From Minisyncoccota bacterium (GTDB taxonomy: Bacteria; Patescibacteriota; Minisyncoccia; Phycocordibacterales; UBA9973): DNA of 38,928 nucleotides. Of the stretch, positions 1 to 38,928 are shown one piece after another. The stretch lies in NCBI GenBank assembly GCA_041663725.1, contig JBAYME010000001.1, positions 1 to 38,928 on the forward strand. Reading direction: 5' to 3'. The notes under the pieces were generated by a model. That model was given only the letters and a program-made list of their open reading frames with translations. It made no database searches and had not been told where the DNA came from. Positions within the stretch are counted from its first letter, which is position 1, and every line of letters starts with the position of its first letter. A program made the translations under genes and the position numbers.

Positions 1-44
1 GTGAAAGGATATTGGTATTTGTCTTTTGATGAAAAAGAATCATT

Positions 45-279
45 GTGGAAAGACGCTGACGGCGACCACAGGGTGCCTGGCGTCTGTGCCGGTTCCGACG
101 GTGGCTTCGAGTTCGTTCTTGGTTGCTTCGGGGATGACTGGCATGACCATAGTTGTCTCCTTTGCTTCTGCGACTTGCCTGTTTCCGAACAGGCTTAATC
201 TCTTAGTCACTTTGTTCCTTAAACTTTCTGAATCTTTAACTCTTAGACCCTTTGCTCTTAGCACTGGGTCTTTTTTTTT
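45..279 (+). ncRNA. Unassigned GC-rich island, candidate structured RNA ending in an intrinsic terminator (family not identified)
   Basis: Positions ~45-200 are much more G+C-rich than the flanks. Perfect hairpin GCCTGTT-TCCG-AACAGGC at 177-194. Terminator-like AGACCC...GGGTCT plus T9 at 245-279. The three overlapping ORFs look like stop-poor composition artefacts. Confidence 0.3.
245..279 (+). terminator. Intrinsic terminator-like hairpin plus T-run
   Basis: AGACCC(245-250)/GGGTCT(266-271) with inner GCT/AGC pairing, followed by T9. Confidence 0.55.
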
Positions 280-306
280 GCTAAAAATCTCACTACCGGG
301 TATAAT
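278..306 (+). promoter_or_regulatory. Sigma70-type promoter TTGCTA-N17-TATAAT with conserved spacer CTCACTACCGGG
   Basis: -35 at 278-283, -10 at 301-306. The 20 nt CTCACTACCGGGTATAATTA is identical to 37203-37222. Confidence 0.6.
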
Positions 307-355
307 TAGTCTATTATAAACACCGATGAAATACTCGGATTAATTTAAAAATTAT

Positions 356-790
356 ATGGAGAAAAAAAGTAATATGGCAGTTTGGGTTATTATTGTGTTG
401 GTAGTTGTCGCTGTTTTAGTTTTTCTTACAATTAATATAAATAAAAAAGGTACTATGGAAGAAAATAATATAGCTGGAGCAGTAGCTGCAGTAGGAGACT
501 TGGTAACAGTTAATTATACTGGTAAATTAGTAGATGGAACTGTATTTGATTCAAATGTTGATCCAAAGTTTAATCATGTAGAGCCATTTGAATTTACACT
601 AGGAGTAGGGCAAGTGATTCCTGGTTGGGATAAGGGTATTCTAGGAATGAAAGTTGGAGAAAAGAAGACATTAGAAATTCCTGCTGAGGATGCTTATGGA
701 GAGGCTGGTGCTGGGGGAGTTATTCCACCAAATGCAACTTTAATTTTTGATGTTGAAATTTTAAAGATTACTAGTAGTGTAAATGAATAA
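356..790 (+). CDS. FKBP-type peptidyl-prolyl cis-trans isomerase with N-terminal membrane anchor
   Basis: 144 aa. Hydrophobic N-terminus [17 protein letters not shown], then FKBP core ([42 protein letters not shown]). Confidence 0.9.
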
Positions 791-1586
791 TTATATGGAA
801 ACTTCAGTAGAAAAAAAATGCAAAATTCACCATACCTTTAAAATAATTATTTTTGTTTTAATCGTATTGTGTGCAGGTAAGTTTTTATTGAGTTATGGAA
901 ATTTTGGAAAAAATGGAAATGCTGTAGAAAATACTATTTCTTTTACTGGGCATGGTGAAGTTTCTGCTGTGCCAGATATCGCTAATATTAGTTTTACTAT
1001 TGAAAAAGATGCTAAAACAGTAAAAGAATCACAAGCATTAGTTGCAGAAATTGAAAAAAAAGCAATTGATCTTTTAAAGACCAATAATGTGGCAGAAAGA
1101 GACATAAAGACAAATAATGCTTCTTTTTACCCAAAATATGAATTTCAAAATAAGGGAATGCCTTGTACTAGGTTTGTATGTCCAACAGGAGAAAATGTAA
1201 TAGTTGGCTATACTTCAAGTGAAAGTATCTCAGTAAAGATAAGGAATACTGATGATACTGGTAAAATTATTCAAGGCTTAGGAGAAATCAGAGTTTCAAA
1301 TTTAAATGGTCCTAATTTTAGCATAGACAAAGAAGATGCCTTAAAAGATAGTGCTAGAAAGTTGGCCATCAATGAAGCTAAAGAAAAGGCAAAAAAACTA
1401 TCCAAAGATCTTGGTATTCGTTTAGGAAAAATAACTTCATTTAGTGAAAATAGAGATTATCCAATGCCAATGTATGCAAAAGCAGAGATGGCCATGGGTA
1501 TGGATACAGTATCTCTACCAGCTGAATTACCAAAAGGAGAGAACTTAATCACATCTGATGTTACTATAACTTACGAGATAAAATAA
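783..1586 (+). CDS. SIMPL/DUF541 (BP26-like) exported protein
   Basis: 267 aa. N-terminal hydrophobic segment, [23 protein letters not shown] and C-terminal [11 protein letters not shown] are typical of SIMPL-domain proteins. Start at 783 or 795 is uncertain. Confidence 0.7.
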
Positions 1587-1595
1587 GTTTACGAG

Positions 1596-1624
1596 TTGAC
1601 TATTTAACTAAAAAAGAGTAGTAT
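1596..1624 (+). promoter_or_regulatory. Candidate promoter TTGACT-N17-TAGTAT abutting the upstream terminator
   Basis: -35 at 1596-1601, 17-nt spacer, -10 at 1619-1624. The predicted start site falls inside the 5' arm of the 1628-1650 hairpin. Confidence 0.4.
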
Positions 1625-1627
1625 AAA

Positions 1628-1650
1628 GAAGCCCTTTACGGGGCTTTTTT
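1628..1650 (+). terminator. Intrinsic terminator after the SIMPL gene
   Basis: GAAGCCC-TTTACG-GGGCTTT stem-loop followed by a T-run. Confidence 0.7.
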
Positions 1651-1728
1651 ATAAGGCTAAAACATTATCAATGTTCTCCCGATCTACAAAGTAGATTTAG
1701 GGTAAAATAATTGTAAAATATAAATTTT

Positions 1729-1914
1729 ATGTCAAAAATCACTGAATATTTTAAGGAAACTAAAGCAGAATTAAAGCATGTAAATTGGCCAACTAGAAAA
1801 CAAACTATTTTTTATACTTTAATTGTTGTAATTCTTTCTGTGCTCATTGCCTACTTTTTAGGTTTTTTTGATTTTATTTTTTCACAAGGGTTAATGAAAT
1901 TAATATCTTTTTAA
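1729..1914 (+). CDS. secE: Preprotein translocase subunit SecE
   Basis: 61 aa. ETKAELKHVNWPTRKQT followed by a single TM helix. Canonical position upstream of nusG. Confidence 0.85.
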   Translation: MSKITEYFKETKAELKHVNWPTRKQTIFYTLIVVILSVLIAYFLGFFDFIFSQGLMKLISF

Positions 1915-1923
1915 TTAAATTAT

Positions 1924-2469
1924 ATGTCTAAACAAGAAACACAAGGAATAAGAAATTGGTATGCTATTCACACTTATGCTGGATATGAAAATGCAGTTCT
2001 TCGTAATTTGAAACAGCGTATTGATTCTCTCGGTGCACATGAAAAAATCTTTAATGTAATAGTTCCTGTAGAAAAAAAGGTAAAAATAAAAGCAGGTAAA
2101 AGAGTTGAAGTTGAAGAGAAAATTTATCCAGGTTATGTCTTAGTGGATATGATCGTGACTGATGATTCATGGTACATTGTTCGTAATACACCTAGAGTTA
2201 CTGGTTTCGTTGGTGCTGGAGTAAATCCTGTTCCATTAAAAAAAGAAGAAGTAGATTTCTTGTTTAAGAAAATGGATGCAAATACAGTAAAGCATAATAT
2301 TGATTTAGCTATTGGGGAGACAGTTAGAATTGTTGATGGCCCATTTAAAGACCTAGAAGGTAAGGTTAATTCAGTAGATCAAGAAAGAGGCAAGATAAAA
2401 GTGCTGGTTTCAATGTTTGGTCGTGAAACACCAGTCGAATTAGATTTTTTACAGGTCAAGAAAATTTAA
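1924..2469 (+). CDS. nusG: Transcription termination/antitermination factor NusG
   Basis: 181 aa. WYAIHTYAGYENAV NGN start and C-terminal KOW (GETVRIVDGPFKDLEGKV). secE-nusG-rplK synteny. Confidence 0.95.
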   Translation: MSKQETQGIRNWYAIHTYAGYENAVLRNLKQRIDSLGAHEKIFNVIVPVEKKVKIKAGKRVEVEEKIYPGYVLVDMIVTDDSWYIVRNTPRVTGFVGAGVNPVPLKKEEVDFLFKKMDANTVKHNIDLAIGETVRIVDGPFKDLEGKVNSVDQERGKIKVLVSMFGRETPVELDFLQVKKI

Positions 2470-2584
2470 AATATTATTTACCTTAATATTAAATTTTTAA
2501 TTTAATAAGATTAGAAAAGTAGACAAAGGGGGTAAAATAGTATAGATTTACATTATTAATTACAAATAAAATTTTAATAACGGG

Positions 2585-3007
2585 ATGGCAAAAAAAATAA
2601 CAAAAAAAATAAAATTACAAATACAGGCAGCGAAAGCTACTCCTGCACCACCACTTGGACCTGCATTAGGACAGGCTGGTATAAATATTGGAGACTTTGT
2701 CACAAAATTTAATGCTGCTACTTCTAAAATGGCAGGGGATAAGGTTTCAGTTGTAGTTCATGTTTATGAAGATCGAACTTATGACTTTATTGTTAAGACT
2801 CCACCAGTTTCAGGTCTTATCTTAAAGGCTGCTGGTATTGAAAAGGGTTCAGGGAAGAATAAAACAAGTAAGGTTGGTAAAATCACAAAAGCTCAGGCTC
2901 TAGAAATTGCAAAAAAGAAGGGAGCAGATTTAAATGCCAAAGATGATCAAGGGGCTATAAATATAGTAGCTGGTTCTGCAAGATCAATGGGCATAGACGT
3001 AGTCTAA
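2585..3007 (+). CDS. rplK: Ribosomal protein uL11
   Basis: 140 aa. KLQIQAAKATPAPPLGPALGQAGINI signature. Follows nusG. Confidence 0.97.
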   Translation: MAKKITKKIKLQIQAAKATPAPPLGPALGQAGINIGDFVTKFNAATSKMAGDKVSVVVHVYEDRTYDFIVKTPPVSGLILKAAGIEKGSGKNKTSKVGKITKAQALEIAKKKGADLNAKDDQGAINIVAGSARSMGIDVV

Positions 3008-3034
3008 AGTAGAAAGTTGTAAAGTTATAAAGTA

Positions 3035-3066
3035 AAAAAGCCAACTAGGAATAGTTGGTTTTTTTA
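3035..3066 (+). terminator. Intrinsic terminator after rplK
   Basis: AAAAAAGCCAACT-AGGAAT-AGTTGGTTTTTTT. Confidence 0.8.
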
Positions 3067-3071
3067 TTTTT

Positions 3072-3419
3072 ATGGAGTATTATTTGATAATGGTTAATCT
3101 AAAAGAATTACAAAAAGAAATAATGCGAAATAAATTGGAAAAGGGTTTCAATACTACAGATGTAGCCCTCGAATTTTGTAGAGCTCACGAAGAACTTTCT
3201 GAAGCATTTTGTAAGTTTAATAAAGGTGAAGACGGTGTGGCTGAAGAATTCGCAGACGTAGCTATATTTCTTTTGGGTATGGCTGAAATTTTAGGTTTTG
3301 ATTTAGAAAAAGAGCTATTATCTAAGGTAGAAAAAAATAAAAATCGTAAATATAAAAAAGAAAAATCCCCAGACGGGAAAGATGTTTTTATTAGAATTAA
3401 AACTGAGATAGACCCATAG
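3072..3419 (+). CDS. MazG-like nucleoside triphosphate pyrophosphohydrolase (small all-alpha type)
   Basis: 115 aa. Acidic metal-binding boxes HEELSEAF and AEEFADVAIFLLGMAEILGFDLE, then KNKNRKY. ATG 3090 is an alternative start. Confidence 0.7.
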   Translation: MEYYLIMVNLKELQKEIMRNKLEKGFNTTDVALEFCRAHEELSEAFCKFNKGEDGVAEEFADVAIFLLGMAEILGFDLEKELLSKVEKNKNRKYKKEKSPDGKDVFIRIKTEIDP

Positions 3420-3428
3420 TACATCAAA

Positions 3429-3458
3429 TAAAAATCTAAACTACAGTTTAGATTTTTA
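3429..3458. terminator. Bidirectional terminator between the convergent MazG-like and DHFR genes
   Basis: AAAAATCTAAAC-TACA-GTTTAGATTTTT, with A-run and T-run on either side. Confidence 0.8.
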
Positions 3459-3983
3459 TAGCCTAGTGTACTCCGTAAACTCTAAATCATATATATTTAA
3501 GTCATTTTTTTGAAGTTTTTCACCTTTTGTTTTTTTCCATTTTTTTTGATCAATTTCTGGAAAAAATACTTCAGCATCCGGAAAGTCACCATTAACATGG
3601 GTAATATAAAGTTTGTCTGCCATATTAATAAATAATTTATAAATCATTCCACCACCAATTACAAAAACCTCATCTTTTTCATTTGTAGTTTTTTTTAATA
3701 AATCCATTGCTTCATCTATCGAATAAAAAATTTCAGCACCAGGAGCTGTGAAAGAATCATCTTGAGTTAAAATTATATTTCTTCTGTTTGGCAGAAGGCG
3801 TCCAATTTGTTTACCATTTTCGTCACATGCTAAAGATTCATAAGTTTTTTGCCCCATAACAACTGCATGGCCTCTAGTTTTTTCTCTAAAATGTTTCATG
3901 TCAGCAGGAAGTGACCAAAGAAGATCATTCTTTTTTCCAAGTTCATTATTTTTTCCAATGGCTGCAATAATTGAAAGTATCAT
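3456..3983 (-). CDS. folA: Dihydrofolate reductase
   Basis: 175 aa. IIAAIGKNNELG, LPADMKHFREKT, VVMGQKTYESL and VIGGGMIY are DHFR motifs. Confidence 0.9.
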   Translation of the reverse strand: MILSIIAAIGKNNELGKKNDLLWSLPADMKHFREKTRGHAVVMGQKTYESLACDENGKQIGRLLPNRRNIILTQDDSFTAPGAEIFYSIDEAMDLLKKTTNEKDEVFVIGGGMIYKLFINMADKLYITHVNGDFPDAEVFFPEIDQKKWKKTKGEKLQKNDLNIYDLEFTEYTRL

Positions 3984-3990
3984 TTGAATT

Positions 3991-4839
3991 TTATTTTATA
4001 ATATCTAGTCCCGTAATAGGTTCACCTGGTTTAAAGTATGGAGCAAAAGATTGATAAATTTCATCCACTAATGTCTCATCCTTCTGTTCTGCTCGACTAA
4101 AAATATTTTTTGGTAGATTTGGAAAAATATTTAAGTGATTATTTTCTCTTTTAATTAATTCTTTTGCACCCTCATAGTGAGTATCATAAATATGAGCATT
4201 GGAAATAGAATGAGTATAAATTCCTGGTTTTACTCCTAGTTCTTGGGCTAGGGTACACATAAGTAAGGCAAAACCAAAGGTATCAAAAGGGCAGCCAAGC
4301 ATCATGTCATTTGAGCGAATTATGTTATGCAAACAAAGCCTGCCACCGATTATATTTACTGTAAAAGCAAAAGGACAAGGGGCATTTTTTTTATAAGTTG
4401 CTATTAGTCCTTTTCCATATAGTCCATCATCTGCTGGGTCCCATGTTACAATCACGCCTTGTCTTGAGTGAGGCTCTTCTTTTAAATGTTTTATTAATTG
4501 ACCAAGTTGGTCTCGTCCGAAATGATGGCGCCAACGATATCCATAAGCTGATGTTATGGTACCATTTGTTTCAATAAATTCATCCCACATTTTTGTATAT
4601 TTTCTTAAAAATTCTGTATCTTTATCTCCTGTGATAAACCAGACTTGTTCTGCAATTGGAGATTTGATGGGATTTTTACGAAGAGTTAAAATAGGGAAAC
4701 CATCTTTTTCTAAATCAATTTGGAAAGTTAAACCAGGCAATATTTTTATTTTATGGCCAGTTCTTTCATTTAATTCCTCAACCCCCTCTTCCATTATTTT
4801 TTTTATTAAATTTTTATAGATTGCGTCAAATGTTGTCAT
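3991..4839 (-). CDS. Thymidylate synthase (ThyA) family enzyme with Asp at the Asn177(E. coli)-equivalent; predicted dCMP-directed C5 methylase/hydroxymethylase
   Basis: 282 aa from ATG 4839 (the track ORF extends to 4893). Carries ERTG, YGYRWR, HSRQ, catalytic APC (Cys155), RSND, CPFD (Asp186, codon 4282-4284) and NAHIY. Aligns without gaps to the E. coli ThyA core. Confidence 0.85.
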   Translation of the reverse strand: MTTFDAIYKNLIKKIMEEGVEELNERTGHKIKILPGLTFQIDLEKDGFPILTLRKNPIKSPIAEQVWFITGDKDTEFLRKYTKMWDEFIETNGTITSAYGYRWRHHFGRDQLGQLIKHLKEEPHSRQGVIVTWDPADDGLYGKGLIATYKKNAPCPFAFTVNIIGGRLCLHNIIRSNDMMLGCPFDTFGFALLMCTLAQELGVKPGIYTHSISNAHIYDTHYEGAKELIKRENNHLNIFPNLPKNIFSRAEQKDETLVDEIYQSFAPYFKPGEPITGLDIIK

Positions 4840-4856
4840 ATAGTAAAGTATACAGC

Positions 4857-5381
4857 ATGGAAAATAAAAATCAAAAAGAGATAAAGTACCCATATTTACC
4901 AGCAGATAAAAATATATTTTATGTTGGTATGGATAATAATTTTATGGTAGAAGCAAAAGAAGCAGCCCGTTTATCTAATGATCAACAGCAACCAACTGGT
5001 GCAGTTATTGTTTGTGATAATAAAATAGTTTCTAGTTTTTCTAATAAAAACCCACTAACTAGCTCTTTTTTAATTAAATTACATAAAAAATATTGCATTC
5101 GTCATATGTTAAAAATTCCTTCTGGGCAAAAATACTGGGTTTGTCCTGGTTGTGCTAAAAACGAAAGTCATGCTGAGTCACGGGCGGCAAAGGATTTTAT
5201 AAAAAATAAAATTTCTTGCAAAAATCCCGATTTATATTTATGGGGTCATTGGTGGTGTTGTGATGTTTGCTGGAAAAACATGCTGAAGTTGCCAATTAAT
5301 AATGTTTATCTATTGGAGGATAGTGAAATATTATTTAACGCTAAAAATTCTAATAATATTTTAGGTAAACAGTTTGAATAA
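4857..5381 (+). CDS. Deoxycytidylate (dCMP) deaminase family protein
   Basis: Start taken at ATG 4857. FMVEAKEAARLS..PTGAVIV, zinc motif HAESRA plus CCDVC (PCxxC-equivalent), and an extra C/H cluster (CIRH..CPGC) like the second zinc site of dCMP deaminases. Confidence 0.8.
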   Translation: MENKNQKEIKYPYLPADKNIFYVGMDNNFMVEAKEAARLSNDQQQPTGAVIVCDNKIVSSFSNKNPLTSSFLIKLHKKYCIRHMLKIPSGQKYWVCPGCAKNESHAESRAAKDFIKNKISCKNPDLYLWGHWWCCDVCWKNMLKLPINNVYLLEDSEILFNAKNSNNILGKQFE

Positions 5382-5393
5382 TTTTATATAAAG

Positions 5394-5432
5394 AAAAATC
5401 CCATCCTTCGACAAGCTCAGGATAGGATTTTT
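5394..5432. terminator. Bidirectional terminator hairpin containing a REP-like 21-mer
   Basis: AAAAATCC-c-ATCCT-TCGACAAGCTC-AGGAT-a-GGATTTTT between the convergent deaminase and rpmB genes. Confidence 0.7.
5403..5423. repeat. REP-like 21-mer ATCCTTCGACAAGCTCAGGAT (copy 1)
   Basis: Exact reverse complement of 12083-12103. Internally palindromic arms ATCCT/AGGAT. Confidence 0.85.
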
Positions 5433-5460
5433 TATAAGCTAAAATCTAGGAAGCTATAAG

Positions 5461-5703
5461 CTACTCAACTAATCCAGCTTTCTTGAGTGTTTTATATACA
5501 CCATTCTTTTTTATTGTTTTCATTCCTCTTGTTGATATTTCTACATTTACAGATTTATTAAGTTCAGGTACAAAAATTTTCTTCTTTTGAAGATTTGGGT
5601 ATTTTCTCTTTTTTCCAGTTGGGTTGAATTTAGTGGCACGAGTTCTATTGGAATAACCGCCTCCTACAATTGAACCTTTTTTTGATATTGGACATGATTT
5701 CAT
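5461..5703 (-). CDS. rpmB: Ribosomal protein bL28
   Basis: 80 aa. CPISKKG...SNRTRATKFNPTGKKRKYPNLQKKKIFVPEL...VEISTRGMKTIKKNG matches the bL28 pattern. Confidence 0.85.
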   Translation of the reverse strand: MKSCPISKKGSIVGGGYSNRTRATKFNPTGKKRKYPNLQKKKIFVPELNKSVNVEISTRGMKTIKKNGVYKTLKKAGLVE

Positions 5704-5713
5704 AACGAATGTA

Positions 5714-5722
5714 TGCTATCAT
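5714..5722 (+). promoter_or_regulatory. Extended -10 element TGcTATCAT, 9 nt upstream of ATG 5732
   Basis: TGnTAnnAT match read directly from the sequence. Confidence 0.45.
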
Positions 5723-5731
5723 AAAATTTAT

Positions 5732-6364
5732 ATGAACGCAATAGATGCAATTTTTTTTATAGCGATACTCATTATGTCTGTAGTTATTCATGAAGTTTCT
5801 CATGGTTATGTAGCAGAATATTTTGGGGATGATACTGCACGCAGGTCTGGCAGACTTACATTGAATCCAATAAAACACTTAGATTTATTTGGTTCTATTA
5901 TTTTACCAATTTTACTTTATATATCAGCTGGTTTTGCTTTTGGTTGGGCAAAGCCTGTTCCTTATAATCCAAACAATCTTAGAAATAAAAAATGGGGAAC
6001 CATTGCTGTTGCCTCGGCTGGCGTTTTAGCTAATTTTTCGATTGCTATTATTTTTGGTATTTTAATTCGATTTGCACCAAGTTTTGGTATTCCTCCATAT
6101 AATCCAACTATGATCCATCCTTTTTATGCGATAGTTACAAATATAGTTATTTTGAATATTGCTTTAGGTTTATTCAATTTAGTTCCAATACCACCACTTG
6201 ATGGTTCTAAAATATTATTTAATCTTTTGCCAAAATCTTTTTTTAACTTAATTGAATTTTTTGAAAGATATTCCCTTATATTTTTAGTTATTTTTATTTT
6301 TTTCTTTTCTAGTTTTTTATATCCATTATTGATTTCCATTTTCCATATAATTACTGGTATTTAA
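5732..6364 (+). CDS. Site-2 protease family (peptidase M50) membrane metalloprotease
   Basis: 210 aa polytopic protein. HEVSHG (HExxH) and NLVPIPPLDGSK (LDG) motifs. Confidence 0.85.
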   Translation: MNAIDAIFFIAILIMSVVIHEVSHGYVAEYFGDDTARRSGRLTLNPIKHLDLFGSIILPILLYISAGFAFGWAKPVPYNPNNLRNKKWGTIAVASAGVLANFSIAIIFGILIRFAPSFGIPPYNPTMIHPFYAIVTNIVILNIALGLFNLVPIPPLDGSKILFNLLPKSFFNLIEFFERYSLIFLVIFIFFFSSFLYPLLISIFHIITGI

Positions 6365-6397
6365 TAACAATAAGAACGTAGTTGTTATTGTTTTATA

Positions 6398-6406
6398 TGA
6401 TATAAT
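6398..6406 (+). promoter_or_regulatory. Perfect extended -10 TGaTATAAT, 7 nt upstream of ATG 6414
   Basis: TGnTATAAT consensus. The spacing implies a leaderless transcript for the fibre gene. Confidence 0.55.
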
Positions 6407-6413
6407 AAATTAT

Positions 6414-9203
6414 ATGAATTTATTAAAAAATATTTTTAACAATCATTATAAACTTATTTTGTCTTTTGTTTTTTTGATTTTTTTTACTACTACATTAAGA
6501 GTAGTTGCAGTTTTACTTCCAGGTGCCCTTCCACCAGACGGCGGATATGATGCTGGTACTATTCTAGATCCAGGATGCGACCCAGAAGACCTAGATGGTA
6601 ATTGTATTGTTAAGGCAACTTCTGGAATATCAGAAGATCAAACGACACCACAGACTATCGGCGATAGTGTAAACAGACTATCCAAGCTCTGGGTTACAGA
6701 TATTAATGTCTCAAATCTAATTGATTTTAATAATACTGATTTAAATGTAAAAATCGGATATCAAGCAGGAAAAAATATAGCATTTGGTGCGCAACGTAAT
6801 ACTTTTATTGGTTACGAATCTGGTTTTTCTTCTGCCTTTGAGAATTCCAGTGCGGCAGACAACAATACAGCAATTGGATATCAAACTTTATATTCAAATG
6901 TATCAGGCGCCTATAATACAGCCAATGGTTATTATGCGCTTCATGGTAATACAACAGGTACTGAAAATACTGCAGTTGGAAATAGCGCTTTAAATAATAA
7001 TACAGTAGGAATTTATAATACTGCTACTGGAGCCGGCACACTTTATTCTAATGTTGATGGTTCTCAAAACACTGCAAATGGTGTTGCAGCGCTTCATGAT
7101 AATTCTTCTGGTAGTTATAATACTGCAAACGGTGTATCTTCTCTTTTTTATAATTTTTCAGGATCTCATAATTCTACAAATGGACACCAAGCACTTAATC
7201 AAAACAGAACAGGAAGTTATAATACTGCAAACGGAAGCAGGGCTCTTTATGAAAATACAATAGGTGAATATAATACTGCTAGTGGAGTAGATGCTGGACG
7301 TTACGTAACATCTGGTGGAGGCAACCAAACATCAACTCTTTCAGTTTATTATGGCTATAATACACGTGCCAGCTCTGATGGAAATACAAATGAAATAGTA
7401 ATTGGGTCCAATACATATGGAAATGGAAGTAATTCTATAACTCTTGGTAACGGAAGTATTACAAAAACAATATTAAGAGGGAATATTGGTGTCGGCACAA
7501 CTAGTCCGGCAGAGTTATTGTCCTTAGGATTAGAGGGCACAACTAGGGGAGTTCTTTCTTTTGCAGGTAGTACTTCAGGAAAAATTATAATTCAACCAGC
7601 GTCTATTACTGATAACTGGACAATGACATTACCTACTACTGATGGAGATGCTGGTCAAATTCTTTCTACTGATGGTTCTGGTGTGTTAAGTTGGATTTCA
7701 AATAGTGGAGTGCAAACTCCCTGGGTAAGTAATATTAACGCTGCAGGATTTACTCTTAATGGTAATAGTACTGCCAGTGGCAATTTAGTTTTAGATTCAA
7801 CTTCTAATGTTACAAAAGGTTATGTTTTACTTAACCCAACAGGAGGAAATGTCGGTATTGGTACATCAACACCAAATAATCTTTTACAAGTTGCAGATTT
7901 AATTGATTTTAATAATACAGACTCTAACACAAAATTAGGTTATTACGCTGGAAAAAATGTAGCAGTAGGAGCTAATTATAACACTTATGTTGGCTATGAA
8001 TCAGGTATGTCTAATGTTGTAAGTGATGTGTGGGCATATGGTAATACCGCCATGGGTTATCAATCATTATATTCAAACACAGGCGGAATGGAAAATGTCG
8101 CCATTGGTTATGGTTCACTTTATTCCAATACAACAGGAACACAAAACACCGCTATTGGTTTTCAATCTTTAACTTCAAATACAGCAGGTAGTGGTAATAT
8201 TGCTATTGGTTTTCAAGCAGATGTAGATGAAAGTGGTGGCTCATTAACTAATGCAATAGCAATTGGAGCTTACTCTACTGTTCAACAAAGTCATAGTTTA
8301 ATACTTGGGGCAGGTGGAACAAAAGTTGGAATTGGAACAACTGCACCGTCCACAATATTTGAGATTGGTTCCTATGATATAGGAGACGGATTGGCTGGCC
8401 CAGTAATAACACTAGGAATAAACAACAATGTTGCAAATTCCGGTGCAGGCTCAATTAATTTTTTAAGAAGAGATGGCACAGAAGGATATGTTTGGCAGGA
8501 TATGGCTGGTAAAATGAGAATAAATACAGTAGCTCCTACTACAGTCAACGATACTTCTGGAGATGTGATCGGTGAGCAATCTTCAACTCGAGAGACAAAA
8601 CAAGATATTGTTGATTTTACTGATTATAAAAATGCTCTTGCTCTAATAGTGGATGCACCATTACACTATTTCCGTTATAGAAAAGAAGTGGATGGTTATG
8701 GATCTGATTCTCCATTAGCTAAAAATCGTTTAGGTTTTATTGCTGATGAAGTAGATCCAATATTTATGTGGGATAATACAATTGATCAAGTATCTATAAA
8801 CGGACTCGTTATGGCTTCAATTAAAGAATTAAATATAAAAATAGAAGAACAAATTAAAGACATAAAAGAATTTAATCTAAGTGTAGAAAGATTGAGTAAT
8901 AAAATTGAAACAAAAATTCTTTGTGTTGGTAGTACTTGTGTTACAGAAGATCAATTCCTAGAAATAGTAAATAAAAATATTAATATTCCAACACCAACAC
9001 CAACACCAACACCAACACCAACAGAAACAGAAACAGAAATAGATCCAGAAATAGAAATACTCGAAGATATTATTCCGTTGGTAGTTCCAGAACCAGCTAC
9101 TATTATTGAATCAGACATAGTATTAATAACAACAGAATTAGAACCAGAATCAGAAGTAATATCTAGTGAAACACAATCAGTAGATATAGAAATAAATCCT
9201 TAA
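6414..9203 (+). CDS. Large tail-fibre/adhesin-like surface protein with C-terminal intramolecular chaperone autoprotease (peptidase S74-like) domain
   Basis: 929 aa. N-terminal hydrophobic anchor/signal. Two duplicated modules (LIDFNNTD..GY.AGKN) of NTA.G...L..N..G repeats. S74-like block SSTRETKQDIVDF...RLGFIADEV...INGLVMASIKEL, then coiled coil, (PT)6 and an acidic tail. Confidence 0.75.
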   Translation: MNLLKNIFNNHYKLILSFVFLIFFTTTLRVVAVLLPGALPPDGGYDAGTILDPGCDPEDLDGNCIVKATSGISEDQTTPQTIGDSVNRLSKLWVTDINVSNLIDFNNTDLNVKIGYQAGKNIAFGAQRNTFIGYESGFSSAFENSSAADNNTAIGYQTLYSNVSGAYNTANGYYALHGNTTGTENTAVGNSALNNNTVGIYNTATGAGTLYSNVDGSQNTANGVAALHDNSSGSYNTANGVSSLFYNFSGSHNSTNGHQALNQNRTGSYNTANGSRALYENTIGEYNTASGVDAGRYVTSGGGNQTSTLSVYYGYNTRASSDGNTNEIVIGSNTYGNGSNSITLGNGSITKTILRGNIGVGTTSPAELLSLGLEGTTRGVLSFAGSTSGKIIIQPASITDNWTMTLPTTDGDAGQILSTDGSGVLSWISNSGVQTPWVSNINAAGFTLNGNSTASGNLVLDSTSNVTKGYVLLNPTGGNVGIGTSTPNNLLQVADLIDFNNTDSNTKLGYYAGKNVAVGANYNTYVGYESGMSNVVSDVWAYGNTAMGYQSLYSNTGGMENVAIGYGSLYSNTTGTQNTAIGFQSLTSNTAGSGNIAIGFQADVDESGGSLTNAIAIGAYSTVQQSHSLILGAGGTKVGIGTTAPSTIFEIGSYDIGDGLAGPVITLGINNNVANSGAGSINFLRRDGTEGYVWQDMAGKMRINTVAPTTVNDTSGDVIGEQSSTRETKQDIVDFTDYKNALALIVDAPLHYFRYRKEVDGYGSDSPLAKNRLGFIADEVDPIFMWDNTIDQVSINGLVMASIKELNIKIEEQIKDIKEFNLSVERLSNKIETKILCVGSTCVTEDQFLEIVNKNINIPTPTPTPTPTPTETETEIDPEIEILEDIIPLVVPEPATIIESDIVLITTELEPESEVISSETQSVDIEINP
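8580..8850 (+). other. S74-like intramolecular chaperone/auto-processing domain inside the fibre ORF
   Basis: Ser724 and Lys729 lie five residues apart (S-T-R-E-T-K). Downstream are LGFIADEV and GLVMASIKEL, as in endosialidase/tail-spike C-terminal chaperone domains. Confidence 0.6.
8988..9023 (+). repeat. Hexanucleotide microsatellite (CCAACA)x6 encoding (PT)6
   Basis: Six perfect tandem units, followed by GAAACA x2 (ETET). Confidence 0.95.
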
Positions 9204-9211
9204 ATAAATTT

Positions 9212-11041
9212 ATGAAAAATTTTTTTAAATCTACATACTTATTTTTAATAATCTCTATTTTTTTAATTGTTGTTTTTTCTTTTTTTGTTAAAAATATTGA
9301 AGCAAGCAATATTGGAACTATTCCTGATTCTTCTCTTTGTACAGAAGGTACATCTTGTGCAGAATTAATGCAAGACAATAGTAAGATAAATTTTGGTTGT
9401 ACTAATTGTGAAGTTCAAGTTGAAGATACTTTTTTGTCTGGTTATGCATGGGGGAGTAATATTGGTTGGATTAATTTAAAGCCTACACAATATGGTGGAG
9501 TAATAAATAATACTGGTGGTGATGATGGGGTTTTGTCTGGTTATGCATGGGGGCAAAATGCTGGATGGATAAATTTTAAGCCAACTTATTCCGGGGTAGA
9601 AGGTGTTACTATTGACACTAATAACGGTGAGTTTAATGGATATGCTTGGTCACAGAATTATGGTTGGATTCATTTCGATTGTAGTATTGCAGGAAAGTCA
9701 GCTAATAAATGTGTAACTACGACATGGAGACCGTCACATACTACAACTGGTGGAAGTGGAGGTGGTGGAGAAAATTGTAGTAACGGAGCAACAAATTATC
9801 CAACCTGTACATTTAATTGTACAAACGGAGCAACAAACTATCCTACTTGTACAATAACTGAAATTGAAGATGAGACATGTACAAACGGAGCAACAAACTA
9901 TCCTACTTGTACAATAACTGAAATTGAAGATGAGACATGCGAAGAGACAGGAAACTGTCCTCAAGAAGTAACTTGTGATTCTTTGGGTACTTGTATAACA
10001 GCTCCAGTTACTATTATCGAAAATATAATCAATAGTATAAATACACCATTAATTAATTTTTTAAATCAAACATTTTCACCACCAGAAATTGAAAAAATAA
10101 AAACAGGCTTAAAGGTTACTACTGCAACTTCAGCAATCATTGCTACTGGAATTACAATAGGCACAGCTTTACTCTTGAGTCCTCTTGCCACACCAGAGAT
10201 TTTGCTTTTACCTTTGCGTTTATGGGCATTATTACTTACTGGATTAGGTTTAAGAAAAAAAATAAAACCATGGGGAACAGTTTATGATTCTGTAACTAAA
10301 CAGCCACTTGATCCAGTATATGTAACATTATTTAATCTTGATGGAGCTGAAGTATCTTCTTCTATAACAGACCTAGATGGACGTTATGGGTTTTTAGTTC
10401 CACCTGGTGTTTATAAAGTTGTTCCAGGAAAGACTAATTATATATTTCCATCTGCAAAATTAGCTAGTCACATAAGTGATGAACTTTACCCAGATTTATA
10501 TTTTGGAGATTATTTACATATTGCAGAAGGTGAGACCATTGCAAAGAATATTCCTATGGATGCCATAAATTTTGATTGGAATGAATTTGCAAAAAACAAG
10601 AAGCAGATTTTTAATTTTTACTCTAAAAAAGAAGTAATGTTTGCACGTATTTCATCGTTCTTTTTTGTAGCTGGTGCCATATTAGCAGTTCTTGCTTTGT
10701 TTATTGCTCCTGAGCCTTATAATTTAATAATTTTTGGTTTATACGTTTTATTATTTATATTAAGAAGAGTTACCTTTAAGAAAAAAGCGCGAGGAAAATT
10801 GATAGATAAAAATGGAGACCCATTATCTTTTGCTTTAATACGTGTATTTGGAGCAAATACTAACGTTGAGATAGCTCACAAGGTAGCAGATAAAATGGGA
10901 CGTTATTTCTGTTTAATTCCAAATGGACAATATTATGTACAGGTTGAAAATAAAAATCCTGACGAATCTTATTCAGTTGTTTATAAATCAGAAACTCTCG
11001 AAATTAAAAATGGTATTTTAAATAAAGTGTTTAATGTATAA
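9212..11041 (+). CDS. Signal-peptide GW-repeat / NGATNYPTCT-repeat membrane protein with two carboxypeptidase-regulatory-like beta-sandwich domains
   Basis: 609 aa. Three GYAW(G/S)xN.GWI(N/H)(L/F) repeats, Gly run, three NGATNYPTCT repeats, hydrophobic helices around aa 300-345 and 490-525. DLDGRYGFLVPPGVYKV and DKMGRYFCLIPNGQYYVQVE resemble CarboxypepD_reg domains. Confidence 0.6.
   Translation: MKNFFKSTYLFLIISIFLIVVFSFFVKNIEASNIGTIPDSSLCTEGTSCAELMQDNSKINFGCTNCEVQVEDTFLSGYAWGSNIGWINLKPTQYGGVINNTGGDDGVLSGYAWGQNAGWINFKPTYSGVEGVTIDTNNGEFNGYAWSQNYGWIHFDCSIAGKSANKCVTTTWRPSHTTTGGSGGGGENCSNGATNYPTCTFNCTNGATNYPTCTITEIEDETCTNGATNYPTCTITEIEDETCEETGNCPQEVTCDSLGTCITAPVTIIENIINSINTPLINFLNQTFSPPEIEKIKTGLKVTTATSAIIATGITIGTALLLSPLATPEILLLPLRLWALLLTGLGLRKKIKPWGTVYDSVTKQPLDPVYVTLFNLDGAEVSSSITDLDGRYGFLVPPGVYKVVPGKTNYIFPSAKLASHISDELYPDLYFGDYLHIAEGETIAKNIPMDAINFDWNEFAKNKKQIFNFYSKKEVMFARISSFFFVAGAILAVLALFIAPEPYNLIIFGLYVLLFILRRVTFKKKARGKLIDKNGDPLSFALIRVFGANTNVEIAHKVADKMGRYFCLIPNGQYYVQVENKNPDESYSVVYKSETLEIKNGILNKVFNV
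9818..9937 (+). repeat. Perfect 60-bp tandem duplication (2 copies) inside the GW-repeat ORF
   Basis: 9818-9877 equals 9878-9937 (CTNGATNYPTCTITEIEDET x2). A degenerate third copy lies upstream (~9776-9817). Confidence 0.95.
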
Positions 11042-11130
11042 TTTTTAAATTTAGCCGCACTAAATTTAAAAAATTTAGTGTAGGACTTGCGTTTTCTGTT
11101 CGTTTATAGTAGATTACTATGTATTAAGTT

Positions 11131-11553
11131 ATGCCAACAATTAATCAATTAATTAAGACAAATAGAAAAAAGACAGTATATAAATCCAAAGCAGTTGCTT
11201 TGGCGCGTGGTTTTAATGTTTTGAAAAATAAACCAGTATTTTACCCAGCTCCATTTAAAAGAGGTGTGTGTACTAAAGTTACTACTACAACTCCAAAGAA
11301 ACCAAACTCAGCTCTTCGAAAAATTGCCAGAGTTCGTTTAACTAATGGTATGGAGGTGACTGCATATATTCCAGGAGAGGGACATAACCTACAAGAGCAC
11401 TCAGTCGTTATGCTTCGTGGAGGACGTGTTAAAGACTTGATTGGAGTCAGGTATCACATTGTACGTGGAGTTCTTGATACTCAAGGAGTTGAAAAAAGAA
11501 GACAGAGTAGGTCACTTTATGGAAACAAGAAACCAAAGGAAGCAAAAAAATAA
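11131..11553 (+). CDS. rpsL: Ribosomal protein uS12
   Basis: 140 aa. MPTINQLI..., [28 protein letters not shown]. Confidence 0.97.
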
Positions 11554-11554
11554 A

Positions 11555-11582
11555 TTATCAATTACGAATTATCAATTACGAA
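11555..11582 (+). repeat. TTATCAATTACGAA box, perfect tandem x2, ending 6 nt before the rpsG ATG
   Basis: 14-nt unit at 11555-11568 and 11569-11582. Confidence 0.9.
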
Positions 11583-11588
11583 TTAAAA

Positions 11589-12059
11589 ATGAGACGTAAA
11601 ATTAAAAATAAAAATATAGTAGGAGTAGATTTTGTTTATAATTCTCAAAAATTAGAGAAGTTTATAAACTACATTATGTGGTCTGGGAAAAAAGAAACCG
11701 CTAGAAAAATAATGTATCAAGCTTTTGATGTGATTAAGGAAAAAACAGGAAATCCAAATCCTCTTGAAATTTTTGATTTAGCAATGAAGAATGCTAGCCC
11801 TTTGACCGAAGTTCGCTCAAAGCGTATTGGAGGTGCAAACTATCAAGTTCCCCGTGAAGTCCGCCCAGAGAGAAGACTAGCTCTTGCAATGCGATGGATT
11901 CGTGATGCTGCACGTTCAAAAAAAGGACAACCAATGCACATTAAGCTTGCTGAAGAATTAATTTTAGCTTCTAAAAATGAAGGATCAGCTATTAAGAAAA
12001 GAGAAGATACTCACAAGATGGCAGAATCAAACAAAGCCTTCGCACACTTCGCTTGGTAA
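11589..12059 (+). CDS. rpsG: Ribosomal protein uS7
   Basis: 156 aa. GKKETARKIMYQAF, RIGGANYQVPREVRPERR, AFAHFAW C-terminus. Confidence 0.97.
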   Translation: MRRKIKNKNIVGVDFVYNSQKLEKFINYIMWSGKKETARKIMYQAFDVIKEKTGNPNPLEIFDLAMKNASPLTEVRSKRIGGANYQVPREVRPERRLALAMRWIRDAARSKKGQPMHIKLAEELILASKNEGSAIKKREDTHKMAESNKAFAHFAW

Positions 12060-12060
12060 A

Positions 12061-12082
12061 AAAATTGCAGAGCAATTTTTTT
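12061..12082 (+). terminator. Terminator-like hairpin 1 of the rpsG-fusA spacer
   Basis: AAAATTGC-AGA-GCAATTTT plus T-run. Confidence 0.55.
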
Positions 12083-12103
12083 ATCCTGAGCTTGTCGAAG
12101 GAT
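12083..12103. repeat. REP-like 21-mer (copy 2, inverted)
   Basis: ATCCTGAGCTTGTCGAAGGAT is the exact reverse complement of 5403-5423. Confidence 0.85.
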
Positions 12104-12120
12104 ACATTTATAAAATTTTA

Positions 12121-12146
12121 AAAAATCCCCGAAAGGGGATTTTTTA
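12121..12146 (+). terminator. GNRA-loop terminator AAAAATCCCC-GAAA-GGGGATTTTT
   Basis: Identical 24-mer recurs at 19839-19862. A close variant is at 24413-24436. Confidence 0.75.
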
Positions 12147-12182
12147 TTTGCAAAAAGGAACATTATGTTATATATTACTAGA

Positions 12183-12200
12183 AGCGCAATGGCGCTTTTT
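12183..12200 (+). terminator. Terminator-like hairpin AGCGC-AATG-GCGCT plus T-run
   Basis: Fourth consecutive hairpin between rpsG and fusA. Confidence 0.5.
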
Positions 12201-12226
12201 AATATTAAGTTATAAATAAAAATTAT

Positions 12227-14377
12227 ATGGAAAGAGACTATCCACTAGAGAAAGTTAGAAATATTGGAATTATTGCCCACATTGATGCGGGAAAAACAAC
12301 TACCACAGAGCGTGTGCTTTTTTATACAGGTGTTTCTCATAAAATCGGCGAGGTGCATGATGGAGAAACTACCACAGACTGGATGGAGCAAGAAAGAGAG
12401 AGAGGAATTACTATTACATCTGCTGCTGTTACTTGTTTTTGGACACCAACTTATGCTTTAGCTGATAAAAATAAAAAACATCGTTTTAATATTATTGATA
12501 CACCTGGGCACATTGATTTTACAGTAGAGGTCAAAAGATCTCTTCGAGTATTGGACGGTGCAGTGGTTGTTTTTGATGGAGTTGCTGGAGTAGAACCTCA
12601 ATCAGAAACCAACTGGCGTTATGCCGATGAAGCAAAAGTTCCTAGAATTTGTTTTGTAAATAAATTAGACAGAACAGGCGCTTCTTTCGAGCGTTCCTTC
12701 GCTACTATATTAGACAGATTAACCAAGAAAGCTGTTCGTTTACAAATTCCAATTGGTCTTGAGGAAAAACATGAAGGAGTTATAGATCTTCTAAAAATGA
12801 AAGCTTTTTATTTTGAAGGTGAAATGGGCAATCAAGTTATTGAAAAAGAAATCCCAGAAGAATTAAAAGCCGAAGCAGAAAAATATCACAGTGAGCTGAT
12901 AGAAAAAATTGTTGAATTGGATGACGTGACAATGAATGACTATTTAGAGGGAAAAGTTCCAGACATGGAAACCCTAAAAAAATTATTAAGAAAAGGAGTT
13001 ATTGCTAATGAAATTTTTCCTGTTTATGCTGGTTCAGCTTTGAAAAATAAAGGAGTTCAATTGGTTCTTGACGGAGTAGTTGATTATTTACCTTCACCTC
13101 TTGATATTCCAGCCATTGGCGGAACTGATCCAGATAATAACGACGCACCAATAGTTCGAAATGCTTCAGATGAAGAGCCTTTTTCAGCTTTAGCTTTTAA
13201 AGTAGCAACTGATCCATTTGTCGGACAACTTATTTTCTTTAGAGTTTATTCTGGTAGCTTGTCTTCTGGTTCTTATGTATATAATCCACGAACTAGGAAC
13301 AAGGAACGTATTGGTAGAATATTAAGAATGCATGCAAACGATAGAGAAGAAGTTAAGCAAGTTTTCGCTGGAGAAATTGCAGCTGCTGTTGGACTTAAGG
13401 ATACTATTACTTCTGATACTATTTGTGACGAAGAACATCCAATTGAATTAAATAGAATTATTTTTCCAGAACCAGTTATTCAACTTCGTATTGAACCAAA
13501 GACAAAAGCTGACCAAGAAAAAATGGGAATGGCTCTTAATCGTTTGGCTCAAGAGGACCCTACTTTTAAAGTTTCTACTGACCAAGAAACAGGCGAGACA
13601 ATTATTGCTGGAATGGGAGAACTTCATTTGGAAATTCTTGTTGATCGTATGAAAAGAGAGTTTGCTGTTGAAGCTAATGTTGGTAAGCCACAAGTAGCCT
13701 ACAGAGAAACAATTACTGGAACAGCTGATGCTGAAGGAAAATATATTAAGCAATCAGGTGGACGTGGTAACTATGGTCATGTAAAGATTAAAATTAAACC
13801 AATGGTCTCTCTAACTAAAGAGGAAGTTGATGATTTACCTAAAAACACTAAGCGTTCAGAAGGATTTGAATTTGTTAATAACATCAAAGGAGGTGTTATT
13901 CCACAAGAGTATATTGCTCCATGTGAAAAAGGATTTAAAGAAGGCCTAGACAGAGGAGTACTTGCTGGTTTTCATATTGTAAATGTTTCTGTAGATCTTT
14001 ATGACGGTTCATATCACGAAGTCGACTCTAATGAAATGGCCTTTAAGATCGCTGCTTCTATGGCTGTGCAAGATGCTTGTAAAAGAGCAAAACCAGTTAT
14101 TCTAGAGCCAATGATGAAAGTAGAAGTTGTTACTCCGGAGAAGTTTATGGGAGATGTTACTGGTAATCTTTCTTCAAAGCGTGGAATTATTGAAGGAATG
14201 GAAGACAGAGGAATGAATAAAGTATTAAATGCTATTGTTCCTCTTTCAGAAATGTTTGGTTATATGACCAGCCTTCGTTCAATGACAGAAGGTCGCGCAT
14301 CCTTCACTATGGAATTTGTACGATATGATATAGTGCCCAATAACGTAGCAGAGACTATTATCTCAGCTAGAAAATAA
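12227..14377 (+). CDS. fusA: Translation elongation factor G
   Basis: 716 aa. [18 protein letters not shown], and conserved domain IV/V sequences. Confidence 0.98.
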
Positions 14378-14390
14378 AAAAAAGAAAAAA

Positions 14391-14420
14391 GAAAAAACAC
14401 CCTAGAAATAGGGTGTTTTT
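14391..14420 (+). terminator. Intrinsic terminator after fusA
   Basis: ACACCCTA-GAAA-TAGGGTGT flanked by an A-run and T6. Confidence 0.85.
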
Positions 14421-14578
14421 TATATTAGTCTTGACTTTAACTAATAAATATGCTTTTATACTAGTAAAGTAATAGACCTTTGAAATAGAATTTAATTAGA
14501 TTTAGATTCATTTCTCGTGCTTCTTTATGGAGGTTGGGGAAATGAATTTTAAGTTTAATTATTAAAAAAAATAAAAAA

Positions 14579-15325
14579 ATGAAAAAAAACAAAAAAGAAC
14601 TACAAGAAGAGATTTTAATTCTTAAAAAAAAATTAGAACAACAAAGGGAAATGTCTAAGATTATATTTCATGATTTAAGATCGCCATTTAATTCAATTCT
14701 TGGTCTTCTGGAACTACTATCTGAATCTTTTGATAAAAATAGCAATAAGGATAATGAAACATATGCCAAAGCAATTTATCTTTCCGCTAAAAAATATTAT
14801 TTATTTTTAGAAGAATGTCTGGAATTTTATAATGCGAACTCAAAAAGCATTAGTTATAATCCAGAAAGAATAAACATATTTTATTTAATGGATTCTTCTT
14901 CTTCTATATTTAAAGATAGGGTAACCCAAAAAGAAATACAGTTTACTATGCACCCAATGCTATATTCTGACATAATGGTAGATAAGAACATGATTTTGTC
15001 GGTATTTAGAAATTTAATTTCCAATGCGATAAAGTTTACGCCAAAAGGCGGAAAGATAAATTTTTCATGTCACTTGTTGAAAAAAGATCAAATCACTTTT
15101 GAAATAAAAGATAGTGGTATGGGGATGACTAATGAGCTTCTTTCAAAACTATTTAAAATAGGAGAAAGAGTTTCCAGAAATGATACTGAAAATAAAGCAG
15201 GTTGTGGTCTGGGACTTTTGATAGCAAAAGAATTTATTGAAATTCACAAAGGCGGCATAAGAGTAGAAAGTACAGTCGGGGAAGGGAGTACCTTTTTTGT
15301 CTCTCTACCTTATCATGAATTTTAA
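14579..15325 (+). CDS. Soluble orphan sensor histidine kinase (coiled coil + HisKA + HATPase_c)
   Basis: 248 aa. H-box IFHDLRSPFNSILG, N-box NLISNAIKFTPKGG, G1 DSGMGM, G2 GCGLGL. No TM or recognisable sensor domain, and no response regulator nearby. Confidence 0.9.
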   Translation: MKKNKKELQEEILILKKKLEQQREMSKIIFHDLRSPFNSILGLLELLSESFDKNSNKDNETYAKAIYLSAKKYYLFLEECLEFYNANSKSISYNPERINIFYLMDSSSSIFKDRVTQKEIQFTMHPMLYSDIMVDKNMILSVFRNLISNAIKFTPKGGKINFSCHLLKKDQITFEIKDSGMGMTNELLSKLFKIGERVSRNDTENKAGCGLGLLIAKEFIEIHKGGIRVESTVGEGSTFFVSLPYHEF

Positions 15326-15340
15326 TTTTTACATAAGAAC

Positions 15341-15377
15341 AATGCTCAATCTTTATTAAAAAGGTTGAGCATTTTTT
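15341..15377 (+). terminator. Terminator after the histidine kinase gene
   Basis: AATGCTCAA...TTGAGCATT (9 bp) followed by a T-run. Confidence 0.65.
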
Positions 15378-15384
15378 ATTATAT

Positions 15385-15412
15385 TTGACATTATTTTGTA
15401 ATTTGCTATTAT
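15385..15412 (+). promoter_or_regulatory. Candidate tuf promoter TTGACA-N16-TATTAT
   Basis: Consensus -35 at 15385-15390, -10 at 15407-15412. Leaves a ~175-nt leader. Confidence 0.55.
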
Positions 15413-15454
15413 CATAACAACTGCACTTTCTGCGGTTTTTATATTGCATTTTTT

Positions 15455-15485
15455 TCAGCCATTAGGCTGATCCGCCCTTTGCGGA
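15455..15485 (+). repeat. Twin GC hairpins in the tuf leader (TCAGCC-ATTA-GGCTGA, TCCGC-CCTTT-GCGGA)
   Basis: Directly abutting hairpins. The second belongs to the TCCGCC/GGCGGA family seen at 22040 and 22999. Confidence 0.6.
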
Positions 15486-15590
15486 AGTGATAGTAATTAT
15501 TAGTTTATTAACCCGCACTAAGCGGACCATTAGTAATTAAGCCTTAGCAACTTCTCGTATGTTAAGTTTTAGTTATTAAAAAATAGATAT

Positions 15591-16784
15591 ATGGCAGAAG
15601 AATTTAAAAGAGACAAACCACACGTAAATGTTGGTACAATAGGTCACGTTGACCACGGTAAGACAACATTAACAGCAGCAATTTTACATGTATTAAGTTT
15701 AGCTGGTAAGACAGTTAGACTTCGTGATGTTGAGCAGATTGACAATGCTCCAGAAGAAAAAGCTCGTGGAATCACTATTAATATTTCCCACAATGAGTAT
15801 GCTACTGATGCTCGTCACTATGCACACATTGATGCTCCAGGTCACGCCGACTATATAAAAAACATGATCACAGGTGCTGCTCAAATGGACGGTGCTATCT
15901 TAGTGGTTGCTGCCACAGATGGAGCTATGCCACAGACACGCGAACACGTTCTTTTGGCAAAACAAGTTGGAGTGCCAAAAATTATCGTTTTCTTAAACAA
16001 GTGCGATATGGTAGATGATAAAGATATGATTGATATGGTTGAAGAAGAGATCCGAGAACTTCTAACTAAGCAAGGTTTTGATGGTGCAAATGCTCCAGTT
16101 ATTCGTGGTTCTGCTCTTAAGGGACTTGAAGCATCATCTATGGATGATGAGTGGGCAAAGAAGATCATTGAATTAACTGATGCTCTTGATACATATATTC
16201 CAGTTCCAGAAAGAGATACAAGTAAACCATTCCTTATGCCAGTTGAAGATATTTTCTCAATTGAAGGTCGTGGTACAGTTGTTACTGGAAAAATAGAAAG
16301 AGGCATAGTAAAAGTTGGTGAAGAAGTTGAAATAGTTGGTGTTAAAGCAACTCAAAAAACAACTGTTACTGGTATTGAAATGTTCAATAAAAATTTACAA
16401 GAAGGTATGGCTGGAGATAATGCAGGTATCCTTCTACGTGGTCTTAAAAAAGAAGACATAACTCGAGGACAAGTATTATGTAAACCAGGAACAACTACTC
16501 CACATGATAACTTTACTTGTGAAGTTTATATTTTGAAGAAAGAAGAGGGGGGAAGACATACACCATTCTTTAAAGGTTACAAGCCTCAATTTTATATTCG
16601 TACTACAGATGTAACTGGTGAAGTTACATTAGCAGATGGAGTAGAAATGGTTATGCCTGGAGATACAGCAAAGTTTACTGTTAAATTAGTTACTCCAGTT
16701 GCACTTGAAGATCAACAGAGATTTGCTATTAGAGAAGGAGGTAAGACTGTTGGTGCCGGAGTTGTTACAAAGATTATTGCGTAA
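15591..16784 (+). CDS. tuf: Translation elongation factor Tu
   Basis: 397 aa. [22 protein letters not shown]. Confidence 0.99.
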
Positions 16785-16802
16785 ATATAGTGTGTTGGGC
16801 AC

Positions 16803-16862
16803 TAGGTACTAGGTACTAGTAATTTAAACGCTAGAGCCTAGGGCCTAAATCCTAAAGCCTAA
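16803..16862 (+). repeat. 7-nt-periodic stop-codon cassettes in the tuf-rpsJ spacer
   Basis: TAG at 16803/16810/16817 (ACTAGGT x3), then CTAGAGC CTAGGGC CTAAATC CTAAAGC CTAAAAA with stops at 16832/39/46/53/60. Confidence 0.85.
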
Positions 16863-16867
16863 AAAAA

Positions 16868-17284
16868 ATGACTGAAATAAAAACAAAAATTAAAAAGACA
16901 AAAGCAACAAAATCTAAAGTCAACGATACTACAGATACTGCTTCTTTAAAGTCTCCAAAAGAGAAAAAAGAAGAAGGGAAAGTAATTCTACGTATACGAG
17001 TACGTGCTTATGAAAGTAAGATTTTAGATGCATCTGTTAAGCAAATTATGGACACAGCAATGCGTTATGATGCAAAGATAGTTGGACCAGTTCCACTACC
17101 TACTGAGATTAAAAAATATACAGTTAATCGTGCTTCTTTTATTTATAAAAATACACGAGAGCAATTTGAAATAAGAGTACACAAAAGATTAATTGATATA
17201 ATAAATCCGTCCGCAAAGACAATTGAAGCGCTTACAAACTTATCACTTCCTTCTGGAGTTGATATAGATGTTAAGATGATGTAA
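16868..17284 (+). CDS. rpsJ: Ribosomal protein uS10 with ~36-aa Lys-rich N-terminal extension
   Basis: 138 aa. Core ILRIRVRAYESKILD...GPVPLPT...RLIDI. Confidence 0.95.
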   Translation: MTEIKTKIKKTKATKSKVNDTTDTASLKSPKEKKEEGKVILRIRVRAYESKILDASVKQIMDTAMRYDAKIVGPVPLPTEIKKYTVNRASFIYKNTREQFEIRVHKRLIDIINPSAKTIEALTNLSLPSGVDIDVKMM

Positions 17285-17285
17285 T

Positions 17286-17327
17286 TACGAGATTAAATCC
17301 ATAAACTACGAGATTAAATCCATAAAA
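17286..17327 (+). repeat. 21-nt tandem repeat TACGAGATTAAATCCATAAAC x2 upstream of rplC
   Basis: Copies at 17286-17306 and 17307-17327 (20/21 identical). Confidence 0.9.
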
Positions 17328-17332
17328 AATTT

Positions 17333-17950
17333 ATGAAATATATTTTAGGAATAAAAGAAAATATGACTGAATACTTTACCGAAGAGGGAAAGGTTATTCC
17401 AGTGACTATAGTAAGAGCAGGCCCAATTACCGTAACTAGAGTTTTTGAAAAAGAAAAAGATGGATATAACTCTGTTCAAGTTGGTTTTGGTTCTCAAAAA
17501 AAAGAGAGAATAAATAAAGCTCGTGCCGGACAAATGAAAGATGGAGCTTATAGGACTTTAAAAGAATTCAGATTAAAACCCGCTGATAAAAATGAGGCAA
17601 AGGAAGGTGACGTAATAGATGTTTCAATTTTTAACCCAGGAGACAATCTTCAAATCTCAGGAATTTCAAAAGGTAAAGGTTTTCAAGGTGTTGTGAAGAG
17701 ACATGGTTTCCATGGTGGTCCTCGCAGTCATGGACAAAAACACTCCGAAAGAGAGCCTGGTTCTATTGGTGGAGGATTACGTACACATGTACCAGTTGGA
17801 ATGAGAATGGCAGGAAGAATGGGATCAGATAGAATTACCTATAAAAACTTAAAAGTTGTTTTTGTAGATAAGGAAAATAATTTAATGCTTGTGAAGGGAG
17901 CTTTGCCAGGACGACGCGGAACTTTAATTGAAATAGTTAGTAGAGGTTAA
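17333..17950 (+). CDS. rplC: Ribosomal protein uL3
   Basis: 205 aa. GKGFQGVVKRHGF.GGP.SHG motif. Confidence 0.97.
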   Translation: MKYILGIKENMTEYFTEEGKVIPVTIVRAGPITVTRVFEKEKDGYNSVQVGFGSQKKERINKARAGQMKDGAYRTLKEFRLKPADKNEAKEGDVIDVSIFNPGDNLQISGISKGKGFQGVVKRHGFHGGPRSHGQKHSEREPGSIGGGLRTHVPVGMRMAGRMGSDRITYKNLKVVFVDKENNLMLVKGALPGRRGTLIEIVSRG

Positions 17951-17995
17951 AAGTTATAAATAGAGTTTAAGACCACAAATAATAATAAAGAAATT

Positions 17996-18655
17996 ATGGA
18001 AGCAAAAATATACAATCAAAAAGGAGATGAAGCAGGGAAGATAGTTCTCCCAGAAAAAGTTTTTTCTGCAAAATGGCGTGCTGATTTAGTGCATCAAGTT
18101 GTAGAAGGAATGCGTTCAAATAAACGTGCAGGAACTGCTGACACTAAAGGACGTGGAGAAGTGAGTGGTGGAGGAAAAAAACCATGGAAACAAAAAGGAA
18201 CTGGACGAGCTCGTCACGGATCTTCTAGGAGTCCTATTTGGGTTGGTGGAGGGGTTACTCATGGTCCACTTGCTGAAAAGAATTATAAAAGAAAAATTTC
18301 AAAGAAAATGCGAGCACAGGCTCTATTCTCAGTTTTATCTAAAAAACTTAAAGATAATGAAATACTTTTTGTTGATTCACTTAAGCCAGCTAAGATAAAT
18401 ACAAAAGCAGCATTAGATGTTATGAAGACTTTATCCAAAGCAACTGGATTTAAGCCACTAGCTAATTCAAAAAAACCCAGAGTTTTAGTGGCCCTATCTG
18501 GAAGAAGTGAAAGCACAGAAAAAAGTTTCAGAAATTTACCCCAATTAGAGATAGTTTTCTTAAATAATTTAAACCCATTAGATGTATTGAATTACCAATA
18601 TCTTTTAATTGAAAATCCAGAAGAAAGTGTTAAATTTTTAGCAGCACGCGGATAA
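17996..18655 (+). CDS. rplD: Ribosomal protein uL4
   Basis: 219 aa. GGGKKPWKQKGTGRARHGS.RSPIWVGGGV. Confidence 0.97.
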   Translation: MEAKIYNQKGDEAGKIVLPEKVFSAKWRADLVHQVVEGMRSNKRAGTADTKGRGEVSGGGKKPWKQKGTGRARHGSSRSPIWVGGGVTHGPLAEKNYKRKISKKMRAQALFSVLSKKLKDNEILFVDSLKPAKINTKAALDVMKTLSKATGFKPLANSKKPRVLVALSGRSESTEKSFRNLPQLEIVFLNNLNPLDVLNYQYLLIENPEESVKFLAARG

Positions 18656-18667
18656 TTGTAAAATAAA

Positions 18668-18943
18668 ATGATAATAAATAAAATAATTAAAAAACCAAGA
18701 GTTACAGAAAAAGCTTCTTACGTAGCTGAAAAAAATGTGTACACTTTTAATGTTGAAAAATCTGCCAATAAAACAGAAATTAAAAAAGCAATTTTTCAAT
18801 TATATAAAGTAAAACCAGTTAAAGTAAATATTTTAGCAATTCCAGCAAAAAGAGTTTCAATCCGTGGCCGAGCAAGTCTTTCTGGTTCAGGGAAAAAAGC
18901 TTTAGTATATTTAAAAAAAGGAGATATTATAGAAATAATATAG
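18668..18943 (+). CDS. rplW: Ribosomal protein uL23
   Basis: 91 aa. PRVTEKA...F.V...ANKTEIKKA....Y.VKP..VN. Confidence 0.95.
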   Translation: MIINKIIKKPRVTEKASYVAEKNVYTFNVEKSANKTEIKKAIFQLYKVKPVKVNILAIPAKRVSIRGRASLSGSGKKALVYLKKGDIIEII

Positions 18944-18961
18944 TCAATTAAAAATTAGGAA

Positions 18962-18975
18962 TTATCAATTACGAA
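18962..18975 (+). repeat. TTATCAATTACGAA box, 8 nt before the rplB ATG
   Basis: Exact 14-mer. Confidence 0.85.
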
Positions 18976-18983
18976 TTGAAAAA

Positions 18984-19832
18984 ATGAAGACACATAAACC
19001 TACAACTAAATCAAGAAGAAATATGACTCACGTGACTTATCGTGGAGTTTTAACAAAGACGACACCAACAAAGTCTCTAACTCATGGTTTTAAACGTTCA
19101 GTAGGGCGCAATAGCCAGGGGCGAATTACAATGCGTCATAAGGGTGGTGGACATAAACGTCTTTTCCGTGAAGTTGATTTTTTATATAGTAAAAAAGATA
19201 TTCCAGCTAAAATATCTAGTGTTGAATATGATCCAAACCGTTCTGCTTTTATTGGTTTAGCTGTTTATAAAGATGGAGAGAAAAAATATGTAGTTTTACC
19301 AAAATCTGTTAAGGCAGGAGATCCTTTTATCGTTTCAGAAAAAGCTGAACTAAAACCTGGGAATCGTTTACCTTTAAAAAATATTCCAGTTGGAACCTTT
19401 GTATATAATATAGAAATAAAACCTCGTGGTGGTGCTAAAATCGGACGTGGAGCTGGAGTTTTTGCTCAAGTTGTAGCGAATGCTGAAGGTTATACAAATT
19501 TGAAAATGCCATCATCTGAAGTTCGAAAAATAAATGAAAAATGTTGGGCTTCTATTGGAACTGTTTCAAACGAAGAACATCATCTGGAAAATTTTGGAAA
19601 GGCAGGAAGAAGTCGCTGGAAAGGTATCCGTCCAAGAGTTCGTGGTACTGCTATGAATCCAGTAGATCATCCATATGGTGGAGGAGAAGGAAGACAAGGA
19701 CGTGGTACAAAGAGACCAAAAACACTCTGGGGTAAGGTTACAGGAGGACGTAAGACTAGACATCCAAAGAAATATTCAAATGTATTTTTAGTTTCAAGAA
19801 GAAAGACTGGTAAGTCTAGAAAAGGTAAATAA
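18984..19832 (+). CDS. rplB: Ribosomal protein uL2
   Basis: 282 aa. RHKGGGHKR, GTAMNPVDHPYGGGEGR. Confidence 0.98.
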   Translation: MKTHKPTTKSRRNMTHVTYRGVLTKTTPTKSLTHGFKRSVGRNSQGRITMRHKGGGHKRLFREVDFLYSKKDIPAKISSVEYDPNRSAFIGLAVYKDGEKKYVVLPKSVKAGDPFIVSEKAELKPGNRLPLKNIPVGTFVYNIEIKPRGGAKIGRGAGVFAQVVANAEGYTNLKMPSSEVRKINEKCWASIGTVSNEEHHLENFGKAGRSRWKGIRPRVRGTAMNPVDHPYGGGEGRQGRGTKRPKTLWGKVTGGRKTRHPKKYSNVFLVSRRKTGKSRKGK

Positions 19833-19838
19833 AAAATT

Positions 19839-19862
19839 AAAAATCCCCGAAAGGGGATTTTT
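19839..19862 (+). terminator. GNRA-loop terminator after rplB (identical to 12121-12145)
   Basis: AAAAATCCCC-GAAA-GGGGATTTTT. Confidence 0.75.
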
Positions 19863-19866
19863 GTTA

Positions 19867-19872
19867 TATAAT
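19867..19872 (+). promoter_or_regulatory. TATAAT -10 hexamer, 6 nt upstream of ATG 19879
   Basis: The spacing matches the other leaderless-type starts in the window. Confidence 0.45.
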
Positions 19873-19878
19873 AAATTT

Positions 19879-20271
19879 ATGAAAAAACTATCAGAAAAAA
19901 AGAGGTTTTCGTTGGTTGCAAGAGGGAAGAGTATTGCTAATGCTTTTCGTGGAATTAGTATTGTAGTTAGGAGTACTCACAATTTATGGGTACATATATT
20001 TTTTGCTATAGTAGTAATTTGTTTTGGTTTTCTTTTTAATATTTCAAGTTTAGAGTGGATTGCTGTAATTTTTTCTATTGGTTTGGTTTTTATAACAGAA
20101 ACTATTAATACTTCTATTGAAATTGATATTGATTTAACTTCTCCTAATTATCATCCATACGCTAGGGATACAAAAGATATAGCTGCCGGTGCAGTTTTGA
20201 TTTCTTGTGTTGTAGCTGTGATTGTTGGTTTAATTATTTTTTTACCAAAGGTTTTAGTATTATCTTTTTAA
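19879..20271 (+). CDS. DgkA-family small membrane lipid kinase (diacylglycerol/undecaprenol kinase-like)
   Basis: 130 aa from ATG 19879. Three TM helices, ETINTSIE acidic motif, DIAAGAVL. Inserted between rplB and rpsS. Confidence 0.75.
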   Translation: MKKLSEKKRFSLVARGKSIANAFRGISIVVRSTHNLWVHIFFAIVVICFGFLFNISSLEWIAVIFSIGLVFITETINTSIEIDIDLTSPNYHPYARDTKDIAAGAVLISCVVAVIVGLIIFLPKVLVLSF

Positions 20272-20366
20272 GATTATTGATATTATATTATTTTATTTCA
20301 CCACATATTTTTAATCTCGCAACACGATTTTATTTAACTTAATAAAAACAATAGTGATTTAAAAAT

Positions 20367-20394
20367 TTGACATTTTATATGTATTTGCTAATAT
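20367..20394 (+). promoter_or_regulatory. Promoter TTGACA-N16-TAATAT restarting the S10 cluster at rpsS
   Basis: Consensus -35 at 20367-20372, -10 at 20389-20394. About 105-nt leader to ATG 20505. Confidence 0.6.
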
Positions 20395-20504
20395 GAAACA
20401 TAGCTCGTTAAGGGCTTTTTATTTACTCGCATACTCAGGTTTAAAGAGTGTTTGGATGTAGATAATTAAATATTTAAACATAAGTGTGTGATTTTAGTAA
20501 ATTT

Positions 20505-20852
20505 ATGACAAGATCAATTAAAAAAGGAATAAATATAGACGAGAAGCTTCTAAAAAAAATAGAAGGCAAAAATCCATTACAAACTGAAATGATAAAGACA
20601 TGGAAAAGAGCTTGCCAGATATCACCTGAGATGGTCGGTTTTACTTTTGGCGTACACAACGGAAAGACTCATGTCGAAGTATTGGTTACTGAAGATATGG
20701 TTGGACATAGACTTGGTGAATTTTCTCCTACAAAGAAATTTATGAAACATGGAGGAAAGATGCAGAAAGAATTAGAACAAAAGAAAAAAGAAGCAGAAAT
20801 TACTCAAGCCAAGTCAGCTACTGCAGCAGCCGCTGATTCTAAGAAGAAATAG
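20505..20852 (+). CDS. rpsS: Ribosomal protein uS19 with C-terminal extension
   Basis: Start at ATG 20505 (MTRSIKKG). [32 protein letters not shown]. Confidence 0.95.
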
Positions 20853-20886
20853 AAAGTTATAAAATAAAAAGTTATAAAGTAAAATT

Positions 20887-21339
20887 ATGAAAGCATTTTT
20901 AAAAAATTATAGACAATCCCCAAGAAAGGTTCGACTAGTTGCTAGTTTGATTAAGGGCAAGAATGTAGATAGGGCTTTAGTTGAGCTTGATTTTTTGGCG
21001 AAAAAAGCTGGAGATCCTATTTCTAAGCTTTTAATTTCTGCAATTTCAAATGCTAAAAATATGGGCATAGAAAAAGAAAATTTATTTATAAAAGAAATTC
21101 GAGTAGATAAAGGAATTGTTATGAAGAGAATGATGCCAGCTGCCATGGGTACTGGTCATCGTATAAATAAGCGCACAAGTCACATTACATTACTTTTAGC
21201 TGAAAAAAATACAAAAAAAACTTCCAAAAAAGAAATAAAGGATGAAAAAAAGGAAGAAATGAAAAACCCTATTAAAAAAATAGAAGATAAAAAAATAAAA
21301 AAGGTTGAGAAAAAAGTAAAAGATAAGAAGATAAAATAA
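20887..21339 (+). CDS. rplV: Ribosomal protein uL22 with ~40-aa Lys-rich C-terminal tail
   Basis: 150 aa. YRQSPRKVRLVASLIKG...A..EL.F. Confidence 0.95.
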   Translation: MKAFLKNYRQSPRKVRLVASLIKGKNVDRALVELDFLAKKAGDPISKLLISAISNAKNMGIEKENLFIKEIRVDKGIVMKRMMPAAMGTGHRINKRTSHITLLLAEKNTKKTSKKEIKDEKKEEMKNPIKKIEDKKIKKVEKKVKDKKIK

Positions 21340-21343
21340 TTTT

Positions 21344-22078
21344 ATGTCAAAAATAGTTCACCCATATGCACATAGATTGATAATGCTCCGAGACTGGAAA
21401 TCTCGCTGGTTTGCTGATCCCAAAAAATATTGTGATTATTTAAAGGGTGATGTTTTAGTTCGTGAATATTTAGAAAAAAAATTACGCGGAATGTATATTT
21501 CCACTATTGAGATAGAAAGAAGTAGAAAAGCTACCCGTTTTATAATAAAGACTTCCAGACCAGGATTGATCATTGGTAGAAGTGGGGAGGGTGCTACAAA
21601 ACTTAAAGAAGATATTTTAAAAAAGATGGAGAAGTTAAAGCTTTCAAAACCAGAGGATTTTAAGTTGGAAATAGTTGAAATTACTAATCCTGAAGCTGAT
21701 GCCGCTATAGTTGCTTATATGATAGCTGAAGGCCTAGAAAAGAGAATGCCTTATCGTAGGGTTATAAAGCAAATCATAGAAAAAGTTATGAGTGCTCGTG
21801 GCGTTGAAGGAGCTAGAATCGTACTTTCTGGCAGACTTGGTGGTGCTGAAATTGCTCGAACAGAAGAATTAAAGAAAGGTTCTATTCCTCTTCAGACCTT
21901 TCGTGCAGATATTGATTTTAAGCGCGAAAGAGCCCATTTACCATATGGTGATTTAGGTATAAAAGTCTGGATTTACCGAGGAAAAATTTTTTCTGAAAAG
22001 AAAGCTGCTAACAATGATTCCGATTCAATATTAAAAGTTTCCGCCGAAGGCGGATCCGCCTCTGGCGGAAAGAATTAA
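21344..22078 (+). CDS. rpsC: Ribosomal protein uS3
   Basis: 244 aa. KIVHPYAHRL, KH domain GLIIGRSGEG, GRLGGAEIAR. The C-terminal tail SAEGGSASGGKN is encoded by twin hairpins. Confidence 0.97.
   Translation: MSKIVHPYAHRLIMLRDWKSRWFADPKKYCDYLKGDVLVREYLEKKLRGMYISTIEIERSRKATRFIIKTSRPGLIIGRSGEGATKLKEDILKKMEKLKLSKPEDFKLEIVEITNPEADAAIVAYMIAEGLEKRMPYRRVIKQIIEKVMSARGVEGARIVLSGRLGGAEIARTEELKKGSIPLQTFRADIDFKRERAHLPYGDLGIKVWIYRGKIFSEKKAANNDSDSILKVSAEGGSASGGKN
22040..22069 (+). repeat. Twin GC hairpin module in frame at the rpsC 3' end
   Basis: TCCGCC-GAA-GGCGGA immediately followed by TCCGCC-TCT-GGCGGA. Confidence 0.8.
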
Positions 22079-22087
22079 TTTAAATAT

Positions 22088-22516
22088 ATGTTAATCCCTA
22101 AAAAAGTAAAATTTAGAAAATGGCAATCAACACGTATAAATCCTAAAGCTAGGACGCCTGAAACTCGTGGTACTAAATTATCTTTTGGTTCTTATGGTTT
22201 AAAAGCAGAAACTCAGGCTCGTGTAAAGTCTAATCAAATTGAATCTGCAAGAAAGGCTATGTCTCGTGCTTTGACCAAAGCTGGAAAATATTGGATAAGA
22301 ATTTTTCCTGACAGACCTTTTACAGCCAAGGCTGCAGAAGTAGGTATGGGAAAGGGTAAAGGAGATCCACAAGGTTATTGCTTTGAAGTTTTTCCTGGAC
22401 GTATTATTTTTGAAGTTGATGGAGTGGATGAAGCTATTGCAAGAGAAGCATTAAGAAAAGCTGGAACTAAACTTCCTGTTAAATGTAGAGTTGTTTCCAG
22501 GGCCCATAAACAATAG
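22088..22516 (+). CDS. rplP: Ribosomal protein uL16
   Basis: 142 aa. MLIPKKVKFRK....GMGKGKG. Confidence 0.97.
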   Translation: MLIPKKVKFRKWQSTRINPKARTPETRGTKLSFGSYGLKAETQARVKSNQIESARKAMSRALTKAGKYWIRIFPDRPFTAKAAEVGMGKGKGDPQGYCFEVFPGRIIFEVDGVDEAIAREALRKAGTKLPVKCRVVSRAHKQ

Positions 22517-22530
22517 AGATCAATTATCAA

Positions 22531-22544
22531 TTATCAATTACGAA
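22531..22544 (+). repeat. TTATCAATTACGAA box, 11 nt before the rpmC ATG
   Basis: Exact 14-mer preceded by the partial copy TCAATTATCAA. Confidence 0.85.
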
Positions 22545-22555
22545 TGAACAATTAA

Positions 22556-22747
22556 ATGTCAAAAAAAACAGAAAATTTAAAAGAAATAGGGAAAGATCAG
22601 CTCAAGATAAAACTTGTTGAATTACAAGAAAAAATACGAGTCAATAGATTTAAAGCTGAAGGCTCAAAGCCTAAAAATGTTAAAGAAATGGCATCTTTCA
22701 AGAAACAAGTAGCTAGAATTTTAACTGAAATAAATAAGAAAAAATAA
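22556..22747 (+). CDS. rpmC: Ribosomal protein uL29
   Basis: 63 aa helical protein in the canonical rplP-rpmC-rpsQ position. Confidence 0.9.
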
Positions 22748-22752
22748 AAATT

Positions 22753-23040
22753 ATGAAAATGAAAATAGAAACAAATAAAAAAGAAAACAAAGCGAATGTA
22801 CTTAAGGGTATAGTGGTTTCTGATAAAATGGATAAAACTATAGTTGTTTCTGTTTCTCGTTTTATTAAGCACCCTAAATACGGGAAGTTTTATAGTAAAA
22901 ATAAAAAATATAAAGCACATGACGCAGAAAATAAATATAAAACAGGTGATAAGGTAGAAATAATTGAAACCAGGCCGATTTCAAAAGATAAAAAATTTTC
23001 CGTCCTAGACGGATCCGCCTCTGGTGGAAAAGTATTATAA
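22753..23040 (+). CDS. rpsQ: Ribosomal protein uS17
   Basis: 95 aa. [16 protein letters not shown]...KHPKYGK....K.KAHD.....GD.V.I.E.RPISK. The tail [10 protein letters not shown] is encoded by twin hairpins. Confidence 0.95.
22999..23028 (+). repeat. Twin GC hairpin module in frame at the rpsQ 3' end
   Basis: TCCGTC-CTA-GACGGA then TCCGCC-TCT-GGTGGA. Relative to the rpsC copy, the C-G pair has become T-A (compensatory) and one pair has become G-U. Confidence 0.8.
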
Positions 23041-23068
23041 TATAATTTCCCGCCATAGGCGGACAAGT

Positions 23069-23440
23069 ATGATTCAACCACAAACAATAGTAAAAATAAC
23101 TGATAATGCAGGAGGAACAGTTGGACAAGTGTTCAAGGTATTAGGTAGTTCTAAAAAAAGATATGCAGAACTAGGCGAGCTTGTTATGATCTCTGTAAAA
23201 GTAGCTCAACCACGAAAAGCTGTTAAAAAGAAAGATATACATCAAGCAGTTGTTGTTCGAACTAGAAATGCTTTTAGAAGAAAAGACGGTTCTTATATTC
23301 GTTTTGATGATAACGCTGTAGTTATCGTAGAAAAAGGTAAAAAAGATCCAAAAGCTGGACGCGTTTTTGGTCCAATTCCGAGAGAATTAGCGGAAAAAGG
23401 TTTTCAGAAGATTATTTCTTTAGCACCAGAAGTTATTTAA
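23069..23440 (+). CDS. rplN: Ribosomal protein uL14
   Basis: Start at ATG 23069 (MIQPQTIVKITDNAGG). 123 aa. Confidence 0.97.
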   Translation: MIQPQTIVKITDNAGGTVGQVFKVLGSSKKRYAELGELVMISVKVAQPRKAVKKKDIHQAVVVRTRNAFRRKDGSYIRFDDNAVVIVEKGKKDPKAGRVFGPIPRELAEKGFQKIISLAPEVI

Positions 23441-23483
23441 TTTATAACTAAAAGTTTAACACCAAAAATAATTTAAAAATAAA

Positions 23484-23789
23484 ATGAAATTAAAAAAAGG
23501 AGACAATGTAATAGTTATAGCAGGGAAAGACAAAGGTAAAAAAGGTAAGATTACCCGTGTTTTGGTTGCTAAAAATAGAATAGTGATAGAAGGAATAAAT
23601 ACTATGAAGAAACATCAACGCCCAAGAAAGTCTGGGGAAAAAGGACAAGTAATTAATGTTGCTATGCCACTTAATGCTTCAAATGCAATGATATTGGACC
23701 CAAAGACTGGTAAGGGTTCTAGGATTGGAAAGAAAAAAGTTGGTGAAAAAATGGTTCGAGTTACAAGAAAAAGTGATCAAGAAATATAG
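23484..23789 (+). CDS. rplX: Ribosomal protein uL24
   Basis: 101 aa. KLKKGDNVIVIAGKDKGKKGKI KOW motif. Confidence 0.95.
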   Translation: MKLKKGDNVIVIAGKDKGKKGKITRVLVAKNRIVIEGINTMKKHQRPRKSGEKGQVINVAMPLNASNAMILDPKTGKGSRIGKKKVGEKMVRVTRKSDQEI

Positions 23790-23793
23790 ACAA

Positions 23794-23821
23794 TTAACAA
23801 TTACGAATTATCAATTACGAA
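23794..23821 (+). repeat. TTA(A/T)CAATTACGAA box x2, ending 10 nt before the rplE ATG
   Basis: Degenerate copy at 23794-23807, exact copy at 23808-23821. Confidence 0.85.
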
Positions 23822-23831
23822 TTAAATTCAA

Positions 23832-24398
23832 ATGAAACATTTAACTGTAAAAGAAAAAGAAGCAGAAGCTTTTGAAAAAATGAAAGGAACTTTTCATTAT
23901 AAAAATGTAATGGCTGCTCCAAGATTGGAAAAGATTGTTATTAATGTTGGTACAGGTACCGGTATTAAGAAGGATAAGAATCGCAATGATTTTGTATCTG
24001 ATCGTTTGGCTAAAATTACAGGACAAAAGAGTGCAAACAGAGGAGCTAAAAAATCTATTTCATCCTTCAAGGTTCGTCAAGGTGATCCAATTGGAGTTAT
24101 TGTAACACTACGTGGAAAAAGAATGTATTCTTTCCTTGAAAAACTTATAAATGTAGCCCTTCCTCGTACTAAAGACTTTCGTGGAATTAATCGTACAGTG
24201 GTAGACAGTATTGGTAATGCCACACTAGGAATAAAAGAGCATACAATTTTTCCAGAGACAGCCGATGAAGATATAAAAGATGTTTTTGGTCTTTCAATTA
24301 CAATAGTTTCAAGTGCAAAAACTAAACCCGAAGGTTTTGCTTTCTATGAATTACTAGGAATGCCTTTTAAGAAAGAAGAAGAAAAAAAGAAAAAATAA
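23832..24398 (+). CDS. rplE: Ribosomal protein uL5
   Basis: 188 aa. PRLEKIVINVG, FRGI, LGIKEHTIFPE. Confidence 0.97.
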   Translation: MKHLTVKEKEAEAFEKMKGTFHYKNVMAAPRLEKIVINVGTGTGIKKDKNRNDFVSDRLAKITGQKSANRGAKKSISSFKVRQGDPIGVIVTLRGKRMYSFLEKLINVALPRTKDFRGINRTVVDSIGNATLGIKEHTIFPETADEDIKDVFGLSITIVSSAKTKPEGFAFYELLGMPFKKEEEKKKK

Positions 24399-24412
24399 AA
24401 TTTTAAATTCTG

Positions 24413-24436
24413 AAGTCCCCGCAAGGGGATTTTTTA
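24413..24436 (+). terminator. GNRA-loop terminator after rplE
   Basis: AAGTCCCC-GCAA-GGGGATTTTTT. Confidence 0.7.
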
Positions 24437-24450
24437 GTTTAGAAAAAAAT

Positions 24451-24479
24451 TTGACTAATTTTTAGCTTTCTGCTAGGAT
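24451..24479 (+). promoter_or_regulatory. Candidate promoter TTGACT-N17-TAGGAT inside the spc cluster
   Basis: -35 at 24451-24456, -10 at 24474-24479. Confidence 0.4.
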
Positions 24480-24485
24480 ATAGGG

Positions 24486-24660
24486 GTCTAAGTTTTAGGT
24501 CTGATCTGTGTTTCTCCTTCTTTGCCCGAGCACGAAGTGCTTTAGGGAAGACTAGTTTAGTCTAAAATGAGCTTTGCTCATTCGGCCGAGAAGAAAATAC
24601 ACAAGATATCACCTATGAATAGGCGGTATTTATATACTTATCCCGTTAGAAAATTATGGG
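24486..24660 (+). ncRNA. Unassigned structured RNA / rpsN leader (four-way-junction fold)
   Basis: Imperfect ~20-bp long-range helix (24502-24526 with 24584-24611) enclosing three hairpins at 24528-24542, 24549-24563 and 24567-24581. Relatively GC-rich. The rplE-rpsN gap is 305 nt. Confidence 0.35.
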
Positions 24661-24705
24661 TAAGTAGTTAAATTACAGAAGTTTATTAATTAATTTTCTT
24701 ATACG

Positions 24706-24891
24706 ATGGCAAAAACATCAGTAATAGCTAGAGCAGCAAAAACTCCAAAGTTTCCAAGTCGAGCAAAAAATCGATGTTTTCGATGCGGCCGTGGAAATGG
24801 TTATATGAGAGATTTCGGTCTTTGTCGTATTTGTTTTAGAGAATTAGCAAATGAAGGAATGTTGCCAGGAGTAAGAAAATCAAGTTGGTAG
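24706..24891 (+). CDS. rpsN: Ribosomal protein uS14, short zinc-binding (type Z) form
   Basis: 61 aa. [20 protein letters not shown] (CxxC...CxxC). Confidence 0.95.
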
Positions 24892-24894
24892 AAA

Positions 24895-24925
24895 TAGGCA
24901 CTAGGCTTTAGGCGCTAGGCATTAG
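24895..24925 (+). repeat. 7-nt-periodic TAG cassette (TAGGCnn x4-5) after rpsN
   Basis: TAG at 24895, 24902, 24909, 24916 and 24923. Confidence 0.9.
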
Positions 24926-24955
24926 TAAAAAATAAAAATAATAATAAAAAAACAT

Positions 24956-25342
24956 ATGGATTCAATATCAAACATGATAATAATGATGAAGAACGCTAGC
25001 CTTGTTGGAAAGGAGAGTGTTTGTTTTCCATATTCAAAATTGAAGAATGCAATTGCTCTTTGTCTAAAAAAAGAGGGATATGCTGGAGATATTTCCAAAA
25101 AAGTTAAAAAGGGAATACCGATGTTAGAAGTTGGATTAATTTATGTTGACAAAAAACCAAAAATTATTGAAGTTGAAAGAATTTCTAAACAATCAAGAAG
25201 AGTATATTTCGGAATGAAAAATATCCACACCATTCGTAGTGGCTCAGGGTTGCTAGTTCTTTCCACACCAAAAGGGATTTTGTCTGGAAAAGAAGCTAGA
25301 AAAGAACATGTAGGAGGGGAAGCTTTGTTTAAAATATGGTAA
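24956..25342 (+). CDS. rpsH: Ribosomal protein uS8
   Basis: 128 aa. DSISNMIIMMKNA...STPKGILSGKEARKEHVGGEALFKIW. Confidence 0.97.
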   Translation: MDSISNMIIMMKNASLVGKESVCFPYSKLKNAIALCLKKEGYAGDISKKVKKGIPMLEVGLIYVDKKPKIIEVERISKQSRRVYFGMKNIHTIRSGSGLLVLSTPKGILSGKEARKEHVGGEALFKIW

Positions 25343-25346
25343 AAAA

Positions 25347-25363
25347 TAGTCATTAGGTATTAG
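25347..25363 (+). repeat. 7-nt-periodic TAG cassette after rpsH
   Basis: TAG at 25347, 25354 and 25361 (TAGTCAT TAGGTAT TAG). Confidence 0.85.
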
Positions 25364-25383
25364 CAAAAATAAAAATAAATTAT

Positions 25384-25917
25384 ATGAGTAGAATTGGGAA
25401 AAAAGAAATATTAATACCAGCTGGAGTTGAAGTCAAACAAGAAGGCAGTTTTTTTACTGTGAAAGGCCCAAAAGGAACACTTCAAAAAGTATTTCGTGAT
25501 GAGATTGAAATAAAAATAGCTGATAATAAAATAAATCTAAATATAAAAAGAAATGATAAATTTTCCAAGTCTCTTTGGGGTACTTATGCTTCACATATCT
25601 TAAACATGATTCAAGGTGTTCAAAATCCATATGTTAAAAAATTAATATTAGAAGGAGTTGGTTTTAAATCTGAAGTAAAAGGAAAAGAATTAGTTTTTGC
25701 TTTAGGTTTTTCTCACCCAGTTATAGTAGCTATACCAGATGGAATTACTGCTACTGCTGAAAAAAATATCATTACAATTTCTGGAGTTAATAAAGAGTTA
25801 GTTGGAGGTTTTACTGCTTCTGTACGTGCTTTAAAGAAACCAGAGCCATATAAAGGAAAAGGAATGAGATATGATGATGAGGTTATAAGACGTAAACAAG
25901 GTAAGAAAACAACTTAG
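25384..25917 (+). CDS. rplF: Ribosomal protein uL6
   Basis: 177 aa. MSRIGKKEILIPAGV....PEPYKGKGMRY. Confidence 0.97.
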   Translation: MSRIGKKEILIPAGVEVKQEGSFFTVKGPKGTLQKVFRDEIEIKIADNKINLNIKRNDKFSKSLWGTYASHILNMIQGVQNPYVKKLILEGVGFKSEVKGKELVFALGFSHPVIVAIPDGITATAEKNIITISGVNKELVGGFTASVRALKKPEPYKGKGMRYDDEVIRRKQGKKTT

Positions 25918-25977
25918 AAAAGACTCTATTTTAAGTTTAGGGCTAGTCCTAAACTGGGAATAGGAACAAATAATATA

Positions 25978-26319
25978 ATGAATACAAAAACAGACAAAAG
26001 AATAAGATTAAAAACAAAGATCAGAGTTAAAATCCATGGTACAAAAGAATGTCCAAGGCTTTCTGTTTTTCGTTCTAATAAATTTATCTACGCACAAGCT
26101 ATAGATGATACAGTTAATAAAACATTAGCAGAAGCAAGTGATTTAAAAATGGAAAAAGGAACAAAGCTTGAAAGAGCTAAGCAAGTTGGAAAAATGATTG
26201 CTGAAGCTTGTTTAAAAAATAAAATCACTAAAGTTGTTTTTGATAGAAATGGATTTAAATATACCGGACGTATAAAATTAGTAGCTGATGAAGCCAGAGC
26301 GGGTGGATTAAAGTTTTAA
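25978..26319 (+). CDS. rplR: Ribosomal protein uL18
   Basis: 113 aa. PRLSVFRSNKFIYAQAIDD...VFDRNGFKYTGRIKLVADEARAGGLKF. Confidence 0.97.
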   Translation: MNTKTDKRIRLKTKIRVKIHGTKECPRLSVFRSNKFIYAQAIDDTVNKTLAEASDLKMEKGTKLERAKQVGKMIAEACLKNKITKVVFDRNGFKYTGRIKLVADEARAGGLKF

Positions 26320-26330
26320 TTTAAAAAATT

Positions 26331-26909
26331 ATGTATAACGATAATAAAAAAAATAATAATCGTAGGTCATCTTTTAGCAGACCAAAACCTGAATTTGAAC
26401 AAAAGATTATAAATATTCGCCGAGTTACTCGTGTGGTAGCAGGAGGAAGAAGATTTTCTTTTAGTGTTGCTTTGGTGGCTGGAGATAAAAAAGGATCTAT
26501 TGGTCTTGGTCTTGGAAAAGCAGGAGATACTTCTTTGGCTATAAATAAAGCGTTAAGAAATGCAAAAAAGAATATGGTTAAAATTAAATTAACCAAGACA
26601 ATGTCTATTCCTCATGAAATTTCTGCAAAATTTTCTAGTTCTTACATAGTACTTATGCCCAATAAGGGTCGTGGTTTAGTTGTAGGTTCAGCCGTTCGAG
26701 ATATAATTAAATTAGCTGGTATTAAAGATATCACTGGAAAGATTTTGTCTGGTAGTAAAAATAAACTTAATAATGCCAAAACTGTAATGTTAGCCTTTTC
26801 TCAAATTTCTAGTAAATATGTAAAAGCAGAACCAGAGGCAACTGTTATTGCTGGAAAGGAAGTTTTAAGTGGAAAAGAGGTAGAATCTACTGAAAAAGCA
26901 AAATTATAA
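26331..26909 (+). CDS. rpsE: Ribosomal protein uS5
   Basis: 192 aa. INIRRVTRVVAGGRRFSFSVALVAGDKKGSIGLGLGKA. Confidence 0.97.
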   Translation: MYNDNKKNNNRRSSFSRPKPEFEQKIINIRRVTRVVAGGRRFSFSVALVAGDKKGSIGLGLGKAGDTSLAINKALRNAKKNMVKIKLTKTMSIPHEISAKFSSSYIVLMPNKGRGLVVGSAVRDIIKLAGIKDITGKILSGSKNKLNNAKTVMLAFSQISSKYVKAEPEATVIAGKEVLSGKEVESTEKAKL

Positions 26910-26985
26910 AAAGTAAATTAGGAATTGGTCTATGAGAATTAGTAAAAACTAAATCTTAAAAGACTAGAACCTAGAGTCTAATAAA

Positions 26986-27297
26986 ATGCAAATACATAAT
27001 TTAAAAAGATTACATAAAAATAAAAAAGACCGTATCGTCGGACGAGGAGGTAAGCATGCTAAGACTGCTGGACGAGGAGGCAAAGGTCAAACAGCTCGTG
27101 CTGGTAATAAGCGTCGTCCAGAACTTCGTGATATTATAAAGAAGTTGCCAAAAAATCGTGGATATAAATTTAATTCTGTTCGTAAGTCTGTTTTATTACC
27201 CAAAGAGAAAGCTCTTTCTGCTGATGGAAAGATAGAAAGTTTTTCTCAGATTAGAAAACGTCTAGGTATCAAAGGGAGAAAGATAATAATAAAATAA
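26986..27297 (+). CDS. rplO: Ribosomal protein uL15 (short, 103 aa)
   Basis: N-terminal GRGGKHAKTAGRGGKGQTARAG matches uL15 and the C-terminal half is shortened. Directly follows rpsE with no rpmD in between. Confidence 0.85.
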   Translation: MQIHNLKRLHKNKKDRIVGRGGKHAKTAGRGGKGQTARAGNKRRPELRDIIKKLPKNRGYKFNSVRKSVLLPKEKALSADGKIESFSQIRKRLGIKGRKIIIK

Positions 27298-27372
27298 TAA
27301 AGACTTGTCCCGTTGCAAATTCAAAAAAAAGGATATAGCAACTAAAAATTATTAATTAAAATTTACAATAGG

Positions 27373-28644
27373 ATGCAAAATTTTTGGAGTAAAATAAAAT
27401 TAACTTGGACAGATGTTTCACTAAGAAAGAAAATACTTTTTGTGCTTGGCGCCCTAATTGTTTTTAGATTACTATCTTCAATTCCAATTCCAGGTATTGA
27501 TGCTGTGCAACTTAATCGTTTTCTTTCCAACAATCAATTTTTTGGTATTTTGAATATTTTTTCTGGTGGTGGTCTTTCCAATCTTTCAATAATTATGTTA
27601 GGAGTTGGTCCATATATTACTGGTTCTATCATTATGCAATTACTTACTATAATGGTACCAGCTTTGAAAAAGTTGTATCACGAAGAAGGAGAATTGGGAA
27701 GAAAAAAGTTTTCTCAATATTCAAGACTAATAACAGTTCCATTAGCTGCAATACAAGGTTTCAGCTTATTGGCTATTCTTCAATCTCAAAATATTTTAGT
27801 TAATTTAACTGTATTTGATCGTGTAACAAACCTGGTTGTAGTAATTGCTGGTTCAATTTTAATTATGTGGATTGGAGAATTGATGTCTGAATTCGGTATT
27901 GGTAATGGTGTATCGCTTTTGATTTTTGCGGGTATTGTTTCTCAAATCCCATCTGAGGTTGGTCAGTTATTGTTTACCTTTGATGTTTCTCAAATTCCTC
28001 TTATGCTTTTATTTATTGCTATGGGAGCTTTAGTTGTAGCTGGTGTGGTAGTAGTTACAGAAGCAGAACGCCCTATCCCAGTTACTTATGCTAAACAAGT
28101 TCGTGGATCAAAGATGTATGGTGGTGGATCTACTTATTTACCACTTAGAGTAAACCAAGCTGGAGTTATTCCAATTATTTTTGCTCTTTCAATTTTACTC
28201 TTTCCTCAAATGATAGGTAATTTTATGGCTGGTTCTAGTAATGCTATAGTTTTAAAAATTTCACATGTATTAGCTTCTTTTTCACAAACCTCATGGTTAT
28301 ATGCAGTCCTTTATTTTATTTTAGTTTTTCTATTCACTTATTTTTATACAGCAGTTACATTTGACCCAGAAGCTCTTTCAACTAATTTACAAAAGAATGG
28401 TGCTTTTATTCCAGGTATCCGACCAGGTCCATCAACCTCTGCTTATATATCAAAAGTATTAGGACGAATTACATTACTCGGTGCTGTATTCTTAGGTTTT
28501 ATTGCAATACTGCCTTTGATTATGCGTGCTGTTACTGGAATTACAGCTATTGCTATGGGTGGTACCGCACTTCTTATCGTTGTTTCTGTTTTACTTGATT
28601 TAATCAAAAAAATAGACGCACAGATCTCAATGCGAGAATATTAA
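27373..28644 (+). CDS. secY: Preprotein translocase subunit SecY
   Basis: 423 aa, ~10 TM. IPIPGID, GVGPYITGSIIMQLL, GIGNGVSLLIFAGI. Confidence 0.97.
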   Translation: MQNFWSKIKLTWTDVSLRKKILFVLGALIVFRLLSSIPIPGIDAVQLNRFLSNNQFFGILNIFSGGGLSNLSIIMLGVGPYITGSIIMQLLTIMVPALKKLYHEEGELGRKKFSQYSRLITVPLAAIQGFSLLAILQSQNILVNLTVFDRVTNLVVVIAGSILIMWIGELMSEFGIGNGVSLLIFAGIVSQIPSEVGQLLFTFDVSQIPLMLLFIAMGALVVAGVVVVTEAERPIPVTYAKQVRGSKMYGGGSTYLPLRVNQAGVIPIIFALSILLFPQMIGNFMAGSSNAIVLKISHVLASFSQTSWLYAVLYFILVFLFTYFYTAVTFDPEALSTNLQKNGAFIPGIRPGPSTSAYISKVLGRITLLGAVFLGFIAILPLIMRAVTGITAIAMGGTALLIVVSVLLDLIKKIDAQISMREY

Positions 28645-29207
28645 TTTCTCAACCACTTTTTGTATTCTGATACAATAATTTGAACAACCTCATTGAGGTT
28701 GTTTTTATTTGTATCTATGATTAAGTCAAATTGGTTTTTATTTGTATTATCTATTTTATATAAATCCCAATATCTTCTTTGTTCACTCTCAAAACGTTTT
28801 GTCATTTTTTCTAAAACTTCCGCACTTGTTTTTACTTGTTCACTTTGCTCACGAAGTTTATCTGCTTTGATGCTATTTAATATTCTTTCTTTTGCTATTT
28901 CAGTTGGTAAATCTAAATAAATCTTAAAAGATTTTGGTATCCAGTGATAAGCGGTCCGTGAATCTACAACTATTTTATTTTTATTATTTAAGTCTCGTAA
29001 TTTTTGGTCTGTCATTTCATCTATTTTTGGATCAATTTCAGCCCTAGTGTTTGTTTCATTTACTGATAAGCCTAACTCAAGGCCCACTTGTCGAAAGAAA
29101 TCCCCAGAAGAAAAATGTTTAAATCCTAGAATTTCAGCTACCTTTTTTGCAGTGCTCGATTTTCCACTTCCTAAGCTCCCACAAATAGTTATAATTTCCT
29201 TTTTCAT
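28641..29207 (-). CDS. cmk: Cytidylate kinase, archaeal-type (Cytidylate_kin2-like)
   Basis: 188 aa. P-loop ICGSLGSGKSST, SSGDFFR, DSRTAYHW, ESEQRRYWDLYKID. Convergent with secY, with stop codons overlapping in TTAA. Confidence 0.75.
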   Translation of the reverse strand: MKKEIITICGSLGSGKSSTAKKVAEILGFKHFSSGDFFRQVGLELGLSVNETNTRAEIDPKIDEMTDQKLRDLNNKNKIVVDSRTAYHWIPKSFKIYLDLPTEIAKERILNSIKADKLREQSEQVKTSAEVLEKMTKRFESEQRRYWDLYKIDNTNKNQFDLIIDTNKNNLNEVVQIIVSEYKKWLRN

Positions 29208-29280
29208 TTATATATTAAAGCATAATTTTGGTTTTTATTCATCATTTGATTTTAACCTAAAAATTTTGTATCCTTAGGTA

Positions 29281-29868
29281 ATGGAAACACAAACTTTTGT
29301 ATTTTATGGTCAAGTTGGCTCAGGTAAGGGAACCCAAGTAAAGCTTCTAACAGAATATTTAAAGAACAAAGACAATAAAGAGGTTGTTTATGGTGGAACA
29401 GGGGATGAGTTTAGAAAAATATTAACTTCCGATAGTTTTACTGCTAATTTAATTAAAGATTCTATAAACAAAGGAGAGCTTCAACCTGATTTTTTAACTA
29501 ATTCACTTTTTGCTAATATATTAATTTCATCTTTAACTAATGAAAAACATTTAATTGCTGATGGTTACCCTCGTACCGTTTTGCAGTCAGAAAATTTTGA
29601 ACAAATGATGAAATTTTTTAAGAGAGATAATATAAAGATAATTTATATTAAATTAACTGAAGAAGAAGCAATGAAAAGAAATCTCTTGCGAGCTAGGGTT
29701 GACGACACAGAAGAAGGTCTTAAAAAAAGATTTAATGAATTTACCAATAATGTAGTACCTTCTATGAATTATTTTTCAGAAAAGGATGGTTATGAAATAA
29801 TAACTATTAATGGAGAGCAGTCGATTGAAGATGTACATAAAGAGATTATTAGTAAATTAGCTTTCTAG
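29281..29868 (+). CDS. adk: Adenylate kinase family nucleoside-monophosphate kinase (short LID)
   Basis: 195 aa. GQVGSGKGTQ P-loop, ADGYPRT, RVDD. Canonical position after secY. Confidence 0.8.
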   Translation: METQTFVFYGQVGSGKGTQVKLLTEYLKNKDNKEVVYGGTGDEFRKILTSDSFTANLIKDSINKGELQPDFLTNSLFANILISSLTNEKHLIADGYPRTVLQSENFEQMMKFFKRDNIKIIYIKLTEEEAMKRNLLRARVDDTEEGLKKRFNEFTNNVVPSMNYFSEKDGYEIITINGEQSIEDVHKEIISKLAF

Positions 29869-29910
29869 CTTACTAGCTTTTAGCTTATAAAAAATATAAA
29901 AAATTAATTT

Positions 29911-30588
29911 ATGGAAACAATAATAATTTCACTTGGCGGATCACTCATCATACCTGATCAGGTAGATGTTGAATTTCTTAAATCTTTTAAGTCTCTTATT
30001 CTTTCTCATGTTGAGCAGGGTAAAAAATTTATAATTATAACTGGAGGCGGAAAGATCTGCAGAAAATATCAAGAAGCAGCTAAAGAAATTTCTAATCCTA
30101 ATCATGATGATTTAGATTGGATAGGTATCGCTTCTCTGAAATTAAATGCTGAACTTTTGAGGGTAATTTTTGGAGAATATGCCCAAGAAAAAGTAATATT
30201 TAATTTATCTCTACCTTTTGTTTTTGAAAAATCGATTGTAATTGGAGCAGCCTTTGAACCAGGTCAAAGTACTGATTGGGATGCAGTGTTGGGTGCAAAA
30301 AATGTTGGGGCAAAAAAAATTATCAATCTTTCAAATATCGATTATGTTTATGATGTTGACCCAAGATTAAATCCTGATGCTAAAAAAATTGAGAATATCT
30401 CTTGGTCAGAATATAGAAAATTAATTCCTACTGAGTGGAATCCAGGTCTTAATTCTCCCTTTGATCCAATTGCTTCTAAGATGGCAGAGGAAGAGGGTAT
30501 AGAAGTAGCTATAATGAATGGAAAGCCACTAGATAATTTAGCTAAATATTTAAATGGTGAAAAGTTCTCTGGTACGATAATTAAATAA
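29911..30588 (+). CDS. pyrH: Archaeal-type UMP kinase (amino-acid kinase fold)
   Basis: 225 aa. IISLGGS, IITGGGKICRKY, EPGQSTDWDA, NIDYVYDVDP. Confidence 0.7.
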   Translation: METIIISLGGSLIIPDQVDVEFLKSFKSLILSHVEQGKKFIIITGGGKICRKYQEAAKEISNPNHDDLDWIGIASLKLNAELLRVIFGEYAQEKVIFNLSLPFVFEKSIVIGAAFEPGQSTDWDAVLGAKNVGAKKIINLSNIDYVYDVDPRLNPDAKKIENISWSEYRKLIPTEWNPGLNSPFDPIASKMAEEEGIEVAIMNGKPLDNLAKYLNGEKFSGTIIK

Positions 30589-30616
30589 CTTCCAGAAACC
30601 TTATTTCTGGAAAAGA

Positions 30617-32338
30617 ATGTTTAAATATATGGAACATAATGGAGAAAAAAGAAATTGTCAGAATTGTAAGAGTCAGTTTTTAATTGAACAAGAGGATTTT
30701 AATTTTTACGAGAAGATAAAAGTACCAGCACCGACATGGTGTCCGGAATGTAGAATGACCAGGAGATTGGCCTTTGGAAATGCTTGGGGTGTGTATTTTC
30801 GTAATTGTGATAAATGTGGAGAAAAAACATTAACAATGTTTAGGCCAGAGAACCAATTGAAAGTTTTTTGTGATACCTGTTGGTGGGCAGATGATTGGGA
30901 TGGTACAGAGTATGGAGTAGATTACGATCCAAATGAAAATTTTTTAGAACAATGGAAAAATTTAAGATATAGTACTCCTCATTTTGCCAAAGATTCACTA
31001 CATGCAACTTTAAAAAATTGTGAATATACAAATGCTATAGCTTTTTCAAAAAATTGTTATATGTCTTTTTGGGTTGATTATTCTGAATCAATTTTTTATT
31101 CATCATTTTTAAATAATGTTAAAGATAGCATTGATGTATTTAGAGTTTATAAAAGTGATTTATGTTATGAATCTGTTGGAATAGGACATTCAAGTAAAAT
31201 TTATTTTTCCAGCGAATGTGATAATTGTGTAGACGTATATTTTTCTAGAAATTGTTATGGATGTATGAATTGTTTTGGTTGTGTTAATTTAAGGGGGAAA
31301 AATTACATGATTTTTAATCAGCAATATTCCAAAGAAGATTATTTTGAAAAATTAAATGAATTTCAAATTAATACAAGCAAGGGATTAGATCAAATGCTTA
31401 AAATATCTAAAGAATTTTGGCATGAATTACCATATCGAGAATATACTGGAAATTCTTTAAACTTAAATGTTTCTGGTGATTATATTTATGAGTCAAAAAA
31501 TGCTAAGAATTGTTATATGTGTAGTGGAATAGAAGATTCTAAATATTGTCAGTTTATTTCAGTTCCAAAGGCAGAAAATTGTTTCGATTATTATGGATGG
31601 GGCAATGCGGCCAGTTTAATATATGAATGTGCTACCTCTGGGGAAGGAATTAGTAGATTAAAATTTTGTTTTGGTATGTTTGCAAATGGATTAGACTCTG
31701 AATATTGTGGTTGGTGCGTAGGATCAAAAAATAATTTTGGTTGTTCAAATTTAAAAAGAAAACAATATTGTATTTTAAATAAACAATACAGTAAAGACGA
31801 ATATGAAAAATTAAAAAAACGAATTATTGAAGATATGGATAAAAATCCATACAAAGATAAAAAGGGAAGATTTTTTAAATATGGAGAATTTTTTCCTATA
31901 GAGTTTTCTCCATTTCCATATGAAGATAGTAATGCAAGTAGGTTCATTGTAAAAAATAAAGAGGAAGCCTTAAGGGAGGGGTATAATTGGGAAGATAAAA
32001 TAGAGAATTTTTATAAAAAAACTATCGAAAGTAAAGATATACCGGAAACAATTGAAGATACAAATGAAAGTATATTAAAGGAAGTTATTGAATGCATCTC
32101 TTGTGGTAGTGGCTATAAAATAACTCAAGGTGAATTAAATTTATATAAAAAATTAAATGTTCCCATTCCTAGAAAATGTTCCAAATGTAGAGAGGCTAGA
32201 AGATTTTCTTTAATTAATAAACCAAAATCTTATAATGTTAATTGCGCAAAGTGTGACGAGAAAATAATTATAATGTATGACCCAAAATTAAACCAAATTA
32301 TTTACTGTGTTAAATGCTACCAACAAGAATTTATTTAA
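30617..32338 (+). CDS. Cys-rich protein of unknown function: terminal paired zinc ribbons flanking an internally duplicated Cys-ladder core
   Basis: 573 aa. N-terminal CQNC..F.FYEKIKVPAPTWCPECR + CDKCG..VFCDTCWW, mirrored at the C-terminus by CISCG..LYKKLNVPIPRKCSKCR + CAKCD..IYCVKCY. Two core halves each end in C.GC.NL..K.Y.I.N.QYSK.(D/E)Y. Confidence 0.6.
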   Translation: MFKYMEHNGEKRNCQNCKSQFLIEQEDFNFYEKIKVPAPTWCPECRMTRRLAFGNAWGVYFRNCDKCGEKTLTMFRPENQLKVFCDTCWWADDWDGTEYGVDYDPNENFLEQWKNLRYSTPHFAKDSLHATLKNCEYTNAIAFSKNCYMSFWVDYSESIFYSSFLNNVKDSIDVFRVYKSDLCYESVGIGHSSKIYFSSECDNCVDVYFSRNCYGCMNCFGCVNLRGKNYMIFNQQYSKEDYFEKLNEFQINTSKGLDQMLKISKEFWHELPYREYTGNSLNLNVSGDYIYESKNAKNCYMCSGIEDSKYCQFISVPKAENCFDYYGWGNAASLIYECATSGEGISRLKFCFGMFANGLDSEYCGWCVGSKNNFGCSNLKRKQYCILNKQYSKDEYEKLKKRIIEDMDKNPYKDKKGRFFKYGEFFPIEFSPFPYEDSNASRFIVKNKEEALREGYNWEDKIENFYKKTIESKDIPETIEDTNESILKEVIECISCGSGYKITQGELNLYKKLNVPIPRKCSKCREARRFSLINKPKSYNVNCAKCDEKIIIMYDPKLNQIIYCVKCYQQEFI

Positions 32339-32359
32339 TTGGAATAATCTTAATTATTT

Positions 32360-32368
32360 TGCTAATAT
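32360..32368 (+). promoter_or_regulatory. Extended -10 TGcTAATAT, 6 nt upstream of the map ATG
   Basis: TGnTAnnAT at 32360-32368, ATG at 32375. Confidence 0.5.
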
Positions 32369-32374
32369 GACTTT

Positions 32375-33145
32375 ATGGTTATAATTATAAAAACACCAGA
32401 AGAAATTGAAATAATAAGAGAGGGCGGAAAAAGATTAGCCACTATTTTACACAATGTTAAAGATATAATAAAACCAGGTATTTCTACGTTTGAGTTAGAT
32501 CAGTATGCTTTTAAATTAATTACTGATATGGGAGACTATCCGGCTTTTTTGAAGTATAAGCCTGAAGGAGCTGAAAATCCTTATCCAGCATCTTTGTGTG
32601 TTTCAGTTAATGAAGAGGTAGTGCATGGTATTCCAAAGAAGGATAAAATTTTAAAAGAAGGGGATATCGTTTCTATTGATTTAGGATTAAGACATAAAGG
32701 TTTATATACTGACATGGCAATTACTGTTGGGGTAGGAGAGATCAGTGGCGGGTCTAAAAAGCTCCTGGAGGTCACAGAAAAGGCTCTAAGGGTGGGTATA
32801 GATGCAGCTCGGTGTGGTAATAGAATTGGTGATATAAGCCATGCGATAGAGAGTTTTGCGCGTCCACATAAATATGGAATTGTAGAAATATTGGCAGGCC
32901 ATGGGGTAGGAAAAGCAGTTCATGAGGACCCTTATATTCCAAATTTTGGTAAAGCTGGAACGGGAGCAAAATTAGAAAAAGGTATGGTTATTGCACTTGA
33001 GCCAATGCTCAATAATGGAACTAAAAATCTAGTTTTAGAAAAAGATGGTTGGACATTTAGGACAGCTGATAAGAAAAAAAGTGCTCATTTTGAACATACT
33101 ATTTTAATTACTAATGATGAACCTGAAATTTTAACTATGCTATAA
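32375..33145 (+). CDS. map: Methionine aminopeptidase, type I
   Basis: 256 aa. SIDLGL, DMAITV, GHGVGKAVHE, ALEPM, FEHTILIT metal-ligand pattern. Confidence 0.95.
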   Translation: MVIIIKTPEEIEIIREGGKRLATILHNVKDIIKPGISTFELDQYAFKLITDMGDYPAFLKYKPEGAENPYPASLCVSVNEEVVHGIPKKDKILKEGDIVSIDLGLRHKGLYTDMAITVGVGEISGGSKKLLEVTEKALRVGIDAARCGNRIGDISHAIESFARPHKYGIVEILAGHGVGKAVHEDPYIPNFGKAGTGAKLEKGMVIALEPMLNNGTKNLVLEKDGWTFRTADKKKSAHFEHTILITNDEPEILTML

Positions 33146-33146
33146 T
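33138..33146 (+). promoter_or_regulatory. Perfect extended -10 TGcTATAAT overlapping the map stop codon, 6 nt upstream of ATG 33153
   Basis: Read directly from the sequence. Implies a leaderless transcript for the ATPase gene. Confidence 0.5.
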
Positions 33147-33152
33147 ATAAAT

Positions 33153-35918
33153 ATGTTTGGAAAAAATTCATTTTTTAAGGAAATGCCAAAATTTAAGAAT
33201 CCTGAAGAGGAACTTAATTATTTGCGTGCACATGTTGCAAAAAAAGAACAAGAACTTATTACTAAGGGTCATTTTGAAAATACCAATGAAGAAGCCGCTC
33301 AAGATGTAATTGCTAAATATAAAGAGGTTCCAGTTAAGGATGTAGTTCACCCAGATTCTATATTAGATAAAAAAGAAACAGAAGGTATTGTTTTAAAATT
33401 AAAACCTGAAGCCCATGACAGGGTGATGGAAGAACTTTTGGGTATTGTTATGACTGAAGGAATAAGGAATGCTTTGTCTGTCGTTGAGACGATGAACAAT
33501 CCTCATGTGGATGATGATTTTTGTCGTTTATTAATTCAATATTTAAAAACTGGTGAAATTATTCCTAATATAAAAGAGGGTAGTCCTCTTTATAAATCCT
33601 TAAATATAACTTTATTTGAAATTACATTACCACCACCACAAGATGAAGGTGAAAAACAAAAAGGATTTAAGGAATTTATTAGTGCGATGGAGCAATTTTA
33701 TGCCGGTATGCAATCTATTTCAGAGGATAAAAATAATGAAAAAGAAAATTATTTTACACTAGAGATTGCTTTGGGCAGTGAAAATGATGAGGTTGTGATT
33801 TACGCAGCTATACCAAATAAACATATTTCTCTTTTTGAAAAACAAGTTTTAGCTTTTTATCATGATGCTAAAATAAAAGAAGTGCCCGATGATTATAATA
33901 TTTTTAATGAAAAGGGTGGTTCAGCTGGAGCTTATGCAAATTTTTCTGAAAAAGCAGTTTTACCTATTAAAACATATGACAATATTGAGCATGACCCGAT
34001 GAATATGATTTTGAATGTTTTTTCTAAGTTGAAAACGGAAGGTGAGGGTGCTGCTATCCAAATTATGGTAGCTCCAGCCGGTAGTAAATATACTGATCAA
34101 TTTCATCTTATACTAGATGATGTAAAAGATGGATATTCAGTGAAATATGCTGCAGATAATTTTTATAAGTTTAATAAGGCATTTTTAAAAGCTTCTAAAG
34201 AATTATTTTTTGGTAAAAAAGAAGAAAAAGAAAAAAAAGAAAAATACATGAAGGGGCGCAAAGCCGTTGATCAAGGTGCTGCAGAAAAAATTACCAATAA
34301 ATTAAAGAGCACCATCATGAAGGCCAATATCAGGGTGGTTGCTTCAGCTGAAAATAAAGAAAGAGCTGAATCTATTATTCAGGAAATCGAGTCTTCTTTT
34401 AATCAATTTAGTGAAGCAGCTAGTAATTCAATTGTTTTTGAAAAAATTTCTGGAAGTAATTTAAAAAAGTTTTTTCATGATTATTCTTATAGAATTTTTT
34501 CTGATGATAAAATTTTACCAATGAATTTAAAAGAGCTGTCTTCTATTTTTCATTTTCCTGTTGGCATATCTGGTCAAGGACAATTAAAAGAAGCCAAGTC
34601 TGGTATTGCCCCAGTGCCAATTGAAATGGGCAAAGAAGGTATATTATTGGGAATAAATAATTATAGAGGAAGAGAAACTGAAATTCATATGGCTCGAGAA
34701 GATCGAATGCGACATATGTATGTTATTGGGCAGACTGGAACAGGTAAGACTAATATTATGCTAAATATGATCACACAAGATATAAAAAATGGTGATGGTT
34801 GTTGTTATATTGATCCACACGGTACCGATATTCAAACAATTCTTTCTAGAATTCCAAAAGAGCGTATAGATGATGTTATTTATTTTGATCCAGCCTATAC
34901 TGCACGACCAATGGGCTTAAACATGCTCGAATTTGATCCAAAATATCCAGAACAGAAAACATTTGTAGTAAATGAACTTATGGGTATTTTTAATAAACTT
35001 TTTGATATGAAGGTTGGTGGAGGAGCAATGTTTGAACAATATTTTAAGAATAGTGCCTTTTTGGTAATGGAAGATCCAGAGTCAGGTGGTACCTTACTTG
35101 AAATATCGCGTGTTTTATCTGATAAGGAATTTCGTGATATGAAATTATCTAAATGTAAAAATCCAATTATTAAGCAATTTTGGGCTGCGGCAGAACAAAC
35201 CACCGGTGATCAAGGTCTTGCCAATTTTGTTCCTTATATTACTTCTAAATTTGATAATTTTATATCCAACGATATTATGCGTCCAGTAGTTTTACAGGAA
35301 AAATCAGTTTTTAATTTTAGAAAAATGATGGATGAGAAAAAAATTCTCTTAGTGAATCTTTCAAAGGGACGTTTAGGTGATATTAATGCTAACCTTATTG
35401 GTTTAGTTCTTGTGGGTAAAATTCAAATGGCAGCTCTTTCTCGTGTAGATATGTTTGGACAAAAAATGAATGATTTTTATCTTTATATCGATGAGTTTCA
35501 AAATGTAACAACAGATTCTATCGCTTCTATTTTATCTGAAGCTAGAAAATATCGTTTATCCTTAAATGTTGCTCACCAGTATATTTCTCAACTAGAAGAG
35601 GGGATAAAAAATGCTGTTTTTGGTAATGTCGGTTCAATGGCCGTTTTTCGAGTAAGTTCAGAGGATGCAACATTTTTAGAAAAACGTTTTTTACCAACAT
35701 TTAAGGCTACAGATATTATGAAATTAGATAATTATAATGCTTATATGAGTATGTTGGTAAATGGTCAACCAACAAAGCCATTTAATATGCACACCATTGC
35801 TCCAGAAAAAGGAAATCCTGAGATGGTGGAGAGCTTAAAGGAACTTTCATATCTTAAATATGGACGAGACCGTGATGAAGTTGAGGCTGAAATTATGGCT
35901 AAATATGAGAGACAATAA
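33153..35918 (+). CDS. TraD/TraG/VirD4-like coupling-protein ATPase without TM anchor, fused to a ~500-aa N-terminal region of unknown function
   Basis: 921 aa. Walker A GQTGTGKT (34728-34751), CCYIDPHG, Walker B LYIDEFQN (35481-35504), ARKYRLSLNVAHQYISQL (TraG-D C-terminal type). Confidence 0.7.
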   Translation: MFGKNSFFKEMPKFKNPEEELNYLRAHVAKKEQELITKGHFENTNEEAAQDVIAKYKEVPVKDVVHPDSILDKKETEGIVLKLKPEAHDRVMEELLGIVMTEGIRNALSVVETMNNPHVDDDFCRLLIQYLKTGEIIPNIKEGSPLYKSLNITLFEITLPPPQDEGEKQKGFKEFISAMEQFYAGMQSISEDKNNEKENYFTLEIALGSENDEVVIYAAIPNKHISLFEKQVLAFYHDAKIKEVPDDYNIFNEKGGSAGAYANFSEKAVLPIKTYDNIEHDPMNMILNVFSKLKTEGEGAAIQIMVAPAGSKYTDQFHLILDDVKDGYSVKYAADNFYKFNKAFLKASKELFFGKKEEKEKKEKYMKGRKAVDQGAAEKITNKLKSTIMKANIRVVASAENKERAESIIQEIESSFNQFSEAASNSIVFEKISGSNLKKFFHDYSYRIFSDDKILPMNLKELSSIFHFPVGISGQGQLKEAKSGIAPVPIEMGKEGILLGINNYRGRETEIHMAREDRMRHMYVIGQTGTGKTNIMLNMITQDIKNGDGCCYIDPHGTDIQTILSRIPKERIDDVIYFDPAYTARPMGLNMLEFDPKYPEQKTFVVNELMGIFNKLFDMKVGGGAMFEQYFKNSAFLVMEDPESGGTLLEISRVLSDKEFRDMKLSKCKNPIIKQFWAAAEQTTGDQGLANFVPYITSKFDNFISNDIMRPVVLQEKSVFNFRKMMDEKKILLVNLSKGRLGDINANLIGLVLVGKIQMAALSRVDMFGQKMNDFYLYIDEFQNVTTDSIASILSEARKYRLSLNVAHQYISQLEEGIKNAVFGNVGSMAVFRVSSEDATFLEKRFLPTFKATDIMKLDNYNAYMSMLVNGQPTKPFNMHTIAPEKGNPEMVESLKELSYLKYGRDRDEVEAEIMAKYERQ

Positions 35919-35983
35919 TAATTTTGAATTTTAGTAAAAATCTGTTAGGATTTGTATATTATTATTTTAATTTAAATAAATTT

Positions 35984-36460
35984 ATGAGCAAACTAAATTA
36001 CGAGAAATCTTTGATTATAATAAAACCAGACGCAGTACAGAGAAATTTAATAGGAGAAATTATTACTCGTTTTGAAAAAAAAGGTTTAAAAATTATTGGC
36101 TTAAAGATGATGAATGTAGGGGATGCATTACTCGAGGAACATTATGCACACATAAAAGATAAGCCTTTTTTTGGTGGTATAAGAAATTTTATGAAAGCGT
36201 GTCCAGTTATAGTTATGGCTATTGAGGGGATAAATACAGTTTCATCCGTTAGATTGTTGGTTGGTCCAACTAAAGCATGGGAAGCTAACGCTGGAACAAT
36301 ACGAGGTGATTTTTCTCTTTCTACTCAATCAAACATAGTACATGCTTCAGACAGTATAGAAAACGGAGAGATTGAGGTAAGAAGATTTTTCCTAGAAGAA
36401 GAACTTTTTGAGTATCAAAAAATTGACACAGATTTTATTTACGCAGAACATAAGGAATAA
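35984..36460 (+). CDS. ndk: Nucleoside diphosphate kinase
   Basis: Start at ATG 35984 (MSKLNYEKSLIIIKPDAV). YAHIKDKPFF, GTIRGDF, NIVHASDS (catalytic His). Confidence 0.93.
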   Translation: MSKLNYEKSLIIIKPDAVQRNLIGEIITRFEKKGLKIIGLKMMNVGDALLEEHYAHIKDKPFFGGIRNFMKACPVIVMAIEGINTVSSVRLLVGPTKAWEANAGTIRGDFSLSTQSNIVHASDSIENGEIEVRRFFLEEELFEYQKIDTDFIYAEHKE

Positions 36461-36472
36461 TTTTTATTTTTT

Positions 36473-36497
36473 AAAACTCGCCAAGGCGGGTTTTTTT
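36473..36497 (+). terminator. Intrinsic terminator after ndk
   Basis: AAAACTCGC-CAAG-GCGGGTTTT plus T-run. Confidence 0.7.
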
Positions 36498-36552
36498 GGT
36501 TAAAACTTTTTACTTGTTTTTATAAAAATTTTGTGGTTTTTTGAAAAAAAAG

Positions 36553-36580
36553 TTGCAAATTTTCTTGTATAAGTTAAACT
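36553..36580 (+). promoter_or_regulatory. Candidate promoter TTGCAA-N16-TAAACT for the sRNA candidate
   Basis: -35 at 36553-36558, -10 at 36575-36580. Confidence 0.4.
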
Positions 36581-36585
36581 TTAAG

Positions 36586-36743
36586 TAGGGTTATTTCTGA
36601 TTATTACCTAGAACAATATTTTTTGGGAATCTCGATCGTATTTGGCTTTGGCCTCCTATGTCTGATACCCACTTAGCTTTAAGCTACGGTAATAAAGATG
36701 AAATAGTCCTAAGAAAGATTCTCCGCCGCGGCGGAGATTTTTT
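36586..36743 (+). ncRNA. Unassigned small RNA candidate with its own promoter and strong terminator
   Basis: 12-bp closing helix (36586-36597 with 36700-36711), 8-bp helix TTATTACC/GGTAATAA (36601-36608 with 36688-36695), and inner arms TGGGAATC/GATACCCA and TAGC/GCTA. Followed by terminator TCTCCG-CCGCGG-CGGAGA+T6 at 36720-36743. Confidence 0.45.
36720..36743 (+). terminator. GC-rich intrinsic terminator
   Basis: TCTCCGCCGCGGCGGAGA followed by TTTTTT. Confidence 0.8.
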
Positions 36744-36753
36744 CTTTTAAAAA

Positions 36754-36762
36754 TGATATTAT
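36754..36762 (+). promoter_or_regulatory. Extended -10 TGaTATTAT, 7 nt upstream of ATG 36770
   Basis: Read directly from the sequence. Confidence 0.45.
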
Positions 36763-36769
36763 TATATAA

Positions 36770-37165
36770 ATGACTAATTTAATTGATAGAAAAATTTTTT
36801 CAATACGAATAGGCTCATTGGTTTTCTTTATTTTTTTAGTAAACTGTATTGCATTGAGATTTCATTGGTATTCTTCTATTTGGTGGTTTGATATGCTCAT
36901 GCATTTTATGGGTGGATTTTGGCTTGGTCTAGTCTTTATCTTATTGTTTTGGAATAAAATATTTGATTTCAATTTAATTTTAAAGATTATATTAGGCGTA
37001 TTATTTATTGGTTTAGGTTGGGAGTTTTTTGAAATTACAGTAAACCATTTTACAATTAAAGAATATTTTAATGTTCTAGATACAATATCAGATATTTGTT
37101 TTGATATAGCTGGAGGGATATTTGCTATTTTATATTTTTTTAAAAATTATATTAATAAAATATAA
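36770..37165 (+). CDS. Small 4-TM membrane protein, weakly VanZ-like
   Basis: 131 aa. FDMLMHFMGG, GWEFFE and DTISDICFDIAGG have spacing reminiscent of VanZ-family proteins. The assignment is weak. Confidence 0.4.
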   Translation: MTNLIDRKIFSIRIGSLVFFIFLVNCIALRFHWYSSIWWFDMLMHFMGGFWLGLVFILLFWNKIFDFNLILKIILGVLFIGLGWEFFEITVNHFTIKEYFNVLDTISDICFDIAGGIFAILYFFKNYINKI

Positions 37166-37191
37166 TAAAAATTATTTTAATATATATATTT

Positions 37192-37220
37192 TTGCAAAAA
37201 AACTCACTACCGGGTATAAT
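37192..37220 (+). promoter_or_regulatory. Promoter TTGCAA-N17-TATAAT with spacer CTCACTACCGGG; -10 lies 6 nt from ATG 37227
   Basis: Shares 20 identical nt with the promoter at 278-306. Confidence 0.6.
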
Positions 37221-37226
37221 TAATTT

Positions 37227-38591
37227 ATGGAAAATATAGCTAAAATAACATTTTGTGGAGGTACTGGTTCAGTTACTGGTGCCAATTTCTTATTAGAGGT
37301 TGATGGTAAAAAAATTTTAGTAGACTGTGGGCTTAATCAGGGAACTAAATTAGCTGAAGATATAAACTGGGACCCCTTTCCTTATGACCCAAAATCTATA
37401 GATATACTTTTTATAACTCATGCCCATATTGATCATATTGGGCGAATCCCTAAGCTTATTAATGATGGTTTTGTTGGAAAAATTTATTCAACTGAGCCAA
37501 CAAGAGCAATGATTCCTATTATGTTAGAAGATACTGCTGGTATTTTATCAAAAAACAAAAATTTTGATCTAGATGAAATTTACTCTGAAGAAAATATCAA
37601 AAAATCTTTATCCTTGTGGGAAGGATTTAAGTATCATGTAAAAATACAAATTACTCCCAACCTAGAAGTATCTTTTCGTGACGCAGGGCATATTTTAGGT
37701 TCAGCGATGGTTGAATTTATTTACAATAAAAAGAAAATTTTATTTACTGGTGATTTGGGTAATTCTCCATCAATGCTTTTACCAGACACAGAAATAATTA
37801 ATGATGCAGACTATGTAATAATGGAAAGTGTTTATGGAGATAGAAATCATGAGTCCAGAAATGACCGTAGGAAATTATTAGAACAAACACTTGAAGATAA
37901 TTATAAGGCAAAAGGAACTTTAATAATTCCTACCTTTTCACTGGAACGTTCCCAAGAGCTTTTGTTTGAGTTAAATTATTTAGTTGAAGGAAATCGGATA
38001 CCAATAATGCCTATTTTTTTTGATTCACCACTGGCTATTCGCTTGACTGATGTTTTTAAGCAATATAAAGATTATTTCAATCAGGATGCTCAAAAGGTTA
38101 TGTCCATTGATAAACATTTATTTAACTTTCCAGGTCTTCATTCAACATTAAAGTCCGAAGAATCAAGAAAAATTAATGATACGCCAAATCCCAAAGTTAT
38201 AATTGCTGGTTCTGGTATGTCTTCAGGTGGCAGGGTGGTACACCATGAAGCTCACTATTTACCAGACCCAAATAATACATTATTACTTGCTGGTTATCAG
38301 GCAGTTGGCACACCTGGACGTTTAATTCAAGAAGGAGTAAAAACTGTTAGGATTTCAAGGCAAGATGTTTCTGTGAGATCTAAGATAGTCACTATTTATG
38401 GTTATTCAGGTCACAAGGATTCAGATGGATTGCTTGGTTTTGTAGAAAACATGCAAGATGTAGTTAAAAAAGTTTTTGTGGTTATGGGTGAGCCCAAGGC
38501 TTCAATGTTTTTGGTACAAAAAATTAGAGACAATTTAGGTATTGATGCTAGTGCACCAGACCGTGGAGATATAGTTTCACTTATTTGTTAA
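37227..38591 (+). CDS. Metallo-beta-lactamase / beta-CASP family ribonuclease (RNase J/CPSF-like)
   Basis: 454 aa. HAHIDHIG motif 2, DAGHILGS, ESVYGDR, and a C-terminal beta-CASP region with GYSGHKD. Confidence 0.85.
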   Translation: MENIAKITFCGGTGSVTGANFLLEVDGKKILVDCGLNQGTKLAEDINWDPFPYDPKSIDILFITHAHIDHIGRIPKLINDGFVGKIYSTEPTRAMIPIMLEDTAGILSKNKNFDLDEIYSEENIKKSLSLWEGFKYHVKIQITPNLEVSFRDAGHILGSAMVEFIYNKKKILFTGDLGNSPSMLLPDTEIINDADYVIMESVYGDRNHESRNDRRKLLEQTLEDNYKAKGTLIIPTFSLERSQELLFELNYLVEGNRIPIMPIFFDSPLAIRLTDVFKQYKDYFNQDAQKVMSIDKHLFNFPGLHSTLKSEESRKINDTPNPKVIIAGSGMSSGGRVVHHEAHYLPDPNNTLLLAGYQAVGTPGRLIQEGVKTVRISRQDVSVRSKIVTIYGYSGHKDSDGLLGFVENMQDVVKKVFVVMGEPKASMFLVQKIRDNLGIDASAPDRGDIVSLIC

Positions 38592-38641
38592 TCTCGAGGC
38601 TATTATGTCGGGACCCCGACTTTACGTCGGGATAATAAATT

Positions 38642-38670
38642 TTGCAAAAAATTTTTATAGAGGGTATAAT
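38642..38670 (+). promoter_or_regulatory. Promoter TTGCAA-N17-TATAAT (GGG before -10); -10 lies 6 nt from ATG 38677
   Basis: Same TTTGCAAAAA...GGGTATAAT architecture as 37192-37220. Confidence 0.55.
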
Positions 38671-38676
38671 CATAAT

Positions 38677-38928
38677 ATGGATGCACTTTCATTAAATCCT
38701 TATAATAAACATGGACATCAGCAGATTAAGATCTGTGTTTCTGGGGCTGCTGAGACAGGCCACTGTGGAGTTGGCGCATTAGATCTAGCCAAAGAACTTG
38801 GAAGAGAAATAGCTAGACAGGGTGGAGTTATCGTGACTGGTGCTACTACTGGTTTCCCTATGTGGGCAGCCATGGGAGCAAAAGAGGTAGGTGGTACGTC
38901 TATCGGTTTTTCTCCTGCATTGAATGAA
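38677..38928 (+). CDS. SLOG/LOG-like Rossmann protein (TIGR00725-like), 5' partial running off the window
   Basis: My own translation gives MDALSLNPYNKHGHQQIKICVSGAAETGHCG..LAKELGREIARQGGVIVTGATTGFPMWAAMGAKEVGGTSIGFSP. 84 codons with no stop before the window ends. Confidence 0.6.
   Translation, partial: MDALSLNPYNKHGHQQIKICVSGAAETGHCGVGALDLAKELGREIARQGGVIVTGATTGFPMWAAMGAKEVGGTSIGFSPALNE

Follow-up and report, generated by a model that had tools for sequence, protein, structure and literature searches.

To our knowledge, thymidylate synthesis is taken to go through dUMP in all cells, by either ThyA or ThyX, and a route in which dCMP is methylated and then deaminated has so far been proposed only for a few phages. 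Within the ThyA family, the substitutions N177D and N229D turn canonical thymidylate synthases to dCMP methylation (Hardy & Nalivaika 1992 and Liu & Santi 1992, via PMC8670742 and PMC13326640), and D179N in T4 dCH brings about the reverse switch (cited in the same two articles). An acidic residue (Asp or Glu) at position 143 is characteristic of the T4 and MilA hydroxymethylases, where it admits water, and D169N is the mark of the 5-hydroxy-dCMP synthases of the RB69 gp48 and DLP3 gp80 type (PMC13326640). MilA and BcmA, cellular Asp-type ThyA homologs from antibiotic pathways, carry an Ala at the position of Ser167 that confers a preference for ribose, with Lys133' as a second determinant (PMC5175136).

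Among phages, the ThyA homolog of Xp12 makes 5-methyl-dC in vivo, as did five of seven metagenomic Asp177 homologs, the other two giving none (bioRxiv 10.1101/2024.12.05.627091). Phage deaminases encoded beside Asp177 ThyA homologs prefer 5mC substrates and have been proposed as dTTP suppliers, and one characterised 5mC-selective deaminase acts on triphosphates (5-methyl-dCTP), not monophosphates (bioRxiv 10.1101/2024.12.05.627091). In Xp12 and ZQG1, genes for a hydrolase, ThyA(Asp), a dCMP deaminase and dihydrofolate reductase (DHFR) lie in a row. The Asp-type dCMP-methylating enzyme is known from phages, and no paper was found that describes it as a conserved cellular trait; a literature search likewise found no report of dCMP methylation or unusual 5mC in the Candidate Phyla Radiation (CPR), Patescibacteria or Parcubacteria.

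The ThyA-like gene

The window (the whole 38,928-nt stretch of DNA analysed) carries a ThyA-like gene whose product matches the Pfam family Thymidylat_synt with E=2.4e-55 (188 bits; Table 1). The protein begins at MTTFD, and a longer open reading frame (300 aa, from 4893) was rejected because all homologs begin at this same start. Together with an AF2 model of the ThyA fold (pTM 0.82), the Pfam match bears out the original prediction of a ThyA homolog. Model confidence drops (pLDDT <50) at residues 98–108 and 133–156, a clade-specific insertion ahead of the catalytic Cys. Foldseek searches with the model returned thymidylate synthases for all of the top 50 matches (E about 1e-21), with canonical ThyAs foremost.

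Canonical ThyAs (EC 2.1.1.45; E. coli, Brucella 3ix6, Elizabethkingia 6auj) share the fold at a TM of about 0.7, and the catalytic Cys, Arg21, Glu58, Trp80, Tyr94, Arg166, Ser167, Asp169, His207 and Tyr209 are all kept in the window protein, as are the C-terminal tail and the linkage to DHFR. The differences from canonical ThyA are Asn177 to Asp, His147 to Pro, Leu143 to Asn, Gln165 to Ile and Arg127 to Gln. The tail, counted from the H-x-Y motif, is 64 residues long compared to 55 in E. coli ThyA and 28 in T4 gp42, and it includes residues that are invariant within the clade.

Every database label for the protein is thymidylate synthase, and an exact-sequence look-up found no record of the sequence itself. 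Amongst the NCBIfam models, the protein falls under the cut-off for seven of the eight matching thymidylate-synthase models, including all five PRK01827 models (best equivalog score 151.7 vs cut-off 327), and stands over the cut-off of the TIGR03284 thymidylate-synthase equivalog (125.8 vs 108.35). No second thymidylate synthase was found in the window by tblastn with E. coli ThyA and with a ThyX sequence, or by a ThyX motif scan.

Table 1. Positions of the ThyA-like gene, its predicted active-site motifs and the adjoining genes within the window.
Feature	Position	Strand	Remarks
MazG-like all-alpha NTP pyrophosphatase, small	3072..3419	+	EExxE ... EExxD motifs; convergent with DHFR gene
Dihydrofolate reductase (DHFR)	3456..3983	-	Pfam DHFR_1 E=4.9e-51; starts 7 nt past ThyA-like stop
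ThyA-family enzyme, Asp177-type, predicted dCMP C5-methyltransferase (5-methyl-dCMP synthase)	3991..4839	-	282 aa; Pfam PF00303
Asp186 codon GAT	4282..4284	-	E. coli Asn177 base-reading position; codon read directly
R175-S176-N177-D178 box (= E. coli R166-S167-C168-D169)	4306..4317	-	Ser167 and Asp169 equivalents kept
N-A-P-C-P: Asn152 (= Leu143), catalytic Cys155 (= Cys146), Pro156 (= His147)	4372..4386	-	
17-nt spacer between divergent start codons of ThyA-like and deaminase genes	4840..4856	.	
CDA-fold zinc deaminase, divergent dCMP-deaminase-like	4857..5381	+	Pfam dCMP_cyt_deam_1 E=4.6e-9; transcribed divergently from ThyA-like gene

Active-site residues

Alignment by phmmer to three solved canonical ThyAs places 'cpfdtf' of the window protein on 'vpfnia', gap-free from the PC motif to the H-x-Y motif, and a MAFFT alignment with E. 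coli ThyA agrees in pairing Asp186 with Asn177. The Asn that is a trait of canonical dUMP-methylating ThyA is absent, Asp186 taking its place, and His147 and Leu143 of the canonical C5 shell are likewise absent, with Pro156 and Asn152 in their stead. The original prediction had named this Asp as the Asn177 equivalent, which holds, and had described a gap-free alignment to E. coli ThyA, which is indeed without gaps, though its span is 153–218 against 144–209 and not, as given there for the window protein, 153–216. The catalytic Cys, the Arg-Ser pair, the Asp169 equivalent and the His/Tyr pair (ribose-binding, H216/Y218) were found conserved as foreseen. Codons read directly from the sequence are TGT (4377–4375) for Cys155, AAT (4386–4384) for Asn152 and CCT (4374–4372) for Pro156. 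The 12 residues within 6 Å of C5 are W Y K N C P I S N D G D in the window protein, W Y K N C P L S S D G D in Xp12 and W Y A L C H Q S C D G N in E. coli ThyA.

Conservation and relationship to phage enzymes

The relatives examined were 80 loci, retained out of 393 matches among species-representative genomes; by name almost all belong to the ultra-small Patescibacteria (Nomurabacteria, Paceibacterota, Taylorbacteria, Parcubacteria). Asp occupies the position of Asn177 in 80/80 loci, so Asp186 is not a chance or sequencing event, and the Asp169 equivalent is kept just as uniformly (80/80). The signature across positions 143-146-147-169-177 is N-C-P-D-D in 78 loci and N-C-L-D-D in the remaining two. 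In a sample of 139 representative ThyA homologs (19 with Asn177, 120 with Asp177), residue 177 co-varied with residues 143 and 147: Leu143 and His147 accompanied Asn177 in 19/19 cases, and Asp177 occurred with Asn143 in 103/120 and with Pro147 in 99/120. A search of 1.84 billion representatives returned Asp in every one of the first ~95 matches covering residue 177, canonical His147/Asn177 proteins appearing first at rank 97.

The best matches among 4087 phage records were Xp12-family phages. Pairwise scores were 186–193 bits to Xp12 and ZQG1, 114 to E. coli ThyA and 38 to T4 gp42, and the similarity ranking places the protein nearer to the Xp12-type enzymes than to any canonical ThyA. A neighbour-joining (NJ) tree (no bootstrap) set the protein within the Asp-type group with T4 gp42 as outgroup, so that the comparison with ThyA, T4 gp42 and phage homologs that had been put forward as a check gave an Asp-type protein whose closest phage relatives are the Xp12 family. 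Xp12 and the related Bradleyvirinae enzymes (ZQG1, PaMx74, AXL1) belong to the same superfamily and share with the window protein Asn143, Pro147, Asp169 and Asp177, 10–11 of the 12 residues around C5, the insertion ahead of the PC motif and the long C-terminal tail. The stretch around the catalytic Cys reads K-N-V-P-C-P in Xp12 and N-A-P-C-P here. They differ in that identity to the window protein is 35–37%, that they form a separate sub-clade of the NJ tree, and that they are phage-encoded, whereas the gene described here lies in a bacterial core chromosome.

Gene neighbourhood

DHFR was present in 67/80 related loci, usually directly downstream of the ThyA-like gene, and in the window the two genes are presumably on one transcript. 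The deaminase gene adjoined the ThyA-like gene in 77/80 loci, the remaining three being cut by a contig end; sister contigs have the same pair, and natural fusions of deaminase to ThyA(Asp) and of PRA-PH to ThyA(Asp) were found (in P0146 and P0164, respectively). A promoter-like TTGATT-16-TATACT on the - strand, ending at 4847 in the spacer between the two genes, is a consensus match only, such sites being no commoner than in shuffles. The MazG-like gene occurred in 57/80 loci, and its product matched Pfam MazG-like (E=1.2e-6) and the pyrophosphatase PHROG 3301 (E=1e-13).

The deaminase has the catalytic residues H105-A-E107 and C135/C138 and, in the family alignment, an extra invariant cluster of H76, C80, C96 and C99. 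Its profile matched dCMP deaminases best within the PDB (4p9c and 2hvv, about 1e-7), and the top five Foldseek matches were dCMP or dCMP/dCTP deaminases. No PHROG match was found for the CPR deaminase, and tblastn against phages gave one weak match only. Phage 5mC-selective deaminases (mSCD-B5), for which a role in turning 5-methyl-dC nucleotide into thymidine nucleotide has been proposed, are PF00383-family proteins whose genes, as here, are linked to those of a MazG or PRA-PH pyrophosphatase and of a ThyA homolog with Asp177, but the CPR deaminase belongs to a distinct, divergent family set apart by the extra His/Cys cluster. The neighbours of the Xp12 and ZQG1 enzymes fall into the same four functional classes as those at this locus, yet neither the deaminase nor the MazG-like protein of the CPR loci could be recognised as an ortholog of its Xp12/ZQG1 counterpart; substrate preference is therefore not transferable by homology, and on these comparisons the CPR module appears to be analogous to that of the phages and not a transferred block.

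Proposed route

The Asp at position 177 is a documented switch between dCMP and dUMP and supports a dCMP-directed ThyA homolog; the premise of the original prediction that an Asn-to-Asp change shifts preference to dCMP agrees with what PMC8670742 and PMC13326640 report. Considering this residue, the Xp12-like C5 shell and the similarity ranking, dCMP is likely the preferred substrate, as had been predicted. If so, the product is very likely methyl rather than hydroxymethyl: with respect to position 143, the residue is non-acidic (Asn152 in place of Asp or Glu) and the Asp169 equivalent is kept (Asp178), a combination indicative of a methyl product. Reductive methylation, which the original prediction had also favoured, is further indicated by Asn143, by the length of the C-terminal tail and by the close linkage of DHFR.

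The adjacent deaminase and MazG-like gene, which that prediction had missed, change the biological reading: what the enzyme makes probably feeds thymidylate synthesis and need not be a precursor of modified DNA. As the deaminase always adjoins the ThyA-like gene, the arrangement suggests that thymidine nucleotides are made by methylating a cytosine nucleotide first and deaminating it after. The ThyA-like enzyme would take dCMP, not dUMP, pass the methylene of 5,10-methylene-THF to its C5 and reduce it with the hydride of the cofactor, giving 5-methyl-dCMP and dihydrofolate with chemistry identical to that of the Xp12 enzyme, and the co-transcribed DHFR would regenerate THF. The neighbouring deaminase would then act on the 5-methyl-dC nucleotide, as a monophosphate or perhaps as a triphosphate, to yield a thymidine nucleotide, and the pair would thereby constitute a thymidylate route that bypasses dUMP. 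The MazG-like pyrophosphatase would probably supply dCMP from dCTP or clean up 5-methyl-dCTP. We consider it probable, judging from sequence and gene order, that the gene product is a dCMP-methylating enzyme that works with the neighbouring deaminase, and the balance tips slightly towards the deaminase turning its product into a thymidine nucleotide. A broader claim can be advanced tentatively, with the odds somewhat against it, namely that Nomurabacteria/Paceibacterota and their relatives make thymidine nucleotides only via 5-methyl-deoxycytidine nucleotides, with dUMP never an intermediate, and in its strongest form that part or all of the chromosomal cytosine is 5-methylcytosine installed from the pool, which would be the first such cell.

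Several observations run against the methylate-first route. The protein is no more than 35–37% identical to the tested enzyme of Xp12, and two of the seven tested Asp177 homologs did not yield 5-methyl-dC. The known 5mC-selective deaminase works on triphosphates, not monophosphates, and no orthology could be detected between the CPR deaminase or MazG-like protein and their counterparts in Xp12/ZQG1.

Were the route real, it would be a third, order-swapped thymidylate route, operating in one of the major branches of the Candidate Phyla Radiation; the label 'thyA' would have to be corrected for hundreds of genomes and the metabolic reconstructions of the CPR revised. One would also have to ask if such cells escape dUTP/uracil problems, or if their DNA contains 5mC derived from the pool. 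The route would further point to an evolutionary connection of CPR bacteria with the DNA-modification modules of phages. The deaminases would in that case be a new divergent family of candidate 5mC-acting enzymes, a class already used for methylation sequencing.

Alternative explanations

An ordinary dUMP-dependent thymidylate synthase, with a deaminase that makes dUMP from dCMP and an Asp, perhaps protonated, that reads uracil in a lineage-specific manner, is unlikely. A dCMP deaminase beside ThyA and DHFR is the set that the classical route from dCMP through dUMP to dTMP also predicts, a protonated Asp could still read uracil, and CPR papers treat thyA as the source of dTMP; the uniform database labels, the canonical ThyAs at the top of the Foldseek matches and the score over the TIGR03284 cut-off, which itself counts against dCMP methylation, also speak for it. 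Set against this account are the established role of Asp177 as specificity switch, the co-variation of residue 177 with residues 143 and 147, which matches the tested dCMP methylase of Xp12 exactly, the PRK01827 equivalog scores far under cut-off and the greater proximity of the protein to Xp12-type enzymes than to canonical ThyA.

Alternatively, 5-methyl-dCMP could be phosphorylated and built into the chromosome, with 5-methylcytosine standing for much or all of the cytosine as in Xp12 and the deaminase diverting part of the pool to thymidine nucleotides. The full Xp12-like set is present (pyrophosphatase, ThyA(Asp), deaminase and DHFR), along with a cytidylate-kinase-like gene and NDK in the window, and a triphosphate pool is implied by the activity of the characterised partner deaminase on 5-methyl-dCTP; the AT-rich genome (32% GC) is weakly relevant. 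This is nonetheless improbable, given that no cellular organism is known to swap a base at the nucleotide-pool level, that there is no sign of dCTP exclusion or of a polymerase adaptation, that the literature search turned up nothing on unusual modification of CPR DNA, that the partner proteins are not orthologous to those of the phages and that a route to thymidylate alone needs fewer assumptions.

A hydroxymethylase or hydroxylase for dCMP (or CMP), of the kind found in T4 (gp42), MilA or RB69, giving 5-hydroxymethyl- or 5-hydroxy-cytosine nucleotides, is highly improbable, although Asp177 and the R-S-N-D box are common to T4 gp42. The original prediction had likened the box to that of T4 dCMP hydroxymethylase, and gp42 does read NMRSNDVVFGFRND, but the resemblance is superficial: identity to gp42 is 20% (38.5 bits), gp42 branches as the tree outgroup, and it has Asp at 143 (Asp145) and Thr at 147 where the window protein has Asn152 and Pro156. 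A T4-gp42-like hydroxymethylase was dropped on residue 143, tail length and similarity. The gp42 product needs no DHFR, and the tightly linked DHFR at this locus would be without a role, because hydroxymethylation releases THF, not DHF. MilA and BcmA prefer ribonucleotides, have an acidic residue 143 and make a hydroxymethyl product; a CMP hydroxymethylase of their type was dropped since Ser176 is kept at the Ser167 position, in place of their Ala, and position 143 has Asn152. A 5-hydroxy-dCMP synthase of the RB69 gp48/DLP3 gp80 type was likewise dropped, as Asp178 is kept and the D169N mark is absent.

It is scarcely credible that the gene is cargo of a phage or prophage, or lies on a mis-binned phage contig, and so has no part in the bacterium's own metabolism. 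Short phage-like contigs do carry the closest relatives from outside the CPR, and four IMG/VR contigs hold relatives too, but the gene has a chromosomal setting: L11/NusG/SecE lie on one side and L28/S12/S7/EF-G on the other, both in the window and among relatives, with gene order syntenic across homologs of 60–90% identity (80 species-level genomes inspected of 393 matches).

Assignment of the ThyA homolog

The ThyA homolog belongs to a four-gene cluster with a MazG-like protein, a dihydrofolate reductase (DHFR), and a deaminase. The original prediction had placed an Asp where canonical ThyA carries Asn177, and read the protein as a dCMP methylase or hydroxymethylase. In phmmer, the query segment 'cpfdtf' aligned to 'vpfnia' of three solved canonical ThyAs (3ix6, 6auj, and 4h0r), without gaps from P-C to H-x-Y, and a MAFFT alignment to E. 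coli ThyA gave the same equivalence; Asp186 is therefore the Asn177 equivalent, as had been proposed. The coordinates were also correct, apart from the end of the gap-free block (residue 218, not 216), and the motif given for T4 gp42, NMRSNDVVFGFRND, is present in that protein. Beyond Asn177, the query differs from canonical ThyA at His147 (Pro156), Leu143 (Asn152), and Gln165 (Ile). The MTTFD start is common to all close homologs.

Among ThyA homologs, dCMP preference follows from Asn177 to Asp (PMC8670742; PMC13326640), and positions 177 and 147 are the best two discriminators of cytosine-modified contigs (PMC8670742). A hydrophobic residue 143 is associated with a methyl product and Asp/Glu with hydroxymethyl (T4, MilA), while Asp169 to Asn marks the 5-hydroxy-dCMP synthases (PMC13326640) and Ala at the Ser167 position marks the ribonucleotide-preferring MilA/BcmA (PMC5175136). 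The ThyA homolog of Xanthomonas phage Xp12 and five of seven metagenomic Asp177 homologs made 5-methyl-dC in E. coli (bioRxiv 10.1101/2024.12.05.627091). Based on the 12 residues within 6 Å of C5, the query therefore equals the tested Xp12 methylase at all diagnostic positions, whereas it differs from the T4 gp42 hydroxymethylase at 143 and 147.

Residues of the C5 shell in the query and reference enzymes
Enzyme	C5 shell
Query	W Y K N C P I S N D G D
Xp12	W Y K N C P L S S D G D
ZQG1	W Y K N C P I S S D G D
T4 gp42	W Y S D C T M S N D G D
E. coli ThyA	W Y A L C H Q S C D G N

Using tblastn against 50,697 phage records, 4087 of which held a ThyA homolog, the top matches (33–41% identity) were Xp12, in whose DNA all cytosine is replaced by 5-methylcytosine, and its relatives A1432, ZQG1, DoCa10, PaMx74, and AXL1. 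Pairwise BLASTP bit scores were 193 for ZQG1, 186 for Xp12, 114 for E. coli ThyA, and 38.5 for T4 gp42, with 35–37% identity between the query and the experimentally tested enzymes. When 1.84 billion cluster representatives were searched exhaustively with HMMER, Asp occupied position 177 in all of the first ~95 hits whose alignment covered it, mostly together with Pro147; canonical His147/Asn177 proteins did not occur before rank 97. Phylogeny and fold prediction had both been suggested with the original prediction. A neighbor-joining tree without bootstrap placed the query and Xp12/ZQG1 within one large Asp-type assemblage, set most canonical ThyAs apart in another group, and gave T4 gp42 a long outgroup branch. 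The AF2 model (pLDDT 77, pTM 0.82) has the ThyA fold, though a clade-specific insertion ahead of the catalytic Cys was modelled poorly. In Foldseek it matched canonical ThyAs best, since solved structures of the Xp12 type are, to our knowledge, lacking.

On four counts the evidence points to reductive methylation rather than hydroxymethylation, the preference already expressed in the original prediction. Residue 143 is Asn, which Xp12 shares, and Asp169 is retained; a long C-terminal tail runs 64 residues past H-x-Y (compared to 61 in Xp12, 55 in E. coli, and 28 in T4) and includes clade-invariant residues; the linked DHFR gene, correctly anticipated, is kept in most related loci, and DHF is formed by reductive methylation only; and the protein is specifically similar to Xp12.

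A conserved chromosomal locus

The window is chromosomal, with genes for FKBP, SIMPL, NusG, and L11 upstream of the cluster and L28, an M50 peptidase, S12, S7, EF-G, EF-Tu, the S10/spc ribosomal-protein region, SecY, Adk, Map, and Ndk downstream. GC content is ~32%, and query homologs of 67–89% identity carry Patescibacteria (CPR) names (Paceibacterota, Nomurabacteria, Minisyncoccia). No second thymidylate synthase was found within the 38.9-kb window.

Coordinates of features
Feature	Position	Strand	Remark
MazG-like pyrophosphatase	3072-3419	+	
DHFR	3456-3983	-	Pfam 4.9e-51; begins 7 nt after ThyA-like stop
ThyA homolog	3991-4839	-	282 aa, starts MTTFD; Pfam Thymidylat_synt E=2.4e-55
Asp186 codon	4284-4282	-	GAT
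R-S-N-D box	4317-4306	-	
Pro156 codon	4374-4372	-	CCT
Cys155 codon	4377-4375	-	TGT
Asn152 codon	4386-4384	-	AAT
Gap between start codons	4840-4856		17 nt
TTGATT-16-TATACT	4847-4874	-	ends 7 nt ahead of ThyA ATG
CDA-fold deaminase	4857-5381	+	divergently transcribed; PF00383 E=4.6e-9
929-aa protein	6414-9203	+	many short Asn/Thr/Gly-rich repeats (such as 'YNTANG', 'QNTAIG'); (PT)n/Glu-rich tail
Large protein	9212-11041	+	CarboxypepD_reg domain
Cytidylate-kinase-like gene	28641-29207	-	opposite strand between secY and adk
Nucleotide-kinase region, further gene	29281-29868	+	
Nucleotide-kinase region, further gene	29911-30588	+	
573-aa very Cys-rich protein	30617-32338	+	many CxxC pairs; sole Pfam match treble-clef zinc finger, both ends
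921-aa protein	33153-35918	+	weak TrwB/TraG/DUF87 (VirD4-like coupling ATPase) matches; between map and ndk, amid housekeeping genes
Nucleotide-kinase region, further gene	35924-36460	+	
Related locus L004, own numbering	751-1227		
Related locus L008, own numbering	1475-1960		
Related locus L009, own numbering	3420-3881		

Scanning GTDB with one genome for each species yielded 393 stretches with a relative, and the analysis retained the best 80. Going by record titles, almost all of these best 80 of 393 were Patescibacteria MAGs (Nomurabacteria, Paceibacterota/Paceibacteria, Minisyncoccia, Taylorbacteria, Parcubacteria), with roughly one third labelled 'uncultured Candidatus Saccharibacteria', a label suspected to be generic. 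All 80 possessed the signature Asn143, Cys146, Pro147 (Leu in two), Asp169, and Asp177. An adjacent, divergent deaminase was present at 77 of the 80 loci; at the other three, the contig ends at the ThyA gene. DHFR was present at 67, a MazG-like protein at 57, and L11 within 5 kb at 46. A Nomurabacteria locus (L003) has the same order (SecE-NusG-L11-x-MazG-DHFR-ThyA / deaminase-helicase-L28-M50-S12-S7-EF-G). The locus is a vertically inherited core-genome trait, and a prophage origin was rejected on the ribosomal-protein/EF-G gene order common to the window and this Nomurabacteria locus.

Two related loci filed as viral in IMG/VR (L090 and L091) encode ThyAs 59–62% identical to the query with signature N-C-P-D-D, and may be CPR phages or mis-filed CPR fragments. 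With so short a gap between the divergent ThyA-like and deaminase starts, each promoter must fall within the opposite gene. The TTGATT-16-TATACT site is a consensus match only, at a frequency not above shuffles; from its position, the ThyA mRNA would be leaderless.

Partner enzymes

The deaminase alone matched PF00383 weakly, had no PHROG match, and gave one weak tblastn hit in phages. Its family (1263 proteins at E ≤ 1e-3, all named ones Patescibacteria) appears to be confined to the Patescibacteria and keeps the catalytic H-A-E and C-x-x-C motifs. The first PDB hits of the family profile were dCMP deaminases (4p9c, 2hvv; about 1e-7). Enzymes of this kind also took the first five places when the deaminase's AF2 model (pLDDT 74) was run through Foldseek, namely those from S. 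mutans, cyanophage S-TIM5, PBCV-1 (bifunctional dCMP/dCTP), T4, and human, at modest TM scores (0.41–0.48). Within residues 76–99, an insertion ahead of the catalytic HAE holds invariant His76, Cys80, and Cys96-Pro-Gly-Cys99, which probably form an additional zinc site with a structural role.

The MazG-like protein has EExxE and EExxD motifs and matched the PHROG 3301 pyrophosphatase (1e-13). No sequence relation was found between it and the ZQG1 pyrophosphohydrolase, nor was orthology of the CPR deaminase to that of Xp12 detectable. Despite non-orthologous partners, comparison of gene arrangements supports a functional coupling of Asp-type ThyA, deaminase, and pyrophosphatase: Xp12 and ZQG1 share the row hydrolase-ThyA(Asp)-deaminase-DHFR, and among representative homologs, natural fusions join ThyA(Asp) to a dCMP-deaminase domain (P0146) and to a PRA-PH/MazG-type pyrophosphatase (P0164). 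Of the dCMP-deaminase genes on cytosine-modified contigs, 70% reportedly occur ≤3 kb from a ThyA homolog, compared to 6% of those on unmodified contigs (bioRxiv 10.1101/2024.12.05.627091). Another homolog (P0156) fuses an HNH endonuclease to an Asp-type ThyA, and P0124 has a 190-aa N-terminal extension without domain assignment.

The nearest non-CPR ThyA relatives (44–55% identity) lie on short, phage-like contigs (L004, L008, L009) rich in small unannotated genes, with helicase, HNH, and dUTPase. There, a CPR-type deaminase (27–35% identity) is next to ThyA(Asp), and the two genes seem to travel together, passing between CPR bacteria and phages that are perhaps their own.

Proposed route

Using CH2-THF, the Asp-type ThyA would methylate C5 of dCMP that derives from dCTP or dCDP and is possibly freed by the MazG-like pyrophosphatase; DHFR would recycle the DHF, and the deaminase would convert 5-methyl-dCMP to dTMP. 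Alternatively, 5-methyl-dCMP could be phosphorylated by the cytidylate-kinase-like protein and Ndk, both encoded within the window, and the deaminase would then convert 5-methyl-dCTP to dTTP. ThyA-linked deaminases prefer 5mC substrates, with mSCD-B5 using 5-methyl-dCTP and not monophosphates, and have been proposed to supply dTTP, bypassing a dUMP-dependent synthase (bioRxiv 10.1101/2024.12.05.627091). The poor representation of cmk, gmk, and tmk in Parcubacteria (PMC4508563) would be consistent with a deaminase step on triphosphates.

If Asp186 excludes dUMP, a deaminase limited to making dUMP would have no enzyme to supply, although the two genes are invariably linked. Were the deaminase to use the methylated nucleotide, both genes would be necessary. 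The classical order, with deamination first, a dUMP route, and the Asp tolerated, is unlikely. Substantial substitution of 5-methyl-dCTP into the chromosome is more doubtful still, and the role of the module is probably biosynthetic, not anti-restriction.

Phages are known to encode Asp177 ThyA homologs that make 5-methyl-dCMP, linked to deaminases and pyrophosphatases (PMC8670742; bioRxiv 10.1101/2024.12.05.627091), whereas cellular Asp-type homologs are known only as ribonucleotide hydroxymethylases of antibiotic pathways (MilA, BcmA; PMC5175136). No literature linking the Patescibacteria to this enzyme class was found, and ordinary thyA is the label in all database names and CPR papers. Judged by sequence, a familiar chemistry would here have a new setting: a module conserved on the chromosomes of a large bacterial lineage, whose partner enzymes are its own and not orthologous to those of the phages.

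Other genes in the window

The adk product also has a weak thymidylate-kinase match, and genes for a UMP-kinase-like protein and an N-terminally extended Ndk lie nearby. The repeat-rich 929-aa protein and its CarboxypepD_reg neighbor are probably surface proteins.
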